Notes under the pieces: model-generated
What the model was told of the DNA's origin: nothing
Databases searched by the model: none
What the model saw: only the letters and a program-made list of their open reading frames with translations
Shown here: positions 1 to 64,000 of the stretch, piece after piece
How the letters are laid out: every line of letters starts with the position of its first letter
Numbering within the stretch: position 1 is the first letter of the stretch
Program-made: the position numbers and the translations under genes
DNA from: an uncultured Methanosarcinales archaeon
GTDB lineage: Archaea > Nanobdellota > Nanobdellia > Woesearchaeales > CAYVYK01
Assembly: GCA_964455675.1 (NCBI GenBank)
Contig: CAYVYK010000001.1
Location: 1 to 64,000 of the forward strand
Reading direction: 5' to 3'
Length of the DNA: 64,000 nt

Positions 1-207
1 CCGCGGCGTTCTTTTCTTTCAAACACACAAGGTGCACAAATACTCTAACAGCACCAACGCCGCGGGAGGCTTAGCGGCGAACAACGTGAGCCGCTATTGT
101 CGACCGCGGCGCTTTATTCTTTCAAACACACAATGTGCACAAATACTCTAACAGCACCAACGCCGCGGGAGACTTAACGATTGGCGAATCGTTATTGCTG
201 ACCGCGG
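1..207. repeat. Tandem ~100-bp structured repeat (two copies visible; may continue beyond the window edge)
   Basis: Units start at 1 and 104 and share ttctttcaaacacacaa.gtgcacaaatactctaacagcaccaacgccgcggga. ccgcggcgtt (1-10) is the reverse complement of aacgccgcgg (56-65). Confidence 0.9.
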
Positions 208-223
208 GCATTGTATAGAAGAA

Positions 224-1276
224 TTATTCCAGTTCCTCTTCACTCACATCTTCCTGGAATTCACGCCATGGCGCAGCTTTCAGATACCCCTTTGTCGTGC
301 ACTCTGATTCTTGTGTCGCAAGTGTAAAGAACTTCTCAAAATCAATCCATGTCTTCTTCTTGAGCGTTTTTTTTGCGAGCATAATGACCCGTGATGGAAC
401 GTGCTCGTGCACGTATTCATAGTCGGGAAGATAGGAGAGTAGGGAAAGCCCGAATTCTTTAACTTCATCATGCTCGGGCATGTTCTCCTGTTTGAGCCTC
501 TGCCGTGAATACCCAACAAACATGTATGCTTTTACCTCGATAAAGTCAGGATTCCCTCGCCTGATAAGAGCCGCATACTCGGAAGGATTGCACATATTTA
601 CTCCTTTCACTGCCGTGAGCCGCACCGCTGTCCGGTGTTTCTTTTTCGCGAGGGCATCAAGTGATGCATTCATCCGTTCCCAATAGTCAGGAAATGCCGG
701 TTTATCTACCTCTTTGAGCAAGTCTGGTGTTGGTGCGTCGATGGAGAGGTAGAGTTGTGTCACGGGCACAAGTGTTTCGATCGCTTCGGGGTACTGCGCG
801 TTTGTCACGAGGAACGTCGAGATCTTCTGCGTATGCATCAGCCGTATGAGTTCGTTGATGCGCGGATACGTGATGGGCTCTCCAGTGAGTGAAAGCGCCG
901 CATGCCGTACTGTTTTTGATTCTTCATACATCTTCTTGACCGCGGATTCGCTCCCTCCAAATCCAGTGAGGAGCTTGCGCTGTCCGAGAAGCAGTCCTTT
1001 GAGTACAAGACCCGGTTCATCAACATTCCATTTCCATTCCTTTTGTACTGGCGCCTTGTAACTTCTCCAGCAAAACGTGCAGCGGTTTGCACATGAGATG
1101 GACGTTGAGCATTGCAGGCATTGGTGGCTCATGATCCCGTAGAACTTGAGCTTATAGCATCCTCCTTTTCCGCGGATCATGTTTTTTGTCCATCCGCAGA
1201 TCTTCACGCAGCTGTGATCTCCAACGATGATGTACTGTTGACGTTGAAGTTCCTGCCTTGCTTCCTCTGTGAGCAT
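224..1276 (-). CDS. taw1: 4-demethylwyosine synthase TYW1/Taw1 (radical SAM)
   Basis: HSCVKICGW, CYKLKFYGI.SHQC, CxxxCxxC (CANRCTFC), ALSLTGEP and IEVKAY motifs. The start at ATG 1276 is inferred from a TATA-like element about 25 nt upstream. Confidence 0.93.
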   Translation of the reverse strand: MLTEEARQELQRQQYIIVGDHSCVKICGWTKNMIRGKGGCYKLKFYGIMSHQCLQCSTSISCANRCTFCWRSYKAPVQKEWKWNVDEPGLVLKGLLLGQRKLLTGFGGSESAVKKMYEESKTVRHAALSLTGEPITYPRINELIRLMHTQKISTFLVTNAQYPEAIETLVPVTQLYLSIDAPTPDLLKEVDKPAFPDYWERMNASLDALAKKKHRTAVRLTAVKGVNMCNPSEYAALIRRGNPDFIEVKAYMFVGYSRQRLKQENMPEHDEVKEFGLSLLSYLPDYEYVHEHVPSRVIMLAKKTLKKKTWIDFEKFFTLATQESECTTKGYLKAAPWREFQEDVSEEELE

Positions 1277-1387
1277 GGAGACGAGCAAACCATGGAGTCC
1301 TTAAAAAGCTTGTGCGGACAGAGCGATACAACCGACTCCGCTGTAAAGGACGCAGCAATGAGAGGATGATAAATCACGCTGCGCAAA

Positions 1388-1534
1388 GGCCTCATTAAAG
1401 CGAACGCTTTAAGAGGCCGTCCGAATCCGGCTGACCGGCGGGAGGCCGACCGTCCTACTAAATTGGTATAAGTATGATAATACAGAATAATACAGAACAA
1501 AGTGAATGAAGCAACGACCGGCGGGAGGCCGACC
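1388..1534. repeat. Intergenic hairpin plus two copies of a 19-bp direct repeat
   Basis: Hairpin ggcctc-a-ttaaagcg-aa-cgctttaa-gaggcc (~1388-1418); gaccggcgggaggccgacc at 1433-1451 and 1516-1534. Confidence 0.85.
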
Positions 1535-1641
1535 CTCCTCCTCTCCTGATAGAGTGAGTTATTTTATGCAGAGTGTAGCCATATGTATCCGCAGCTCCCG
1601 ACCTAATCCGGTGACAAGCGTGAGTGTTATTTATGAAATAC

Positions 1642-1652
1642 CTTTATATACC
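1642..1652 (+). promoter_or_regulatory. Archaeal TATA box for the pilus operon (probably leaderless mRNA)
   Basis: ctttatatacc lies about 25 nt before ATG 1673. The same spacing recurs before the starts at 7480, 49161, 50860 and 53246. Confidence 0.6.
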
Positions 1653-1672
1653 ATCTCTCCTGTAGTATTCGT

Positions 1673-2089
1673 ATGAGGAAGGGACAACATGCGCAGGTTA
1701 GTATGGAGTATACGATTATCATTGGTTTCGTCATGATCATTCTCATCCCACTCATGATCATTTACGCAGAATTCTCAGATCAAACGAGGGATCAGGTAGT
1801 CATGAACGAGCTCTATCAGGTCGCTCGATTGATTGGAAACGAAATTGAAACAGTCTACTTTATCGGTGATCCTGCAAGGACGGAGATAAAGGTGTACATG
1901 CCTTCCGATGTTGCAAATGCGTCCCTTGTGAACCAGGAGATTGTCTTCCAGACGACGGTATATGGAGGTCGTAATGACGTGGTCGTGCCAACGAAAGTAA
2001 GCATGAATGGTTCCCTTCCAACTACAAAGGGGATTCATTATCTTGTCCTTACGGCTAAGGGTAACTGGGTTGAAGTTAGGATGAAGTGA
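1673..2089 (+). CDS. Pilin-like protein with class III signal peptide
   Basis: N-terminal AQVSMEY followed by a hydrophobic helix; lies upstream of pilus ATPase and TadC genes. Confidence 0.75.
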   Translation: MRKGQHAQVSMEYTIIIGFVMIILIPLMIIYAEFSDQTRDQVVMNELYQVARLIGNEIETVYFIGDPARTEIKVYMPSDVANASLVNQEIVFQTTVYGGRNDVVVPTKVSMNGSLPTTKGIHYLVLTAKGNWVEVRMK

Positions 2090-2090
2090 T

Positions 2091-2483
2091 ATGCTAAGGT
2101 CTCAGATCTCGCTGGAGTTTGTTATGTTTGTAGGTATTGGATTCATGGTTGCAATCATCCTCATGCTGGTTATTTCGCAGCAGCAGGCTGACCGCGAGAG
2201 CGAGCGGGATGATCTTGAGCTGCGGGACCTTGCGTACATGATAGAAGAAGAGGTTCTTCTCGCTAGTTCCGTCGAGCCGGGTTACTGGAGGAATTTTTCG
2301 GTGGAGCTTCCAAATGATGGGGAATTTGATGTAAGCGTGAACGGATCATATGTGAAATTGACTGCCGAATCAACATTATTTGAGTTTAGCGTTCCTCCGT
2401 TTCAGGGTCAGATTGTGAGGGGAGCAAACGTCATCTGTAACAAGAACGGAGAGGTGTTCATAGGGGATGCGCTCTGTAGGTAA
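2091..2483 (+). CDS. Pilin-like protein with class III signal peptide
   Basis: RSQISLEF followed by a hydrophobic helix; same operon. Confidence 0.75.
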   Translation: MLRSQISLEFVMFVGIGFMVAIILMLVISQQQADRESERDDLELRDLAYMIEEEVLLASSVEPGYWRNFSVELPNDGEFDVSVNGSYVKLTAESTLFEFSVPPFQGQIVRGANVICNKNGEVFIGDALCR

Positions 2484-2988
2484 GTCGGATAGCTGGGCAG
2501 GATTTTTTCCCCATAGAAAATCCCAGGTGTGGTATGGTGATTTTATTATTGCGCTCACTATTTTTGTCGCTGCCGTCATGATTTATTGGAGTTACCAGAA
2601 TAATTATGTTCCAGAAACAAAAAGCATCCAGTCTCTTTCGCTCGAAGCTGTCAATTTTGGCATGATGCTGAATAGTGAGGGAATTCCAGTGCACTGGACC
2701 TCGGTTAATGTCACAAGGGTTGGTATATCAAATGCTAACAACCGCATCAATGAGTCAAAGCTTCGCGAGTTTGCGATGATGAATCCTGAGACAGTGAGGA
2801 GGATTTCCAATCTTGAGTACAAGTACTTTGTGTACTTCCATCACACGAATGGATCATTCCTGCCAATAAACGCAACTCTCGACGCCGTTGGAGTCAATCC
2901 ACAGAATGCGACAAGGCTTGTCGAGACAAAGAGGCTCATGATCCGGGATAACGAGTTTGTGAATATGATAATCCAGGTGTGGGAATGA
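2467..2988 (+). CDS. Pilin-like/minor pilin protein
   Basis: RKSQVWYGDF followed by a hydrophobic helix; N-glycosylation sequons. The exact start is uncertain. Confidence 0.65.
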   Translation: MRSVGKSDSWAGFFPHRKSQVWYGDFIIALTIFVAAVMIYWSYQNNYVPETKSIQSLSLEAVNFGMMLNSEGIPVHWTSVNVTRVGISNANNRINESKLREFAMMNPETVRRISNLEYKYFVYFHHTNGSFLPINATLDAVGVNPQNATRLVETKRLMIRDNEFVNMIIQVWE

Positions 2989-5900
2989 GACTGAAGAAAA
3001 AGGCTGTATTTTTCACGATTGATGCAGTCATGGCGATCTCCCTTATTCTTGTGACAGTCATGATGGTTAGTTCCTTCTATGTATTTCGGCCGACGACAGA
3101 ACGCATTGACTATACAAGTTATGATATCCTTCAAGTTCTTGGCGAGATGAAAGTTTCACAGTCGAATAATCCGTACGTGCAGACTCTGTTTGCCAACGGA
3201 ACAATCACGCGAGGGAATAATACCCTTCTTGAGCAGATCGGCGAGTTCTGGGCTGATGGCGATGAGGATCATGCCCGCGAGTTGACATATGAGATCATGA
3301 GGGATGTGTTTGGTAACGACACGAATTGGGCGCTGAGCATTGCAGGTGACCTGGTTTACGAGACCTCATCTTCGGTCGGTACAAATGTCCGTACAGCAAA
3401 GCGCATGATTAGTGGCCTAGAGAAGATGAAGCCAACGTATGGATACACTGCAAGGGCGCTTATGACGCGGATGCGCGCGCGTGTTACGAATGGTATTGCG
3501 ACGCTTGGTGGTTTTGTTGGGCAGGGTAATATCACGATTCCGCTCCATCTAACAGGAAACATTTCGCTCGTCAGCGAGATATATCTTGAATTGTCTGCCG
3601 CATCTAACTTCACGCTGTATATTAATGACAATGCAACGGGAACGTATATTGTGGGCTCCGGCGGAGGAAACCCGGGGATCCTGAAACCTGATATCTGGAT
3701 CCTGAACGGCTCGGAAAGGGCGTTCATCAAGAACTTCACGAATAACATCAAGATTGTGTTCGCGAATTCATCGTCTCCGCAAAGCTATGTGAGTGGTGGC
3801 TTCATTAAGGTGAAGTATACGACGAGTAACTATGAGGAAACACACACGGAGTTTGTTGATGGCCGTATTGCACGGCACGCATATGAATTCCCGGGGATTT
3901 ATGGCGCGATCAATCTATTTGACTCATTTTATGTTCCAGGACCAATTCGTAACATGAGTATTCGTCTGCATTATTTCACGAATCATTCCCGCCATAACAA
4001 CACGATCATTTTTGTGATCGGCGATCATCCCCTGCTCATGGATAATGAGAGTACCACGCCTCAGGATATCATGTTCAATCATACCTACTTAAGTTCCGTC
4101 TTTGGCGGTTACTCATCATTTAATGATACTTCCGTCCCGATCAGGTTCGGTTTTGCGAATATCTCTGGGTCCACGGGCCTTGTTGATGTTGCGCTTGTTA
4201 CGGATCGCTCGGGTAGCATGGCCTTTGCGGGATGGCAGCTGCAGAATGACACGAGTCCACAGATCGTGATGGATGATGTGTATGTTCCAAATGGTGGCTG
4301 GTCCGGAATCCAGACGTTCACGGTTCCCTCCGCAGGCAGTATCTCGAATGCCATCACGTTTGAGGCAGAGAATTATTCCATGCAGATTAACCGTTCAAGT
4401 CACTACTGGCAGCGCGCCACATCCTGGTCTGGATACTCGGGAACAGGTTACGTTCAGTCGCTGCCAAATAATGGCGCAAACATCAATTCAGGGTACCAGA
4501 CAACGAGTCCTGAGCTGAGGTATACCGTGAATATTCCTCAGGCTGGAACATATTATGTCTGGCTTCGAATGAGAGCTGCAAACGGTAATGACAACAGCGC
4601 TCATGTTGGTATTGATGGAACAGCGCCCTCAAGTGCCGACCGCATTGAAGTTACATCGTACGGTTCATGGGTGTGGACGCGCTCAACCATAGATGGGCCT
4701 TCTGCAACACTTACGGTGGGAACTCCTGGTGTTCATACGGTTCATCTCTGGATGCGCGAGGATGGATTGGCCGTCGATAAGTTCCTTCTGACTACTTCAT
4801 CTTCCTTCGTTCCTTCGGGCTCATCTGGTGGATCATCTTCCGTCCAGCGCAGGCTTGCAGTGTCTCATGAGTGGGCAAGGTTCTTTGGTTATAATGGATC
4901 AGAGGCTTCTGAGCTCCAGATTAATGTTCGAAGGCCTGATGGCACATGGATCATTGGTGGCGGATCGTCCCTTCCGGCGAATCCTTCTGTGAGTGGTGTT
5001 GATCCCCCGACGGCTAGTGTTGGGACGGCTAACGAATACATGAGCGGTCGTTCCACAAAGCCGCAGGTGATTCTTGTGGATAATCCAGAGGTTGGAAACT
5101 GGGCTGTTGCTGTTCATGGCTTGAACTTCAGGCCATACTCTGCTGAACCCCCATACCTGAACACCACGATTAGTATTTTTATCGACACGCATGCAAATAG
5201 TTCTGATAATGTCACGAGAGGCCCAACAACAATTTCGATGGACGCGGCAAAACAAGCCGCTCATCTGTTCACGAACCTTACATCAATAAGCGATCAGATT
5301 TCTGTTGTAAGTTTCAGTACCACTGCTTCCACAAATCAGGTCCTGACTACGAATAAGAACCTGGTTCACACGGCGATTAATGGCCTTAGTGCTAATGGTG
5401 GAACACGTATTGATTTGGGGATTGCGCAGGGCCATAGCGAGTTGATTAGCGTTCGTGCGCGATCGAATGCGACACAAGTAATGATTCTCATAACAGATGG
5501 TCAGAATGACGTTGCTCCGTCGTACATTTTGGATGCTGCCGATGCTGCAAAGGCTGATGGTATTAGGATTTTCACGATCGGCTTAAGTTCCTTTGCTGAT
5601 GTGGATATTCTCGAGAAGGTTGCTTCAAATCCAGGCGATGCGTTTTACGCTCCGACGGGTGCTGAGCTTGAGACGATATACGAGGAGATATCTAGGATCA
5701 TTGATGCACAGTATCATTCGCAGGTTCTTTTCCTACAGGGCGTGTTTGGGGAATCTGTATTGTATCCTGATTCCAGTATCGAGTTTTATTACAATACCTC
5801 GCTCTCTCCCTTGCAGTTTGGTGAGATACCTCTCACAGCGACAAGTCAGGAATTTGTCGCGGGTGGAAATAATCTATCGCTTGGTCCGGAGATTAAGCTA

Positions 5901-6488
5901 ACTGAGTGGAAATCAACATCATACTCTGCGAACAACTGGACGTCGAAGGTTTTTGTTGATAACCTGAACGGTACGCACGAGGCCTTTTCGATGGCGGATT
6001 ACTCTCAGAATTTCACGCTTCTTGGGGATCCCTTTCTCGTGCATATTCCTCTCGGTTTCTATCAGTATGATGATTCAAACCTTGTGAGTGTGTTCTTAAC
6101 GAGCGGCCCAAACGAGACGAATGGCTCAAGGTACAATCGCCTGATGTACTCCGTGCGGATCAATGGTATTCTTGACTTTGGGAGCGTTGTTGGGGAGAGT
6201 GAGGGCTGTAAGTGGACGATTACGTATGAGGATGAGACGACAGAAGACTTCTTCTTCCCCCTTCCATACTTTGGCAACAAGACGTGCTATTATGCAAACA
6301 GCACCTACGATCCTGACGACGCGCGCGACATTGCGGTATTCAGCTTGTTCAGCCGTCTTGACTTTAACAAGAACGGAAAACTCGAGGTAAAACCTGACGA
6401 GAACAATCTTCGGTTGGAAGTGCTTGAGATCTCGAACGTTCCAAGTCTTTGGGGGCCAAGCCTCTTTGAGGTGAAATCATGGATCTAA
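2979..6488 (+). CDS. Large pilus-associated vWA adhesin with an inserted carbohydrate-binding-like domain
   Basis: KKAVFFTIDA class III-like N-terminus; MIDAS DRSGS; downstream vWA core (NGGT...MILITDG...IFTIG); a beta-sandwich running EAENY...YYVWLR...MREDG..VDK; many NxS/T sites. Confidence 0.8.
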   Translation: MGMRLKKKAVFFTIDAVMAISLILVTVMMVSSFYVFRPTTERIDYTSYDILQVLGEMKVSQSNNPYVQTLFANGTITRGNNTLLEQIGEFWADGDEDHARELTYEIMRDVFGNDTNWALSIAGDLVYETSSSVGTNVRTAKRMISGLEKMKPTYGYTARALMTRMRARVTNGIATLGGFVGQGNITIPLHLTGNISLVSEIYLELSAASNFTLYINDNATGTYIVGSGGGNPGILKPDIWILNGSERAFIKNFTNNIKIVFANSSSPQSYVSGGFIKVKYTTSNYEETHTEFVDGRIARHAYEFPGIYGAINLFDSFYVPGPIRNMSIRLHYFTNHSRHNNTIIFVIGDHPLLMDNESTTPQDIMFNHTYLSSVFGGYSSFNDTSVPIRFGFANISGSTGLVDVALVTDRSGSMAFAGWQLQNDTSPQIVMDDVYVPNGGWSGIQTFTVPSAGSISNAITFEAENYSMQINRSSHYWQRATSWSGYSGTGYVQSLPNNGANINSGYQTTSPELRYTVNIPQAGTYYVWLRMRAANGNDNSAHVGIDGTAPSSADRIEVTSYGSWVWTRSTIDGPSATLTVGTPGVHTVHLWMREDGLAVDKFLLTTSSSFVPSGSSGGSSSVQRRLAVSHEWARFFGYNGSEASELQINVRRPDGTWIIGGGSSLPANPSVSGVDPPTASVGTANEYMSGRSTKPQVILVDNPEVGNWAVAVHGLNFRPYSAEPPYLNTTISIFIDTHANSSDNVTRGPTTISMDAAKQAAHLFTNLTSISDQISVVSFSTTASTNQVLTTNKNLVHTAINGLSANGGTRIDLGIAQGHSELISVRARSNATQVMILITDGQNDVAPSYILDAADAAKADGIRIFTIGLSSFADVDILEKVASNPGDAFYAPTGAELETIYEEISRIIDAQYHSQVLFLQGVFGESVLYPDSSIEFYYNTSLSPLQFGEIPLTATSQEFVAGGNNLSLGPEIKLTEWKSTSYSANNWTSKVFVDNLNGTHEAFSMADYSQNFTLLGDPFLVHIPLGFYQYDDSNLVSVFLTSGPNETNGSRYNRLMYSVRINGILDFGSVVGESEGCKWTITYEDETTEDFFFPLPYFGNKTCYYANSTYDPDDARDIAVFSLFSRLDFNKNGKLEVKPDENNLRLEVLEISNVPSLWGPSLFEVKSWI

Positions 6489-7405
6489 GGCTTGGACGGC
6501 GTGCTGTCGTATTCACAGTCGTGAGTATCATCTTGGTTGGCCTGTTGATCTTGACAGTCTCGGTGTATATGACTCAGGAAAGGAAGGAGGAGGCGATGCT
6601 CACGCGGACGCGTGTCCTCACGATGAACCATTTCATTAGGGACGTGGAGAGAGACTTGAATCGTGGATTGCAGATCACGGGCTTTCGCAGCTTGCTCGCG
6701 ATGCAGGAGTATGTGCACACGAATGGCTCATACATCGATGATGTTTCAGTCCGTTTTAGGGAAGGCGTGGTGAATGGCACGATGTACGGTTCCGTCTCGC
6801 ACTTCCTCGTGAACTCAACCCTTCCCTGGTGGCTGTACAAGATCCAGTTGCAGGGTCAGCTGATAGGTATTGATGTGAATATCTCGTTTGACAATCTCGT
6901 ACTGTATCACGCGGAGCCTTGGTATGTTTCTGCTCGAATGAACGTGACGATGAACCTCTCGGATATGAAGGGTACAGCGGATTGGAGGCAGCAGATACCG
7001 ATTACGGTGAAGATCCCAATTGTTGATATGGAGGATCCTGTTTATCTTATGGAGAGTAATGGTACGATCGCAAATCAGATCCGGATAACAAATTTCACGA
7101 CGTTTAATGTCTCAGTATTGAAGCAGCACATTTCGGCAAGGATGTATCGTGCGGACAGCCGTGCGCCGGACTACCTCATGCGCCTCGAAGGAAACCTCTC
7201 GAATTCTACGTATGGAATTGAGAGCATTGTGGATCTTGGAACCATGGTCTTCCCGATGACATCGCGGAGTAGTGTGGATTACCTGTTCTTTGGCAATATG
7301 TCAGGAGGTGGATGCCTGGTGAATGAGACACTCTCTGATCCGGATTTTTCCTGGCTCCGCATGGATAGCGGGCACCTTATCGCGTACAACGTATCCTGCT
7401 CTTAA
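6479..7405 (+). CDS. Pilus-associated protein with class III-like signal peptide
   Basis: RRAVVFT followed by a hydrophobic helix; overlaps the adhesin stop codon. Confidence 0.6.
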   Translation: MDLRLGRRAVVFTVVSIILVGLLILTVSVYMTQERKEEAMLTRTRVLTMNHFIRDVERDLNRGLQITGFRSLLAMQEYVHTNGSYIDDVSVRFREGVVNGTMYGSVSHFLVNSTLPWWLYKIQLQGQLIGIDVNISFDNLVLYHAEPWYVSARMNVTMNLSDMKGTADWRQQIPITVKIPIVDMEDPVYLMESNGTIANQIRITNFTTFNVSVLKQHISARMYRADSRAPDYLMRLEGNLSNSTYGIESIVDLGTMVFPMTSRSSVDYLFFGNMSGGGCLVNETLSDPDFSWLRMDSGHLIAYNVSCS

Positions 7406-7479
7406 GCGTTTTAAATAGCGATATCTGGGGTTTTAGCAGGATCGCAAAATATATAAAGCGCTAAGTCTGCCGCTCACGT

Positions 7480-8628
7480 ATGGGTGAACCGGGGATTATT
7501 GTCACAGGAGTTGATAAGCTAATTAAGATGCTCAAGGATCAGAGTATGGTCACTGTTAGTGCTGCGGCAAAAAGTCTTGGGGTAAGCACCCGCACGGTTG
7601 AGGATTGGGTGTCATTTCTTGAGGAAGAGGATGTTGTCAAGGTGACGTATAAGCTCGCCACCCCATATATTTCGCTCAAGAAGGTTACGGAGACACAGAT
7701 TAACAAGAAAGCTGGAAAGCTCGAGCAACACAAGGACATTTTCGTCCGGAAAGCTGAGAATATGCTTTCATTTCTTGATCGTGAGGGTGAAGAGCTGAAT
7801 CAGATCCGTGATGAGTTTATGTCCCTGAAGAAGTCCATCGGCGAGAACGCTGAGCATGTCCAGGCGGAGATTCTCGAGCTTGAGAAGTATGAGAAGGCAA
7901 AGCGTGACGTTGATGCGAAGATAGAGTCTCAGCGCAAAGAAGTTGTCCAGAAGATTAAGAATATGGATAATGATATTGATCGCCAGCAGAAGCGATACCT
8001 CTCGATAATTAAGGAAGTTGAGGATGAAGAGAAGAGGATTCAGAAGGAGGAGCGTAGTGCTTCTGAGATGCAGAAACTTGAGGGTAATTTAAGAAAGAAA
8101 ATATCAGAATTCAGGGAGATGATCGCAACCCTTGAGGGTAGGATTGATACAGAGAAGTCAGGAATCGCAGACTCGGAAAAGCACATTTCGCGTCTGAAAC
8201 AGACTGCAGCCGAAGTGCATAAGACTCTCGAACATGAAAAAGAGGAGCTCATGGTCCTCATTAAGGAGAGTAAGAAGATGGAGCAGCAGGTTCTTGATGC
8301 ACAGGACAGCGTCCTGAAGAATTTATCGAGGAGGATGAAAGACTCGAATGATCTTCGCAAAGTCACGAAGGATTTCCGCGCGCTGTTCGCAAAAAAGAAT
8401 CAGGTTGAGGAGCTGATCAAGAAGATCAATCTTGATCGGAACGATCTCGAGAACGACCTGCACGCGCTCATCAAGAGGATTAAGAGTGTTCAGATCATGA
8501 AGAATGCGGCTGAGAGCGATGCCGAAATCCGTAATTTGTTCAATTTATTTGGCTTAATTGATAAAAAGAAGAAGGTTTTTGAATCCGAGATACATCAGCT
8601 TGGCCAGGTTATGAAGAAAAAGAGGTGA
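7480..8628 (+). CDS. N-terminal HTH-like domain plus long coiled-coil protein
   Basis: AAAKSLGVSTRTVEDWVSFLEE helix-turn-helix pattern, then about 300 aa of E/K-rich heptads. Confidence 0.65.
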   Translation: MGEPGIIVTGVDKLIKMLKDQSMVTVSAAAKSLGVSTRTVEDWVSFLEEEDVVKVTYKLATPYISLKKVTETQINKKAGKLEQHKDIFVRKAENMLSFLDREGEELNQIRDEFMSLKKSIGENAEHVQAEILELEKYEKAKRDVDAKIESQRKEVVQKIKNMDNDIDRQQKRYLSIIKEVEDEEKRIQKEERSASEMQKLEGNLRKKISEFREMIATLEGRIDTEKSGIADSEKHISRLKQTAAEVHKTLEHEKEELMVLIKESKKMEQQVLDAQDSVLKNLSRRMKDSNDLRKVTKDFRALFAKKNQVEELIKKINLDRNDLENDLHALIKRIKSVQIMKNAAESDAEIRNLFNLFGLIDKKKKVFESEIHQLGQVMKKKR

Positions 8629-10268
8629 ACATGGCAGGTAAGCAGCACCCGGGGCATCACGCGCCCGGAGAGCATGAGAAACATAGTTCTAGGAAGCGTG
8701 CTGTTCATCACGTAGTGCATCACCATAGAGCACATAAGCATGTCATGAAGCACGCTAAGCATAAGAAGAGTGATGCGCCGACTGAGCGTAAAATTGATTC
8801 TTACGACATTAAGTATGGTAAGCTTCCGGTCACAATCACGATCGTCCAGAAGCATGGTGAGTTTGTACCAAGTTATATTGTGAATATTTCAACCATTAGC
8901 CAGCATACGGAGATCATTCTGGAGAAGATTCGTCACGAGTTGATTGAGCAGGTAAACATTGGTATGCTCGATATTACGAAGACAAGGCATGATAACGAGC
9001 TAGAGAAACGCATGCAGGAAGCGATCGCGATGCTCGTAAGGAAGCATTTTCCTGAAGTGGATGAGGAGGGCATCGAGTTCTTGACATCATACCTAATCCA
9101 GCGCAGCCTAGGTCTTGGCAGGATTGAGTTACTTATGGAAGATGCGATGCTTGAGGAGATTGCAGTGAATAATGCTCAGGAGCCGGTTTGGGTCTACCAT
9201 CGGAAGCATGGATGGCTGAAGACGAATATTTTCCTCGCAAATGAGGATCAGGTGAGGCATTATGCATCCATGATTGGAAGAAAGGTTGGTCGTCAGATTA
9301 ATGTGCTCGAGCCGTTGATGGACGCGCACCTTGGAACGGGTGATCGTATCAACGCGACGCTCTCTCCTGTTTCGGTGAAAGGTAATACAATAACGATGAG
9401 GAAGTTCGCGGCAAAGCCCTGGACTATCACAGACTTCCTGAATTCTAACACTCTAACCACCAGAGCCGCGGCGATGATCTGGCTTGGTGTTCAGTACGAG
9501 ATGAGTATGATTATTGCTGGTGGTACTGCGAGTGGTAAGACAAGTATGTTGAACACGGTTTCGAATTTTTTCCCTCCAAATCAGCGGATCATAAGTATTG
9601 AGGACACTCGTGAGATTCAGCTCCCAAGTTTCCTCCACTGGCTCCCGATGAACACTCGCCTTCCAAATCCTGAGGGAAAAGGCGCGATCACCATGCTTGA
9701 CTTGCTGGTGAACTCCTTGCGCCAGCGTCCGGATAGGATTATTGTTGGTGAGATCAGAAGGAAGGCGGAGGCAGAGGTTCTGTTTGAGGCGATTCACACG
9801 GGCCACTCGGTATACGCTACCGTGCACGCAAATAACGCAAAGGAAGTGCTGACGCGCCTGACAAGTCCCCCGATCGAGATTCCAAAGAGTATGATCCCTG
9901 CAGTTTCCATGGTCATTGTGCAGTTTAGGAACCGTCGCACGGGAAATCGTAGGACATTCCAGGTTGCAGAGGTTTTGGACACGGGTGATATGAACGTTCT
10001 CATGCAGTATGATCCAAAGAAGGATCATCTTCTGGAAGTGGGCCATTCGCATGCGCTCATGGAGAATCTGGAGATGTACACCGGGTATTCAAGGAAAGAA
10101 ATTGAGGCTTCAATCCAAGAGAAGATCCATGTGCTTGAGTATTTGCAGAAGAAGGGCATAAACACGGTCGACGGTGTTGGAACGGTTATTGCTGAGTATT
10201 ACACGAATAAGGAATATCTGATGAAGATGATCCGTGAGAACAAGACCATTGAGCCTAAGTCCGGGTGA
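8625..10268 (+). CDS. Type IV pilus assembly ATPase (TadA/FlaI/VirB11 family) with His-rich N-terminus
   Basis: Walker A GGTASGKT, SIEDTRE, LRQRPDRIIVGEIR and TGH...TVHA His box. Confidence 0.93.
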   Translation: MNMAGKQHPGHHAPGEHEKHSSRKRAVHHVVHHHRAHKHVMKHAKHKKSDAPTERKIDSYDIKYGKLPVTITIVQKHGEFVPSYIVNISTISQHTEIILEKIRHELIEQVNIGMLDITKTRHDNELEKRMQEAIAMLVRKHFPEVDEEGIEFLTSYLIQRSLGLGRIELLMEDAMLEEIAVNNAQEPVWVYHRKHGWLKTNIFLANEDQVRHYASMIGRKVGRQINVLEPLMDAHLGTGDRINATLSPVSVKGNTITMRKFAAKPWTITDFLNSNTLTTRAAAMIWLGVQYEMSMIIAGGTASGKTSMLNTVSNFFPPNQRIISIEDTREIQLPSFLHWLPMNTRLPNPEGKGAITMLDLLVNSLRQRPDRIIVGEIRRKAEAEVLFEAIHTGHSVYATVHANNAKEVLTRLTSPPIEIPKSMIPAVSMVIVQFRNRRTGNRRTFQVAEVLDTGDMNVLMQYDPKKDHLLEVGHSHALMENLEMYTGYSRKEIEASIQEKIHVLEYLQKKGINTVDGVGTVIAEYYTNKEYLMKMIRENKTIEPKSG

Positions 10269-10274
10269 TGGTCA

Positions 10275-11087
10275 GTGCGCGGAGCCCTAGTTTGGTATGT
10301 GAAGCAACGGATGCCTGGTCTAGGTCTTTCTATGAAGCGCGCGGGGATGGATGAACCTGTTGATGAGTTTATCGTGCGGTGCGCAAAAGCTGGCCTCTAC
10401 ATGGCAGGTCTTGTTTCTGTTCTTGTATTCCTTTTGACCTCTGATAGCGGGGGATTTTGGTGGGCAATCATTGCTTTTCCGATTGCTGCTCCGCTCATGT
10501 TTGTGTACTTACTAAAGTCTCCCATTGCGCGCGTGGCAAAGAAGGAAAAGGAGATTAATCGTGAGATCCTATTCGCCGGCCGCTTTATGGTGATCGAACT
10601 GCAAAGCGGTGTGCCGCTCTATGATGCTCTCAAGAATGCAGCGACGCAGTACAAGGCTCTCGCCCCCTACATTCGTGAGATTATCACAAAAGTTGATCTT
10701 GGAACTTCGATGGATGATGCACTGAATGAGACTGTTGAGATCATTCCTTCTGAGAGTTTTCGAAAGATTCTGTGGCAGATCCTAAATTCCCTTCACACTG
10801 GTGCAGACATCGCAAATTCCTTACTTTCCGTGCTCGAGCAGATCACGAGGTCCCAGATGATCGAGATTGGTAAGTACGGACGCAAGTTGAATCCCATGGC
10901 GATGTTTTACATGATGGTTGCAGTGATTGTCCCCACGCTTGGGATCACGATGCTCGTCGTGCTTGCCACGATGACTGGTTTTTCCTTGAAGCTTCCTATT
11001 CTTCTCATGATCGCAGGACTTGTGGCGTGCGTTCAGATCATGTTTCTGATTATGATTAAGAATTCGCGCCCGGCGGTTGAATTATGA
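10275..11087 (+). CDS. Type II secretion system F / TadB-TadC family membrane protein
   Basis: Cytoplasmic T2SSF-like domain between TM helices; follows the ATPase. Confidence 0.85.
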   Translation: MRGALVWYVKQRMPGLGLSMKRAGMDEPVDEFIVRCAKAGLYMAGLVSVLVFLLTSDSGGFWWAIIAFPIAAPLMFVYLLKSPIARVAKKEKEINREILFAGRFMVIELQSGVPLYDALKNAATQYKALAPYIREIITKVDLGTSMDDALNETVEIIPSESFRKILWQILNSLHTGADIANSLLSVLEQITRSQMIEIGKYGRKLNPMAMFYMMVAVIVPTLGITMLVVLATMTGFSLKLPILLMIAGLVACVQIMFLIMIKNSRPAVEL

Positions 11088-12286
11088 AGGATAGTAAAGA
11101 GATGCATGAATTAAAGAAGCATGTTGTGCATAAGGTTCCCCTAAGGAAGCGCTGGGATAATTGGGTTAATGGAATGAAGGAGAGGTACGCCAAGAAGACT
11201 CCACCGGTGAAGGTTGTCGAGCCGCCGGTGGAATGGGATCGCCTCCAGAATGTTCAGATGTTCCGAAAGGAGCTTCAGAAAAGAATTAAGGAAGAGAAGA
11301 AGCTTGAGCGCAAGAAGCACACCCTGAAGTTCTATCTGCCAAAGGCAGGAATCTTCATGGAGTCTGACGCATTCTTCCGTATCCTGTTCATAATTACGAC
11401 AGCCCTCAATATTGTTCTGACGATCTCGTTCATTTGGTATTTCATGACATACAGAGGTTTTGGTATCCTGTATATCCTCCTCATGCTGTTCCTTCTCTGG
11501 ACGGTGGGTTTTGTTATTTCTTTTTTCATTGTGTGGGCAGGGGCATTCTTCTACATTGACGTGATGATGTTTCGTCGTAGAGTTGAGATTGAGAAGGTAT
11601 TGCCAGACTTTCTTCTGCTCACCGCGTCAAACATTAAGGCAGGAATGACGATCGACCAGGCTTTGTGGTATGCAGTGCGTCCAAGATTTGGTGTTCTTGC
11701 GCACGAGATTGAGATTGTGGCAAAGGAGACGATGACAGGCGAGGACTTAAAGAAGGCTTTGCATAAGTTTGCTCGTAAGTATGATTCTCCGGTGCTTTCA
11801 AGAACTATTAGCTTGATCACTGAGGGTATCGACGCGGGTGGTAAGATGGGTGACTTGCTCACGAAAATCGCGACAAACCTTCAGGAAAGTGACCTTGTGA
11901 GGAAAGAGATGGCCGCGAATGTTACGACATACATCATATTCATCACGTTCGCAACGATAATTGCTGCTCCCTTCTTGTTTGCCCTTTCGACCCAGATGAT
12001 TGACGTCGTTACTGGGCTTACATCCTCAATTGATCTCACGCAGGCAACCGGCCTCTCAGCTCCGGTAAAAGTGGGCACGGGAGGCATTGAGATCGGAGAC
12101 TTCCGGGTGTTTGTATTTGTCACGATGGCTCTAGGCTCCTTTATTTCCGCAATGATTATCTCAGTCATCAAGAATGGAACGGTAAAGCAGGGTCTTGGGT
12201 ATATTCCTGCATTCATTGCAGTGTCATTTATGGTGTATATCGTTGCGAATTTTCTGCTTGGTAGCGTCTTTAGCGGATTTTTCTGA
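11084..12286 (+). CDS. Type II secretion system F / TadC family membrane protein
   Basis: LPDFLLLTASNIKAGMTIDQAL and GIDAGG motifs; several TM helices. Confidence 0.88.
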   Translation: MKDSKEMHELKKHVVHKVPLRKRWDNWVNGMKERYAKKTPPVKVVEPPVEWDRLQNVQMFRKELQKRIKEEKKLERKKHTLKFYLPKAGIFMESDAFFRILFIITTALNIVLTISFIWYFMTYRGFGILYILLMLFLLWTVGFVISFFIVWAGAFFYIDVMMFRRRVEIEKVLPDFLLLTASNIKAGMTIDQALWYAVRPRFGVLAHEIEIVAKETMTGEDLKKALHKFARKYDSPVLSRTISLITEGIDAGGKMGDLLTKIATNLQESDLVRKEMAANVTTYIIFITFATIIAAPFLFALSTQMIDVVTGLTSSIDLTQATGLSAPVKVGTGGIEIGDFRVFVFVTMALGSFISAMIISVIKNGTVKQGLGYIPAFIAVSFMVYIVANFLLGSVFSGFF

Positions 12287-12317
12287 TTCCAAATGTTAGG
12301 AGTAACAATGTTATGGG

Positions 12318-13289
12318 TTAATTCCAAACGCCGTACCGGTATGCTCTGCTGATGTCAGTGAGGTGCGATAGAACATTGCGCATGAGCCCTCGTATTTTTG
12401 ATCCGGTTATGCTTCGATCGTTCTGTCGATAGTCCTCAAGGTGCATGAAGATCTGCTTGCGCCAGTCAAGATTCTTGTCCATGAGATTTTTGTCCACGGT
12501 ATGTATCGCTTTGAAGGTATTTTCAAAGTGCGCAATAAGCTCGTCAAGGATGATATAGAATTGTTTTCTCTGCTGTGGTGTCTGTTTAAGTTCCGGGATA
12601 AGTCTTCCGATTCTCTTGCATTCATCCCCGATTCTCTCAAGCTGAATGTTGAGCGTCCAGAGCCTAATGATTTTAATGACGTCAAGGTCAAGTTCGCTCG
12701 CGACGGCATTGTCGACTGCTGCTACTTGTAAGATGCGCATGACAAGGAATCCAAGCCGATTGACGTCTTTATCCCGTTCCTCGATGTTATTTGTCATCGT
12801 TCGTTCGTTCTCGGCTAGTTCCAGGTCAGTAAGCATGGTAAGCACGATGTGCTCGATCCGCCGAAGAATACGCTCGATATCGCGGTCTTTGTAGTTGAGA
12901 AAGTCTTTTGCGATGATTTTGTTCTTTTCTTCCTGCACGACTTCAAGAGCGACTAGATAGCTGATGAACCTCTTGATGTGCAATGCCTCTTCGTGAGTGT
13001 TGTACTTGATGACAATTTCATTGTAGTTGCTGATATATGCTGCGATGATGTCGCGTTCCGTGTGGTTGATAGGCCTATTTCCGACGGTGATTTCAATCGT
13101 CCGCTTCTCTTTTTTCTCTTCTTCGTGACTACCTTTGTGCAAGCCCACGAGCAATTTGTCCCTTCCCTTGCGTTCCAGGATGATTGTGTCCCCGCTTTTG
13201 AGTTTGTTGTCGTTCAGAAAATCTTTAGGTAGTGATATGACATTGCTGCAAAGGCCTGATTTGACGAGTTTTCTCGCATACATGGTCAT
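12318..13289 (-). CDS. AbrB-PhoU family phosphate-uptake regulator
   Basis: N-terminal RKLVKSG...ISLPKDF...LKSGD AbrB-like motif; PhoU repeats (RDKDVNRL, LERIGDEC). Confidence 0.8.
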   Translation of the reverse strand: MTMYARKLVKSGLCSNVISLPKDFLNDNKLKSGDTIILERKGRDKLLVGLHKGSHEEEKKEKRTIEITVGNRPINHTERDIIAAYISNYNEIVIKYNTHEEALHIKRFISYLVALEVVQEEKNKIIAKDFLNYKDRDIERILRRIEHIVLTMLTDLELAENERTMTNNIEERDKDVNRLGFLVMRILQVAAVDNAVASELDLDVIKIIRLWTLNIQLERIGDECKRIGRLIPELKQTPQQRKQFYIILDELIAHFENTFKAIHTVDKNLMDKNLDWRKQIFMHLEDYRQNDRSITGSKIRGLMRNVLSHLTDISRAYRYGVWN

Positions 13290-13324
13290 GCAGATGCTCT
13301 ACGAGTATAAGAATATTTCTGTTT

Positions 13325-13376
13325 AGTATATACTTTATGTACGATACATACAATACGCACTTAAAATATATATTTT
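13325..13376. promoter_or_regulatory. Divergent promoter with three AT-rich palindromes (candidate operators)
   Basis: agtatatact (13325-13334), tatgta-cga-tacata (13336-13350) and aaaatatatatttt (13363-13376). Confidence 0.5.
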
Positions 13377-13397
13377 TCAGATTCCCTCCTTCAGTGT

Positions 13398-14423
13398 ATG
13401 CCAAGGAAGAAATCTGACGAGGAAAAACCTGATTTGTACAGGATCTTGCAGGTTCAGCCTTCGGCGGATCCTGAAGTAATTAAGGCAGCATCGCGTGCGC
13501 TAGTCCTCAAGTATCATCCAGATCATGGTGGTAATGGCGAGCATTTCAAAGAGATTAATCTGGCGCGCAAGGTCCTCGAGGATGAAAAGGAGCGCACAGA
13601 GTATGATGCGCAATTGAGGAAGTCCTGTGCGAATATGATTGGTCCCTATCAGCTTACAAGGAAGATTTCAGAGGGCGGTTTTGGCAGGGTCTATGAGGGG
13701 GTTCATACTCTTCTCGGCGAAAAAGTGTGTATTAAGCAGAACCTGCGGGTATCAGCGGAAGACACTGAGATGTTCGTCAAGGAGGCAAAGGCGATTTGGG
13801 AGCTTAGGCATCATGCGCTGCCTGCCGTGCGTGATATGATTGAGCTTCCAGACGGTAGCATGACGCTCGTGATGAGTTATATTCCTGGGCCGACGCTCGA
13901 ACAGGTCGTTAAAAAGTATGAGGCAAAGAATGATCATATTGATCCTGAGTCTGTATGCTGGATAGCCGAGCGTGTTCTTGACGCTCTTCGCTACATGCAT
14001 TGGCATGGTGTTGTACACGGTGATGTGAAGCCTGCAAATATTATCGTTCAGCCGGAAACCCATACGTGTGCTCTTGTTGATTTCGGTCTCTGTACAATTC
14101 GTCCGACATCACGTTCGCATGCAGAGGGCTACACCCCCCTGTTCGCAAGTCCCGAAAGTCTTGGCGATGGCCCTCTGCTTCCAGAATCTGATTTGTATAG
14201 TCTGGGTTTGACGATGATTTATGCTCTTGGAGGAGATGTGAAGAGAAAACGTATTCCGTCGTCAATTCCTGCAGGTATTCGCGACTACGTGAATGATCTC
14301 GTCATTTACGATGTCGCGGAGCGCCCGCACTGGGACAATATTGACCTTGTACAGAAACTTCGCGAGGTTCGCCTAAAGGAATTCGGTAGGTCTCATTCCG
14401 GTTTAGCGGAACTGCGATTGTAA
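13398..14423 (+). CDS. J-domain (DnaJ) - Ser/Thr protein kinase fusion
   Basis: DLYRILQV...YHPD...YD J-domain; kinase motifs GGFGRVY, VCIK, HGDVKPAN, DFG, SPE and DLYSLG. Confidence 0.92.
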   Translation: MPRKKSDEEKPDLYRILQVQPSADPEVIKAASRALVLKYHPDHGGNGEHFKEINLARKVLEDEKERTEYDAQLRKSCANMIGPYQLTRKISEGGFGRVYEGVHTLLGEKVCIKQNLRVSAEDTEMFVKEAKAIWELRHHALPAVRDMIELPDGSMTLVMSYIPGPTLEQVVKKYEAKNDHIDPESVCWIAERVLDALRYMHWHGVVHGDVKPANIIVQPETHTCALVDFGLCTIRPTSRSHAEGYTPLFASPESLGDGPLLPESDLYSLGLTMIYALGGDVKRKRIPSSIPAGIRDYVNDLVIYDVAERPHWDNIDLVQKLREVRLKEFGRSHSGLAELRL

Positions 14424-14444
14424 GAATTGTTGGAGGGAAAAACC

Positions 14445-15290
14445 ATGACAAGTGTAGCGGTAGCTGTAAAAGATTTTGAGAAGATGTTAGAGCGGAATTG
14501 TGCAAAGCCAAAAAAGTCGCGTCTTGAGGAGATTTGCAGGCATGTGGACTCCGTCAGCAGTAACACGCCAGAAGTGTATGATGACGAAAGGATTGGAAAA
14601 TACCTGCGCGACCGTGCTAAAGTGCTCAAGCAGCTGGCGGGTGAGTACATGGACCATGTGGTGTCCACGCATTTGCCGCTGATTGATCCTGCGCTCTTCA
14701 AGATGCAGCGATATATCACGATTGCGACGCAAGATCGCAAGCAGCGGGTTGTTCGCGATGCGCTCGAACCTGATGCAAAAAAAGGAGATCAGAAGAAGAT
14801 TGTCGTTCCGCTCTTCGCGTACACGACGCTGTTTGAAGGAGAGCCGGTTGCGACGCTCGGATCCTACACAAAAGAGCGAAGAGGCAGCTTCGGCGAACGT
14901 TATCGCTCGACGACAAAGATCACGGCTAAGCTCGGCGATGTTCCGCAGAACATGGTGCGTGCATACCAGCAGGGAGTTGCTGAGTACTTCCAGGCGCTGA
15001 GTGAAGTCTACGCCAAGCCAGTCATCGGTCAGGTACTTCTGCAGGAGGGAGTGCCATCTCCAAAAGCCGGCGCGATCTGGATTCCTTCGCTTGATTCGCT
15101 AAAGCTTGAGGTTTCTGAGTCACTCATCGCTCCTGCGCCGAGCCGTGATCCAGCGCTCGTCCTCACTGCTGGAGGTAAGCACTATCTCATTGCGACGTGG
15201 GATGCGATTAATGAGGAGCCCTTCGAACACTACATCAGAGAGTACACGACCGGCAGCATCAAGGACAAAATGCCTGAACGGAGGAGGTGA
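14445..15290 (+). CDS. Hypothetical protein in the kinase-vWA operon
   Basis: Long ORF with a GGAGG-like SD before ATG 14445; tightly coupled to both neighbours; no recognisable motif. Confidence 0.7.
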   Translation: MTSVAVAVKDFEKMLERNCAKPKKSRLEEICRHVDSVSSNTPEVYDDERIGKYLRDRAKVLKQLAGEYMDHVVSTHLPLIDPALFKMQRYITIATQDRKQRVVRDALEPDAKKGDQKKIVVPLFAYTTLFEGEPVATLGSYTKERRGSFGERYRSTTKITAKLGDVPQNMVRAYQQGVAEYFQALSEVYAKPVIGQVLLQEGVPSPKAGAIWIPSLDSLKLEVSESLIAPAPSRDPALVLTAGGKHYLIATWDAINEEPFEHYIREYTTGSIKDKMPERRR

Positions 15291-15294
15291 AATC

Positions 15295-16281
15295 ATGTCG
15301 GAAATGGGAGATTCCTACGATCCTGGTCCCTGGAGGGGCTACAGTTACACGTCAGCTCGTGCACCAAAGAGGATTGACCCTACTGCGGGAAGAGGATACG
15401 GTTCGCATAGCGCTCGAGTTTCGCGCCGTCTCGCAGGGCCTGACCGTGACAAGCTTTGTCCGGCAAACATTGCCACCGATGCGAAATCACCCCTTGTTAT
15501 CGTCGTGGACGGTACCGGGTCCATGGGGAAGTATCCGGAGGTGATGTTCAAGAAGCTTCCCCTACTGGACCTAGGAATAGAGGATTATCTGCAGGACTGT
15601 GAGATTTCCTTTGCCATGGTTGGTGATGCAGGTTCTGATCATTATCCACTGCAGGTGCAGCCGTTCACAAAGGGAAAGAAGCTTGTTGGTAGTCTGAATA
15701 ACTTGATCATTGAGGGTAACGGAGGTGGCAACCAGCAGGAAAGCTATGACCTTGCTGGCCTTTATTATGCGAGGAACTGTAAGATGCCAAAGGCAACGAA
15801 TCCAGTATTGATCTGGGTCTGCGATGAAGGGATCTATGGCGAAGTTGACAAGGCATGGGCCGAGGAACATGCAAGAGTTACGCTGGATAAAAAATTGAGA
15901 TCCTTGGATCTGTGGAAGGAATTGCAGGACAAGTTTGCCATGTACTGCATCCGAAAGCACTATGAGGACATGGTTGATGGCGACCGCATGGTTGGTGCTA
16001 ATCTCGCAATTCACCGCCAGTGGGAGCAGTACGTCGGCGCTGACAAGATTGCGTTGCTGCCCAATCCGGAGCGTGTGGTGGACGTTATTTTCGGTCTTGT
16101 GGCGCACCACACGGGTAAGGAGGACTTCTTCCAGCAGGAGCTAACGTACCGTCAGAAACCTGGCCAGGTGAAGGAAGTCAACGCGAGCATGGTGAGTATT
16201 GGAAAGGGCAAGGGAGGACACACTGGTGCTTCCATCGTGAAGCGTTCAACACGCGGAACGACGAGCCAGTCGCTCCTGTAG
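15295..16281 (+). CDS. vWA-domain protein (MIDAS variant DGTGSM)
   Basis: VIVVDGTGSMG, AMVGDA, EGNGGGNQQESY and VCDEG; ggaggtga SD precedes ATG 15295. Confidence 0.82.
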   Translation: MSEMGDSYDPGPWRGYSYTSARAPKRIDPTAGRGYGSHSARVSRRLAGPDRDKLCPANIATDAKSPLVIVVDGTGSMGKYPEVMFKKLPLLDLGIEDYLQDCEISFAMVGDAGSDHYPLQVQPFTKGKKLVGSLNNLIIEGNGGGNQQESYDLAGLYYARNCKMPKATNPVLIWVCDEGIYGEVDKAWAEEHARVTLDKKLRSLDLWKELQDKFAMYCIRKHYEDMVDGDRMVGANLAIHRQWEQYVGADKIALLPNPERVVDVIFGLVAHHTGKEDFFQQELTYRQKPGQVKEVNASMVSIGKGKGGHTGASIVKRSTRGTTSQSLL

Positions 16282-16289
16282 GTGCTCTG

Positions 16290-17267
16290 ATGGCGCTCGA
16301 AATACTTGCGACGTTGTGGCCCGAGATGGGCCATTTCCATTATTTTGCCCGTGATAACAGGCTCGGTGGAATTCGGTTGAACACAGCGATGACAAATACC
16401 AAGGAGCTTCCTGGCATTGTCAGAAAAGCGGTTAATCAATCAGGTGATATGCCCTTGTATTTTGACGTGAAGGGCAGGCAGTTGAGGATCACTGAGGTAT
16501 CCCCAAATAACGACCACTTGGAGTGTCGTATTAACCATCCGATTTCTGTTGACACTCCAACGATGGTCCTCTTTAAGGCAGGTGTTGATGGAGCGGTTCT
16601 GCAGGAGGTGCGCGGTGACTACTTAGTATTTGATGGTGGCCCAAAGTATGGACTGATCCCGGGCGAGTCCCTGCACGTGCGAGATTCTTCACTGAAAGTC
16701 CATGGACCTACGTTTACTCCTGAGCAGCTTGCGTACCTTGACATCGCGATGAGTGCAGGCATTAGGCGATACATGCTTTCGTATGTGACAAGTAGTTCCG
16801 AGATTAGGGATATGCGAAAAATTGTTGGTGATAGCGAGATCGTGGCTAAGATTGAGTCGCTTGATGGACTAAAGTACGTCGATCATGAATATCGAAAGTC
16901 CCAAAATCTTGGCTTGCTTACTGCGCGTGGTGATTTATTTGTGGAGGTTCACCGCCCGCACGAGATTGCCGACGCAACGAAGCGTATCATTCGTGCGGAT
17001 CGCGACGCGATTGTGGGCAGCAGGATTCTGCTCTCTCTTGGCGAGGATGAAGTGCCCTCATGTGCTGACATTAGTGAGGTGAATTGGCTGCTTGATGTTG
17101 GATATCGTAGATTCATGTTTTGTGATAGCCTTTGCCTCAAGAAGGACGCGCTCGACCATGCGGTGAATGTGCTGCAGGCAATTTATGATGATTACCAACC
17201 CCAAACCTATGCTCCAAAAGGCTTTTTTGGGAGACTGATGGGCACGGTAAGGCATCCGGTGGTGTGA
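16290..17267 (+). CDS. Divergent pyruvate-kinase-fold enzyme lacking the C-terminal domain
   Basis: ILATL.P, IRLN, DVKG..LR, VAKIES and ARGDL.VE match the PK barrel; only 325 aa long. Confidence 0.75.
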   Translation: MALEILATLWPEMGHFHYFARDNRLGGIRLNTAMTNTKELPGIVRKAVNQSGDMPLYFDVKGRQLRITEVSPNNDHLECRINHPISVDTPTMVLFKAGVDGAVLQEVRGDYLVFDGGPKYGLIPGESLHVRDSSLKVHGPTFTPEQLAYLDIAMSAGIRRYMLSYVTSSSEIRDMRKIVGDSEIVAKIESLDGLKYVDHEYRKSQNLGLLTARGDLFVEVHRPHEIADATKRIIRADRDAIVGSRILLSLGEDEVPSCADISEVNWLLDVGYRRFMFCDSLCLKKDALDHAVNVLQAIYDDYQPQTYAPKGFFGRLMGTVRHPVV

Positions 17268-17346
17268 TAGCCGAGAAGTTGATATGGGGGAGGTAGATGC
17301 ACGAGTAGCACTAAATTTATATAGAGAAAAATGCTCGAAGGGTGGT

Positions 17347-17742
17347 ATGGATGAAGAGATTTTCCGCTCGGCGAAAGTATACCTTATTGTTCTCGTTGGT
17401 GTCTTTGCATCGGTTATGGGTGTCTGGTGGCTTGGTGGCTTTGAGCCTAATCCTTCGATAGCGAACTGTAACCTTCCAGCTGGCTTTGAGTGTATCGATT
17501 TTACCATGTCCCCGACGGGTGCTGTGATCCATATCCAGAGCCATGAGGAAGTTGATATTGAGAAGATTCAGCTAGATGGTTGTGAAGTGGTCCGTGATGT
17601 GCACATGGAGGGCGGCCAGCGAAAACTGATCCGTTTTGATTGCAGGGATACAGAGACCCCCGATCGTGATATTACTTTTTCGTATAAGGAGAACGAGATC
17701 GCTGAGACCGGTATTGGGAGTATCACGGGCGTGGCAGGATGA
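17347..17742 (+). CDS. Membrane-anchored protein resembling the archaeal pilin globular domain
   Basis: TM helix then CNLPAGFECIDF, similar to CTMSPGFSCTEF in the pilin at 35246. The start is inferred from a TATA element near 17315. Confidence 0.55.
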   Translation: MDEEIFRSAKVYLIVLVGVFASVMGVWWLGGFEPNPSIANCNLPAGFECIDFTMSPTGAVIHIQSHEEVDIEKIQLDGCEVVRDVHMEGGQRKLIRFDCRDTETPDRDITFSYKENEIAETGIGSITGVAG

Positions 17743-18194
17743 AAGGCCAGGTCTCGAATGAGATAGTATTCATTTTTGCGTTTGCGGTGATGATGATTCT
17801 AATCGCTCTGCTGATTTTTCCAGATATTGGATGGTTTGGTTCTGGCATTGTCATACATGAGCGCTGCATGGCAGGTGGAGGTTTTAATTGTCTTGGCACT
17901 TCAGTTGAGTATACGGATGATGGGCTGAATGTTGACGTGCTTCTTGAGAATGCAAAAGGTTTTGATGTGGAGAATGTTTCCATTCAATCGACAGAGTGTA
18001 ATTCCACGTTCACGACGGGTATTATCAATAAGACAGGTAGGTTTTGGATGAATCTGTCGGGGTGCTTTCCTGACAGGCTTCCGCATGATAGCTTTGATTT
18101 GAGTTTTGGCATTAGGTATAACTCGCTGCCGCAGAGGGTGACGCATTGGGAGGCGGGAAGTATAGTCGCGATTGTTCCGGGTGATGCTCCATGA
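17739..18194 (+). CDS. Pilin-like protein with class III signal peptide
   Basis: MKGQVSNE followed by a hydrophobic helix and CMAGGGFNC. Confidence 0.7.
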   Translation: MKGQVSNEIVFIFAFAVMMILIALLIFPDIGWFGSGIVIHERCMAGGGFNCLGTSVEYTDDGLNVDVLLENAKGFDVENVSIQSTECNSTFTTGIINKTGRFWMNLSGCFPDRLPHDSFDLSFGIRYNSLPQRVTHWEAGSIVAIVPGDAP

Positions 18195-18928
18195 AAATGA
18201 TTGTTGGTGTGCGCGACGGAGAACTCCGTCAGTACATGGTTGATGATGCAAAGGATTTTCACTGTAACGAGGGAAGTATTGCAAAGGATGAGTTGAAAAA
18301 AAGTCCTGGATCAGTCGTGAAGACGAACAGGGGAGTGACATACTTCCTGATAGATCCTGCTTTCCTCGACCGGTTTTTCAAGATTCGGAGGCTTGCCCAG
18401 ATCATTCCCTTGAAGGACTTGGGGAGCATCTTGGTGTATGCAAAAATTTCGCGCTCTTCAGTCATCGCCGATGCTGGTTCGGGGAGCGGCGCGCTTGCGT
18501 GTTTTCTTGCCCATCACGCGAAGAAGGTGAGGAGTTTTGACATTCGCGATGATCATCTGGAAGTCGCGAGTAAGAACAAGGAATACCTTCAGTTGAAGAA
18601 CCTTGAATTTCAGAAACATGATGCGTACACAGGGTTTCCCATAAAGAATGTTGATGCCGTAACGCTCGACCTCCCAGAGCCCTGGAAGGCGCTTCCTCAC
18701 GCGAAGAAAGCGCTCAAGGTTGGTGGATATATTGTTTCCTACAATCCTTCCATTCCTCAGACTCAGGATTTCGTGAACGCTGTTCTTGAGGATTCTTCCC
18801 TATTGCATGAGCGCTCGATCGAGATTCTTGAGCGTGAGTGGGAGATTGATGGCCGTCGCGTGCGTCCGAAGACGCAAGGGATCGGACACAGTGGTTTTCT
18901 CACCTTCGTAAGGAAGGTTGTGAAATGA
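18191..18928 (+). CDS. trmI: tRNA (adenine57/58-N1)-methyltransferase TrmI
   Basis: AQII..KD, DAGSGSG, LDLPEPW and R.RP...GHSGFL. Confidence 0.88.
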   Translation: MKMIVGVRDGELRQYMVDDAKDFHCNEGSIAKDELKKSPGSVVKTNRGVTYFLIDPAFLDRFFKIRRLAQIIPLKDLGSILVYAKISRSSVIADAGSGSGALACFLAHHAKKVRSFDIRDDHLEVASKNKEYLQLKNLEFQKHDAYTGFPIKNVDAVTLDLPEPWKALPHAKKALKVGGYIVSYNPSIPQTQDFVNAVLEDSSLLHERSIEILEREWEIDGRRVRPKTQGIGHSGFLTFVRKVVK

Positions 18929-19485
18929 AGGATGAGATCAGAATCTTAGGTATTGATGATTCCCCATTTCAAAAATTCTCAAACGCAGAGTGCCTCGTGA
19001 TTGGGACGCTCTTTCGCGGAGGCAAATTTTGCGACGGTATCATGACAACCAAGGTGAGAGTGGACGGATCAAATGCCACTTCAAAGATAATTGCCATGAT
19101 TAACAGGTCGAAGTTTAGATCACAGATTCGTGTGATTTTCCTTGACGGGCTTGCGCTTGCAGGGTTCAACATTGTTGACATCGAAAAATTGCACCATGCA
19201 ACGGATATTCCCGTCGTTGTCATCATCCGTAAGATGCCAGATATTCCGCATATTAAGGAAGTGCTTGGTAAGCTTGGCATGTCTCGCAAGATAAAAATGC
19301 TCGATGATGCAGGACCGATCAGTAAGGTTGGAAAGATCTTTACACAAAGTAAGGGTGTAACGCCTGAAGTTCTGAGAGATATGATTCGTATTTCATGCAC
19401 TCACGCGGACATTCCGGAGGCCTTGCGTGTTGCTCACTTGATAGCTGCGGGTATTGGTCTAGGCGAAAGTCATGGTGACGCTTAG
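18925..19485 (+). CDS. DUF99 / endonuclease V-like (endonuclease dU) family protein
   Basis: RILGIDDSPF, LDG...AGFN..D and IPEALRVAHLIA. Confidence 0.85.
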   Translation: MKDEIRILGIDDSPFQKFSNAECLVIGTLFRGGKFCDGIMTTKVRVDGSNATSKIIAMINRSKFRSQIRVIFLDGLALAGFNIVDIEKLHHATDIPVVVIIRKMPDIPHIKEVLGKLGMSRKIKMLDDAGPISKVGKIFTQSKGVTPEVLRDMIRISCTHADIPEALRVAHLIAAGIGLGESHGDA

Positions 19486-21230
19486 GTGTAGTAGAGTTTT
19501 CGCTGTTTCTTCTGCTCCGCGTCCATTTGGCTGTCTGGTTTGTTCGCTCTTGGCCGTGACGTAGTGGGATCGCGACGGAATGTGATACCAAGGTCGGAGA
19601 GAAAATGATTCATTCCCTCTTCCATGGCAAAGGGGCCCGAGACTTTTCCATGCTGCGCGGGTTTTCCGTCAAAAACGATGAGCCGTTGGGAAAGATAATC
19701 CGCAAAGAGCAGGTCGTGGTCGACGACGAGCGCGCTTGTTCCTCGTCGTTCCATGAGGTCTCCGATGATTTTGCTGACGAGCAGTCGCTGTTCAACGTCG
19801 AGGTACGCGCTTGGCTCATCGAGGAGGTAAAGGTCTGCGTCTCGCGCAAGGCATGCCGCGATCGCTACCCGTTGCAATTGTCCTCCTGAGAGTTGATCGA
19901 GCCTTTTGCCCATGAAGTCCGCTAGGCCCAGTGGGCGTATGAGCTCAACTTCATATTTTTGTGCGAGGGCTAGGACCTGCGCGACTGGTGTCTCATCAAC
20001 ATCAAAATATTGTGGTTTATAGGAGACGGTGACTTGGTCCGTGATGCTTCCGAGGACTCCCTGCTGTACTCCTGCAAGGATTTTGACGAATGTAGTTTTT
20101 CCGATGCCGTTCGGCCCGAGGATCCCGATGACTTCATGCCTGTTGATGATGCCTTCCTCTGCTTCAAGTTTGAACTTGTCAAGCGTGCATGTGATGCGTT
20201 TCCAGCTTGTCAGTTGCTCTTTGCGTCTCGCATGGGATGGCGGCCGTGTGGCAAACTGGATTTTCTTTTCTCTGAATCGTACGTTTTCCTCTTTGAGGTA
20301 TCCTTCGAGGTACACATTGATGCCAAGCTTCGTTGTCTTTGGCTGGCTGACGATACCATAACCTTCTTCCTTTCCATAGAGGATATGGATGAGATCGGTC
20401 ATGTAGTCGAGGATGATAAGGTCATGTTCGACAACAACGACCGCGGTCTTCTCGGTTGCGAGCGATCGCAGATAGTTTGCCACGCGAAGGCGCTGCTTGA
20501 CGTCAAGGTATGATGTTGGTTCATCGTAGAAGTACACGTTTGCTTTCCGAAGGCTTGCCGCCGCGATCGCTACCCGTTGCAGCTCTCCTCCGCTGAGCGT
20601 CTTGATATTGTTGTCAAAGATGCCTTGGAGGTCAAGGTGCTTGGCGACATCCATGAGCGCATCGCGTTCGTCAACGCTTTTCAGTATCTGCCGTACCGTT
20701 CCTTCCACAAGTTTTGGTATTTGGTCGACAAATTGCGGTTTGTAGCTTACCTTGATGTGTCCATCTCTGAGTTTTTCGAAGTATCCTTGGGCGACGCTTC
20801 CTTTGAAGTATGCGATTAATTGCTCAAACGTTGCGTCATTGTCAGTTCCAAGGTTAGGTTTGAGGACTCCTGCGAGGATTTTGACGGCTGTTGATTTTCC
20901 TATTCCATTCCTTCCAATGATTCCTACTACCTTTCCAAATTGTGGTATGGGAAGGTTGTAGAGATGGAATCCGTTCTGTCCGTACCGGTGGATTGGGCTT
21001 TTCGTGAGTTCCTCTGGGAGGTTGATGATCATGATTGCCCCATAGGGGCAGCGCTTGGGGCAGATGCCGCATCCGGTGCAGAGTTCCGCATCGATGCGCG
21101 CTTTTCCGCTTGGTCCCTTGATGATGCATTGCGCTCCTGTTCTGTTTACAGGGCAGAGCCTAGCACAGAGATAGTCGCCGCAACCTTTGGGGTTGCACTT
21201 ATCTTCGGTAACGATTGCAATACGTGTCAT
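19482..21230 (-). CDS. rli: Ribosome recycling ATPase ABCE1/RLI
   Basis: Two N-terminal Fe-S motifs (C.P..C...C...CP; CTGCGICPKRCP) and two ABC domains with LSGG.LQR. Confidence 0.96.
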   Translation of the reverse strand: MTRIAIVTEDKCNPKGCGDYLCARLCPVNRTGAQCIIKGPSGKARIDAELCTGCGICPKRCPYGAIMIINLPEELTKSPIHRYGQNGFHLYNLPIPQFGKVVGIIGRNGIGKSTAVKILAGVLKPNLGTDNDATFEQLIAYFKGSVAQGYFEKLRDGHIKVSYKPQFVDQIPKLVEGTVRQILKSVDERDALMDVAKHLDLQGIFDNNIKTLSGGELQRVAIAAASLRKANVYFYDEPTSYLDVKQRLRVANYLRSLATEKTAVVVVEHDLIILDYMTDLIHILYGKEEGYGIVSQPKTTKLGINVYLEGYLKEENVRFREKKIQFATRPPSHARRKEQLTSWKRITCTLDKFKLEAEEGIINRHEVIGILGPNGIGKTTFVKILAGVQQGVLGSITDQVTVSYKPQYFDVDETPVAQVLALAQKYEVELIRPLGLADFMGKRLDQLSGGQLQRVAIAACLARDADLYLLDEPSAYLDVEQRLLVSKIIGDLMERRGTSALVVDHDLLFADYLSQRLIVFDGKPAQHGKVSGPFAMEEGMNHFLSDLGITFRRDPTTSRPRANKPDSQMDAEQKKQRKLYYT

Positions 21231-21271
21231 AGAAAATGAGTGGCCATTGGACGTTTATAAATCTTGGGGGC

Positions 21272-22582
21272 TCAGTTGGCCTGGGCGCAGACGAAGGGAG
21301 GCTCGGTAGGTTTTGTGGCGCAGGGTGCAGGTCCCCATTCTTTGCATTCATAATGCCATTGTACCCAATTGCAGACGGGATACGCATGGTATCGAACGCC
21401 AAGTTGCGCATTGATCCATGTCTGTCCCTGGACGGTTGTTTCTTGGCAGCTGATCACGATTGGACCTGGTGGGATTCCAACACCCATGAGTTCAAACCAG
21501 TCCGTCGTTGTTTCTGCTCCCCATTGACAGCAGCATTGGTCATCGTCGCAGCAGCCATCGCCGCATGTTGCGGCTCCATTCGGGCAGTCCGCTGGGCATG
21601 TTGTTTTTTCTCCTGCTTCGCACGCGCCATTTCCGCATCCGGGTACAAAGCAATCAAATCCGCAAGTGGCTACTGATTCTCCAGAACTGCAGTATCCGTC
21701 GCCGCAGTGGCAGTCAAGTGGGCAGCTGCTTGATGTTTCTCCATTGTTGCAGGAGTCATCGCCGCACGTGCAGTCATGTGGACAGTTCTGGATAGTTTCC
21801 CCAGCATTACAGATGTTATCTCCGCAGGTAAGTTGCGGGCAGTCCGCAGGGCACGAGGAGCGTGTTTCGACTTTCTCGCAAACAGAATTTCCGCAGTGGC
21901 AATCAGGCAGACAGTTCTGCATGGTTTCCCCCCCGGTGCATGATCCATCGCCGCACGTGGTGAGTGGACAGTCAGAAGCGCAGGATTCATAGTTTTCTCC
22001 AAATTGGCAATTCCCATTTCCGCATGTGAATGAATAGCAATCAGCCGCGCATGAGGCATATGATTCATACACTTGGCATACGCCATCGCCACAGTGGCAG
22101 TCCTTCGCGCATGATTCGCCTCCTGCGCATACGCCATCGCCGCAGTCACAGTCCGCAGCGCATGTTGATCCGCTTTCCTTGTTTTCACAAAAGCAGGTGG
22201 ATGTTGATCTGCATATACCGTTGATCCATTCCCCATTTGGCACGATACTTCCCTTCTTGCACGCCCACTCTAGGACTGAAGCGTCAAGTCCGGGTGGTGG
22301 TGTTTGCCCATTGAGTTGGTTCATGAGGGAACAGCTCATCGTTTGTGACTGTCCTTCCTCATCTTGATACGTTGTATACCCTCCAGCGTATTTCTGTACA
22401 GCTAACGAGAAGTATTCGCAGTCTCCCCAAATGGGCTCCCATTCATTGCAGCACATGCGGCCCATTCCTAACTTCCAGAAATTGCCCGTGACTTCCGGCT
22501 TGAGGCTGATCACGAGCGCAATGATTGCCATGATAAGGGTGACCGCAATGAGCACTGAGTACCATCGTACCTGCACTGCCAT
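21272..22582 (-). CDS. Membrane-anchored cysteine-rich repeat surface protein
   Basis: N-terminal TM helix; ten CG[D/N]xxC...E...C..DC repeats. Confidence 0.8.
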   Translation of the reverse strand: MAVQVRWYSVLIAVTLIMAIIALVISLKPEVTGNFWKLGMGRMCCNEWEPIWGDCEYFSLAVQKYAGGYTTYQDEEGQSQTMSCSLMNQLNGQTPPPGLDASVLEWACKKGSIVPNGEWINGICRSTSTCFCENKESGSTCAADCDCGDGVCAGGESCAKDCHCGDGVCQVYESYASCAADCYSFTCGNGNCQFGENYESCASDCPLTTCGDGSCTGGETMQNCLPDCHCGNSVCEKVETRSSCPADCPQLTCGDNICNAGETIQNCPHDCTCGDDSCNNGETSSSCPLDCHCGDGYCSSGESVATCGFDCFVPGCGNGACEAGEKTTCPADCPNGAATCGDGCCDDDQCCCQWGAETTTDWFELMGVGIPPGPIVISCQETTVQGQTWINAQLGVRYHAYPVCNWVQWHYECKEWGPAPCATKPTEPPFVCAQAN

Positions 22583-22656
22583 AGGTTATACCAAAGAATG
22601 GGGGTATTTATATTTACCCATTATGTTTTTATACGGGAAACATCTCGCAAGCGTGT

Positions 22657-23502
22657 ATGTACCGGTTAAAACATGTATGCGGAGAATTCTGCGTTGACGA
22701 GAAGGGAGCACCCTCATCATCCGGGAATATCGAGTGGACGAAGGCTCCATTGACCGTGCAGAACAAATTAATGCAGGAAATCCGTAAGGACGTCTCTAAA
22801 AAAGCCCTCCATGCAAAAAGCATGGAGTTCGTCTGGCAGCAGTTGCAGGATGCCGTGAATGAGGATATCCTTATCATCCAGGCAGTGAAGGCATGGCAGG
22901 AAGAGGAGGATGTGTCAAACAAACTCACCGGCCGTTTGCGGGAATGGGTGGAGTGGTATGATCCTGATCTATCAAGGATGACAAATGATCATGCGAGGTT
23001 TGTGGCCGCAGTCGCGAATCATGAATGGAAAGATGCATCTCTTGCCAAGCGTTGGAAAGAGAAGGACGTGACGGCAATGGTTGATTTTGCGCATTCCATC
23101 CAGAAGATTCAGAGGGGCATGGAGACCAAGCTTGCGTATATCGAGTCCGTTCTTGAGGGGTACGCGCCGAATATTCTTGCGGTCACAAATGCTCGTCTTG
23201 CAGGTCAGCTATTTGAGCTTTCAGGTGGATTAAAGAAGCTCGCCACGCTTCCTGCGACGACCATTCAGCTTCTGGGCGCGGAGAAAGCGCTCTTTCGTCA
23301 TTTGTTGACTGGGGCAAAGTCCCCAAAGCATGGTATTATCATTCAGCATCCGTGTCTTGCGAACGCTCCGGCAAAGGAGCACGGCAGAATCGCACGCTTA
23401 CTTGCTGACCGTATTGCGATGTGCGCTCGGCTTGATTATTTCAAGGGAGAGTTCAAGGGAGCAGAGTATCGTAGGGAGATTGAGGAAGCATGCCGAAGAT
23501 AA
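22657..23502 (+). CDS. nop5: Box C/D sRNP protein Nop5 (short form)
   Basis: RLREW, APN, LPATTIQLLGAEKALFRHL..G.KSPKHG and R.AR.LA...AR.DYF; directly upstream of fibrillarin. Confidence 0.9.
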   Translation: MYRLKHVCGEFCVDEKGAPSSSGNIEWTKAPLTVQNKLMQEIRKDVSKKALHAKSMEFVWQQLQDAVNEDILIIQAVKAWQEEEDVSNKLTGRLREWVEWYDPDLSRMTNDHARFVAAVANHEWKDASLAKRWKEKDVTAMVDFAHSIQKIQRGMETKLAYIESVLEGYAPNILAVTNARLAGQLFELSGGLKKLATLPATTIQLLGAEKALFRHLLTGAKSPKHGIIIQHPCLANAPAKEHGRIARLLADRIAMCARLDYFKGEFKGAEYRREIEEACRR

Positions 23503-24167
23503 TTGCGACGAGGATGTTTGAAGTGTATTCCGCCGCTGGAAAGCGTCCGGAGTTGTTTACGAAGAGTCTGACCCCTGGTAAGAGAGTCTATGGAGAGCGT
23601 CTCGTCCAGCAGGATGGCGAGGAGTTTCGTTCGTGGGATCCAACGAGAAGCAAGCTTGCGGCATTTATCATGAATGGGGCGCAGAACGTTGGCCTTCGCA
23701 AGGGTGATGCCGTATTGTATTTGGGTGCGTCCTCGGGGACGACAGTGTCGCATGTGTCAGATGTTGTCGGAAAGGATGGTGTTGTCTTCGCTCTTGATTT
23801 TGCTCCGCGTGTTGTGCGTGACTTGTGGTTTGTCTCTCGTGATCGTGAGAATCTTATTCCCCTTCTTGAGGACGCGTTCCATCCGGAAACATACGCCCAT
23901 AGGATCACGGGTGTTGATGTAGTGTACCAGGATATCGCTCAGCGAAATCAAGTCGAGATTTTCGTGAAGAATGTTCAGCTGTTCTTAAAGCCAAAAGGAT
24001 ATGGCCTTCTCGCGATCAAGGCAAGGAGCGTTGACGTGACAAAGAAGCCAAAAGACATCTTCCGTCAGGTGCACAGGGAGCTTGAAGCCGCGAAGCTGAC
24101 GGTTGCGGATTACCGCCCGCTTGAGCCTTTCGAGAAGGATCATGCAATGTTTCTCGTCAGAAATTGA
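23490..24167 (+). CDS. flpA: Fibrillarin-like rRNA/tRNA 2'-O-methyltransferase
   Basis: VYGE...R.WDP.RSKLAA, VLYLGASSGTTVSHVSD and KARSVDVT...PFEKDH. Confidence 0.96.
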   Translation: MPKIIATRMFEVYSAAGKRPELFTKSLTPGKRVYGERLVQQDGEEFRSWDPTRSKLAAFIMNGAQNVGLRKGDAVLYLGASSGTTVSHVSDVVGKDGVVFALDFAPRVVRDLWFVSRDRENLIPLLEDAFHPETYAHRITGVDVVYQDIAQRNQVEIFVKNVQLFLKPKGYGLLAIKARSVDVTKKPKDIFRQVHRELEAAKLTVADYRPLEPFEKDHAMFLVRN

Positions 24168-24174
24168 ATAATGG

Positions 24175-25644
24175 TTAAGAATAGCTTGAGACTTCTGGGT
24201 TGATGAAGAGTACTTTACCAATGGCGTAGGTGTACTGGCTGTCCTCGATAACATCGGCATCGCTCCATGTGTACCGGTAGTGTATTTTGACCTTAAGGTC
24301 AAATTCTTGCTCTTCATTCTTGACAAGTGAGACGATTGGCGAGAGAGTCCATGTGTACCGGTCTCCTTCCCTCCTGAGGTTTGCGGCAACCTGGTGTTCC
24401 GCAAGGAGCTGATTACCACTCAATAGCTCAATACGCTTGATCTGGAATCCTTCAACGTCATCCTCAAGGAATGACTGGATCATTTCAATGTGGAACTTGT
24501 CCTTGTTGATATCGAATGGTGCCATGTAGCGGTATTTGACGACTGTTGTGACTTTGATAACATCTTCATCATCAACTTTCTGCTTGAGGTTTCTCGTGTC
24601 GCTCAATATTGTGGGAGTGATTTGGTCTGCGTTAAGGACTTTTCCGACGCATTTCATGTTAAAGCACGTATCCTTGATCCACTTTCCATGGCTCGTGTAG
24701 CATTCCCCACAGTCTTCGGGGCATGTGCATTTGTTCTCGTTGAGCTCGCAGATTCTGTTTCCGCAGCACGCTCCGCGGTAGTTGTACTTACAGAAGTATG
24801 TGGTGTCCTGACCGCATGTCGCGTTCGCGCACGCGCGCACTTCGCATGTCGGGCATTCTTTTGTTAGCACTGGCTTGATGAGTTTGATTTGGACTTTCTG
24901 GCTTACGCTTCCTGCTACATCCCTTATGACGCCTTTATCTGCGATTTTATAAGTATAAAAGACCTCAAGTGTAACCTCAATGGGATCCGGATCGATCTTG
25001 ACTTTCTTCAGGTTGATTTCATCATTTGCTGTCATTCGGTCATCATGAAGGACCTGATTGACATCAGTACTTCCAAGGATCTCTGCCTTTTCTTCAGTAA
25101 CTTTTCCTTTCGCATCCTTGATTTGCGTTATGTGGACGACACGTACTTTTTTTATTGTGAAGTCTGTGACAGAATTTGGCAGCCCCTCCCATCGGAGTTC
25201 CGTCTTGAACAAGTCTCGATTCACGTTGAAGGGACTCTCATAATCATACGTAACAAACAGTCGGCCAATCTCTTTGTCTTTATCATTGATTCCATGGACT
25301 GGTGTTTCTCGGAAGTTCTGTTTAACACTCGTATCCTCAATGGAGATGCATTGTTGATCTTCACTACACTTGTAAATGAGTCCTCCCTCAGTCGTTCCGA
25401 CGCATTTTCCACAGTCGCTCGCGCAGGTACACTTGTTCTCTCCATCATCCTTTTCGCATTTCTCATTGCCGCAGCATGCGGATATTGGGTTGTGCACACA
25501 TGTTCCACTGTCACATTCCGACTGAAAACAATTGTTCTTCGTACAGTCTTCATCTTTCTTGCATTCCCTCTCGCCGCATGCAGTGAGGAGTGCAACTAGT
25601 AATACTAACAGAAGGACGATCACACCTCTTTTCATGGACATCAT
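24175..25644 (-). CDS. Cys-rich secreted/lipoprotein with two duplicated modules
   Basis: Lipobox-like LLTAC; CCGN..CE..EN.CTC..DCG.C occurs twice, each followed by a beta-rich domain (PFNVNRDLF / PFDINKDKF). Confidence 0.7.
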   Translation of the reverse strand: MMSMKRGVIVLLLVLLVALLTACGERECKKDEDCTKNNCFQSECDSGTCVHNPISACCGNEKCEKDDGENKCTCASDCGKCVGTTEGGLIYKCSEDQQCISIEDTSVKQNFRETPVHGINDKDKEIGRLFVTYDYESPFNVNRDLFKTELRWEGLPNSVTDFTIKKVRVVHITQIKDAKGKVTEEKAEILGSTDVNQVLHDDRMTANDEINLKKVKIDPDPIEVTLEVFYTYKIADKGVIRDVAGSVSQKVQIKLIKPVLTKECPTCEVRACANATCGQDTTYFCKYNYRGACCGNRICELNENKCTCPEDCGECYTSHGKWIKDTCFNMKCVGKVLNADQITPTILSDTRNLKQKVDDEDVIKVTTVVKYRYMAPFDINKDKFHIEMIQSFLEDDVEGFQIKRIELLSGNQLLAEHQVAANLRREGDRYTWTLSPIVSLVKNEEQEFDLKVKIHYRYTWSDADVIEDSQYTYAIGKVLFINPEVSSYS

Positions 25645-25682
25645 GATGCTACTAACAAATTTATTTTATAAAGGTTTTGGTT

Positions 25683-26663
25683 TTACACGAGCCAAATGAG
25701 CGATGCGAAAAAAAGTTCCATGGCGATCATTGCGTATACAACCTGGCGCTCGGAAAATGTTCCGGTTTGTGTCATAAGATGAGGGATTGAGTAAATCTTT
25801 GAGTGTTTAGACTTGAGTTTTCCATTCGGAAGCGCGTGGCCGACAGTGGTTTTCTGGAACTTTCCGCGAAGTTTAAGGATGAATTCCACAAAGAAAGGAA
25901 TGGATACGATAAGACACGCTTTCTCCATATTTCCAAGGACGGCGATGCATACAAGCACCGCCCCAAGCAGGTAGGTAAGGGAGTCTCCAGGCAGGATGCG
26001 TGCAGGTACCCGATTGTAGATGAGGAATGCGGCAAGGGCAGCAAATGTGATGAATGCTATGGTCGCTGCAGTACCGGATCCAATATGGAGAGCATACAAG
26101 CCAAGCATTCCTGTGTATACCATGCCCATCCCAGCTTCCATGCCGTTGAACCCCCCAAGAAGATTGACCATGTTGCTTGCCCCGACTACACCAATGGGGA
26201 CGAGGACCAGAGCGTACAATATCCCAAAATCAACGTTTCCAAATAAGGGAACATTCATCATCGACTCTCCTGCTTTGATTGCCATGAGAGGGATTGCTGC
26301 AGGGAGTGTGAGGAGTGGTTTTTGCCATTGTTTGAGGCCCACAGAATATTTTTGGTTGTTATGGATGAGAAGGTCATCCATGAATCCGATGAAAGTGATA
26401 ATCATGATTGAGCATGCTGCAGCAAGCAGAGAAAGATAAGAGTCGCCGTTTTTTGTGATGAATACCCCGATGAATACAAGAGTGAGGATTCCCGCGAGAA
26501 TTCCAGCCGCAACGGGGAGTCCCCCAGAGATGGGCACAAGGGTTCTCGGGTATTTTCCAAGATCTTGGACGACCGCATTGATTCTTGTGAGATACCGAAT
26601 GAAGTATGGTGTGAGAAATACGGTAAGAAGAAACGAGATGATGATCCCGATGAGGATGGTCAT
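25683..26663 (-). CDS. Polyprenyl-phosphate GlcNAc-1-phosphate transferase (AglH/GPT/MraY family)
   Basis: P..GG, GFMDD, NMVN..GFNG.E.G and ILPGD; multiple TM helices. The start is inferred at MTILIG. Confidence 0.85.
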   Translation of the reverse strand: MTILIGIIISFLLTVFLTPYFIRYLTRINAVVQDLGKYPRTLVPISGGLPVAAGILAGILTLVFIGVFITKNGDSYLSLLAAACSIMIITFIGFMDDLLIHNNQKYSVGLKQWQKPLLTLPAAIPLMAIKAGESMMNVPLFGNVDFGILYALVLVPIGVVGASNMVNLLGGFNGMEAGMGMVYTGMLGLYALHIGSGTAATIAFITFAALAAFLIYNRVPARILPGDSLTYLLGAVLVCIAVLGNMEKACLIVSIPFFVEFILKLRGKFQKTTVGHALPNGKLKSKHSKIYSIPHLMTQTGTFSERQVVYAMIAMELFFASLIWLV

Positions 26664-26719
26664 ACATGCTGGTGAGAAGGCACAACTTTTAAAAGTTCTT
26701 ACCGCATGTAAGGAAGATA

Positions 26720-27508
26720 ATGGCAAATGGGATGACTGAATCACTGCGGGAGGTATGGCAGTACCGTGAGTACATCCGTTATGAGACGATCGCTCGCTTG
26801 AAGGTTCGTCATAAGCGTACGGTGCTTGGGTATGTGTGGTGGGTTCTTGATCCTCTGCTTTTTATGGGTATTTATGTCCTCATTGTGCAGATTATTTTCA
26901 AGCGTGGAGGCCCTGATTATCCATTATTTGTTCTGCTTGCCTTGCTCCCATGGAGATGGTTTTCTTCCTCACTTATTGATGCTGCTGATGCAATCCGCGG
27001 AAAGGCAGGATTGGTAAAACAGGTGTATTTTCCAAAAATCACGCTTGTGCTTGCTGCAATGCTCTCTAATAGCGTGAACTTTGCCATAGGGCTGTTGATC
27101 CTTATTCCATTCCTCATGTTCTACCATGTTCGATTGACACAATTCATGGTGTTCTTCCTGCTGCTCGTGCTCGTGCAGATACTCCTAACATTAGGACTTG
27201 CGTTGATGATCGCACACTTTAATGTTTTTTTTAGGGATATCGGCAATCTTCTGCGATATGGTCTCCAGGTTTGGTTCTATTTGTCACCAGGTATATACGC
27301 AGCATCATTAGTTCCGCCCACGATTCTGCCATATTATTACCTGAATCCGTTTGTAACCATATTTGAAGGGTATAGAAATGCTATGATGTATGCTTCTCCC
27401 CCTAATCTGATTGCCTTAGGGATTATCATGCTCTGCTCAATAGTGTTGATACTCATAGGCCTATCGATCATAATAAAGAAACAGGGAGAGTATGCAAAAG
27501 TCCTGTAA
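26720..27508 (+). CDS. ABC-2 polysaccharide export permease (Wzm/TagG-like)
   Basis: LGYVWWVLDPL, VKQVYFP, FRD, FYLSPGIY and NP motifs. Confidence 0.9.
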   Translation: MANGMTESLREVWQYREYIRYETIARLKVRHKRTVLGYVWWVLDPLLFMGIYVLIVQIIFKRGGPDYPLFVLLALLPWRWFSSSLIDAADAIRGKAGLVKQVYFPKITLVLAAMLSNSVNFAIGLLILIPFLMFYHVRLTQFMVFFLLLVLVQILLTLGLALMIAHFNVFFRDIGNLLRYGLQVWFYLSPGIYAASLVPPTILPYYYLNPFVTIFEGYRNAMMYASPPNLIALGIIMLCSIVLILIGLSIIIKKQGEYAKVL

Positions 27509-28211
27509 ACCTGGTGTTCGAATCACGAATCTAGGCATCCGTTTCAATCTGGACAAGAAGGTGGATACGTCGATTAAGAAGATCATTCTCAAACCTTGGA
27601 GCAAGCGGCAAGAAAGAATATATTGGGGACTAAGGGGAGTGAATCTCGAGTTTAAGACAGGCGAAATTGTGGGCATCATAGGACCAAATGGCTCCGGTAA
27701 AAGCACATTGCTTCGTGCGATCGCTGGCATATATACTCCTGATGAAGGTGTAATCTCGTGCACTGGAAAGGTTGCGCTTCTCGCTATCGGCGCGGGTTTC
27801 CAACCGGAGTTGACAGGTATCGAAAATATTTGTCTCGTGGGGTCAATGTATGGGTTTTCACAGGAAGCGATGAATGAGTTGCTGCCAAGAATTGTTGATT
27901 TCGCTGATATTGGTGAATTTATCTACCAACCTACTCGAACGTACTCATCAGGAATGGTATCCCGTCTTGGTTTTGCGATCGTTGTACAGCTTGATCCAGA
28001 TATTCTTCTCATAGACGAAATATTGGCTGTCGGTGATCAGGCATTTCGTGAAAAATGTATCCGTACGATAAAACAGAAGTATCTGAGGGGGGATAAGATA
28101 GTTCTGTTTGTCAGTCATGATAGGAAGGTCATATCTGAGTTCTGTAATAGAATCGTGACTGCAAAGAAAACGCAAACACATGGATTTATCTTCACCGATG
28201 AGGTTGGATAA
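27492..28211 (+). CDS. ABC polysaccharide export ATP-binding protein (Wzt/TagH-like)
   Basis: GPNGSGKS, YSSGM..RLGF and IDEILAVGD..F. Confidence 0.92.
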   Translation: MQKSCKPGVRITNLGIRFNLDKKVDTSIKKIILKPWSKRQERIYWGLRGVNLEFKTGEIVGIIGPNGSGKSTLLRAIAGIYTPDEGVISCTGKVALLAIGAGFQPELTGIENICLVGSMYGFSQEAMNELLPRIVDFADIGEFIYQPTRTYSSGMVSRLGFAIVVQLDPDILLIDEILAVGDQAFREKCIRTIKQKYLRGDKIVLFVSHDRKVISEFCNRIVTAKKTQTHGFIFTDEVG

Positions 28212-28249
28212 AGATGAAATAGTAATATAGCAACAGGTACTCAAATAAA

Positions 28250-30304
28250 TCATCTGACAGTGTTGTTGCTGGATGCATCAAGTTCAAATGCTTGAGAAAG
28301 AGTGAGTAACTGCTGTTCATAGTAACCGATATATGACTTCTTTACGTTATTCCGTTTCAAATGGTATTCTTTTGTATCATGCATCAGCGAAATGATCTGG
28401 TTTTGGAACTCTATATCACTGGTTGCCAGAACGACTCCGGGCAGTAGAGCAGGGTCAAGACCCTCCATAGAGTGAGGGGTGAGGACAACAGGTATTCCAT
28501 GCGCCAGCGATTCGACAACTTTTATTTTTTGTCCCGTGCCCACATAGAGTGGGCTTATGCTTATGGCAGTATCATCGTAGACGGAAAAGAGGTCTTCAAC
28601 CTCACCAATTTGATTGCATCCTTCAGTGATAGGTATATGGTCACAAATCTTTCCGACGATAGTCAGTTGAACGGCAGGAATTGCCTTTCGAACGGCAGGG
28701 AATATTTTTTTTATAAAGTAGCTTATGCCATGAATGTTTGCTGGATTCGCCGACCCGATAAAGAGTAGGTTTGGTTTTCCAGGAGAGGTGTGGAGAATAG
28801 GTTTCTGCAAATGACCAACGGTAAAAACTTCACGAGAAGTTATGGTTTGATAATATTTTTTTTCATTATCTTGAATAGCAATGATTCTATCAGCCCGATT
28901 CAACCCCTTTGATTCTTCTTCTTGGGTAGTTGAAAAGAAAGTTGAGGGTACGCCATACTTCTCATACCGTTTGCTTCGATCGGTGAAGACATCATGTGTA
29001 TCAATAATTTTGATCGTTCTCTCATCGAATTGCAGCAAGACCCTTGATGTATAAACGTATTCAACAAGAGCAATATCATACTGGTTGTAGGTTAGAAGCC
29101 TGTTGCAGACTACGTCTACGTCATGGTTATACCATTCATCGATCTGGCTTTCTTCGGATATCTTTCCTGTGAAGATACGGCCGCTTCGGATGGAGCGCCA
29201 CATTGGCCTCACATGTGTATAGAGGGATGGCATGTGTTTTCTTGTATACCTACCAGCTTTTCGGACTAGGTTGTCCACGGCACGTACAGGACTGCTAGCA
29301 GCGTACTTTAGAATACTTCTATCCGTACTGTTCTGGACACAGACGTAATGATCCCATGTAGTATTCATGGCTGATTCATCTATTCCACGCTTGATATGGT
29401 CAGATCCTCGTTCCTGATAATCCAATAAGAAATGGATGGTGTTTCCTTGTTGTTTTAGGATGGACAGCATGTTAAATATTCTTGCTCGGTTGCCGGCATT
29501 TTGCGGATGTGAGGGAATTGGGGAGATGACAAGAATTTTTTTTACTCGTCGCGGTTTCTCGTTCTGGACGAGAAATCCGTTCGTAGGATTGGAGAATCTT
29601 CTGTCAACATCATCAATGTTAGGGATAAGGTTGTATGTATCGTCAGAGTTCACTTTGGAATTTGCGGGATCCAGAAGTTCATCGACTTTCTTTATTTGGG
29701 AATGTGTATATTTAGGGATTCCTAAGAAACGGATAATGCTATCTAGAATCTGGTGCTTTTGTGCTCTTGAGACATTTAGTCCAAACAAGTCTTCATATAC
29801 GATCTCGATGTGATTAACGTTGGAATTTTTGAGTATTTGGCGGTATACTTGCACTTCCTTAAGGTAGGTGTCAATTTCATCTTGGAGGTTTATGAGGTTT
29901 ATCGGAGAGTAGGAATGATGAATAATTTTTGTGCGGTCCCTTCCCCATTCCTTTGATTGACGACTGATTTCTTGTGAAACCGCTCTCTGTGTTGCATTTC
30001 TTCTCCAAAGATAGATCACCTTGTCGTATTCCTTCGTAAGCAAATTTTCATTGAGCCCCATGGGCAGCTGGTAAGCAAGATGTTTGATAAGGTTGTAGTC
30101 CTTGTGGATTTCATCCACTTTTAAATGGAGTGATTCTGCATCAACTACTCCGGCTACATATTTCTTCCTTCCATCGGGTGGATGGGGATGGAATGGTTCA
30201 CCAAGTGGCTTGATGAGTGGGTGAACACCAAGGATCAGCTTAAGGACAGAGCTACCTGTCCGAGTAAAGGCAAAGATGAGTACTCTTTGTTTCATGGGTA
30301 TCAT
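28250..30304 (-). CDS. Sulfotransferase (Stf0-like) - GT4-like glycosyltransferase fusion
   Basis: N-terminal FTRTGSS, LWRRN...RAVS and VYEDL; C-terminal G..P.N..G and GTGQKIKVVESLAHGIPVV. Confidence 0.8.
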   Translation of the reverse strand: MIPMKQRVLIFAFTRTGSSVLKLILGVHPLIKPLGEPFHPHPPDGRKKYVAGVVDAESLHLKVDEIHKDYNLIKHLAYQLPMGLNENLLTKEYDKVIYLWRRNATQRAVSQEISRQSKEWGRDRTKIIHHSYSPINLINLQDEIDTYLKEVQVYRQILKNSNVNHIEIVYEDLFGLNVSRAQKHQILDSIIRFLGIPKYTHSQIKKVDELLDPANSKVNSDDTYNLIPNIDDVDRRFSNPTNGFLVQNEKPRRVKKILVISPIPSHPQNAGNRARIFNMLSILKQQGNTIHFLLDYQERGSDHIKRGIDESAMNTTWDHYVCVQNSTDRSILKYAASSPVRAVDNLVRKAGRYTRKHMPSLYTHVRPMWRSIRSGRIFTGKISEESQIDEWYNHDVDVVCNRLLTYNQYDIALVEYVYTSRVLLQFDERTIKIIDTHDVFTDRSKRYEKYGVPSTFFSTTQEEESKGLNRADRIIAIQDNEKKYYQTITSREVFTVGHLQKPILHTSPGKPNLLFIGSANPANIHGISYFIKKIFPAVRKAIPAVQLTIVGKICDHIPITEGCNQIGEVEDLFSVYDDTAISISPLYVGTGQKIKVVESLAHGIPVVLTPHSMEGLDPALLPGVVLATSDIEFQNQIISLMHDTKEYHLKRNNVKKSYIGYYEQQLLTLSQAFELDASSNNTVR

Positions 30305-31068
30305 CGTGCAACAAAAGAGGGATTTCTTAGGATACTCTTGTTGTATTCAAGCTCTTTGTTTGTGTCATAAACATAGATGTTCTTGCCTGCTTCTTTTATA
30401 ATAATATGGCCTGTTGCAGTATCCCATTCCATTGTTGGTGCAAGTCTTGGGTAGACATCTGCAACTCCCTCAGCGAGAAGACAAAACTTGTACGAACTTC
30501 CGGCAAATGATAAATTGATGATCTTATGTGATGCATGAAGTGATTCTACAAATGCTTTTGTTTCGTCGGTAAAGTGTGATTTACTTGCAACTACGTTGCA
30601 CGTGCCAGGGTGGGAGGCTGGTTTACTTAGCTTACTTGTTCTGTTGGACTCATGTTTAAAGCAGCCCTTCCCCGCAATAGCATAGTAAGTCTTTTGATAT
30701 GCGGGCAAATGCATAACTCCAAACACTGGCGTTGTTCCGTGAATTAAAGCAAGGTTTATTGCATAGTCCTTCTCCCCTCGAATGAATTCTTTTGTGCCAT
30801 CGAGTGGATCAAGCAACCAAACCCATTCAAATGGTTGTCTTTTCTTATAAGGGGGGGAAGTTTCCTCTTCAGATATCACGGGGATGTCTGGACACACTTT
30901 TTGCAGAAATTCAAGAATCTTATGGCAAGAGAGAGTGTCAGCAGTAGTAACCGGAGACTTGTCTGACTTGTATCTCACGTCATAGTTCCTGCTTTGAATG
31001 TTCAGGATGAGTACTCCAATCTTCTCTGTAGTTTGAACAAATTGATTGATATCAAGCATATCGAGCAT
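30301..31068 (-). CDS. cysQ: 3'(2'),5'-bisphosphate nucleotidase CysQ
   Basis: KSDKSPVT.AD, ISEE, DPLDGTKEF, GSS.KFC.LAEG.AD.YPR and WDTA. Confidence 0.93.
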   Translation of the reverse strand: MLDMLDINQFVQTTEKIGVLILNIQSRNYDVRYKSDKSPVTTADTLSCHKILEFLQKVCPDIPVISEEETSPPYKKRQPFEWVWLLDPLDGTKEFIRGEKDYAINLALIHGTTPVFGVMHLPAYQKTYYAIAGKGCFKHESNRTSKLSKPASHPGTCNVVASKSHFTDETKAFVESLHASHKIINLSFAGSSYKFCLLAEGVADVYPRLAPTMEWDTATGHIIIKEAGKNIYVYDTNKELEYNKSILRNPSFVAR

Positions 31069-31086
31069 AGTGCAAGCAGAGGAAAT

Positions 31087-31968
31087 TTAATGGAGATGCA
31101 GAATCTTGAGTAGTTGAGCGACACAGGTTTCTATGTCGTGTTGTTCAGTATCAATGATAAACTCAGTTCGGGGTTCATCAAATGGATCATCAATTCCGGT
31201 AAACCCTTTGATCTCACCAGCCCTCGCTTTCTTGAACATTCCTTTAACATCTCTTCGCTCACATTCTTCAAGACTGCACTTAACGTATACTAATTTCATG
31301 TAGGGAATGATGCTTTGTATCATAGACCTCATTTCGTTGGTTGGGGAAACAAAACTGGCGATAACAGCATTACCGTTCTCGTTGAACAGGCGGCAGATAT
31401 GGGCAACTCTTCTAAGGTTTTCCTTCCGATCATCTTCAGAGAAACCTAAATCCTCGTTGATCTTTCCGCGTACGTCATCACCATCAAGGTGAGCAGTTTT
31501 AATGCCCCGGTTTTCCATTTCTTCTTTGAGGCGTTTTGCGAGAGTTGTCTTACCTGAGCATGGCAGCCCCGTTAACCACACTGTGGATTTGAGAGAGTTG
31601 ATGTAGTCGGTAACTTCAGGAGGAATATTGTCCTCTTTTCCGAGCCGAACATTTGTCCCGGATATTCTTCCGATATGCTCTGGGGGATCGATCTGGTTCA
31701 CTGCGTATCCTACGTTTCTCCCTATGTTGATGCTCTCAATGTCTGGGATCTTGATGGATAAAACCTTGTCTCCGTGCACTCTCCGAATCATCTCTTTTCT
31801 CTGTTCGTAGGTATAGGGATTCTTGTCAGAAAGCTCGGTGTCTCGTATACCCACGCAGACATTCTTTCCCTCCTTGAGAGCTTGGTCGACGAGATACTTG
31901 TGTCCAGAGTGATATGGTTGCCAGCGCCCGATGAATAGAGCATATCGTTTGTGTTGGTTGTATTTCAT
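31087..31968 (-). CDS. cysC: Adenylyl-sulfate kinase with N-terminal HxGH nucleotidyltransferase domain
   Basis: C-terminal WLTGLPCSGKTT, LDGD.VR and RDVKG...FTGIDDP; N-terminal FIGRWQPYHSGH...NPY...ISGTNVR. Confidence 0.9.
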   Translation of the reverse strand: MKYNQHKRYALFIGRWQPYHSGHKYLVDQALKEGKNVCVGIRDTELSDKNPYTYEQRKEMIRRVHGDKVLSIKIPDIESINIGRNVGYAVNQIDPPEHIGRISGTNVRLGKEDNIPPEVTDYINSLKSTVWLTGLPCSGKTTLAKRLKEEMENRGIKTAHLDGDDVRGKINEDLGFSEDDRKENLRRVAHICRLFNENGNAVIASFVSPTNEMRSMIQSIIPYMKLVYVKCSLEECERRDVKGMFKKARAGEIKGFTGIDDPFDEPRTEFIIDTEQHDIETCVAQLLKILHLH

Positions 31969-32142
31969 ATATGCAGTCTGATGAACGAGGCTTATATTCT
32001 TTTCTTTTTCTGGAACTCACTGCTTGGTGACAGTGTAGCATATTGAATCGTGAAGGAGATAACAAGGTATGGGGGTTGAAGGAACACATAGCATGATTCA
32101 TATAAAAGAATAAAAAAGAGGATAATGTATCTCTGAAATTTG

Positions 32143-33258
32143 ATGACTGCACCAAGAACCTGTCTAATCCATGACTTTCTGCTCAATTATGGGGGCGCCG
32201 AGAAATGCGCGGAGGCAATCGCGGAGATTTTCCCAAGAGCTCCGATCCACACGATTGCCTGGAATCCGAAGAACGTTCCTTTCGCTTCGAATAGGATTAT
32301 TCCCACCATTGCAGACGGTTTTCCATGCGTGAGAAAGAGATATCATATCTACATCCCGCTATACCCATTCATAGCATACACGATCCACCCGAAGGGTGAT
32401 ATCATCATCTCATCCTTCTTCGCTTTCTGCAAGGGATTCAAGAAGCGCAAAGGCCAACTCCACATCTGTTATTGTCACTGTCCTCCTCGTTTCCTGTATG
32501 ATTTTCCGGACTCGCTCTATGCCCGCCAGCCTTGGCTCTTAAGGGTGCTGCTCCGCCCGATTATTCTCGCGCTCAGATGGTGGGATATTAGATCTGCGAA
32601 GAATGTTGACTACTTCATCACTACCAGCAAGTCCGTCCAGGCAAGGATCAAGCAGTGGTACAAGCGAGACGCGATTGTCATTCATCCCTTTGTTGATACC
32701 CAAAAATTTAGTCTTAGAAACAGAAAGCGGTCGTACTACCTTTTCGTCGGAAGGCTTGCCCTTCCCTACAAGAAAGCAGATGTCGCCGTCCAGGCATTCA
32801 ATAAGCTTGGTTTACCTTTAGTTGTTGTCGGCGACGGTCGTGATAGAAAATTTCTGGAAAGCATGGCAAAGCCCAACATCAGGTTTATCGGCGCAATCCA
32901 CGACGAAAAAAAGCTCGCAGATTACTACCAAGGTGCGAAAGCAGTTATATTCCCATCTTATGATGATTTTGGTATGGTTCCCATCGAGGCCCAGGCCTGC
33001 GGCACTCCAGTCATTGCGTATGTGAAAGGTGGCGCGTTGGAAACGGTTATTGAAGGTAAAACGGGCCATTTCTTCACGCCTCAAACCTCCGATGCGCTCG
33101 CCAAGGCCGTGAAAGAATTCGAGAAGATGAGGTTCACTCCCAAGGATATCAGAAAGAACGCGCTGAGGTTTGATAAGAAGGTTTTCCAAAAGAAGATCAA
33201 AAGATTTATTGATCAGAAATGGTCAGAAAAGCATTTAAACGCTCCCACACATCTCTAA
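32143..33258 (+). CDS. Glycosyltransferase family 4
   Basis: HD.L..YGGAE, YCH.P.R and DDFGMVPIEAQACGTPVIA. Confidence 0.9.
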   Translation: MTAPRTCLIHDFLLNYGGAEKCAEAIAEIFPRAPIHTIAWNPKNVPFASNRIIPTIADGFPCVRKRYHIYIPLYPFIAYTIHPKGDIIISSFFAFCKGFKKRKGQLHICYCHCPPRFLYDFPDSLYARQPWLLRVLLRPIILALRWWDIRSAKNVDYFITTSKSVQARIKQWYKRDAIVIHPFVDTQKFSLRNRKRSYYLFVGRLALPYKKADVAVQAFNKLGLPLVVVGDGRDRKFLESMAKPNIRFIGAIHDEKKLADYYQGAKAVIFPSYDDFGMVPIEAQACGTPVIAYVKGGALETVIEGKTGHFFTPQTSDALAKAVKEFEKMRFTPKDIRKNALRFDKKVFQKKIKRFIDQKWSEKHLNAPTHL

Positions 33259-33261
33259 ATC

Positions 33262-35217
33262 ATGGGGGATCGTTCTGCGATTATTGGATTGGCTATTGTC
33301 GTAATACTGGGTATTGGCTTGCAATTCCTCATTCCGTACCTCAATCAGCAGTATTTGGATTATCAAATTATCAAATACCGTCTTGCGGACGGAACCCCCT
33401 ACCTTTCCGGCCCTGATGATTATTATTTCCTCCGTCATGCGTCACAATGGAATCGCGAGATAGAGGACAAAAGCTGGGCGTACAGTCTCTACGTTGATGA
33501 CGAGTTGAGGAATTATCCTCACAAAGCTCGGTCACGAGTGGGATTGTATCCTTTGATGCTTGTCTGGTGGAATTCTCTTCTTCCGTTTCGCTCAATGGAT
33601 CAGGCAGCGTACTATTTCCCTCTAATTGCGTACATTCTATCCATCCTCTTCATGTATGGTATCGCGAGAAAATTTGCCAGCATGTGGCCTTCTCTCGTAG
33701 GCGCAGCGTTGTTTGCAAGCGTACCTGCGGTTCTTGAATCCTTCCATCTTGGCATGGGCGATACCGACGCGATCATCATGCTGCTGTACATTTCTTCAAT
33801 GTACCTCTGGCTTTGGGTAGTATCATGTAAAGAGAGAGCACAGCAAATCGCTGCTGGAATAGCGCTGATTCTTATGCTCATCATCTTCTGGCAAGTCTGG
33901 AGCAACTTCTACTTCGTTCTAGCGCTCATTGTAATAGTCGTAGTAACTGCAATAATCATTGCCTCGCCTACTAGTACCGCAAGGTTTCAATTAAAATTGT
34001 TCTATCGAATTCTTATTGTGAGTGGGATCGTCATAATAGGCGCAGGTACCCTATGGAAATTCCTCCCCCAGCGCGTCCTCGTGATGCTCCATCTTGCAAA
34101 ACCTCAAGCGTTCGTCGCTGCCTACACAACGGTGACTGAGCTGCAGTCAATAAGCCTCACAGAGTTCTGGAAGATGATGGATGGCCCTCTGCTTATCTTT
34201 GCTCTTGGTGGAGCGATTGTCGTAATCTGGCGTTTCTGGAAGCAAAGAAGCATTTCGTACGCCACAATGGTTGTCTGGATCCTTGGTTTTTCCGCTTTTC
34301 CCTTCCTTGCTGCTCGTTTGGCAAATTTCGCCGTAATTCCCATCATCCTCTCTGCCATCCTCGGAATTGATGTCACGGCTGATTGGATGGTACGGCGCAC
34401 GAAGCAGTCAGTGGCAAGTATTGTTCCCTTAGCAATTGGCTTCATGATCATCTTCTTCTCGGTGCCTTCAATTGCGGATCATGCCCTGCGCATTCCACTG
34501 ATGGATGATGGCATTTACGAGTCCGCCATGACCATCCGTAACCTCTCGGAAAGCGTAGTGATCGCCTGCCCCTGGGATGAGGGATACTACTATGAGTACT
34601 TCGCGAACCGTCCTGTGCTGCTAGACGGCGGTGATTTCGCTAGTCATAGGCAGTACTGGTATTCTCGCGCTCTCATGTCCAAGGACACAAACGAAAGCTT
34701 GGGAATCTTGAGGATGTTGGTCTCTGGGAAAGATAGGGGGAGAGCGATGGGCAATCCTTACCTGAACGCTAGCTGTCCTGAGGATATTGTGCTTGTTGCT
34801 TCCGATCGGGACTTGCGTCATGTGCATATCTACAGGTATTTTGCATCCTTTAGTGGCACCCCCATGGATAACATCACAGATGAAGTCATGATTAGCCGTC
34901 AGATGCAATGCTCCCCAGGGCCGATCTATAGGTGCGGAATGAATTCTATTGATATCCCCAGGATGACGGTTGACTGGTCTGGTACCGTGTTCCGCAGACT
35001 TCTTGTGGTGAATGGTTCACAGAAATATCATGTGCATTTTCCCAATCCTTCAGAGAATGCGACAATGGTAGTGAGGCAGCTCGAACCCTTCAGCGGTGTG
35101 TTCATTATTCAGGATGAGTTCGATGACAGCCTGCTCTTCAAAGCCTTATTCTTGAGGGAAGCTTTTAGCTCGGGATACCTTACCGAAGAAAGGATTGTAG
35201 TTAAAGTAGAAAAATAA
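33262..35217 (+). CDS. STT3/AglB-like oligosaccharyltransferase (degenerate motif)
   Basis: D.YY..R, DTD and TVTEL (TIXE-like); PWDEGY in place of WWDYG; many TM helices. Confidence 0.7.
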   Translation: MGDRSAIIGLAIVVILGIGLQFLIPYLNQQYLDYQIIKYRLADGTPYLSGPDDYYFLRHASQWNREIEDKSWAYSLYVDDELRNYPHKARSRVGLYPLMLVWWNSLLPFRSMDQAAYYFPLIAYILSILFMYGIARKFASMWPSLVGAALFASVPAVLESFHLGMGDTDAIIMLLYISSMYLWLWVVSCKERAQQIAAGIALILMLIIFWQVWSNFYFVLALIVIVVVTAIIIASPTSTARFQLKLFYRILIVSGIVIIGAGTLWKFLPQRVLVMLHLAKPQAFVAAYTTVTELQSISLTEFWKMMDGPLLIFALGGAIVVIWRFWKQRSISYATMVVWILGFSAFPFLAARLANFAVIPIILSAILGIDVTADWMVRRTKQSVASIVPLAIGFMIIFFSVPSIADHALRIPLMDDGIYESAMTIRNLSESVVIACPWDEGYYYEYFANRPVLLDGGDFASHRQYWYSRALMSKDTNESLGILRMLVSGKDRGRAMGNPYLNASCPEDIVLVASDRDLRHVHIYRYFASFSGTPMDNITDEVMISRQMQCSPGPIYRCGMNSIDIPRMTVDWSGTVFRRLLVVNGSQKYHVHFPNPSENATMVVRQLEPFSGVFIIQDEFDDSLLFKALFLREAFSSGYLTEERIVVKVEK

Positions 35218-35245
35218 AGGAGAAAAAGTAAGAGAAAAAAAACAC
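35210..35245 (-). terminator. Oligo-T terminator after the pilin gene
   Basis: Several T runs on the minus strand immediately after the stop at 35246, between convergent genes. Confidence 0.5.
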
Positions 35246-35794
35246 TTATGTAGCAGTAAGTGTTCCTTGTTCAACCTTTCCTACGATATCGCCAAGGACC
35301 GTGTGGTCAACGGACTCTCCTGCCTTCGTATAGGTGAGGGAGATTCTTGCTTTCCACCTGGTTCCAACGGGAGATTGCACATTAAGATTATCGCAGCAGA
35401 AGTTGAGTTCGTACGCAACACCATCATCCATACCGTTGTTACCGGCAGGAAGTGCAGCATCAAAGATGAAACTCTCAGCCGTCGCTCGAGTACAAGTTGC
35501 AGTGGTCTCGGTTGGCTCTAATAATATACCAACTCTCTCAACTGCCGTGCCGATACCGTTTCTGACTGTAAACATGACATTCCCGTTTGCGCATCCAGAT
35601 GCTCCATCAGTGTTAACGAGCTTGAACTCGGTACAGCTGAACCCTGGGCTCATCGTGCACGACGTTGGCAGCCATCGATCCGGGCTGAATACTCCAAAGT
35701 ATGCTAGTGCTGCAATCGCTACAAGTACAACGAGGATTGCCCATCCGTATGTCATCAAGAATTCCATGGCAGCTTGTGCCTTTCGTTTCATCAT
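35246..35794 (-). CDS. Archaeal type IV pilin (candidate major pilin)
   Basis: KAQAAMEFLMTYGWAILVVLVAIAALAYFGV is a canonical class III signal peptide. Confidence 0.88.
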   Translation of the reverse strand: MMKRKAQAAMEFLMTYGWAILVVLVAIAALAYFGVFSPDRWLPTSCTMSPGFSCTEFKLVNTDGASGCANGNVMFTVRNGIGTAVERVGILLEPTETTATCTRATAESFIFDAALPAGNNGMDDGVAYELNFCCDNLNVQSPVGTRWKARISLTYTKAGESVDHTVLGDIVGKVEQGTLTAT

Positions 35795-35945
35795 ATCACC
35801 TCTCAGTAAACCTCAGTACTGGAATGAGTATAGTCTTAAATATACTAATATATAAAGGTTTTGATTCGCTGATGGAGTCGCAGCCGAGAGTGGTGAATTG
35901 CTTGTTTCTGAAGGGGAGCGCTGATTCACACGAAAAATTCAGTGG

Positions 35946-36240
35946 TTGCCCTGTTCCGTGATCGTATGCAGAAAGGAACAGGGCGCGCCGAAGGCTCGTT
36001 ATAATAGTATTTAGATTTGAATAATTTGGTAGCGGGGAATACGGACCCGAACGCCTTCCAGATGTACTGATGGTTCCCCAGCCCCTTCTGGATTTGATTG
36101 TGTGCTGGCAACTGCAGCCTGGAAAGTCACAATTGCCCTGTTCCGTGATTGTATGCAGAAAGGAACAGGGCCTGCCGAAGGCTCGTAACAATCGTTGAGG
36201 AGGTTCTAGCAGATAGATCTCTCCAAAGGCTCGCAATAAC
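35946..36240. repeat. Two near-identical ~60-bp palindromic repeats plus a partial copy
   Basis: ttgccctgttccgtgat.gtatgcagaaaggaacagggc..gccgaaggctcgt at 35946 and 36133; partial aaggctcgcaat near 36225. Confidence 0.9.
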
Positions 36241-36278
36241 TGTAGGAGTATGTTCTAAATGAGTATCAAATCAACGGT

Positions 36279-39110
36279 TTACTCGACAATAACCGCCGGC
36301 CTTCCAGGAAGTGCTTGCGCTGCTTTCGCGTGCTGGACATGCGCTCCGACCTCAACGTCACACCCAAACTGTTTGCTTATCGCACTGATCGCGTCTCGAA
36401 GCGTGGCGAGCTCTGCTTCCTGTGTGAGGTGCAGTCGGAGTTTTGAGGGGTCTTTCACGAATTTTGGCACGAGTTTGGCGATGTCTCCTCCGTGCGCTTT
36501 GAGCTCTGAATTCATGAGCGCGTTCATGATTGCGCCAATGTCTCGGGTTTCCAAGAGTAGTTTTGAGAGTGCTTCAACGAACGGATACTTCCATTCAGGT
36601 GCGAGCGCGATCGTGATTCGTGTTGGCTGTTCGATCTTGGCAAGTTTCAGAACGTCTTCGATATCTGCGATCGTGTCCATGAGTGATTGTTCTGCGGCTT
36701 CGACTGCTTGGTTGATCGCGCGTATTTCAGCGTGCGGCCAGCGTGCTTGCGCAACAAGCGTCTTCTTCTTGAGGCTTTCCCATACTTCCTCGGCATAGAA
36801 CGGCGCAAAAGGGCTCATCATCGCGATGTTGACTTCAATTGCGCTTTTGAGGAGTTGCTTGTTATGCCTGCCTCCTGAACGCTGCGCATAGTGCCTTATT
36901 GCTCTTGGCATCTCGAAGAATATTTTTTGCAGTGCGCTGCGGAAGAGGGTTTTGTCCATGAGTTCTGTTGTTTCAAGGATTGTCCGTGCAAGGACGCTCT
37001 TGAGCCATACTTCGAGGTGTCCGTCCATCCCATCGACGCCGTTCCAGTAGTGTTCTTGGATGAATTTGTTCCACTGCTCAAGCCTTCCTTTGAGCGAGAC
37101 TGCAAACGCGCTGTCCCAGTTGGGGTCGTCAAGCTCTTCTCCGCCTGAGAGCACGGTGACGCGTGAGCAGTCTACACCGAATTTGCCCGGAAGGTCGCGG
37201 AGCAGCATGAAGTTGCCTAGGCTCTTGCTCATTTTCTGTCCGTCAACAAGCACCCATCCGTTCACGCCGATGCCTGTAGGCCATTTCTCCTTAGGAAAGA
37301 TCGCGACATGATTGAAGAGGAAGAATGCGAGGTGGTTCTGGATGAGGTCTTTTCCGCTGTTTCGATAGTCAAGTGGGTACCAATAATCAAATTCCTTACG
37401 AAGCTCCAACGCCGCGTTTGATATGTCCGCCGAAACGCTTCCTTTTCCTAGGAATACGTAGTCGAAGAATGCGTTGTCGATTCGATCAATTGGTATCTTC
37501 ATGATCTTGTGCGCAATGGTGTAGTATGCCATGTAGATCGTGCTGTCGGATAGGCTTTCAATCACCCATCGCTCGTCCCATGGTAGTTTTGTTCCAAGGC
37601 CGTATTCGCGCACGCATGCCCAGCTAGAGAGCCATCCAATGACGTACTCAAACTGTCCTCGTGATTTTTCTGGATAGAGGGTAACTTCTGCAAGCGCCTC
37701 ACGCACCTTGTCTTTCCATGCTTCGTCCGCGTAGTTCATGAACCATTGGTCAGCGACGATTTTGACGACGCATTCGTTGAGGCTTCTGCTCACGACTTTT
37801 CCGGTTAGTTCATACAGGATGTCTGCTTCTCCCGCATTGAGCAGGTCTTTCTTCACGAGGTCTTTTGCTTTCTCAACGCCCATTCCTGCGTACGTTCCAA
37901 CGATGAGTTTTCCTGCGTAGAATCCTTTCTTGTACACGAGTTTTTTTGCTCGTTCGAGTGCCGCTCGGTCATGCTGGCTTGAGATTTTCATCTCTTTGCA
38001 CACGGCGACCGCTGCCATGTTTCCAAGTTCCTCGTGCTCAATGATGGGGATTGGTTTGATCGCAAGTAATGTGTCATAGTCTAGGCCGTATGTTTCCGCG
38101 AGCTGACTGTTTTTTTGGAGATCCCAAAGGCCCATCCAGTCGTCTGGCGCGTCCGATGGCACGCTCGTCACGATTCCTGTTCCTTTGTCCATGTCGCAGA
38201 ATGTGCTCGGTAGCACTGGTATCTCCCGGTGGATCATGGGAGCAACGGCATGTTGTCCGATCAGTTCTTTTCCCATGACCGTCCCAAGTAGTTGTGGTGT
38301 TTTCTCTTGCTCGCTGAGTTTGCGCACTGCCTGCTCAGACAGGATCCATTCTTCGCCGTTCACGCGTGCTCTCACGTAGGAGTTCTCGGGTCCGACCCAG
38401 AGGTTTGTCTGTCCGTACACGGTTTCTGGACGAAGTGTTGCGGCAACGATATACGCGCCGTCTTTCATCTTGAATTTGAGCAATGTGAATTCCTGGGGAG
38501 TTTCTCCTTCTCCTTCGATCCTGTCATGGTCGCCAACCGGCATGTTTTCTTTGGGATCCCACACGACAGGATGTTTTCCTTTCTGGACGTATCCTCCTTC
38601 TTTGAGTTTGGTGAATTGCCACCGGATGAACTTGTCATAGTATGGGTTGAGCGATGTCGTGATGAAGCTTCGCCGAAAGTCGATGGATAGCCCAAGGCTC
38701 TCAAGGTCTTTTCGCGCTTCGACCGGGAAGAACTGTGTCCAGTAGAGTGGATCTCCAAATTTAGGTATTTCATCGTCGGTAAATCCCATCCCGCGCATGA
38801 TGTTCCACTGTTTTTCCTCTCGCTCTCGGATTCGTTTTGCTGCGTTTTCAATAGGGCTTCCGGTGCAGTGCCATCCTTGGGGGAATAGAACGTTGTAGCC
38901 GCAGAGCCTCTTGTACCTTGCTACTGCTTCAACTCTCATGAGCGTGAAGAAGTGCCCAAGGTGCATGTACCCATTCATGTAGGGGTAGGGGAATGTGACG
39001 AAGTACTTCTTTCCTCCCGGAATTGGTTCTGCCTCAAAGAGCTTTGCTTCCTTCCAAGCAGCCATCCATTTCGGAGTAAGGCTGTCCCAGTCAATGTGCT
39101 GCTCGTCCAT
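36279..39110 (-). CDS. leuS: Leucine--tRNA ligase (archaeal type)
   Basis: FPYPYMNG..HLGH, ATLRPET, GTGIVTSVP and KMSKS; 943 aa. Confidence 0.96.
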   Translation of the reverse strand: MDEQHIDWDSLTPKWMAAWKEAKLFEAEPIPGGKKYFVTFPYPYMNGYMHLGHFFTLMRVEAVARYKRLCGYNVLFPQGWHCTGSPIENAAKRIREREEKQWNIMRGMGFTDDEIPKFGDPLYWTQFFPVEARKDLESLGLSIDFRRSFITTSLNPYYDKFIRWQFTKLKEGGYVQKGKHPVVWDPKENMPVGDHDRIEGEGETPQEFTLLKFKMKDGAYIVAATLRPETVYGQTNLWVGPENSYVRARVNGEEWILSEQAVRKLSEQEKTPQLLGTVMGKELIGQHAVAPMIHREIPVLPSTFCDMDKGTGIVTSVPSDAPDDWMGLWDLQKNSQLAETYGLDYDTLLAIKPIPIIEHEELGNMAAVAVCKEMKISSQHDRAALERAKKLVYKKGFYAGKLIVGTYAGMGVEKAKDLVKKDLLNAGEADILYELTGKVVSRSLNECVVKIVADQWFMNYADEAWKDKVREALAEVTLYPEKSRGQFEYVIGWLSSWACVREYGLGTKLPWDERWVIESLSDSTIYMAYYTIAHKIMKIPIDRIDNAFFDYVFLGKGSVSADISNAALELRKEFDYWYPLDYRNSGKDLIQNHLAFFLFNHVAIFPKEKWPTGIGVNGWVLVDGQKMSKSLGNFMLLRDLPGKFGVDCSRVTVLSGGEELDDPNWDSAFAVSLKGRLEQWNKFIQEHYWNGVDGMDGHLEVWLKSVLARTILETTELMDKTLFRSALQKIFFEMPRAIRHYAQRSGGRHNKQLLKSAIEVNIAMMSPFAPFYAEEVWESLKKKTLVAQARWPHAEIRAINQAVEAAEQSLMDTIADIEDVLKLAKIEQPTRITIALAPEWKYPFVEALSKLLLETRDIGAIMNALMNSELKAHGGDIAKLVPKFVKDPSKLRLHLTQEAELATLRDAISAISKQFGCDVEVGAHVQHAKAAQALPGRPAVIVE

Positions 39111-39238
39111 GATATCTGACAGAAGCCAGGAGCGTATTTAAAGATTTTGCGCATGTGGTTGGACCATACTCACTGACGTATTATTCAAGAGGATACCCAA
39201 CCATAAGTTTAATATTCATGATGATAAGAGAGTTCCAG

Positions 39239-40042
39239 ATGCAGAAGAGTATTAATCTTGACTTGATCGTTGTTCTCTTATGGCCGATTATTGCATCATT
39301 ACTTGAGATATCTCTTGAACAGAGCAACACGCTGCATGCGAATTTCCTTGTTTCAATTATGTTGTTTCTGGTGGTTCCGAGTGTGTATCTTTCACTTAGG
39401 GACACGAGGTATGTGTTGAAGGCGATCATTGCCTCCTTGATTGGCAGTGTACCTCTGATGGTTATTGTTGAATACTTTGGACATGCCTCAAATACCTGGT
39501 CATTTCCTCCTTCTGTCTTTCCTGTAACTATTTTTGGATCTGTGATTGTTGAAGTCCTGGTATGGGCGTTCTTCAATGTGTACTACGTTATACTGTTTTA
39601 TGAATACTTTCTTGATCATCATGTTACAAGACACCTTTGGGAACCAAGAATGAAGTACCTGCTCATGGGTTTGTTAGTAGCATTTGTCATTTTTCTCTTT
39701 GTGATTCTCAAGCTTGCGGTACCCCCGATCCCGTACTTCTACTTCTTTTTTGGTATTGTGGTGTTTGCTGTTCCTGTTACTTTACAATTTTCCGCATATT
39801 CCCATAGGAAGAAAGTGTTGATGAAAATGCTCAAGACCGCAGCGTATTTCTTTTACCTGAGTTTTCTTTATGAGATTCTCGCGCTGCAATATGGCTGGTG
39901 GGGTTTTCATTCAGATAATTTTGTGGGATGGATTTCCTTGTTAGGGACGAAGTTTCCCATAGAGGAATTGGTATGGTGGATAATGCTGTTCGCTTTGGCT
40001 GTCCTGTCCTGTTATGAGTTCTTTGATGATGATGAGAGGTGA
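39239..40042 (+). CDS. Integral membrane protein with duplicated lycopene-cyclase-like units
   Basis: Two repeats of E....W.F....G.(P)(I/V)E...W; about 8 TM helices. The start is inferred. Confidence 0.5.
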   Translation: MQKSINLDLIVVLLWPIIASLLEISLEQSNTLHANFLVSIMLFLVVPSVYLSLRDTRYVLKAIIASLIGSVPLMVIVEYFGHASNTWSFPPSVFPVTIFGSVIVEVLVWAFFNVYYVILFYEYFLDHHVTRHLWEPRMKYLLMGLLVAFVIFLFVILKLAVPPIPYFYFFFGIVVFAVPVTLQFSAYSHRKKVLMKMLKTAAYFFYLSFLYEILALQYGWWGFHSDNFVGWISLLGTKFPIEELVWWIMLFALAVLSCYEFFDDDER

Positions 40043-40045
40043 TTC

Positions 40046-41182
40046 TCATTGAGAATTTTTTGTAGAGGAATAAGCAAACTTGCCTCGTTCCTTCGCCACC
40101 TTATATTGAGAGAGGAATAGTCTACGGAACTTGGTGAACTCGCCTTCAGCAATCGAGGTTCGGATCTCTCGCATGAGTTTCGTGATGAAATGCACGTTGT
40201 GGTATGACAGCAGCCTTAGTCCTCCACCTTCCTGTTGCTGATAGAGATGGCGAAGGTACGCGCGTGAATATCTCTTGCAGACAAAGCAGTCGCATGTTTC
40301 ATCAATGGGGTGCTCATCATCCGCATACATGCGCTTGTTCAGGTGAATGCTGCCAGCGCGCGTGAAGACTGTTCCATGCCGCGCGTTTCTCGTCGGAAAT
40401 CGCGAGTCGAAGATATCAACCCCCATCCCGACGCACTCCACGAGGTCGTGCGGGCTTCCGACGCCCATGAGGTAGATTGGATATCGCGCGGGTATAATTT
40501 TTTTTGACAGCCGTATCATTGACTGCATCTGTGCTTGGCTCTCCCCGATGCATAGTCCTCCAAGTGCAATGCCGTCGGGTTTAAGTCCAACGATCTGCCT
40601 CGTGCTTTTTTCGCGAAGGTCCTTGTACACTCCTCCTTGTGTGATGCCAAAGAGCAGTTGTTTTCCGTGGTGTGCTTTCATGCATCGTTTCGCCCACGCT
40701 GTTGTCTTCCGTACCGCTTGCGCATTCTGTTCTTTCGTCGTTCCATAGTGCTGCACATCATCAAGCATCATGGCAACATCTGCTCCGATATCCATCTCGA
40801 TCTGCATGACATCTTCCGGGGAAATGAATTGTTTTGATCCGTCAAAGGGTGACCGAAGCCACACTCCTTCTTCGGTGTTCTTGATCAGAAACTCAGGATT
40901 CAGCATCTGAAAACCGCCGCTATCAGTGAAGATGAACCCGTCAAAGTCCATGAAGGAATGCAGGCCTCCCATCTTCTTGATGATGTCCGTCCCAGGCCGA
41001 AGCGAGAGAAGATACGCGTTTGATATCAGTGTCCGAACCCCGATCCGCGAGAGGTCATCGGATGAAAGCAGCCGCACGGCTCCCTTTGTCGCAACGGGCA
41101 TAAAGAATGGTGTTTCAGCGCGGTGCTTTCCGCTGAGCACTCCCGTCCGCGCCTTCCCCTGCGTCGCAGTAATCTCAAACAT
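40046..41182 (-). CDS. tgt: tRNA-guanine transglycosylase, bacterial/eukaryotic (position-34) type
   Basis: TPFFMPVATKG, TDSGGFQ, QGG...LR..S, YLMGVG, D.FD..FPTRNARHG and Zn motif CDCFVC...H; 378 aa with no PUA domain. Confidence 0.92.
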   Translation of the reverse strand: MFEITATQGKARTGVLSGKHRAETPFFMPVATKGAVRLLSSDDLSRIGVRTLISNAYLLSLRPGTDIIKKMGGLHSFMDFDGFIFTDSGGFQMLNPEFLIKNTEEGVWLRSPFDGSKQFISPEDVMQIEMDIGADVAMMLDDVQHYGTTKEQNAQAVRKTTAWAKRCMKAHHGKQLLFGITQGGVYKDLREKSTRQIVGLKPDGIALGGLCIGESQAQMQSMIRLSKKIIPARYPIYLMGVGSPHDLVECVGMGVDIFDSRFPTRNARHGTVFTRAGSIHLNKRMYADDEHPIDETCDCFVCKRYSRAYLRHLYQQQEGGGLRLLSYHNVHFITKLMREIRTSIAEGEFTKFRRLFLSQYKVAKERGKFAYSSTKNSQ

Positions 41183-41260
41183 ACAAGAAAGCATCGCATC
41201 CAGCTTAAAAAATGTTGTGCAGAAAATAGTCTGAGTAGGAAGCACAAGAATTCAGCGCTC

Positions 41261-41319
41261 GCCCTGTTCGATGAGTGTGGTTGTGCTGCGAACAGGGCTC
41301 GCCGAAGGCTCGTAATAAT
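41261..41319. repeat. Third copy of the gccctgttc...gaacagggc-gccgaaggc palindromic element
   Basis: gccctgttcg-N-cgaacagggc-tc-gccgaaggctcgtaataat. Confidence 0.85.
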
Positions 41320-41458
41320 TTTTCATTAGTTTCTCATGGACTATACGCTCCGAACGCTTTCCAAGAAAATTTTGATAGTCCCGCAGTCCCTTGCGGAAGC
41401 GTGTCTGCACTTCAGACAGTACAAAAACCTTTTAAACATCCCTCGATTCGATTCTACA

Positions 41459-43234
41459 ATGAGCTTGGAATCATCATACCGGTCCCATCACAACGGAGAA
41501 CTCACGGCAAAGGACAAGGACAAGGTTGTGCGGCTTGCTGGCTGGGTTCACGCGCGAAGGGATCACGGTGGCATTATCTTTATTGACTTGCGTGACCGCT
41601 ACGGGCTTACGCAGGTTGTGTTTGATCCTGACACTTCAAAATCGGATCACAAGCTGGCCGAATCGCTCCGCCGCGAGGATGTCATCGCGATAGAAGGCAG
41701 TGTGTTCCTCCGAAAGGAGGGCATGAAGAATCAGAACCTTCCGACGGGTGAGATCGAGGTATTCGCGCATAGGCTCAAGGTTCTGGCGAGGTCCGAGACT
41801 CCTCCGTTTGAGATCGATGATAGAGTCGTAGCGAGTGATGACATGCGGCTCAAATATCGTTTCCTTGATTTGCGTAGGCCCATCATGCAGAAGAATCTCT
41901 TGTTCCGCGACCGCATGACGATTGCGGCAAGGAAGTATGTCCATGAGCATGGGTTTGTCGAGATTGAGACTCCGATGCTCGTAAAACCGACTCCTGAGGG
42001 AGCGAGGGATTATATTGTTCCGTCGAGAGTACATCCTGGAAAATTCTACGCTCTGCCTCAGAGCCCCCAGCTCTACAAGCAGATCTGTATGATTAGTGGC
42101 GTTGACCGGTATTTCCAGATGGCACGCTGTTTGCGTGACGAGGATTTGCGCGCTGACCGCCAGCCTGAGCATACGCAGATGGATATCGAGATGAGTTTTG
42201 TCGATTCCAAGGATATTCGCGCGTTTGTGGAAGGCCTGTTTAAATTCTTGACGAAGGAAGCGATCGGCGTGGAGATCAAGGAAGAATTCCCCATGCTTTC
42301 GTATGAAGAAGCGATGGAAAAGTACGGCACGGACAAGCCCGACTTGCGCTATGACTTACACTTGCAGACGGTAACAGGCATCGTGAAGAACTCGGACTTT
42401 GGTATTTTCAAGAAAGTTATCGATGATGGCGGCGTCGTGAAAGTGCTAGTCTGCCACAAGGACTTGTCGAGAACGGAGCTTGAGAGCCTTGGCGAATTTT
42501 CTAAGGAGTCAGGCTCAAGGGGTATGGCCTGGATGAAGGTAACTGACAAGGGTCTTGAGGGAAGCATTGCGAAGTTCTTCCCGGAGAAAGTTCAGCATGA
42601 GTTAATCAGTCACACGAAGGCGAAGACTGGTTATGTGTTGATGTTTATCGCCGACGGCCCAAAAAAAACAAACTTCTATCTTGACAAGCTTCGCCAGGAG
42701 CTCGCGCGTCGTCTTGACTTGATTCCAAAGGATGTGTACAAGTTCTGCTGGGTCGTGAACTTCCCGTTATTCTCATTTAACGAGGAAACGGATGCATGGG
42801 AAGCCGAGCATCACATGTTCTCTCATCCAACGATGGAAACGATCGATTTCCTCGAGAAGGATCCTGGAAAAGTTATTGGTGATTTGTACGATATCGTGCT
42901 GAACGGCACTGAGCTCGGATCAGGCAGTATCCGTATCAATAATCCCGAGCTCCAAGAGCGTGTCATGAAGGTTATTGGCCTCTCGAAGGAGGCAGCGCAT
43001 AAGAAATTTGGCTTCCTGCTTGATGCATACAAGTATGGCGGTCCTCCCCACGGTGGTATGGGCCTTGGCCTGGATAGATTCCTCGCGCTCATGCTTGGTA
43101 CAAATGATATTCGTGAGATCATTGCGTTCCCGAAGAACAAGGCGGCCGAGTGCCCGATGGATGGATCGCCAAGTGAAGCGGATCCTTCGCAGCTCAAGGA
43201 ATTGCATATTTCTGTGAATGTAGTGAAGAAGTGA
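41459..43234 (+). CDS. aspS: Aspartate--tRNA ligase, bacterial type (probably non-discriminating)
   Basis: RRDHGG..FIDLRD, TPEGARDY, ALPQSPQ, RDEDLRADRQPE, GAD-like insertion and PPHGG.GLGLDR; about 590 aa. Confidence 0.95.
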   Translation: MSLESSYRSHHNGELTAKDKDKVVRLAGWVHARRDHGGIIFIDLRDRYGLTQVVFDPDTSKSDHKLAESLRREDVIAIEGSVFLRKEGMKNQNLPTGEIEVFAHRLKVLARSETPPFEIDDRVVASDDMRLKYRFLDLRRPIMQKNLLFRDRMTIAARKYVHEHGFVEIETPMLVKPTPEGARDYIVPSRVHPGKFYALPQSPQLYKQICMISGVDRYFQMARCLRDEDLRADRQPEHTQMDIEMSFVDSKDIRAFVEGLFKFLTKEAIGVEIKEEFPMLSYEEAMEKYGTDKPDLRYDLHLQTVTGIVKNSDFGIFKKVIDDGGVVKVLVCHKDLSRTELESLGEFSKESGSRGMAWMKVTDKGLEGSIAKFFPEKVQHELISHTKAKTGYVLMFIADGPKKTNFYLDKLRQELARRLDLIPKDVYKFCWVVNFPLFSFNEETDAWEAEHHMFSHPTMETIDFLEKDPGKVIGDLYDIVLNGTELGSGSIRINNPELQERVMKVIGLSKEAAHKKFGFLLDAYKYGGPPHGGMGLGLDRFLALMLGTNDIREIIAFPKNKAAECPMDGSPSEADPSQLKELHISVNVVKK

Positions 43235-43274
43235 AGGCGCGTCCTGGAATGAGACGTATGTTCTGTTTTGGTTG

Positions 43275-43515
43275 AACCTTGGCGTCTCCTCCTCCTCGCA
43301 ACCCCTCAGACACCCTCATCGGGGATTAATGCTGCTTCCTTCCGGACCTGACATGATTCTCCATGATGAGAACCCTGCGGGACAAGGAGTCATTGTACCA
43401 GCCAAGACCGCCACAGGCGACACGACCGCTTCCAGGACTTCGGCCCTCCCGTGAAGTCCGCTTGGAGTAACAGGTAGGGACTAGCTGCCCGGCCTAGCCT
43501 TCAGTCGAGAGATGT
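43275..43515 (-). ncRNA. ffs: Signal recognition particle (SRP) RNA
   Basis: The minus strand reads ggcuaggccgggcagcuag...cuguuac (Alu-like 5' domain) and augucagguccggaaggaagcagcau (SRP54-binding helix 8). Ends are approximate. Confidence 0.88.
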
Positions 43516-43543
43516 CAAACTGCCTTTTTAAGTATTGTGGAAT

Positions 43544-45121
43544 TTAAGCACCAAGAGTGGGTTTTCTTCCGCGGTAATACTCGCGGTCGATGAGGTGGTC
43601 ATACATGCCAAGATTGAGTTTGATGATCGTGATAAATCTCTCGACGCTGAAAACCTTTCCTTGCGTGACGAGCTTGACCGCATCGTAATATTCCGCCATG
43701 TTCGTGTCATTGATGATGTTCCGTTGCTGGTAGACTGATTTCCCATATCCGGGCGGCATGATACGCTCGAAGTGTCCGATGCGCCATTCTCCGCTGCAGT
43801 TGCACGGAATTCTTGCGAGAAGTGCGTCGCAGAGTCCGTAACGGTCGATGATCTTCCCTTCATGTCCCGCATAGTAGCCAAGGATCCCAACGGAACGTTG
43901 GACATAGACAATGTCTGGATTGTTTTTAATATCAAGTCCGCGTTTGTACACGTCAAAATTGGTGATGATATCATCACCCTCTCGAAGAAGTCCGAGCGCT
44001 TGATAGTAATGTCCTCGTTCATCCGCGATGCCATGGTTTTCTTTGTACGTTCCAAAGATGGTCCTGTCAAATGATGGTCCTGAGAGGATCGTCGGTTGTG
44101 GAGTAATGAAACCGAGCACGACTACAATGATTCCTATGGCGATAGCTGTGCGCGGCCGTTCAAGATATCGAGATGTGCATAGGATGATGACAGATAAAAG
44201 GAGCGGTATCGTGAAGAATCGTCCGCTCATGAAGTCTCCTCCAATAAAGAGGATGAATGCCAGGTAGAGGAGTATTCCGAGGGCGATTGGGATGTTTTTA
44301 CGTTCTTTGAGCGAGAGAGCGAGTGCTCCGATAATAACAATCATGGTGAGCGGCGACCAGATAAACGTATTTGTATAGTAATGCCATCCCTGAATCAAGA
44401 GAAGCACGTGAGGAATGCCGACTGCAATCTTCGCATACGTGGTGTTTGGAACAAGCGCTCCATAGTAGATGAGTGAGAACGCTTCCCAGAGAATAATTGG
44501 AAAGAGCCCGGCAAGCGTCCAGAGATACGTTCGGAACTCTCGCTTCGGGATCAAGATGATTGTAGAGAGTAGAATAGGGAGAATGATAAGAAGGTAGTCC
44601 TGCCGCGCAAGGAGGATGAGGCTCCCCACGATGAACATCCAAAATATTTTCTTTGGCTTCAAATGGTAATGGAGGTATATCCAGAGAAATATGGTAAAAA
44701 GGAGGTAGGAAAGGGCATTCTCAAGACCTGACGTCGAAAAATCGACGAACGGCTTGGAAAACAGAAGGATGAGTACTGCGACTATAGCGTGCTTATTGCT
44801 GATCGCGATCTTGTATGCGAGGAGTAGTACAGCAGAGAGAGTGAGTATGATCGAAAGGAAGATCACGGTGTAGTATGGTTCGCGCGTGAAAAAGTATGGC
44901 ATTGAGATGAGGATCATCCAGAGTGGATGCGTATACGATTGCACTCGCTCGTACGTGTTCCAACGCGGTCCGTAGCCATGAACAAGATTATCGACGGTGC
45001 GAAGCGTGATGTATGCGTCATCGCACATCCATGCGGTGCGGATGACAACGACAAGAAAAAAAAGGATGAGGACGCAAAGGAGATAGGTCAGCAGTTTTTT
45101 CTTGATGGTTGATGGTTTCAT
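43544..45121 (-). CDS. GT-C fold membrane glycosyltransferase (AftB-like)
   Basis: DDAYITLR.V.N...G.G..WN..ERVQ..THPLW, GLEN, PNT.YAK, GGDFM.GRF and RIGH. Confidence 0.75.
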   Translation of the reverse strand: MKPSTIKKKLLTYLLCVLILFFLVVVIRTAWMCDDAYITLRTVDNLVHGYGPRWNTYERVQSYTHPLWMILISMPYFFTREPYYTVIFLSIILTLSAVLLLAYKIAISNKHAIVAVLILLFSKPFVDFSTSGLENALSYLLFTIFLWIYLHYHLKPKKIFWMFIVGSLILLARQDYLLIILPILLSTIILIPKREFRTYLWTLAGLFPIILWEAFSLIYYGALVPNTTYAKIAVGIPHVLLLIQGWHYYTNTFIWSPLTMIVIIGALALSLKERKNIPIALGILLYLAFILFIGGDFMSGRFFTIPLLLSVIILCTSRYLERPRTAIAIGIIVVVLGFITPQPTILSGPSFDRTIFGTYKENHGIADERGHYYQALGLLREGDDIITNFDVYKRGLDIKNNPDIVYVQRSVGILGYYAGHEGKIIDRYGLCDALLARIPCNCSGEWRIGHFERIMPPGYGKSVYQQRNIINDTNMAEYYDAVKLVTQGKVFSVERFITIIKLNLGMYDHLIDREYYRGRKPTLGA

Positions 45122-45130
45122 CCGCGCCTC

Positions 45131-46021
45131 CTAGAAGAGGAATGTGACTACCCAGCCAAGAAGGCATCCTACTGTTAGGAAAGGCATCGCTGGATAGTAG
45201 CGGTCTTTCTTGGCGTATACGAAGAGAAAGATAAGCGCAGTAGCGGCTCCGGCTGTGACAGGTAGTGCCCGGATAAAGCCTCCCCAGATGGAATAGTCGA
45301 GCACGAGTCCCTTCATGACGACTCCTGCAAAGAGAAGCGGAAATGCGATGTCTCCTCCTCCAAGGATTGCGTACGTGGGCTCAGAATCAATCTTGCGCTT
45401 GATTCGTATTTTTTTGGGGGGTGAGGCAGCTGATGGCAGCATGACTCCAGCAAAGACCTTGTTTCCTTTTTGGAATTCCGCAAGCTTCACCATGTGCCGT
45501 GAGTACCACACCGCAACCATATCGTATGCTGATATAATGAGGAGGAGTACAAGCACTGATGGTACATTGAGAATTGGCACAAACACTGCAGCAATGCCCC
45601 CATAGATGACTACTTCAGTGATATTGTGCACCCATAGGTTTGCCCGGAAGACTTTGAAATACCCTAGCAGCACTGAAATGATAAACGCAAGCCATGACCA
45701 TATGTATGCTGATAACGCGATGCTGAGGCACACAATGACTGCTATGAAGAACCATAGTTTCCAGAGGAGTTTTTTCTGGTACTTGATGATGAGAAGCATG
45801 AGAATTGTACCGATGATGACGCCGATGACAATGTAGAGTGTGGTGCCATAATCCTCCGATGGCGGCCGCTCGATGTTGTAGGGTAGCGATTCAAACGTGA
45901 CTTCTCCTGTCGTTGTGGTCGTCCGTGTGTCAATGTACTTGCTAATGACCGCAAGGCCTATGAACTGGCTGCTGAGGAAGAGAATAATGAGGTACAGCGT
46001 GATTTTGAGGCTGTGCTTCAT
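45131..46021 (-). CDS. Presenilin/signal-peptide-peptidase family intramembrane aspartyl protease
   Basis: YD, LGGGD and PAMPF motifs; multiple TM helices. Confidence 0.88.
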   Translation of the reverse strand: MKHSLKITLYLIILFLSSQFIGLAVISKYIDTRTTTTTGEVTFESLPYNIERPPSEDYGTTLYIVIGVIIGTILMLLIIKYQKKLLWKLWFFIAVIVCLSIALSAYIWSWLAFIISVLLGYFKVFRANLWVHNITEVVIYGGIAAVFVPILNVPSVLVLLLIISAYDMVAVWYSRHMVKLAEFQKGNKVFAGVMLPSAASPPKKIRIKRKIDSEPTYAILGGGDIAFPLLFAGVVMKGLVLDYSIWGGFIRALPVTAGAATALIFLFVYAKKDRYYPAMPFLTVGCLLGWVVTFLF

Positions 46022-46073
46022 TTTTAGAGTGCGGGGGTGAACGTATTTAAACTTTGTTGCGTTTGCAGTAAGG

Positions 46074-46547
46074 ATGCCGGCACGAAACTGGGCGCTCCAT
46101 GTAAAGGTCTCGGTGTTTTGCAAGCCTGAGGATGATCTGGAATCAGTGCGCTCTGCTCTCGTGAAGCTTTTTCCCTTTGACCTTGCAGGTGAGAAAATCA
46201 AGGTTGAGGAGTCGCGCGCCGAGGGCTTTAATGATCGTCAGATTCGGATCCTTGATGTTTTTATCAAGAAGGAGTCGCTCACGCAAGTATTCTTAAAACA
46301 TCTGATGTCCAACCTGTCAAGTGATCAGAAGGAATTCCTTCTCCGCCATGTGATGGAGAATATGGACGATCGCATGAATTTCATGATTGATCTTGACAAG
46401 AACCGCCTCCAGGTTGGCCAGTTCTGGGCGGTCCAGAAAGGTCCATGTTATCATATCAGGGTGCGTATGGCCGCATTCCCAAAAACGAGAGAAGCCGCCG
46501 CGGAGAGAGTCCGCGACATGCTGTCGTACGAAAGCCGAAACGTTTAA
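46074..46547 (+). CDS. Archaeal RNA-binding protein (DUF54/UPF0201-like)
   Basis: V.VF..PEDD...V..AL...G...I.IL...LDK pattern. Confidence 0.6.
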   Translation: MPARNWALHVKVSVFCKPEDDLESVRSALVKLFPFDLAGEKIKVEESRAEGFNDRQIRILDVFIKKESLTQVFLKHLMSNLSSDQKEFLLRHVMENMDDRMNFMIDLDKNRLQVGQFWAVQKGPCYHIRVRMAAFPKTREAAAERVRDMLSYESRNV

Positions 46548-46572
46548 AAACTCAAATTCCCAAGGAGGAGGT

Positions 46573-46794
46573 ATGGCACAGTTTCATGCAGCTCCCCTGA
46601 AGAGTTCTTTTATGATCATGGCAATATTTGGATTTTTCATCTCCGTGTTCTATGTGGACAATCTGCTCGGGAATACGTGGGCAATCGCTTTCGCAACGGT
46701 GTTTCTCGTGATGATCATTTCTGCGATTGTCTCCATGACGCATGCTCCAGTGCAGGATTATGATGTCGAAGCTCACCGGATGAAAAAGAATTAA
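46573..46794 (+). CDS. Small two-TM membrane protein
   Basis: ggagg SD, then MAQFHAAPLKSSFM with two hydrophobic segments. Confidence 0.65.
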   Translation: MAQFHAAPLKSSFMIMAIFGFFISVFYVDNLLGNTWAIAFATVFLVMIISAIVSMTHAPVQDYDVEAHRMKKN

Positions 46795-46825
46795 TTATTT
46801 AAAGCGAGTTTTGTTTGTGCTTGAT

Positions 46826-48361
46826 ATGCGTACCGAAATATCTATCGAGGATATGGCCGTGTTCTGCAAGCGTAAGGGTTTTGTCTACCCGAATAGTGAG
46901 CTCTATAACGGTCTTGCGGGATTCTTTGACTTCGGTCCCTATGGTGCTGAATTGAAGAATAACATCAAGCAAGCGTGGTGGAAATATTTTGTTCATGATA
47001 GGGAGGACATTGTAGGGATTGATGGGTCTATCATTTGCCACCCGAAGGTATGGGTTGCTTCTGGTCATGTCGCTGTCTTCAACGATCCGATCGTGGAGTG
47101 CACAAAATGCGCTGAGAAGTATCGTGCCGACCATCTTATTGAGGAGAATACTGATGTAAAGGTGGAAGGTTTGAAGGCTGCTGAGCTGAATAAGATTCTT
47201 CAGGATAGTGGGCTGTCATGTCCGAAGTGCAAGGGTAAGCTTGGTGAAGTTGGTGATTTTAATATGATGTTCACGACGGCGGTTGGACCAAAGGGTGCTG
47301 GGGATAATCGCGCGTTTCTTCGTCCTGAGACTGCTCAGTTGATGTTCACGAATTTTCGCGCGGTGATCGAGAATGCCCGCATGAAGCTTCCGTTTGGCAT
47401 TGCTCAGATGGGAAAGTCGTTTCGAAACGAGATTTCTCCTCGGAATTTCCTCTTTAGGTGCCGGGAGTTTGAGCAGATGGAGATTGAGTATTTTGTCCAT
47501 CCGGATCTCCGCACAGAGTGCCCCTACACGGATTTTGGGACATGGAAGATGAAGGTATATAGCGCTGACATGCAGGCCAAAGGTCAGCCCGAGAAGCTAA
47601 TGTCAGTAAAGGATGCGCTCAAGAAAAAGATCATCAAGAATCCTTGGCATGCGTATTGGCTTGCCGCATCCCACAGCTGGTTCGTGAATCATGGTACAAG
47701 ATCTGAAAAGCTTCGAGTCCGCCAGCACTTGGAGCACGAGAAGAGCCATTATGCGTCGGACACCTGGGACTTGGAGTACCAATTCCCGTTTGGTTGGAAG
47801 GAACTTGAGGGAATCGCCGACCGTGGTGACTATGATCTCCAGCAGCACATGAAGTATTCCGGGAAGGACTTGGGTATTTTTGATGAAGCGACAAAGAAGA
47901 AGGTCGTCCCTCATGTGATTGCCGAACCATCCCTCGGTGTTGAGCGTTCGTTCCTCGTATTCCTCTTTGATGCGTATGAGGACTCAAAGGAAAGAGGGAA
48001 TATCGTTCTCCACCTGCATCCAAGTATCGCGCCAATCAAGGTTGGCATCTTTCCGCTCGTGGGGAAGCTCGAGGAGGAAGCTCACAAGGTTTTCAAGGAT
48101 CTGCAGAAGTCGTTCACGTGTGTATTTGATAGGTCAGGTAGTATTGGTCGTAGGTACGCTCGGGCTGATGAGCTCGGCATACCATTCTGCGTTACGGTAG
48201 ATTTTGAGAGTGGTACAGTGACCGTGCGCGACCGCGAAACCACAGCCCAGGTTCGTGTTCCAATTCCAAAATTGAAGGAATCCCTCCAAGGCCTTATCGA
48301 TGGTACGCGTGATTTCAAGGACATCGGCCCTAAGGTCGAGCCAAGCGATACGTTTAAATAA
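46826..48361 (+). CDS. glyS: Glycine--tRNA ligase (alpha2 type)
   Basis: DFGPYG..LKNN, LRPETAQ, GKSFRNEISPR..LFR.REFEQME and SIGRRYAR.DE.G.P. Confidence 0.95.
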   Translation: MRTEISIEDMAVFCKRKGFVYPNSELYNGLAGFFDFGPYGAELKNNIKQAWWKYFVHDREDIVGIDGSIICHPKVWVASGHVAVFNDPIVECTKCAEKYRADHLIEENTDVKVEGLKAAELNKILQDSGLSCPKCKGKLGEVGDFNMMFTTAVGPKGAGDNRAFLRPETAQLMFTNFRAVIENARMKLPFGIAQMGKSFRNEISPRNFLFRCREFEQMEIEYFVHPDLRTECPYTDFGTWKMKVYSADMQAKGQPEKLMSVKDALKKKIIKNPWHAYWLAASHSWFVNHGTRSEKLRVRQHLEHEKSHYASDTWDLEYQFPFGWKELEGIADRGDYDLQQHMKYSGKDLGIFDEATKKKVVPHVIAEPSLGVERSFLVFLFDAYEDSKERGNIVLHLHPSIAPIKVGIFPLVGKLEEEAHKVFKDLQKSFTCVFDRSGSIGRRYARADELGIPFCVTVDFESGTVTVRDRETTAQVRVPIPKLKESLQGLIDGTRDFKDIGPKVEPSDTFK

Positions 48362-48392
48362 GATTATTGGATTCTCGAGGATGGTGGTTGTA

Positions 48393-48794
48393 ATGCAAAT
48401 CAAGGACTTGCAAATTCGTCAGGGTAACATTGATCTTGTTGCTGATGTGACTGAAAAGGGAGATATCCGCACGTTTGAGAAGTTTGGTCGCCAGGGTAAG
48501 GTATGCAATGTTGTGGTCAAGGATGAATCCGGTGAAATCAAGCTCAGCCTCTTCAATGATGATGTTGATAAGGTCCATGTTGGCGATAAAGTCCATGTCC
48601 AGAATGGCTGGGTTTCCGAGTGGCAAGGGGAAAAGCAGCTGTCCGCAGGAAAATTTGGCAAGCTTGTTGTTGTGGGAAAGGCCTCTGAACTGCCGAAGGA
48701 AAAACCAAAGGAAGAGCCAAAGAAGCAGGGCGAAACTGACGCTGACGAGTTCGATGAGGATCTCGACGTCGATGAAGAAGACATAGAGATGTAA
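48393..48794 (+). CDS. Single OB-fold ssDNA-binding protein with acidic tail
   Basis: DESGEIKLSLF...V..GD.V...NGWVSEWQG...L..GK; D/E-rich C-terminus. Confidence 0.8.
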   Translation: MQIKDLQIRQGNIDLVADVTEKGDIRTFEKFGRQGKVCNVVVKDESGEIKLSLFNDDVDKVHVGDKVHVQNGWVSEWQGEKQLSAGKFGKLVVVGKASELPKEKPKEEPKKQGETDADEFDEDLDVDEEDIEM

Positions 48795-48872
48795 GATCGC
48801 TCGTAATATTTTTCTCGTGCGGTATGCAATGAGTTAGTTTTATAAACCACCCCGAAATCGTTGAATTTCACT

Positions 48873-48946
48873 GGGGACGTAGCTCAGCCTGGGAGAGCAC
48901 TACGCTGAAGACGTAGGTGTCCGGGATTCAAATTCCCGCGTCCCCA
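48873..48946 (+). tRNA. tRNA-Phe (GAA), no intron, CCA not encoded
   Basis: Acceptor ggggacg/cgtcccc, D arm gctc-agcctggga-gagc, anticodon arm ctacg-ctGAAga-cgtag, T arm cggga-ttcaaat-tcccg; TATA element near 48840. Confidence 0.96.
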
Positions 48947-49068
48947 TCAAAGATGGGGCAAGGGTTCAGAAATCCAACAGGGATTTCTCGCCACCCGCGT
49001 CCCCACTCAAGGTGGGGCGAGGGTACCAAAAATTGCGCAGCAATTTTTCTGTACCAGCGTCCCCATTC
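48935..49068 (+). repeat. Degenerate ~60-bp tandem repeats of the tRNA-Phe 3' end
   Basis: cccgcgtcccca at 48935, cccgcgtccccca at 48994 and ccagcgtcccca at 49054. Confidence 0.75.
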
Positions 49069-49160
49069 CTATTCTTACGAATGACTTGCGAGATTTCAGT
49101 GTTCCAACCTATGGTTTGGCCTAAAACAATCTTTATATCCCGGCGGGTCTTTACTGCTCT

Positions 49161-50810
49161 ATGCGGCTTCCCGAAACGCACTACATCGTCGTGACGGGGG
49201 GTGTTCTCTCGGGTTTAGGTAAGGGTGTTGTCACTGCGTCTCTTGGCGCGCTCTTGAAGGCGCAAGGATACAAGGTCAGCGCTGTCAAGATCGATCCGTA
49301 CATCAATATCGACGCAGGTACAATGCGTCCAACCGAGCATGGTGAGGTGTTCGTTACGGATGATGGTGGCGAGACCGATCAGGATCTTGGCACGTACGAA
49401 CGATTCCTGAACGTGACGATTCCAAAGTCGCATAGCATTACAACGGGCCAAGTGTATCTCTCAGTCATAGAGAAAGAGCGTAATTTGGAGTATCAGGGAA
49501 AGTGTGTCGAAGTCATTCCTCATATTCCTCGCGAGGTCCAGCGCCGTTTGTATGCCATTGCAGAGAGCGAGAATCTTGATTTCCTCCTGATTGAAGTTGG
49601 TGGTACAATCGGTGACTACCAGAGCGTTCTCTTCCTCGAGGCCGCGCGTGAGATGAAGTATCGCAAGAAGAAGGTTGTCTTTATTCACGTTGCATACCTT
49701 CCGATTCCGAATAATATTGGCGAGATGAAGACAAAGCCCACGCAGCATTCCGTTCGTGAGTTGATGAGTTCTGGGATCCAGCCTGATTTTATCGTCGCAA
49801 GAGGCCAGAAACCGCTCGATGATGTGCGGCGTGAGAAGATTTCAATGTTTTGTAACGTCGAGCCAAGCATGGTCCTTAGCGCGCCTGATTGTGATAGCAT
49901 TTATGAGGTTCCCATTCTCTTCCAAAAGCAGCAGTTCACGGAGAAGGTTTTCCAGCTATTTGGTTTGCCCTATGACAGGTCAAGCAATGGGATGGATGAG
50001 TGGAAGGCTGTCCTTGAGCGGATGCGCGCTCCGAGTAGTGAAGTTCGTATCGGAATTATTGGTAAATATTTTGACATCGGTGATTTCACGCTCGCAGACT
50101 CATACGTGTCAGTCATTGAGGCGGTCAAGCATGCGGCATCCCATCTTGGCATTCGTGCGAAGATCTTATGGATTGACTCCAAGAAGTATGAGTCTGTTCC
50201 TCCGTCGGAATTGGAGGACGTTCACGGCGTAATTATCCCTGGCGCGTTTGGGGCAACGGGTGTTGAGGGAAAGATTAACGCGATCAAGTTCTGTCGTGAG
50301 AATAATATCCCGTTCCTTGGTTTGTGCTACGGCCTCCAGCTTGCTGTCGTGGAATTTGCCAGAAACAAGATGGGGCTCATGGGTGCTCATACGACTGAAA
50401 TTAATCCGGCAGCGTCCCATCCCGTGATCGATCTTCTTCCCGAACAGCGGCAGAATATGAAAGAGAAGAGGTTTGGCGCAACGATGCGTCTTGGTGCATA
50501 CCCAGCACGATTACTTCCAGGTTCGAAGGTGGAGGAAGCGTATGGGTCCTGCCTTGCAAGCGAGCGCCATCGTCATAGGTTTGAGGTGAATCCTGATTAT
50601 GTGCAGCGCCTTATGGATGCGGGTCTTGTGATTTCTGGCTCATCTCCTGATGAGCGCCTTGTGGAGTTTGTTGAGCTTAATGATCATCCATTCTTTGTGG
50701 GAACGCAGGCGCATCCAGAGTTTAAGTCAAGGTTCCTAAGTCCTAGCCCTCTCTTCTTAAGGTTTTTAGGGGAGGCTTCGAAGCGTGAAGCAGAGATGAG
50801 GAAGTCGTAG
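49161..50810 (+). CDS. pyrG: CTP synthase
   Basis: GGVLSGLGKG, KTKPTQHSV, GLCYGLQ, ERHRHR and QAHPEF. Confidence 0.97.
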   Translation: MRLPETHYIVVTGGVLSGLGKGVVTASLGALLKAQGYKVSAVKIDPYINIDAGTMRPTEHGEVFVTDDGGETDQDLGTYERFLNVTIPKSHSITTGQVYLSVIEKERNLEYQGKCVEVIPHIPREVQRRLYAIAESENLDFLLIEVGGTIGDYQSVLFLEAAREMKYRKKKVVFIHVAYLPIPNNIGEMKTKPTQHSVRELMSSGIQPDFIVARGQKPLDDVRREKISMFCNVEPSMVLSAPDCDSIYEVPILFQKQQFTEKVFQLFGLPYDRSSNGMDEWKAVLERMRAPSSEVRIGIIGKYFDIGDFTLADSYVSVIEAVKHAASHLGIRAKILWIDSKKYESVPPSELEDVHGVIIPGAFGATGVEGKINAIKFCRENNIPFLGLCYGLQLAVVEFARNKMGLMGAHTTEINPAASHPVIDLLPEQRQNMKEKRFGATMRLGAYPARLLPGSKVEEAYGSCLASERHRHRFEVNPDYVQRLMDAGLVISGSSPDERLVEFVELNDHPFFVGTQAHPEFKSRFLSPSPLFLRFLGEASKREAEMRKS

Positions 50811-50859
50811 AGCGCGTACTTTAACAAGATTTATAAAACACCGTGCCACCCTGTCGTCC

Positions 50860-51447
50860 ATGCGAAGGGACAGAACTGATAAGCGCAAACAGTGGATTTT
50901 GGGTATCTTCATTTCTCTTATCATGGTTACGAGCGTGTTTAGCATACTTGTTGGCGGCTTTAACCAAGGTTCTGGCAGTACACGGTACAATGGGTACAAG
51001 TTCTCACTTTCTCAGGTAGGGTACTATACCAAGTTCAATGGTAAACGGCTTGATGTGGATGTTCTTCCCCAGATAGTGGAAGGCGTACCGCTCGATCCCG
51101 CAATCGTGAAGATTATTATGGACTCCCCCCAAGTGTTCGTAAGCTATGATCATAATGTGACTTCCGCCCAGATGATGGCTGCTGCTCAGTATGGCCTTGC
51201 AGACACTCTCGGGAAGCACTTTGGTAAGTTTGTGAGCACGGCGTTCACAAGTGAGAATCCGTACAGTCGGCCAGTAATAACGTGTGCGAACGCGACAGCC
51301 TCCACCCCGGTCATCGTTCTGCAGGAGGCGTACACCACAGGGATTAGGCTTGAGGGAACCTGCATTATTCTTGAGGCTACCTCGCAGGAAGAATTCGTGG
51401 CGTTGAAGGATAGGGTTGTGTACGGCGTTACAGGTATTATCAAATGA
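50860..51447 (+). CDS. Membrane-anchored hypothetical protein
   Basis: N-terminal TM helix, YNGYKF; paralogous to the next gene. Confidence 0.7.
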   Translation: MRRDRTDKRKQWILGIFISLIMVTSVFSILVGGFNQGSGSTRYNGYKFSLSQVGYYTKFNGKRLDVDVLPQIVEGVPLDPAIVKIIMDSPQVFVSYDHNVTSAQMMAAAQYGLADTLGKHFGKFVSTAFTSENPYSRPVITCANATASTPVIVLQEAYTTGIRLEGTCIILEATSQEEFVALKDRVVYGVTGIIK

Positions 51448-52088
51448 ACGAAGAATCCGATGATAAGCTTTCAAGAACGGAAAAGATAGTGTATGCCCTG
51501 TTATGTCTAGCAATCATTGGAGGCATTATGTATTTAGGGTGGTACTTGCGACATCCAAATCCTAAGGGAGTACAGCTTTCTCCGGTGTATAATGGTTTTA
51601 ACTTTGAATTTGTTGACGGTCAGTGGATGACGGAGTGGCAGGGGCGTCAGTACCGTTATCAGCTCGCATTTAGGTATCACCCACAGGAGCTTGAGAATAT
51701 TTCTATGACGTATGGTGAGAGTATTACGTTTAATGAGGCGCGGGGTTCGCCCCCCATGCTGTATCTGGCGTTCGATCCATACGAGGATAATGAGTCTTTG
51801 GCGTATCTTGCATTTGAGAACGCTGAGATTTCCAAGACGTTTGTGATGTTCCTTGATACGAATGTGACGCCGGTATGCACGAGTATATTTGAGGGTGTCT
51901 GTCCGACGGAAAATGAGGTGATGACGTGCGATACGGTGACGGATAAGGCGATCGTGTTTTTGGACGCGTCTCCAGGTCCGTCGGTAAGCGTGAACAAGAA
52001 TTGCGTGATTATCCGAGGCGAGGGCGAGGATCTCATTCGTGCGGGTGAGCGTTTCCTGTACACGAGCATCTTTCGCATCATGAAATGA
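51444..52088 (+). CDS. Membrane-anchored hypothetical protein (paralog of upstream gene)
   Basis: N-terminal TM helix, YNGFNF; shared TC...CxI...RxxY C-terminus. Confidence 0.7.
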   Translation: MNEESDDKLSRTEKIVYALLCLAIIGGIMYLGWYLRHPNPKGVQLSPVYNGFNFEFVDGQWMTEWQGRQYRYQLAFRYHPQELENISMTYGESITFNEARGSPPMLYLAFDPYEDNESLAYLAFENAEISKTFVMFLDTNVTPVCTSIFEGVCPTENEVMTCDTVTDKAIVFLDASPGPSVSVNKNCVIIRGEGEDLIRAGERFLYTSIFRIMK

Positions 52089-52678
52089 CCCAGTACTTTG
52101 AAGATTCTAAGGATATTGCTTTCTTTCCGAAGGAAATAAAGAATTCTTATGGGCTGCAGGTCTTCACTGCCGCAGGTGTTTTCTCGCCAAAGCGTGTTGA
52201 CAAAGGTACAGAGATCCTGATTGATTCTGCAATCATTCCAAAAGAGGGCATGGTGCTCGATCTTGGGTGCGGATATGGTATTGTCGGACTGGTAATCGCG
52301 CACGAGAATCCCCATCTTGTTGTGGTAATGTCCGATGTGAACCCTCGCTGCGTGAAGCTTGCGAGGATGAATGTGAAAAAGAATAACCTCACGAACGCAC
52401 GGGTTGTAGTTTCTGACGGATTTGCGAATGTGCCGGAGGTTTTTGATACAATTGTTCAAAATCCCCCTCAAGCCGCAGGAAAGGACGTCTGCTTAGGGAT
52501 GATCAGGGGTTCCTTTGATCACTTGAAGACTGGTGGCTCGCTCCAGATCGTCGGCCGTCACAATGTTGGCGGAAGATCTCTTGAGAAAATGATGAAAGAG
52601 ATTTTTAAAAATGTGGAAGTAAGAGAAAAGAAAAGTGGATACTGGGTGTATGTATCCCGAAAAATCACTTCTTCTTAG
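52085..52678 (+). CDS. RsmC-like class I SAM-dependent methyltransferase
   Basis: GVFS..RVD.GT, LDLGCGYG and NPP. Confidence 0.85.
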   Translation: MTQYFEDSKDIAFFPKEIKNSYGLQVFTAAGVFSPKRVDKGTEILIDSAIIPKEGMVLDLGCGYGIVGLVIAHENPHLVVVMSDVNPRCVKLARMNVKKNNLTNARVVVSDGFANVPEVFDTIVQNPPQAAGKDVCLGMIRGSFDHLKTGGSLQIVGRHNVGGRSLEKMMKEIFKNVEVREKKSGYWVYVSRKITSS

Positions 52679-53141
52679 GTGGTGATGGCGCTTTTCTCGG
52701 CGCTTCAGGACTCTCGCTTTTCTGTTCCACCTGATCCGGCTTCTTGTCGACTTTGGGAAGTGGAATGGGCGGTGGCAGATTGACATCCCTGCTAAGGAGC
52801 AGTGCCTCAATGTTGCATTTCACAAGGATGTGATTGAGAACTGTTCTCATGATGTCTTCGGGAAGGTTTTTGGTGGCTTCCCACTGCTTGACGATATCGG
52901 TGTTATTTGAGTCGGCTAGCCAGAGTACGTCTCCTTCCATGAGTATTTCCCCCATGTCAGGTTCATATTTTGAGACGAATCGGAAATCGACTTTCAGCGT
53001 CTTCTGCATGGTGCCACCAAGGCCTATTTCTTCTTCCTTGACGCGGGTCACGCTGATGTTGTTGTTGATATTGATCTTTCCTTCTCCTGCTTTCTTGCGT
53101 TCAACCATTATTTTGTTAAGGTTAAATCCAATGATGGACAT
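52665..53141 (-). CDS. Conserved archaeal hypothetical protein (possibly SecB-like fold)
   Basis: Beta-strand-rich N-terminus, helix, then LPPPIPLP. The fold call is a guess. Confidence 0.55.
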   Translation of the reverse strand: MSIIGFNLNKIMVERKKAGEGKININNNISVTRVKEEEIGLGGTMQKTLKVDFRFVSKYEPDMGEILMEGDVLWLADSNNTDIVKQWEATKNLPEDIMRTVLNHILVKCNIEALLLSRDVNLPPPIPLPKVDKKPDQVEQKSESPEAPRKAPSPPKKK

Positions 53142-53245
53142 GCTATCACCTGAGAAAAAAGTAACAGCGCGCGTTATTTAAATCTTGCCAGAGATTCCAT
53201 GGAATTCCTGTAATATTTAAAAAGGGGCGCCCACACCGGTAGTAT

Positions 53246-54223
53246 ATGCTTAGTAAACGCCAGGACAAGTATGGGTACAGGCCTGTGGAAACTGCAAAGG
53301 TGGATCATCTTCCGAAGATAGGGGGGTATGACTTTGACGCAAAGTTTGATTTTGATAAGTTCATTGCTGCCTATGCGACTACGGGGTTTCAGGCAACGCA
53401 TTTTTCCCGCGCTATCGAGATTTGGAACGAGATGCAAAGTGCGAAGGCCACGGTGTTTCTCACGTATACATCAAACATGATCACTTCTGGCGTGAGGGAG
53501 TCCATCAGGCATCTGGTCAAGCATAAGAAGGTACATGTGCTCGTTACCTCCGCTGGTGGTATCGAGGAAGACCTTATCAAGTGCCTTAAGCCTTTTGTCG
53601 TTGGTAGATTTGACGCACCTGGGCGAGTTCTATTTAGCAAAGGTATCAATCGAACTGGAAACGTCTTTGTCCCAAACGATCGCTTCCTTCACTTCGAGCG
53701 TTTTTTTAATGAAACGATGGAGAAGCTGTACAAGAAACAGAAGGTCTTTCATACTGTTGAGATGATCAGGGAGCTAGGGCTTGCGATCCATGATGAGTCG
53801 TCCGTTCTGTATTGGGCGGCAAAGAATGACATTCCGGTGTTCTGTCCTGTCATCACCGACGGTTCGATTGGCGACCTCATCCAGTTCTTTAAGCAGCGTC
53901 ATCCTGACTTTCTGCTCGATGTTTCAAAGGATATCGTTGAGATCACGAAGATTTCCTTGAACACGGAGGTATCAGGTGTCGTATGTCTTGGTGGAGGGTC
54001 TCCGAAGCATTTTGCGCTGAATGCGAATATTTTCAAGGACGGTGCAGACTTCGCAATCTACATTAATACTGCTCAGGAGTATGATGGATCTGATTCAGGC
54101 GCGGCACCTGATGAGGCCGTGACATGGGCGAAGATAAAACCAAACGCTCCGAGCATCAAGGTGTTTGGTGACGCTTCGATTCTTTTTCCGCTCCTAGTTG
54201 CCGCGACGAGGAAGAAGAAATGA
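53246..54223 (+). CDS. dys: Deoxyhypusine synthase
   Basis: TGFQAT, YTSNM..SG.R, AGGIEED, DGSIGD and DGSDSGA.P.EA..W.K. Confidence 0.95.
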   Translation: MLSKRQDKYGYRPVETAKVDHLPKIGGYDFDAKFDFDKFIAAYATTGFQATHFSRAIEIWNEMQSAKATVFLTYTSNMITSGVRESIRHLVKHKKVHVLVTSAGGIEEDLIKCLKPFVVGRFDAPGRVLFSKGINRTGNVFVPNDRFLHFERFFNETMEKLYKKQKVFHTVEMIRELGLAIHDESSVLYWAAKNDIPVFCPVITDGSIGDLIQFFKQRHPDFLLDVSKDIVEITKISLNTEVSGVVCLGGGSPKHFALNANIFKDGADFAIYINTAQEYDGSDSGAAPDEAVTWAKIKPNAPSIKVFGDASILFPLLVAATRKKK

Positions 54224-54927
54224 CGAAGATACTCTACTTGGAAGATCCCTACGTGAAAGAGTTCAACGCAAAAGTTGTTGAGGTTTTTGGTGATGCTATT
54301 GTGCTTGACTGCACCGCGTTCTACCCGGAAGGCGGCGGTCAGCCGACAGATAAGGGTACGCTGACAGACCAGCAGGGAAATAGGTTAAGCGTTCTTTCTG
54401 TGGCAAAGCGTGACGGAAAGATTCTGCACAAGATCGATCATCCTCTCCTCAAGCCTGGCGACGAGGTTCGCGCAGTGCTTGACTGGGAAAGGAGGTATAA
54501 GCTCATGCGTGCGCATACCGCAGCTCATCTTGTTTCTGGTGTGTTCTCGAAGGAAACGGGTGCGCTCATTACCGGAAACCAGCTCGGTCTTGAGGAGATC
54601 CGCATTGATTTTGATCTTGAGACTCTCGACCGCGAGAAAATTGCCGAATATTTTCGAAGATGTAATGAGCTCATAGCGCAGGACCTTATGATCAAGGATT
54701 ACTACATGCCAAGGGCTGATGCAGAAAAAGATCCGTCCCTCTTCAAGCTAGCAAAACTTCTTCCCCCCTCGCTGAAAGAATTGCATATTATTGATATCGT
54801 CGGTTTTGACCGCCAGGCCGATGCTGGAACGCATGTGAAAAGCCTCAGGGAAATAGGCCGCATCGAGTTCCTCCGCGTGGAGAACAAGGGCAAGAGCAAT
54901 CGTAGGGTATATTTTCGGGTTGGATAA
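54220..54927 (+). CDS. alaXM: AlaX-M alanyl-tRNA editing protein
   Basis: FYPEGGGQP.D.G, HTA.HL and GTHV motifs. Confidence 0.88.
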   Translation: MTKILYLEDPYVKEFNAKVVEVFGDAIVLDCTAFYPEGGGQPTDKGTLTDQQGNRLSVLSVAKRDGKILHKIDHPLLKPGDEVRAVLDWERRYKLMRAHTAAHLVSGVFSKETGALITGNQLGLEEIRIDFDLETLDREKIAEYFRRCNELIAQDLMIKDYYMPRADAEKDPSLFKLAKLLPPSLKELHIIDIVGFDRQADAGTHVKSLREIGRIEFLRVENKGKSNRRVYFRVG

Positions 54928-55700
54928 TGCTACCGTTTGTTGACGTCCACTGCCATCTTGACCATCCGTGGTTTGACACTGATCGTGATGACGTAATCAG
55001 GCGTGCAGAGGATGCTGGGGTTTCTGTTATAATAACGCACGGGATTAATCCAGCGACGAACAGAAAGACGCTTGATCTTGCAGAGAAATACCCCTGTGTA
55101 AAATCTGCGCTTGGAATTTACCCTGTGGATGCGTTCAAACGCGAGGCCGACAGTGTGTGGCCGTATCATGAGTTTGATGTCGATGAGGAGATCAAGTTTA
55201 TCAGGGCGAATGCAAAAAGGGTGGTTGGTATTGGAGAGATCGGCCTTGACGGCGTGGAAAAGTCGCAGGTGCATGAACAGATTATTGTGTTTGAGAGAAT
55301 GATTGCGCTTGCAGAGGATCTTAATCTTCCGATTATCGTTCACTCAAGGAAAGCGGAGCGCGAGGTGCTTGATGTGCTCGAGAAGCATCCGAGGTTGAAA
55401 GTGCTCTTGCACTGTTTTTGCGGTGGTAAAATCCTAATCGCGCGCGCGGAAAAGATGGGTTGCCATTTTTCCATTCCTGCAAATGTCGTGCGAAGCCAAG
55501 AGTTCCAATCCCTCGCAAAGATGGTAAGTATTAGTCGATTGCTGACCGAAACAGATGCTCCATTCCTCTCTCCCGTGCGGGGCGAGCGTTGCGAACCAGC
55601 ATCTGTTGTTGGATCCGTGCAAAAGATTGCGGAGATTAAGGGTATGACAATCGAGGAAACGGCGAAGAATATCTTTCTGAACTATCAGCGGCTGTTCTGA
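54927..55700 (+). CDS. tatD: TatD family hydrolase
   Basis: DVHCH, GEIGLD, HSRKAE, LHCF and ETDAP. Confidence 0.92.
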   Translation: MLPFVDVHCHLDHPWFDTDRDDVIRRAEDAGVSVIITHGINPATNRKTLDLAEKYPCVKSALGIYPVDAFKREADSVWPYHEFDVDEEIKFIRANAKRVVGIGEIGLDGVEKSQVHEQIIVFERMIALAEDLNLPIIVHSRKAEREVLDVLEKHPRLKVLLHCFCGGKILIARAEKMGCHFSIPANVVRSQEFQSLAKMVSISRLLTETDAPFLSPVRGERCEPASVVGSVQKIAEIKGMTIEETAKNIFLNYQRLF

Positions 55701-55739
55701 CCAACACATATTTATAGGAAAAAGATAAGGAATCATTCT

Positions 55740-55964
55740 ATGATAATCACGATTGATACGAAAAAGGACACAGAGGAGGATATAAGGAAGGCCGTGGATC
55801 TGCTAAAATCATTGCTGGGGAGTACTTCAAGCAGAGCGGAGCCGGAGACTCCAAGCCTAGGTCTCCTTTTTGATAGCCCTCCTATCGAGGATAAAAAGCC
55901 AGTGCCTGACGCTGCAAAGGTTGACGCTATAGAGGATAGCGAAGTCAGGATCATTCCATACTAG
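55740..55964 (+). CDS. Small hypothetical protein
   Basis: 74-aa ORF with an upstream TATA-like element, filling the gap between genes. Confidence 0.55.
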   Translation: MIITIDTKKDTEEDIRKAVDLLKSLLGSTSSRAEPETPSLGLLFDSPPIEDKKPVPDAAKVDAIEDSEVRIIPY

Positions 55965-55999
55965 AAACATTTTTATGACTGATTCTCCACACGCATGGT

Positions 56000-56401
56000 A
56001 TGAGAAGGTTTCAGTTCGTGGAACATACGGCAGACGTGAAAGTTATTGCCTTTGGTAGTTCTCGCGAAAAGCAATTTGAAAATGCTGCTCTTGCAACGTT
56101 TAGTGTGATGACGGATACAAGCAAGATAAAACCAAAGGTCGTGCGGGAAATCCATGCAAAAGGAGAGGACGAGCAAAGTCTACTGTATGAGTGGCTTGAG
56201 AAACTCTTGCAGCTCCTTGGTAGTGAGGGATTCTTGCTGCATGAGGTACAGACAATGCACATCAAGGATTGCACGCTCAGCGCGAAAGTGAGGGGAGATC
56301 TGGTACGGGGTGGGTACGAGACGCATGGAGAGGTTAAGGCAGTCACGTATAATGAAATGAAGCTCGAAAAAGGAAGGATTGAGTTTGTTCTTGATATTTA
56401 A
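56000..56401 (+). CDS. Archease
   Basis: EHTADV and VKAVTY...VLDI; precedes rtcB. Confidence 0.93.
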   Translation: MRRFQFVEHTADVKVIAFGSSREKQFENAALATFSVMTDTSKIKPKVVREIHAKGEDEQSLLYEWLEKLLQLLGSEGFLLHEVQTMHIKDCTLSAKVRGDLVRGGYETHGEVKAVTYNEMKLEKGRIEFVLDI

Positions 56402-56488
56402 CTCAAAGAGAGAGTGTTGGTGGATAGCTTCTCATTCATAATGAGGTTAGAGCAAACGTTTAAAAACGCCTCCTGCCCGACAGAGTGT

Positions 56489-57910
56489 ATGGAACTGAAA
56501 AGGATTGGAGAGTTCGAGTGGGAAATACCAAAGTCTGGAAAGATGCTCGTTCCAGGCAGGATCTTCACTTCTGAGAAGATGCTTGAGAAGGTAAGGGATG
56601 ATCAGTCCTTGGAGCAATTGCAGAACATGGCATGCCTTCCTGGTATTCGTAAGCACGCTCTTGCGATGCCGGATGCCCATCGTGGGTATGGGTTTTGTAT
56701 TGGTGGAGTTGCGGCGTTTAGCCAGAAGGAAGGGATTATTTCTCCTGGTGGTGTTGGGTATGATATTAACTGCGGCGTCCGTATGCTGAGGACTGACCTT
56801 GCGTATGATGATATCAAGGATGTCCGGAGCGCTTTGCTCGACGCCCTGTTTAAAAGTATTCCTCCAGGTGCAGGCAGGAACGGAATCATCTCGATCTCGC
56901 GTGATGAACTGCTTGAGATTCTGGCGGAAGGTAGCAAGTGGGCGCTAAAGGAAGGATATGCCACAAAGGATGATATTGAGAAGACCGAGGAATATGGCAG
57001 GATGAGTGTGAAGGATCCAACAGTCCTAAGTAAGGACGCATTGGAACGCGGCCAGCCACAGATAGGTACGCTTGGAAGTGGTAATCATTTCCTCGAAATC
57101 CAGCGAGTTTCAGAGATATTTGATGGAAAGACTGCCGCAAAATTTGGACTGACTGATAAGGATCAGATTGTTGTCATGATCCATTGTGGAAGTCGTGGGC
57201 TTGGTCATCAGGTGGCGTCAGACTACATTCGGCTGATGGAGAAGAAGTTTGGGTATGCAAAGCTTCCTGACCGCGAGCTCATTAATGCCCCGATCGATTC
57301 CGATCTCGGCAAGGAGTACCTTGAGGCGATGTCTGCATCTGTTAATTTTGCGTTCTGCAATCGTCAGCTGATCGCGTATCATGTCCGTGAGACATTCAAG
57401 AAGGTTTTGGGCCGTTCTGTTGAGATGAAGCAGGTGTATGATGTCTGTCATAATATTGCGAAAATTGAGACACACCACGTCGATGGCAAAAAAGAGAGGC
57501 TTTGCGTGCACAGAAAAGGTGCGACGAGGAGCTTTGGCCCTGGCCGCGATGAGATCCCGGAGAGTTATCGCAAGATCGGCCAGCCAGTTCTCATTCCAGG
57601 AAGTATGGGTACATCTTCGTATGTTCTTGTTGGTACTGAGAAAGCAGAAGAAATCTCTTTTGGAAGCACGGCACATGGAGCTGGGCGAGCGCTGTCACGC
57701 CAGGCTGCTCTCGCAAAGTATCGCGGCCAAGAGATCGTTGTCGAGTTAAAGGGGCGCAACATCCTCGTAAAGGGTGGCTCGATGAAAGGTATCGCGGAGG
57801 AGACATACCAGGCATATAAAGACGTTGATGAGGTGGTAAAAGTCTCTGACAAGCTTGGTATTGGTAATCTCGTTGCTAAGCTCGTTCCTTCCGCGGTGAT
57901 GAAGGGCTAA
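56489..57910 (+). CDS. rtcB: RNA ligase RtcB
   Basis: MPDAH.GYGF.IG, GYDINCG, GTLGSGNHF.E, H.GSRG, HRKGAT, PGSMG and HGAGR. Confidence 0.96.
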   Translation: MELKRIGEFEWEIPKSGKMLVPGRIFTSEKMLEKVRDDQSLEQLQNMACLPGIRKHALAMPDAHRGYGFCIGGVAAFSQKEGIISPGGVGYDINCGVRMLRTDLAYDDIKDVRSALLDALFKSIPPGAGRNGIISISRDELLEILAEGSKWALKEGYATKDDIEKTEEYGRMSVKDPTVLSKDALERGQPQIGTLGSGNHFLEIQRVSEIFDGKTAAKFGLTDKDQIVVMIHCGSRGLGHQVASDYIRLMEKKFGYAKLPDRELINAPIDSDLGKEYLEAMSASVNFAFCNRQLIAYHVRETFKKVLGRSVEMKQVYDVCHNIAKIETHHVDGKKERLCVHRKGATRSFGPGRDEIPESYRKIGQPVLIPGSMGTSSYVLVGTEKAEEISFGSTAHGAGRALSRQAALAKYRGQEIVVELKGRNILVKGGSMKGIAEETYQAYKDVDEVVKVSDKLGIGNLVAKLVPSAVMKG

Positions 57911-58259
57911 AGCATGCTTTGCAGTCCTGGAGATTTTTACAGTGCCTTTTGTGTATCTCGCAGAGAAATCCTGATCGCCTGATTTCTCGGAGTAGTCGCT
58001 GGATTTCGCCAAGAACCTTTTGTGGATCTTCTGAGATGATGTGTGCTCCTTCGGCTATTTGCTGCTTGATCCGGAGGGGAAAAGAGAATTCTGTTCCTCG
58101 TTTCTTTTTTCTGTAGTGTGATACTGACGCTTCGGTAATCCCAAGGATATGTGCAACGTCGCGCTGCTTCATGCCTAGCTTAAGCAGTTCAAGTGAGAGT
58201 TCCCGTCGTAGTGCGGGTATGACGTACCATACTTCAACTTCTTCCGGCATTCCAAGCAT
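57876..58259 (-). CDS. Archaeal HTH transcriptional regulator with C-terminal Cys/His motif
   Basis: P.E....YVIPALR..L, Q..VA..LGITEA.VS.Y...KRG and LC..H. Confidence 0.8.
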   Translation of the reverse strand: MLGMPEEVEVWYVIPALRRELSLELLKLGMKQRDVAHILGITEASVSHYRKKKRGTEFSFPLRIKQQIAEGAHIISEDPQKVLGEIQRLLREIRRSGFLCEIHKRHCKNLQDCKACFSPSSPRKERA

Positions 58260-58317
58260 GGCTGTGTACAAGTATGTTTGGTATATATAATTTGCCTGCA
58301 AGTGAAAAATGTGGTTG

Positions 58318-58833
58318 CTATGCACGGGCTGATTTTGCATGGAGCCGCTGTATCTTGAAGAAGATATATGGAGCGACGAATGCGCAAGTGTAGACAATGC
58401 CGATGATGAGTGGATTGTGCCAGTTGTCGAGATTGATTGTTTTTGAAACGCTATTAGATAGGAGCGTGATGAAGTATGCGTTGATGAGCGCCTGGATGGG
58501 CAGGAAGATTTCTCCGATGACGTAGGATTGTGGATTGAGCGCTTCGATGTCTTTGAGGAGCGATGCAAAAAGCAGGCCAAAAGTTGTTGCAACAATCGCA
58601 AGCACAAGGAGAAGTCCGGCGCTTGACAGAACGACAAGGAGCGGAACAAGAACGATCGTGACAATGAGATTGCCGATGATTGCGAGAATGAGGAGAATCC
58701 AGTACAGCACTTTGTCAAATATTCTTACTTCTTTGTAATTTTTGGCGAAAACGCGATCAACAACAAGTGATGGTTCGCGCTGGAATCTGTTGTACAAGTA
58801 CTCCTGCTGCCTGTAGTTGATCGCGCGTGTCAT
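58318..58833 (-). CDS. Four-TM membrane protein
   Basis: Four hydrophobic segments; coupled to the upstream genes. Confidence 0.65.
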   Translation of the reverse strand: MTRAINYRQQEYLYNRFQREPSLVVDRVFAKNYKEVRIFDKVLYWILLILAIIGNLIVTIVLVPLLVVLSSAGLLLVLAIVATTFGLLFASLLKDIEALNPQSYVIGEIFLPIQALINAYFITLLSNSVSKTINLDNWHNPLIIGIVYTCAFVAPYIFFKIQRLHAKSARA

Positions 58834-58834
58834 G

Positions 58835-59287
58835 TTAACTGTCTCCGATGTATTTCATCATGTGCGCAAGGAACATGCGGGTGTCATGGTAGTACTGTGT
58901 GACGACATCGATGGTAAGATGGAGGTCACCATCGTCGAGATGGACGATCATGGCAACATGCCTTCGGTATTCTTGTGTTCGGTCAAATGGCGCGCGCAGG
59001 ATTCTTCGGCAAAGGAGGTAGAAGTCAAGGTGTTTGGCGAGTGCCTCATCGTCGGGAAACTGCATTCGGAAGAATTCCACAACTTGTCCGGGTGCTGTTG
59101 GAACGTCCGTTTTGTGCGTTTCTTTGTACTCTGCAAGGTACCCCGCAAAGAGCCGCTCGTACGTGTTGCAGAGCCGCTCCATAATGCTCTTGATGATGTC
59201 AGCAGTCCGAGTATATTTGAGGCTGACATAGATGAGATGATCGCACCGTTTCATCTCATGATATGCTTCTTCGAGATATTCCTTCAT
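58835..59287 (-). CDS. Hypothetical helical protein
   Basis: LEEA..E.KR.DHLIYVSLKY; part of an operon. Confidence 0.65.
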   Translation of the reverse strand: MKEYLEEAYHEMKRCDHLIYVSLKYTRTADIIKSIMERLCNTYERLFAGYLAEYKETHKTDVPTAPGQVVEFFRMQFPDDEALAKHLDFYLLCRRILRAPFDRTQEYRRHVAMIVHLDDGDLHLTIDVVTQYYHDTRMFLAHMMKYIGDS

Positions 59288-59750
59288 GGGTTGTTACCTG
59301 TGTTGCCATATCCTGAACGAAAGCTTTGGCGGTTGCCAGATGCTTTTTCAGGGTTATGAGTGTGAGTGCGGTCATATCATACTCCGGACTGCAAATGATG
59401 TACTTGTCTTTTCGAGTGAATTCCATAGGGCTCTGTTGATGTTTGGTGATGATCTCCTTGATGTCTCGGGCTGTGATGATGATTGCTGGATCGGTATGGT
59501 AAGTCTGTGTGAGGTGGGCAAATGCGTGTATCCTTCCTTCGAACGTTGGCTGGTACGGCTCGATTCGCTTGTACAGGAGTTCGAATTGGAGCACACCTTC
59601 CATTGCGCCCATCATTGCTAAAAAGATGTTTTCGAGCGCCAAGAGGAGCACTTTGGGGTCCTTGAGCCCTGGATAGGTCATGGTGATGAGGTAGTCCGCG
59701 AGTTGGATCTTCTGTTGTGCAGTCGAGAAGGACCCCTCATAATCTTCCAT
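59256..59750 (-). CDS. Hypothetical helical protein (possible paralog of 58835-59287)
   Basis: A.QKI..ADYL...TY...EF.R. Confidence 0.65.
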   Translation of the reverse strand: MEDYEGSFSTAQQKIQLADYLITMTYPGLKDPKVLLLALENIFLAMMGAMEGVLQFELLYKRIEPYQPTFEGRIHAFAHLTQTYHTDPAIIITARDIKEIITKHQQSPMEFTRKDKYIICSPEYDMTALTLITLKKHLATAKAFVQDMATQVTTHEGISRRSIS

Positions 59751-59782
59751 GAGGGATTATAAGCGACAGAACTTTAAAAACA

Positions 59783-60121
59783 TTACGAGCTTTTAAGCGT
59801 AAGAATGGCCTTTGCGAGGTCTCCTTCGGCTTCTTTCAGTGCTTCTCGTGCGGCATCTTCATCCACGCCTGCTTGCTCTGCGACCGTTTTAATGTCCTCG
59901 AGGGATAGTTCTGGCCTCGAATCCTTTGGTTGTTCCACCTCGTCTCCACTGATCTGGTAGGATGTTTCTCCCATCATGTTGACTTTGGCGACAGATGGGT
60001 TTTCAATGATGATACGACTGTCTGAAAGCTCGATGATCACGCGCTCTGCGTTGATTTCAGTCTGAGAAATACCCATGCGCTTCATAGCCTGCTTCATCAT
60101 GCGCGGATCGATTCCTTGCAT
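59783..60121 (-). CDS. nac: Nascent polypeptide-associated complex (archaeal NAC)
   Basis: DPR.M...MKRMGI...I.A..VII plus a C-terminal UBA-like EDI..V..Q.GV...A..AL...GDLA.AI. Confidence 0.93.
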   Translation of the reverse strand: MQGIDPRMMKQAMKRMGISQTEINAERVIIELSDSRIIIENPSVAKVNMMGETSYQISGDEVEQPKDSRPELSLEDIKTVAEQAGVDEDAAREALKEAEGDLAKAILTLKSS

Positions 60122-60130
60122 AAACCCACC

Positions 60131-60304
60131 TTAGATACCAAGCAATCCTTTCCCAAAGATATGGAGTAGGATGACAACCAGCATGACAACAATGGTCATG
60201 ACGATGACGACAACAGGCGAGAAACGTATCTTGCTTTTATAATCATCAAAATATCTGACAAGTCCTCCTTGAGAGGATGGCATACTGACGCGGTTTTGGC
60301 TCAT
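60131..60304 (-). CDS. secG: Preprotein translocase subunit Sec61-beta (absent from ORF track, 57 aa)
   Basis: Translated by hand as MSQNRVSMPSSQGGLVRYFDDYKSKIRFSPVVVIVMTIVVMLVVILLHIFGKGLLGI; GL.RYF...I..P plus one TM helix. Confidence 0.9.
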   Translation of the reverse strand: MSQNRVSMPSSQGGLVRYFDDYKSKIRFSPVVVIVMTIVVMLVVILLHIFGKGLLGI

Positions 60305-60356
60305 GTTTGGAATAAGTATGTCCAGATTTATAAATGTTGAGGCTGAGAACCTAGGA

Positions 60357-62024
60357 TCATGAAAATAGCTGCCTCAGTAGTCGTAATAAGGGTTCCCTGT
60401 CAACTGCGATGAGGAATGGTGCAAGTTTTGGTCCTGATTCTTTGCCAAACAGGATAAGGTATGTTTTGCGGAAGAATTCCCGGCTGTTGATCTCATGGGC
60501 TTTGAGTGTTTCATAGATGAACGATGATATCTCTTCTTCAGTAGTCTTGCTTTCCTCGAGTCGTTTGATGATTTCTTTGTATACATCAAGTTCTGGCGTG
60601 GTCACCTGCTCTAGTGCCTGGAGTGGCACGTCATTCATGAGTTCAAACTTGAATTGGTCAGGCGCAAATTCATGGACCCATTTCTTCGCAAAGTCCAAGC
60701 GCTCATGCACAAGACGTTCTTCTTCTGGTGTCATCCCGGCAGGGTATTTCCCAAGGAGCTTGAGTTTCGCAATAACATCTTCTCTATTTGGACTCATCTG
60801 CACAACTAGTGATGCAAGCGTAAACGGTATTTGTGGAGGTAGCCGCACAGGCAGATTTCCCACGTGGGATAACTCGTAGATGCGTTTGTGTTTCTGGATT
60901 TCATGAGGATTTTTTTCTTCATCAGAGCCAAAATAGATGCGTTCCGTTTTGTCGAACCGTTCGTAGAGGAGTATGAGGTCGTTCTTTTGTGCGGGCTGGA
61001 AGTCGATGACCGCTGTAGGCCTCGTCGCAATGAGGAGATACCGTAGCATGTGTGCTGGTGCATACGTTGTTGATTCTGCAAATGGGATTCCCTGTCCCTT
61101 TGATGATGACATTTTCTTTCCGCCGACCGTGAAGAACTCGTATCCCGCGCCAATGCTTGTTGGTGTTGATGGAAAAGGCGGGGGGTAATGGAAAACCTCG
61201 TGGGATATCAGGATAGATATTGATCTGCTTCCGCCGGCCGTGAAGTGGTCTTTTCCTGCAAGTTCCGCCATGACTCCGACGACGGGCCACTTTGCTGCCC
61301 ATTCCACTTTCCAGGGGAATTTTCCTCCTCCTTTGAATGGCGACCGCTCTCCTTCATAGCCGCAGCCTTCCGCCCAGTCCACGAGGTCTTTCACGCACCG
61401 GTATTTGACTATCCCGCGCGATGCGTCCCATGCGTACGCAACGGTTGTGCCAATCTTGCCGCACTTCTCGCATATCGGATTGAATGGTAGCTTGTCGGGC
61501 CGCTCGCCGTACATGCGCTCGTAGATGTCGTTAATCTTATCTGCGTTGTCAAGGGCGACTCGAATCATGTTGTCAAAGTCGCCGTTGATGTAGCGCTGCC
61601 CCGTGCTTTCAAGCTCTGCTTCAATACCGAATTCCGCAAACTTTTCCGTGCATTCGTCAAAGTAGTAGTCGGCGAATGTCTTGTATTTCGGCTTCGGGCT
61701 TGGAATGTCTCGAAATGGCTTGCCAAGATACTCTTTGAATTCGGGTGGCAGGTCGACATTCATTGCGTCAAACGGGTCCATATCATCGCTTGAGAGGATA
61801 AACCGCGCGCGGACTCCTCGCTCGCGCAGAGCCTTGGCAATGGTATCATGGATGATCCACCCGCGTCCTGATCCGATATGTATCCTCCCGCTGGGGGTTT
61901 TCTCGTCGTATACAATGAATCCGCGCTCCTCAGTGATCTTCTTGAGTTGTGGATCAAGCTGTGCCCGCCTGATTATTTCTTCAGCCATCTGGTCTGCCCA
62001 GTGGAGGCTGGTTTCGTCAGTCAT
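60357..62024 (-). CDS. lysS: Lysine--tRNA ligase, class I
   Basis: HWAD, TPSG.IHIG, CEKCGKI, GKDH, KMSSSKG and GPKLAPF. Confidence 0.95.
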   Translation of the reverse strand: MTDETSLHWADQMAEEIIRRAQLDPQLKKITEERGFIVYDEKTPSGRIHIGSGRGWIIHDTIAKALRERGVRARFILSSDDMDPFDAMNVDLPPEFKEYLGKPFRDIPSPKPKYKTFADYYFDECTEKFAEFGIEAELESTGQRYINGDFDNMIRVALDNADKINDIYERMYGERPDKLPFNPICEKCGKIGTTVAYAWDASRGIVKYRCVKDLVDWAEGCGYEGERSPFKGGGKFPWKVEWAAKWPVVGVMAELAGKDHFTAGGSRSISILISHEVFHYPPPFPSTPTSIGAGYEFFTVGGKKMSSSKGQGIPFAESTTYAPAHMLRYLLIATRPTAVIDFQPAQKNDLILLYERFDKTERIYFGSDEEKNPHEIQKHKRIYELSHVGNLPVRLPPQIPFTLASLVVQMSPNREDVIAKLKLLGKYPAGMTPEEERLVHERLDFAKKWVHEFAPDQFKFELMNDVPLQALEQVTTPELDVYKEIIKRLEESKTTEEEISSFIYETLKAHEINSREFFRKTYLILFGKESGPKLAPFLIAVDREPLLRLLRQLFS

Positions 62025-62068
62025 GGAATTATGAAGTTGGACTTGCTATTTAAAATTGCCGAAGAAAA

Positions 62069-62415
62069 GTGTAGGGCAGCGATAAGCCGCCTTTTGTGCA
62101 GCCCAAAAGCACACAAGTGTTGTATGCTCGATGGCTGTCCTGACATTCGACTTCGCGGTTGTACCTTGCACCGTTGGGTCTCGCCGTTTCACCCACTCCA
62201 CAAGGATATTCAGCCGGTTTCCCTTAATCCAAGGGTTTTGGTTTGCACCAAACGCGCCTGTGTTGCCACAGGTTTCCAAGGCCACATGTCCATCTTGTGG
62301 TGGTTCGTTTCTGAGCGGTTGCCTTCCCTTTCGGGAACATGCGTTTCGCAAGCAACTTGCTATGGTGGGCGGACTTTCCTCAGCATACGCCGATGGTCAG
62401 GTTGCTGCCCTACAC
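62069..62415 (-). ncRNA. rnpB: RNase P RNA (archaeal)
   Basis: The minus strand has gaggaaaguccgccc near the 5' end and acaaaaggcggcuuau near the 3' end (P4). Terminal P1 is guguagggcagc/gcugcccuacac; GNRA-capped hairpins are present. Confidence 0.93.
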
Positions 62416-62521
62416 GGACGAGGGAAACAAAATCGCCTTAAAAACCTTATGCTTTTTATACGATGAATGTTTTCCGACAATCGTGGGCACCGCGTAAAAA
62501 AGCTCACAGAGACCATGAGCC

Positions 62522-63673
62522 ATGATTCGTAAACCTGTAAACAGCGTTATTAATTCGCTTGGAGCATACTTTCCAAAAAATATTCTGGCAAATGATGATT
62601 TTGTGCATATTCTTGCGGCATCCGGAAAGGAGACTTCTGATGCATGGATCAAGGAACGCACGGGGATTGAGGAACGTCGTGTCTGTAGTCCTGGAGAAAG
62701 CGTCGAGTCTATGTCAGCGAATGCTGCTCGTGACTGTGTGAATCGTGCAAGTGACATTCCTCCAATTGAGTATGTGATTGTTGCAACGAATACTCCTGCG
62801 CGAAAGTTCCCAGGTATCGCTCCGCACGTACTTGGAGAATTATCAAATTATCAGGATGCCACGGGTAGAAATATTGTATGTGATAATGCGAGTGGGTGCG
62901 ACATTGAGGCAGGATGCGCAGGGATCAATCATGCCCTCATGGCCGGTGATTCACTGATCAGGTCGGGATTATACCATTCAGTTCTCGTGATAGGTTGTGA
63001 TATGCTCTCGTCGATAACGGATTATGCTGATCGCGAGACATGTATTCTGTTCGGTGACGGCGCGGGAGCGTATCATCTCGTTGCGCATGACGATCTTGGT
63101 TTTGGCTTTTTGGGTCATGACATGTCAAGCGACAGTGCCAAGAGAGAGAAGATTTACTGCAATGCTCTTGAGGAGAAAGTGATTCTCGCTGAGGCTCTCT
63201 GCGTTCTGAGGGAAGGTGTCAAACCCATAAAATCTCTTGGACCAGTTATTCATATGGATGGGCGTGCAGTCTACAAATATGTTGTTTCTCTCGTAAAGGG
63301 ATTGATTGCATCATTCCCGGAGAATCATTACTTGAATCCTGATGGTATTCCCTTTGAGCGGGTGCGATTTGTCACGCCACATCAGGCCAATATGCGGATG
63401 ATTGAGTCTATTGATGGTGATGTTCCAGGTTTCAGTGGCCGGTGCAGGTTGAACTTGAGATATTTTGGGAATACTTCAACCGCTTCGCAGATACTCTCCT
63501 TGATGGATATTTTGTATACGGAGGCAGAGCGCGGCGACTATGTCTTTGAGGTCGCGTACGGCGCGGGGCTTACTGGTGGTGCTGGCCTCTATAGAGTACC
63601 CCATCGTCTCGTGGGAAGGATCCCAATTACGGATTTTGTCGCAGAAGGACGAAGGATAATTGGCCCAAGGTAA
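62522..63673 (+). CDS. fabH: 3-oxoacyl-ACP synthase III (FabH-like), bacterial type
   Basis: TSDAWIKERTGI.ERR, AGCAG, DR.TC.LFGDGAGA, MDG.AVY, PHQAN.R, GNTS and GAGLT (Cys-His-Asn triad). Confidence 0.85.
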   Translation: MIRKPVNSVINSLGAYFPKNILANDDFVHILAASGKETSDAWIKERTGIEERRVCSPGESVESMSANAARDCVNRASDIPPIEYVIVATNTPARKFPGIAPHVLGELSNYQDATGRNIVCDNASGCDIEAGCAGINHALMAGDSLIRSGLYHSVLVIGCDMLSSITDYADRETCILFGDGAGAYHLVAHDDLGFGFLGHDMSSDSAKREKIYCNALEEKVILAEALCVLREGVKPIKSLGPVIHMDGRAVYKYVVSLVKGLIASFPENHYLNPDGIPFERVRFVTPHQANMRMIESIDGDVPGFSGRCRLNLRYFGNTSTASQILSLMDILYTEAERGDYVFEVAYGAGLTGGAGLYRVPHRLVGRIPITDFVAEGRRIIGPR

Positions 63674-64000
63674 TCACTTCTTTTCTTTCGAAGTGATAGT
63701 CTGCAGCGATTGCGCGAATGGTGTCGGGATTCTTGGTGATAATCACTAGGTTTCCATTCTTTTTCAGCACTGCTCCTCCGCGCTCGAAGAGTTGTGAATA
63801 TAGATTTCGAAATCGACCCTCTTGAAAATTCCTAGAGAGGTGCGGAGGCTCAGTTACGATACAGTCCACTTTTTCTTTGAGTTTGATGTCCACCCAGTCG
63901 ACCTCTACTCTTCGTACGGTAATATCGTCTCCAACGCCTGCGATTTTGGCATTTTTTTGGGCGATGCGTACACTTCCCATCATGCTGTCAAAGGCATAGA
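63627..64000 (-). CDS. RNA methyltransferase, THUMP/Trm14-Trm11-like (C-terminal part; truncated by window end)
   Basis: A..NA..AGV...I, VDCIVT.PP and LY..LF. Confidence 0.6.
   Translation of the reverse strand, partial: YAFDSMMGSVRIAQKNAKIAGVGDDITVRRVEVDWVDIKLKEKVDCIVTEPPHLSRNFQEGRFRNLYSQLFERGGAVLKKNGNLVIITKNPDTIRAIAADYHFERKEVITLGQLSFVLLRQNP

Follow-up and report, generated by a model that had tools for sequence, protein, structure and literature searches.

A conserved gene module pairing a J-domain kinase, a vWA protein and a pyruvate-kinase-like enzyme in DPANN archaea, CPR bacteria and huge phages

The window, by which we mean the whole 64,000-nucleotide stretch of archaeal DNA that was analysed, carries genes for a J-domain Ser/Thr kinase, a vWA protein and a short pyruvate-kinase-like (PKL) protein, which together constitute a conserved, horizontally mobile module having the vWA-PKL pair as its functional core. 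Taken singly, the three proteins all come from textbook families; together, they are conserved in more than 100 loci from two domains of life and from huge phages. Our literature searches retrieved no description of a kinase-vWA-PKL architecture, in agreement with the first-pass annotation of this DNA, which knew of no characterised system built in this way.

The four co-directional genes of the locus (Table 1) are separated by 21, 4 and 8 nt, as read at the junctions, where the kinase, the second gene and the vWA gene stop at 14423, 15290 and 16281, respectively, and where the vWA and PKL genes start with an ATG at 15295 and 16290. The ATG at 14445, preceded by GGAGG, is the most likely start of the second gene, an in-frame TTG at 14427 being the alternative; GGAGGAGGTGA is found ahead of the vWA start, and no Shine-Dalgarno (SD) motif was seen in the sequence ahead of the start of the kinase gene. 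The coordinates, the common strand, the gaps and the SD motifs before the second and third genes are as the first-pass annotation had given them, and so are the flanks, which consist of type IV pilus-like genes (T2SSE and two T2SSF) and housekeeping genes. This copy of the module is chromosomal and lies among housekeeping genes in a region of flat composition. The AT-rich region that the kinase gene shares with a divergent regulator gene presumably acts as a promoter. An A/T run is located about 20-35 nt 5' of the kinase ATG and is a possible archaeal TATA element. On the other side, the ORF after PKL starts 16 nt on, at 17284, and packed plus-strand genes continue to 19485, so that the operon need not end with the PKL gene.

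Table 1. Position of the module genes and of the adjoining regulator in the window.
Feature	Coordinates	Strand	Product and basis
AbrB/MazE-like + PhoU-domain regulator gene	12318-13289	-	transcribed divergently; Pfam
AT-rich intergenic region	13290-13397	+	common to kinase gene and divergent regulator; sequence reading
J-domain Ser/Thr kinase gene	13398-14423	+	341 aa; DnaJ and Pkinase Pfam matches
Second gene	14445-15290	+	281-aa protein; ORF list; GGAGG 5' of ATG 14445
vWA gene	15295-16281	+	328 aa; fold model, Foldseek, MIDAS alignment
Short pyruvate-kinase-like (PKL) gene	16290-17267	+	325 aa; PF00224 match

Gene neighbourhoods were compared over 89 unique loci, 8 loci that duplicated contigs of the set having been dropped, and the PKL sequences were divided in two clades, one like the window copy (n=35) and one comprising the others (n=54), on a quick tree with SH-aLRT support only. 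The vWA gene is located directly 5' of PKL in 75 of the 76 related loci whose upstream sequence reaches 1100 bp or more; of 31 loci in the window clade, which is common to DPANN, CPR and huge phages, 30 have a kinase gene upstream, and in 26 the kinase carries a J domain. The same order of genes is seen again in about 100 loci of other genomes, far beyond what chance would give. The first-pass annotation had taken the locus for a conserved module and had suggested looking for its genes side by side in DPANN, CPR, bacteria and phages; kinase, vWA and PKL indeed co-occur in one order across DPANN, CPR and large phages. The four-gene operon that it described holds for these three genes but not for the second gene, which is part of the module in this window and in 0/104 other loci, and which is an unrelated insertion between kinase and vWA confined to this lineage. 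Nor is the second gene the orphan it was said to be: it belongs to a mostly archaeal, uncharacterised family, for which HMMER retrieved 199 cluster representatives at E<=1e-3 (78 at E<=1e-10), and its product is 40% identical to P0122, with conserved blocks. Searches of Pfam, NCBIfam, PADLOC and PHROGs found no family match for it, and its AF2 model, with a pLDDT of 34, is too poor for use.

The PKL protein matches the pyruvate kinase barrel PF00224 with 38.6 bits (Pfam cut-off 30), and its family profile covers residues 1-332 of E. coli PykF (E 1e-21). Compared with pyruvate kinase, the TIM-barrel A domain and the B lid are homologous, whereas the lid is shortened, the allosteric and tetramerisation C-domain is absent, the protein ending about 20 residues past the barrel in alignment with the canonical enzyme, and the gene has a vWA neighbour. 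The catalytic Lys, Glu and Asp and the PEP- and nucleotide-binding Arg of the barrel are in place, and all residues that pyruvate kinase uses for PEP, Mg2+ and nucleotide phosphate are retained, with R29, N31, D59, K61, R66, K187, E189, R213 and D215 kept in 104-105 of 105 sequences. The Ser and Thr that we take to be the K+ site of pyruvate kinase are changed (RLNT.., D[LV]K). The loss of the C-domain from a pyruvate kinase, together with its constant vWA neighbour, suggests that a central phosphotransfer enzyme can be built or controlled in a manner that is new.

The Pfam match of the vWA protein to VWA_2 is weak (E 0.0028, under the cut-off); the fold is confirmed despite this by its model (pLDDT 80.4, core above 90), which Foldseek matched with probability 1.0 to the vWA domains of integrin beta-I, CMG2 and NorD. 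Alignment shows an intact MIDAS (D72-x-T74-G-S76, D111, E149, D177), the residues of which are unchanged in 92/92 vWA sequences. The protein is cytoplasmic; its first 47 residues are disordered, and so is its C-terminal tail, which is basic and rich in Ser and ends in SLL. The C-terminus also ties the vWA protein to the kinase: 28 of the 37 kinase-less loci have a Zn ribbon there, against 0 of the 62 kinase-linked ones, which carry a basic Ser-rich tail instead. This correlation is confounded by phylogeny, the kinase-less loci being essentially one bacterial clade.

The kinase combines a DnaJ domain (PF00226; 56.7 bits, cut-off 27.8; residues 12-70, HPD at 40-42) with a Pkinase domain (E 4.8e-33, residues 84-280). 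Its Gly loop, beta3 Lys, alphaC Glu, catalytic HxD..N, DFG and APE, read in the sequence as K113, E129, H207-G-D209, N214, D228-F-G and P252-E253, are those of a Hanks-type Ser/Thr kinase of the non-RD 'HGD' type, and the catalytic residues are kept in 56-61 of 62 module kinases. The HPD motif and the full set of kinase motifs, both pointed out earlier, are thus present by sequence. An HSP70 (DnaK) that goes with the HPD motif is encoded in the same genome (C3:72737-74470), together with a canonical DnaJ on that contig.

The larger surroundings of the core pair were found in the other PKL clade, 45 of whose 54 loci have NMNAT, NadE or NADK homologues within 6 kb. The order there is a NadM-like NMNAT, an optional kinase, vWA, PKL and then NadE or NADK; at L091, L102, L112 and L114, Pfam matches give NMNAT, vWA, PKL and Gln-dependent NadE in succession. 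For the nucleotidyltransferase, the best match, under the cut-off, is the archaeal-type NMN adenylyltransferase. The vWA-PKL pair also occurs without a kinase inside NAD operons of free-living bacteria, Anaerolineae being among the carriers, and the genome of the window has a second copy, on contig C5, which belongs to the NAD-linked clade and has NAPRT, NadE, NMNAT, nucleoside hydrolase and NAD kinase genes as neighbours. The presence of the core in NAD operons, including that of the second copy, indicates a role in metabolism rather than in the sensing of threats. In Anaerolineae and DPANN, of which the cofactor economy is little understood, the core is flanked by NMNAT and NAD synthase genes, an arrangement that points to a part of NAD(P) metabolism not recognised so far. 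The J-kinase clade of the window has lost this linkage, with NAD-gene neighbours in just 1 of 35 loci, and the association, which comes from paralogues, may not carry over to the window copy.

We favour, at even chances of its being right as a whole, a working model in which a PEP-dependent phosphotransfer enzyme and its vWA partner form a mobile module controlled by the kinase and Hsp70. Judging from its retained residues, PKL would be an active PEP-dependent phosphotransferase, in the simplest case making ATP or another NTP from PEP and thereby feeding the ATP-hungry synthesis of nucleotides and NAD(P). The vWA protein would be its obligate partner and would substitute for the lost C-domain and its functions in regulation and oligomerisation. 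The kinase of archaea, CPR and phages may phosphorylate the disordered Ser-rich vWA tail and so switch the pair; in the window clade, the J domain may in addition recruit DnaK to the complex, and the divergent AbrB-PhoU protein would be the transcriptional regulator. The window copy would represent a derived, fast-evolving clade that has moved out of the NAD operon and is spreading in DPANN, CPR and huge phages; since it is derived and outside that operon, its substrate may have changed. Several points stand against this proposal: the C5 cluster already has NAPRT, NMNAT, NadE and NADK, with no obvious missing step; PKL could be a plain glycolytic enzyme in this genome, which has an enolase and no canonical pyruvate kinase; and patchiness, phage carriage and an interleaved tree would also fit a conflict system. 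As three small soluble proteins are involved, these hypotheses are directly testable. A bolder version, which we consider doubtful, sees vWA-PKL as an unrecognised NAD(P)/nucleotide enzyme system, a separate MIDAS-vWA subunit replacing the regulatory C-domain of a PK-derived, PEP-driven phosphotransferase, and holds that the J-kinase version, captured by and exchanged between huge phages, CPR and DPANN, would uphold NAD or energy charge in cells, or infected cells, when these are drained, for example by NAD-depleting immunity or in episymbiosis.

The phage loci bear on another reading, rather unlikely in our estimate, according to which the J-kinase clade serves phage-style takeover or counter-defence, restoring or guarding pools of energy, NAD or nucleotides in infection or in episymbiotic life or reprogramming host proteins via DnaK, the DPANN and CPR copies being acquisitions of the same tool. 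It agrees with the full trio being present in 17 of 19 IMG/VR loci, on records of 392-485 kb with a CheckV completeness of 85-100% (one is the 485 kb GenBank 'uncultured phage'), and with flanks of unmistakable phage character, encoding HNH and endonuclease VII, thymidylate synthase, DHFR, DNA and RNA ligase, RIIB-like, major head and virion proteins. ADP-ribosylglycohydrolase (L134, L144 and L150) and tRNA-His guanylyltransferase (L133, L139 and L144) genes close to the trio favour it as well, as do the ancestral link with NAD synthesis and the interleaved tree, in which phage sequences appear at six or more places among those of CPR and DPANN. No Hsp70 was found in any of five phage records, so their J domain must use that of the host. 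Takeover is harder to reconcile with the phage trios themselves, next to which no NAD gene was found, NAPRTase-family genes (3/5 records) and cytidylyltransferase genes (5/5) lying elsewhere in these genomes, and with the window copy, given its chromosomal housekeeping setting and flat composition. Phage J-domain proteins such as Rki of phage RB43 hijack host DnaK; those of the module likewise have an HPD J domain in phages without their own Hsp70, but here the domain is fused to a predicted-active kinase and linked to vWA and PKL, which makes the J-domain kinase of 400-kb phages a testable case of a phage kinase recruiting host Hsp70. NARP1 (Adps + Namat) and NARP2 (Nampt + NMNAT) are phage pathways of NAD reconstitution. 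The phage-borne trio resembles them in its evolutionary ties to NAD synthesis operons but has none of the defining enzymes (Adps, Namat, Nampt, NMNAT) within it, and the analogy is hypothetical.

The first-pass annotation had itself likened the locus to the TerY systems and read it as a module for stress or antiviral signalling: the kinase would sense or phosphorylate the vWA protein, and PKL would make or consume a signal. This we regard as improbable. The TerY-P triad, as Anantharaman, Iyer and Aravind reportedly set out in 2012, is composed of the vWA protein TerY, a PP2C phosphatase and a Ser/Thr kinase in Ter stress clusters. The module shares with it a cytoplasmic MIDAS vWA adjoining a Hanks-type Ser/Thr kinase, and a patchy occurrence (of the 151 genomes of the order, 17 have a match, a canonical pyruvate kinase in 3 of them) combined with horizontal transfer would suit such a role. 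Its third partner, however, is PK-like, and its core does without a kinase in the NAD operons of bacteria. Pfam found no phosphatase family among the window ORFs and those of 30 related loci, and no Ter genes (TerD, TerC and similar) were found among the scanned neighbours. PADLOC 2.0 gave no complete system: the kinase matched mad6 and PD-T4-6, both of which are generic kinase-domain matches, and the second gene, vWA and PKL matched nothing. On 28 neighbouring ORFs it returned generic methyltransferase, ABC ATPase and radical-SAM matches, so that the suspected proximity to a defence island did not materialise. The sole phosphatase seen was a dual-specificity phosphatase PHROG match near the phage locus L141.

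That PKL is a minimal glycolytic pyruvate kinase, with its neighbours as regulators of glycolytic flux, has little to commend it beyond the retained catalytic residues, the name 'pyruvate kinase' which some sources already give to its homologues, and the composition of this genome, where enolase is present together with a single 808-aa PEP-utilising enzyme and PK_C (PF02887) was not found anywhere. Two PKL copies, only 37% identical and each accompanied by its own vWA and kinase, are not expected on this account, nor is the occurrence of the pair in Anaerolineae NAD operons and in huge phages; moreover, PKL scores 46.7 bits against the cut-off of 306.4 of the NCBIfam pyruvate kinase model TIGR01064. 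A canonical pyruvate kinase with PK_C is found in 7 of 14 PKL-bearing genomes, once at 1.6 kb from PKL. With no C-domain, a vWA partner and this coexistence, PKL is not just the ordinary glycolytic enzyme placed here by chance, an outcome that the earlier reading had named as fatal to its module.

ArnA/ArnB/ArnC-ArnD is the archaellum regulatory network of Sulfolobus, in which, as here, a cytoplasmic archaeal vWA protein goes with Ser/Thr kinases near a type IV pilus-like locus. A similar phospho-regulation of the adjacent pilus genes is very hard to credit: the module does lie in the window between T2SSE/T2SSF genes and two pilin-like ORFs, but a T2SSE homologue, the pilus ATPase gene, is nearby in 3 of 35 window-clade loci (L068 and L076 included), no FHA domain was found by Pfam among the scanned window ORFs, an FHA/Zn-ribbon partner is lacking, and the invariant partner is PKL, which has no Arn counterpart, and not a pilus gene.

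The divergently transcribed gene next to the kinase encodes a protein with Pfam matches to PhoU (E 3e-6) and MazE_antitoxin (E 0.0013), a candidate and likely the dedicated transcription factor of the module. Of the 35 window-clade loci, 9 have a homologue of it next to the module, as do 5 of the 54 others, and at L074 a PHO4 phosphate transporter gene is inserted between the regulator homologue and the kinase.

Four co-directional ORFs, encoding a J-domain Ser/Thr kinase, a 281-aa protein, a vWA protein and a short pyruvate-kinase-like enzyme (PKL), were recovered from the ORF list, confirming the array seen in the first-pass annotation, and are separated by gaps of 21, 4 and 8 nt in the junction reads. 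The kinase shares a 108-nt AT-rich spacer with a divergent AbrB/PhoU gene, and the next ORF begins 16 nt past the PKL, where packed plus-strand genes (two pilin-like ORFs, a GCD14-type methyltransferase and Endo_dU) continue up to position 19485. Given the short gaps and these packed genes, the four genes are tightly coupled, and the 3' boundary of the operon may lie beyond the PKL. The sequencing runs listed were three DNA runs from two studies, one of them a possible source, and none of RNA. The two pilin-like ORFs, each of about 150 aa with hydrophobic N-terminal helices, overlap by 4 nt and matched no Pfam family. The wider surroundings comprise a type IV pilus-like locus together with housekeeping genes (ABCE1, Nop56/58, fibrillarin and a wyosine radical-SAM enzyme). 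A protein of 1169 aa encoded within the upstream pilus-like locus has a canonical VWA domain (E 1.2e-19) as well as a GH115_C-like region. This protein, probably a pilus-associated adhesin, has no relation to the vWA of the module. Location of the module in a provirus or island was rejected in view of the housekeeping flanks and the flat GC content (0.46-0.51).

Coordinates of the four genes (likely starts) and of neighbouring features in the window
Feature	Coordinates	Strand	Basis or remarks
VWA-domain protein, 1169 aa	2979-6485	+	
Divergent AbrB/PhoU gene	12318-13289	minus	
J-domain Ser/Thr kinase	13398-14423	+	ORF list, junction reads
Second gene (281-aa protein)	14445 (ATG)-15290	+	GGAGG upstream; alternative in-frame start TTG 14427
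vWA	15295 (ATG)-16281	+	ATG preceded by GGAGGAGGTGA; N-terminus MSEMGD.. agrees with homologues
PKL	16290-17267	+	ORF list, junction reads
First pilin-like ORF	17284-17742	+	
Second pilin-like ORF	17739-18194	+	MKGQ start, then hydrophobic stretch

In Pfam searches the first gene matched DnaJ (56.7 bits) and Pkinase (E 4.8e-33), the second matched nothing, the third reached VWA_2 below threshold (E 0.0028), and the fourth matched the PK barrel (38.6 bits). The PKL family profile aligns with residues 1-332 of E. coli PykF (E 1e-21), and the PKL, compared with PykF and with the canonical pyruvate kinase of a relative, retains the RxN, DxK..R, KIE and ARGD motifs, has a short lid and is missing the C-domain. 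Residues R29, N31, D59, K61, R66, K187, E189, R213 and D215 are kept in 104-105 of 105 PKL sequences. The vWA model (pLDDT 80.4, with core residues 50-300 mostly >90) was matched by Foldseek with probability 1.0 to the vWA domains of integrin beta-I, CMG2, NorD and TFIIH-p44, and D72, T74, S76, D111, E149 and D177 are invariant in all 92 sequences. The catalytic positions K113, E129, HGD207-209, N214, D228 and E253 are kept in 56-61 of the 62 module kinases, whose HGD signature is the mark of non-RD kinases. From these kept residues, the kinase, the vWA and the PKL are predicted to be functional proteins. The genome carrying the window, a 1.72-Mb, 99%-complete archaeon with PKL homologues labelled Woesearchaeota and Nanoarchaeota, encodes DnaK and a canonical DnaJ, so that a partner exists for the J domain of the kinase. 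A complex prediction for the PKL (A2) and the vWA (A3) scored 0.07 and was uninformative on binding.

The PKL could be thought to be the ordinary glycolytic pyruvate kinase of this genome, placed here by chance. The PK_C domain of canonical pyruvate kinase is indeed absent from the genome, though an enolase (one gene) is present, along with one 808-aa PEP-utilising enzyme (contig C12, 12413-13345). The genome nevertheless has two PKL genes, 37% identical to each other and each with its own kinase and vWA, and a canonical pyruvate kinase is also found in 7 of the 14 PKL-bearing genomes of the order, which speaks against the PKL being the ordinary enzyme; in genome G004 it stands just 1.6 kb away from a PKL. 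The score of the PKL against the NCBIfam pyruvate kinase model was 46.7 bits, versus a cut-off of 306.4. The PKL is a lineage separate from ordinary pyruvate kinase and coupled to the vWA, although it may still catalyse the pyruvate kinase reaction. The PDB has a 321-aa chain under the name pyruvate kinase (8IW2), which fits the PKL profile less well than PykF does and on which no relevant paper was found in the literature.

The PKL has relatives in the 90% cluster database (557) and in contigs representing one genome per species (417). Its distribution in the order of the window is patchy, with matches in 17 of 151 genomes, three of them weak matches to ordinary pyruvate kinases of 460-480 aa. 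Sixteen loci from the order and the best 80 of the 417 relatives from all prokaryotes were collected and, after 8 loci duplicating other contigs had been left out, 89 unique loci including the window were scored by tblastn. Among these loci, the vWA lies immediately upstream of the PKL in 75 of the 76 with at least 1100 bp of upstream sequence, the sole exception being L118. For the window-like loci (PKL at least 42% identical to that of the window; n=35), the kinase is found upstream in 30 of the 31 whose upstream DNA spans 2300 bp or more, and its J domain, counted when the match to the window kinase begins at residue 30 or earlier, was reached in 26 of the 31. Among the remaining 54 loci 13 of 34 have a kinase, in every case archaeal and lacking a J domain; the 21 bacterial loci with sufficient sequence upstream (Anaerolineae, Acidobacteriota and others) all have none. 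The second gene was found in none of the other module loci, including those of IMG/VR. Co-conservation of the four genes therefore holds for the kinase, vWA and PKL, which recur together, but not for the second gene. No published description of this module was found in the literature, going by titles and abstract openings. In a relative (G002), the vWA is tandemly duplicated within the module (L027:5906-7849).

The 281-aa protein had been called an orphan, a description contradicted by a HMMER search of 1.84 billion representatives that returned 199 relatives at E<=1e-3, 78 of them at E<=1e-10; a word-indexed search gave one. Few genomes of the order have the family (3 of 301), and in none of 11 other loci with a family member does a vWA or PKL stand beside it. 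At L127:3232-12161, the homologue has on one side a divergent Ser/Thr kinase of 510 aa together with an AAA ATPase and on the other an HTH-DUF3467-GrpE-DnaK(-DnaJ) cluster, a single case of a possible kinase and Hsp70 association of the family that would echo the J-domain kinase. The kinase-vWA junction holds other inserts in the phage loci L139, L143 and L147, and we read the second gene as a lineage-specific insertion at this junction. PHROGs searches with 46 members of the family matched 0 families, a scan of viral contigs gave 0 loci, ESM Atlas gave no usable match, and the AF2 model, built from a 2-sequence alignment only, had a pLDDT of 34.

Pfam searches of 134 ORFs around the 16 loci of the order and of 98 ORFs around 14 further loci showed the more distant module copies to be part of clusters for NAD and nucleotide salvage. 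Anaerolineae (L091, L102, L112, L114) have the order NadM-like nucleotidyltransferase, vWA, PKL and glutamine-dependent NAD synthase, the top NCBIfam match of the nucleotidyltransferase being archaeal NMN adenylyltransferase, under the cut-off. The DPANN arrangement is NMNAT, kinase, vWA, optionally a protein of about 290 aa (x292), PKL and NAD kinase, surrounded by NadE, NUDIX, NrtR-like, PRPP synthetase and nucleoside hydrolase genes. The second copy in the window's own genome (L033; contig C5, 70000-88000) is of this type: its module and NAD cluster, at about 300-11600 of the locus, consist of a NAPRTase-family gene, NadE (667 aa), a NUDIX-like gene, NMNAT, a kinase without J domain, vWA, x292 (292 aa), PKL, a 155-aa ORF, nucleoside hydrolase and NAD kinase. 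By tblastn, an NMNAT, NadE or NADK homologue lies within 6 kb in 45 of the 54 other loci versus 1 of the 35 of the window's clade, counts that overstate independence because the loci are phylogenetically related; a chance NAD gene in a 12-kb stretch is expected in only a few percent of cases, by a rough estimate for a genome of this size. The association is seen alike in the bacterial clade and among the archaeal grade. In a third, small type, adenylosuccinate synthetase (PurA) directly follows vWA and PKL (L038, L040, L149, L151); IMG/VR contigs account for two of the four loci, and L038 has PfkB and a deaminase nearby. QPRTase was not found in the window's genome. The idea that the vWA-PKL pair supplies the missing nicotinate or quinolinate phosphoribosyltransferase was rejected, since a NAPRTase-family gene stands beside the second copy and the PKL motifs are specific to pyruvate kinase, not to phosphoribosyltransferases.

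The x292 protein (L033:7728-8603; homologues in L031, L044, L047, L068, L077, L078, L085, L099 and L113) is conserved over about 290 aa with a mean column identity of 64%. It lies between vWA and PKL in about ten loci of both clades, including the nearest relatives of the window, and is not present in the window itself. It matched no Pfam, NCBIfam or PHROGs family, and ESM Atlas returned only unnamed clusters and a weak BPL_N/GATase1-like lead (0.90). No relation to the 281-aa family was found by hhalign, nor any BLASTP match to the second gene or vWA of the window.

In a quick IQ-TREE analysis (SH-aLRT support only), the window falls in a 36-member clade of DPANN and CPR sequences with support of 100 and a long stem (1.34). 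The bacterial NAD-operon clade has support of 95, and the archaeal forms linked to NAD genes are basal. In the window's clade the NAD linkage has been lost and the J domain gained. The AbrB-PhoU gene is immediately upstream in 9 of its 35 loci, and in one locus a PHO4 transporter stands between this gene and the module. A CxxC..CxxC zinc ribbon closes the vWA in 28 of 37 kinase-less versus 0 of 62 kinase-linked loci; in the latter the tail is disordered, basic and Ser-rich, the motif G-[KR]-S-[VI]-x-[KR]-[KR] recurs in it, and it often ends in SLL. This pattern, which is confounded by phylogeny, would fit the vWA tail as the substrate of the kinase.

The pairing of vWA and kinase had suggested a TerY-like defence module. 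TerY-P, ArnB, Rki and NARP served as comparisons. The ORFs scanned held no phosphatase, no Ter genes and no defence neighbourhood (PADLOC found no defence system among the 28 ORFs neighbouring the module), and the core vWA-PKL pair also occurs in NAD operons without a kinase, so that the TerY-like reading is not supported. The best-supported reading of these sequence comparisons is that the PKL, partnered by the vWA, would be a phosphotransfer enzyme derived from pyruvate kinase and linked in its ancestry to NAD(P) and nucleotide synthesis, and that in the window's clade the pair would have come under the J-domain kinase and passed between DPANN, CPR and huge phages.

When the PKL alignment was used to scan IMG/VR, 19 loci were found, on contigs 45-485 kb long. 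Of these, 17, some of them near-identical records, carry the J-domain kinase, vWA and PKL in order; the other two are of the PurA-linked type. PHROGs searches of 130 flanking ORFs from nine phage loci identified HNH and endonuclease VII nucleases, thymidylate synthase, DHFR, DNA ligase, RNA ligase, RIIB-like proteins, a helicase, a major head protein and a virion structural protein. A Thg1-like tRNA-His guanylyltransferase follows the trio in L133, L139 and L144 (at about 9100-11300), and ADP-ribosylglycohydrolase genes lie within 8 kb of it in L134, L144 and L150. Four of the five phage records examined are 392-485 kb long with CheckV completeness of 85-100%, and one record matches a 485-kb GenBank 'uncultured phage'; the module was found in none of the isolated phages of INPHARED (one record matched). 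None of these five records encodes an Hsp70, and NAPRTase-family genes (three of five) and cytidylyltransferase-like genes (five of five) are located away from the trio. In a FastTree of the clade, phage sequences appear at six or more separate places among CPR and DPANN, implying that transfer happened repeatedly. The flanks of CPR copies on contigs of 291 kb to 1.24 Mb are cellular, so not every CPR copy is mis-binned phage. Several module-bearing MAG records (L046, L051, L068, L060, L074, L080) are titled 'uncultured Methanosarcinales' or 'uncultured Gammaproteobacteria' and have PKLs that group with DPANN or CPR, one of these genomes (G072) being from the window's own order, and their automatic labels look unreliable.

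Follow-up and report, generated by a model that had tools for sequence, protein, structure and literature searches.

A candidate compact PAPS synthase in which an NMNAT-like nucleotidyltransferase domain is fused to APS kinase

The 64,000-nucleotide stretch of DNA from an uncultured Methanosarcinales archaeon that was analysed here (hereinafter, the window) encodes, on the minus strand at 31087..31968, a protein of 293 amino acids with an ATG start, in which a small HxGH nucleotidyltransferase domain is fused to an APS kinase. This protein is probably a compact bifunctional PAPS synthase, its NMNAT-derived part adding a third kind to the two ATP sulfurylases, Sat and CysDN, on which sulfate activation is currently believed to rest. 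The new element, which we consider just as probable, would be a PAPS synthase whose sulfurylase module originates in another branch of the HxGH superfamily. We are also somewhat inclined to generalize to a third class of ATP sulfurylases that evolved independently, namely an NMNAT-derived domain of ~110-126 residues that is fused to or paired with APS kinase, and, with the same slight preference, to envisage this class as reaching many Omnitrophota, Planctomycetota, bacteria of the candidate phyla radiation, DPANN-type archaea, and phages. Searches of the full-text literature, subscription journals aside, and of the text of PMC6286981 retrieved no description of a fusion between an NMNAT-like domain and CysC, and public records name the fusion proteins adenylyl-sulfate kinase only. 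A first-pass annotation of the window had proposed a bifunctional PAPS synthase with a sulfurylase derived from Sat; as a predicted activity, the bifunctional enzyme survives the tests of linkage, of missing Sat and of co-occurrence that are described below, whereas the Sat ancestry does not.

Translation of the ORF, together with the Pfam and NCBIfam searches, confirms that a small NMNAT/cytidylyltransferase-like domain is fused to an intact CysC, and the strings by which this had been recognized, FIGRWQPYHSGH, KNPYTYEQ and RISGTNVR, are all present in the 293-residue translation. The N-terminal domain, the candidate ATP sulfurylase (residues 1-126; 31591..31968, minus strand), belongs to the superfamily as judged by its match to PF01467 (CTP_transf_like; from residue 11, 41.8 bits against a Pfam cut-off of 21); among the NCBIfam models, those of NMNAT, NadM and PPAT alone match this part, far under their cut-offs and over the first ~70-80 residues. 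Its motifs are GRWQPYHSGH (14-23), IRDT (41-44), NPY (50-52) and PDI (75-77), followed by GRNVGY (83-88) and ISGTNVR (102-108), the HxGH signature being H20-S-G-H23 and the (I)SxTxxR signature I102-SGTNVR108; both are conserved across the family and are borne on a Rossmann-like fold. The APS kinase (CysC) domain (residues 128-291; 31096..31587, minus strand; TIGR00455) yields 179.7 bits with PF01583 (APS_kinase, residues 128-268) and 189.5 bits with TIGR00455 (apsK, residues 127-289), passing the equivalog-domain cut-off of 138.7 in NCBIfam. The P-loop GLPCSGKTT and the sequences LDGDDVR, SFVSP and KGFTG are intact in the translation and correspond to what we take to be the named CysC motifs, that is, the P-loop GxxGxGK(S/T), DGD, (F/V)xSP and FTG. 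In the AlphaFold2 model of the full-length protein (mean pLDDT 93.7, pTM 0.85), there is no linker between the halves, helix 117-126 continuing into the kinase strand 129-133. The relatives nearest to the fusion are found in records bearing the labels Omnitrophota and Woesearchaeota.

With all its motifs retained and a score above the equivalog cut-off, the kinase domain must be supplied with APS, and a genomic reality check is appropriate: does the archaeon encode a source? The host genome (1.72 Mb in 25 contigs, 0.4% contaminated) is 99.0% complete, and the fusion is its sole APS kinase above the cut-off. As had been noticed at the outset, neither Sat nor CysD is found among the window ORFs scanned; a search for sat and cysDN over the whole genome likewise returned 0 matches to PF01747 and 0 matches to PF01507, the latter being the family that comprises CysD and PAPS reductases and has matches in all 14 control genomes. 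AprA has no match in this nearly complete genome either, and no CysN scores above the cut-off, the sole CysN-like match (276 bits against a cut-off of 336) being below threshold as expected from archaeal EF-1alpha. Thus, in an organism that possesses CysC, CysQ and a likely sulfotransferase (see below) and lacks Sat, CysD and AprA in the searches of its genome, APS appears to be left without a recognised source. The same genome yielded no SulP or TauE sulfate transporter, no family-I pyrophosphatase, and nothing related to the APC-permease/EIIA gene found directly behind the fusion in four bacterial loci. Elsewhere in the genome, a distinct NMNAT-like gene of full length is present (NF002243, 90 bits against a cut-off of 127, model positions 5-165 of 175), as are other PF01467 genes. 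One long ORF of the genome, as judged by eye, has a PF01467 domain followed by a P-loop.

An exhaustive profile-free search with the domain alone found 1891 representatives at E <= 0.001, 399 of these at E <= 1e-10. The family alignment (A1), which comprises the window domain and 53 stand-alone members, has the consensus GRWQPFHxGH ... IRDT ... NPY ... PDI ... GRxVGY ... IS(A/G)TxIR, with R15, H20, H23, G83, R84 and G87 invariant; R15, H20, H23, T105 and R108 vary little or not at all between clusters that share just 35-50% identity. Across 59 full-length fusions, neither half shows more than slight variation at its catalytic residues, those of the kinase that are invariant being G134, G139, K140, D162, R167, P209, R239, D240 and G258. 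The AlphaFold2 model of the N-domain (pLDDT 95.6) retrieved archaeal NMNAT and NadM as the top-ranked Foldseek matches (TM 0.70-0.75), with the first ATP sulfurylase, 8a8g, at rank 49. With VIA-align, the NMNAT of M. jannaschii (1f9a) gave a Z of 12.8 (rmsd 2.4 Å, 119 residues aligned, 29% identity), followed by PPAT (4nah, Z 11.8), NadM (Z 11.7), the ATP sulfurylase of T. thermophilus (1v47, Z 9.1, 121 residues aligned), and a ~130-residue cytidylyltransferase (2b7l, Z 7.2).

At the sequence level, the family profile matches archaeal NMNAT with an E of 4.4e-17, sharing with the NMNAT/NadM enzymes (MJ0541, 1f9a; M. thermautotrophicus, 1ej2; TIGR01527) the motifs GRxQPxHxGH, NP(F/Y) and SGTxxR; R11, H19 and R136, which are mutated in solved NMNAT entries according to their titles, correspond to R15, H23 and R108 of the small domain. 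The differences lie elsewhere. On 1f9a, the profile covers residues 4-76 and then 110-154, skipping residues ~77-109, the stretch from strand 4 to the SGT helix, which we take to form the NMN site; eight profile positions, including the GR motif (GRxVGY), replace these ~33 NMNAT residues. Unlike in NMNAT, IRDT stands in place of IGSAQ, IGRNVGY takes the place of the NSIW region, and the domain is tied, almost always, to CysC rather than to NAD genes. The archaeal NMNAT cut-offs are not reached (TIGR01527, 37 bits against 181.2; NF002243, 43.9 against 127), the matches covering model positions ~2-82 alone. Hence, judged by sequence and by the modelled fold, the small domain is closest to archaeal NMNAT, and it appears to be an NMNAT-like core in which the pocket for the second substrate is replaced.

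The earlier suggestion that the domain is a stripped-down ATP sulfurylase finds no support: no Sat model matches, PF01747 being absent from the Pfam matches of the 293-residue protein at E <= 0.01, and the nearest sequence and fold are those of archaeal NMNAT. When A1 was compared by hhalign with 14 Sat catalytic domains taken from genomes (motifs FQTRNPxHRAH, VGRDHAG and SGTxxR), 57 columns around the HxxH motif were aligned, with a probability of 57%. Since the alignment with the Sat profile is limited to HxxH and the nearest fold is NMNAT, an NMNAT-like core, not a trimmed Sat, is indicated, and the predicted relation of the small domain to Sat is no nearer than the superfamily level. The two do show look-alike motifs in the same order, namely HxxH, a GR-containing loop and SGTxxR, and the succession F-I-G-R-W-Q-P-Y-H-S-G-H and then I-G-R-N-V-G-Y in the small domain parallels that in Sat, with the register off by one residue. 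In Sat, according to a published account, QXRN contacts the phosphosulfate and the GRD loop is substrate-binding (PMC6607087). The GR loops of the small domain and Sat were paired by no alignment tool, and homology of GRxVGY to the GRD loop of Sat, which had been considered, was dropped because hhalign aligned just the HxxH stretch; we treat the similarity as resemblance only. Unlike Sat, the small-domain module is ~126 rather than ~380-400 residues long, lacks the PUA-like domain, and reads GRWQPxHxGH where Sat has QTRNPxHRAH and GRxVGY where Sat has VGRDHAG.

The association with APS kinase extends far beyond a single archaeon. Among the best 150 of the 1891 representatives, the domain precedes CysC in 21 and follows it in 51, which amounts to 72 fusions in either order; 55 are stand-alone, some short entries perhaps being gene fragments of short contigs, and the remaining 23 have extensions of other kinds, most of which match no Pfam family, one protein bearing DHHA1, a domain of the pAp-phosphatase type. 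When one genome from each species was scanned with a closer alignment (A2), 80 loci were delineated, in Omnitrophota, Planctomycetota, Woesearchaeota/Nanoarchaeota, Saccharibacteria and other groups of the candidate phyla radiation, Saprospiraceae, Pyrinomonadaceae, Chlamydiia and Proteobacteria. The domain and CysC form one ORF in 70 of these loci, in the order N-CysC in 50 and CysC-N in 20; cysC is an adjacent or overlapping ORF in four more, two loci are cut by a contig end, two are without cysC, one is fragmented, and one (L088) is an ordinary NMNAT. In a quick maximum-likelihood tree of the domain, based on few columns, the architectures interleave, branches with SH-aLRT of at least 95% forcing at least 3 changes for N-CysC and at least 8 for CysC-N. 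Cultured phages that infect Xylella, Xanthomonas and Stenotrophomonas have the domain too, as part of genes whose annotation reads 'kinase' or 'adenylylsulfate kinase'. The small domain, then, defines a large family that is nearly always linked to APS kinase.

A survey of the flanks (134 neighbouring proteins at 35 loci) found sulfotransferases at most two genes away in 6 loci and sugar-nucleotide enzymes or glycosyltransferases in many. Individual loci add further sulfur-related genes, a CysQ-like gene and a second cysC lying near the fusion in L078, and sulfatases and TauE in L053. A conserved APC permease of 617-621 residues with an EIIA-2 domain directly follows the fusion in L012, L015, L016 and L018.

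If the small domain makes APS, canonical sulfurylases should be rarer where it occurs; the first-pass annotation had put forward an anticorrelation with sat as a check, and Sat and CysD are indeed less frequent in carrier genomes. Among the 80 carrier genomes, 56 are without Sat and CysD, a count that includes the doubtful rows L087 and L088 and many metagenome-assembled genomes of completeness not given. In the Omnitrophota-labelled phylum of genome G007 (201 genomes, 91 with CysC), both enzymes are missing from 4 of 6 carriers and from 8 of 85 CysC genomes that are free of the domain (Fisher p 0.0024); in the host's own phylum (201 genomes at least 94% complete), the respective fractions are 3/4 and 3/16 (p 0.06), and in the pooled set, 7/10 and 11/101 (Fisher p 8e-5), p-values that overstate the case because related genomes are not independent and the tests ignore phylogeny. 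The remaining 24 of the 80 carriers do possess Sat (7) or CysD (19), two having both. Eight of the 19 CysD score above the TIGR02039 cut-off and 11 are at 185-228 bits, and all five examined of these 11 are true CysD-CysN pairs (NF003587, 302-344 bits against a cut-off of 195). A canonical sat or cysDN that could supply APS, which had been named as grounds for rejecting the proposal, is hence present in 24 carriers and not in the host genome. The fusion and a canonical enzyme occur together in G007 and G010 (Omnitrophota) and in G476 (own phylum). In G058, CysD-CysN genes are divergent from the fusion and adjoin it, and this fusion copy reads GH where all others read GR, which, as a single case, fits the decay of a redundant site.

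A stricter prediction, that each CysC genome without Sat and CysD carries the domain, failed: a full-length copy was found in 0 of the 8 Omnitrophota exceptions and in 0 of the 3 from the host's own phylum. In a search with A1, three of the Omnitrophota exceptions gave partial matches to generic nucleotidyltransferases (~3-88) and five gave nothing; in the own phylum, G404 and G358 gave nothing and G410 a partial match only. Such orphan-CysC genomes imply that either their assemblies are incomplete or there is another source of APS. In genome G409, a copy of the domain with two stop codons is located at the start of a contig.

How else could a small nucleotidyltransferase domain come to be attached to an APS kinase? 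It may be a non-catalytic or regulatory partner that binds ATP, APS or PAPS and tunes or stabilises the kinase, with APS coming from elsewhere, a possibility that we regard as unlikely. It would be in keeping with the Sat or CysDN kept in almost a third of the carriers, with G058, where CysDN lies beside a fusion whose otherwise invariant Arg is His, and with the second, stand-alone cysC that adjoins the fusion in L078, G356 and G476. There is also a precedent, the APS kinase of Entamoeba histolytica, another enzyme with a sulfurylase-superfamily domain of non-obvious role; as stated in the preprint, its Sat-like domain lost substrate binding and still modulates the kinase activity (bioRxiv 10.64898/2026.04.02.716029). 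The domain of Entamoeba, as described there, is derived from Sat, and a separate ATP sulfurylase is present (bioRxiv 10.64898/2026.04.02.716029), whereas the domain in the host is NMNAT-like, keeps its catalytic residues and has no other sulfurylase beside it in the genome. These residues argue against a regulatory role, inasmuch as R15, H20, H23, T105 and R108, which would serve adenylyl transfer, are nearly invariant and degenerate domains usually lose such positions; stand-alone forms, moreover, are common (more than a third of the best representatives), and no further source of APS is known from the host genome.

It appears improbable that we are dealing with a conventional adenylyl- or cytidylyltransferase whose substrate is NMN, FMN, phosphopantetheine, or a phosphate of a sugar or of glycerol required by the glycosylation cluster, its fusion to CysC being incidental or serving another coupled pathway. 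Its top sequence and fold matches are, to be sure, NMNAT, NadM and PPAT, cytidylyltransferases of ~130 residues such as 2b7l exist, the gene sits within a glycan-biosynthesis cluster, and NUDIX proteins are encoded upstream of the fusion in three loci of the candidate phyla radiation (L057, L067 and L073). On the other hand, the NMNAT and PPAT models remain far under cut-off and cover the first ~70 residues only, the NMN-binding segment is missing, the linkage to CysC persists across bacteria, archaea and phages irrespective of the neighbours, and the archaeon has a separate full-length NMNAT-like gene and other PF01467 genes. Quite improbable, in our estimate, is uptake of APS from a host or partner, or its formation by an unrecognised enzyme, with the small domain catalyzing a reverse or side reaction (APS + PPi -> ATP; selenate, molybdate). 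The archaeon's relatives have ~1-Mb genomes, which are typical of dependent lifestyles, its own genome has no recognised sulfate importer among those searched (SulP, TauE and APC-permease/EIIA), and the orphan-CysC genomes would need another APS source unless their assemblies are incomplete. We know of no APS transporter, however, and the co-occurrence pattern points specifically to replacement of Sat/CysDN; a reverse reaction, for its part, would belong to the same enzyme class and so would leave the family assignment unchanged.

The preferred reading, a bifunctional PAPS synthase, has analogs among known systems. In the Sat-CysC PAPS synthases, such as human PAPSS1 (1x6v) and the enzyme of Aquifex aeolicus (2gks), an HxxH-type adenylyltransferase and an APS kinase are likewise combined in one chain, and either domain may come first, as is also the case among the small-domain fusions; at the fold level, the Sat cores of 2gks and 1x6v align with the whole small domain with Z of 7.3 and 5.7, respectively, compared with the 9.1 of 1v47. 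Another parallel is CoA synthase, in which PPAT, an HxGH adenylyltransferase, works ahead of dephospho-CoA kinase, an enzyme that puts a phosphate on the adenosine 3'-OH. The candidate activity of the fusion would similarly consist of AMP transfer to an oxyanion and subsequent 3'-phosphorylation by a P-loop kinase, and PPAT structures are among the top fold matches of the small domain. Unlike in CoA synthase, the proposed acceptor is sulfate, not phosphopantetheine, and the model score identifies the kinase as a genuine CysC.

The mechanism can be envisaged as follows. With the NMN pocket deleted, a small anion site lined by arginines (R42 of IRDT and R84 of GRxVGY) would take its place, and the N-domain would transfer AMP from ATP onto sulfate, yielding APS and PPi. 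The attached APS kinase, a domain whose identity is clear from its model scores and whose activity is predicted, would then phosphorylate the 3'-OH of APS to give PAPS, the tight fusion pulling the unfavourable first step forward. Should this scheme be correct, hundreds of protein clusters labelled 'adenylyl-sulfate kinase' would be complete PAPS synthases, which would supply the 'missing first step' toward PAPS in genomes where only adenylyl-sulfate kinase is annotated, and pathway annotation would be under-calling the capacity for sulfation in small-genome bacteria, archaea and phages. The domain would also be the smallest known sulfate-activating enzyme (~120 residues), usable for PAPS regeneration in biocatalysis, and a clear example of a fold of the NAD pathway re-tooled for a bare oxyanion.

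The genes around the fusion suggest where the PAPS would be consumed. The first-pass annotation had placed cysQ and a sulfotransferase gene downstream, and both are there on the same strand, CysQ scoring above its cut-off and the sulfotransferase part of the other protein below threshold. The cysQ gene (30301..31068, minus strand), coding for 3'(2'),5'-bisphosphate nucleotidase, begins 18 bp past the end of the fusion gene, and its product reaches the equivalog level with TIGR01331 (242.5 bits against a cut-off of 228.8; PF00459, E 7e-45). Overlapping cysQ by 4 bp is a gene (28250..30304, minus strand) for a 684-residue protein that combines a sulfotransferase-like region (~1-255) with a GT1 glycosyltransferase domain (~508-658; PF13692, E 2.5e-16). 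The N-terminal region matches PF00685 (E 0.0016, 18.3 bits against a gathering threshold of 22) and PF13469 (E 0.0019, 18.9 bits against 27), in both cases below threshold, and a sequence search of solved structures with it gave nothing meaningful; the language-model neighbours of the protein in the ESM Atlas are Sulfotransfer_3 clusters (feature score 0.95-0.96), and its gene is the only PF13469-like signal in the host genome. The 684-residue protein is thus a likely candidate, by these matches, for the consumer of PAPS.

Divergent from the fusion on the plus strand are genes for a GT4 glycosyltransferase (32140..33258; PF00534, E 7.4e-30) and an AglB/STT3 oligosaccharyltransferase (33262..35217; PF02516, E 9.6e-8; PF21436, E 6.2e-6), which as annotated constitute a protein-glycosylation context, and on the other side of the cluster are a sugar-phosphate transferase of GT family 4 (GPT-type; 25683..26744, minus strand; PF00953, E 2.4e-29) and an ABC-2 exporter pair (26720..27508 and 27492..28211, plus strand; PF01061, E 1.1e-6, and PF00005, E 7.9e-21), a context, by the same kind of evidence, of glycan assembly and export. 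PAPS would accordingly be passed to the downstream sulfotransferase-glycosyltransferase, which would sulfate a glycan, perhaps surface sugars, produced by the AglB/GT/ABC-exporter cluster, the by-product PAP being cleared by CysQ. The remaining genes of the window are archaeal housekeeping genes, those for fibrillarin, Nop, RLI, deoxyhypusine synthase, class I LysRS, archaease and RtcB.

In several loci that carry the fusion of the small HxGH nucleotidyltransferase domain with APS kinase (CysC), a stand-alone second cysC lies immediately 3' of the fusion gene, as is the case in L078 (5201-7504), where a CysQ-like gene is also present before the fusion gene, and in two genomes sampled from the window's own phylum, G356 (contig C2, 76956-78406) and G476 (contig C9, 42408-43876). 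In genome G058 (locus L091, identical to L066), the N-CysC fusion is adjoined by a divergent CysD-CysN, a canonical ATP sulfurylase (L091, 4896-8038), and it is in the fusion of this genome alone that the otherwise invariant arginine of the GRxVGY loop is replaced by histidine.

In four Omnitrophota/Planctomycetia loci, the scan of flanking proteins revealed, directly after the fusion, a conserved APC-type permease (AA_permease_2) of 617-621 aa that carries a PTS EIIA-2 domain at its C-terminus (L012, 6577-8430; L015, 6955-8808; L016, 6959-8824; L018, 6934-8796). This permease is a candidate sulfate importer; a search for a relative of the gene in the window's own genome found none. In three loci from the candidate phyla radiation, the fusion is immediately preceded by NUDIX-domain proteins, two of them of about 600 aa (L057, 5039-5560; L067, 3368-5239; L073, 3634-5409). 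Finally, in P0263, a 432-aa protein of the representative library, the small domain is paired with DHHA1 at the C-terminus (a sub-threshold match, E 7.4e-5). DHHA1 is the type of domain that NrnA-like pAp phosphatases carry, and this fusion would be a further link to PAPS/PAP metabolism.

The window's genome encodes other nucleotidyltransferases as well. A full-length archaeal NMNAT-like gene (contig C5, 75313-75924; L008, 1477-2088) has HLGG at the HxGH position and KASAVR at the SGTxxR position, and scores under the NMNAT cut-offs. On contig C10 (28995-29357; open frame of 449 aa), a cytidylyltransferase domain is fused to a long C-terminal region whose sequence, on visual inspection, resembles a PEP-mutase/isocitrate-lyase-type domain; if so, this fusion would suggest that glycans are decorated with phosphonate.

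Within the window, the aspartyl-tRNA synthetase (41336-43234, + strand) contains the GAD insertion domain (PF02938, E 8e-19) that is typical of bacterial-type AspRS, and the gene may have been transferred. The domain scan also showed a 341-aa protein (13398-14423, + strand) with a DnaJ domain N-terminal to a Ser/Thr protein kinase domain, a pairing unusual for an archaeon, and, in the stretch 2979-12286 (+ strand), genes for a 1169-aa protein with VWA and GH115-C-like domains and, after it, for the components of an archaeal type IV pilus/secretion set, namely one T2SSE ATPase and two T2SSF proteins.
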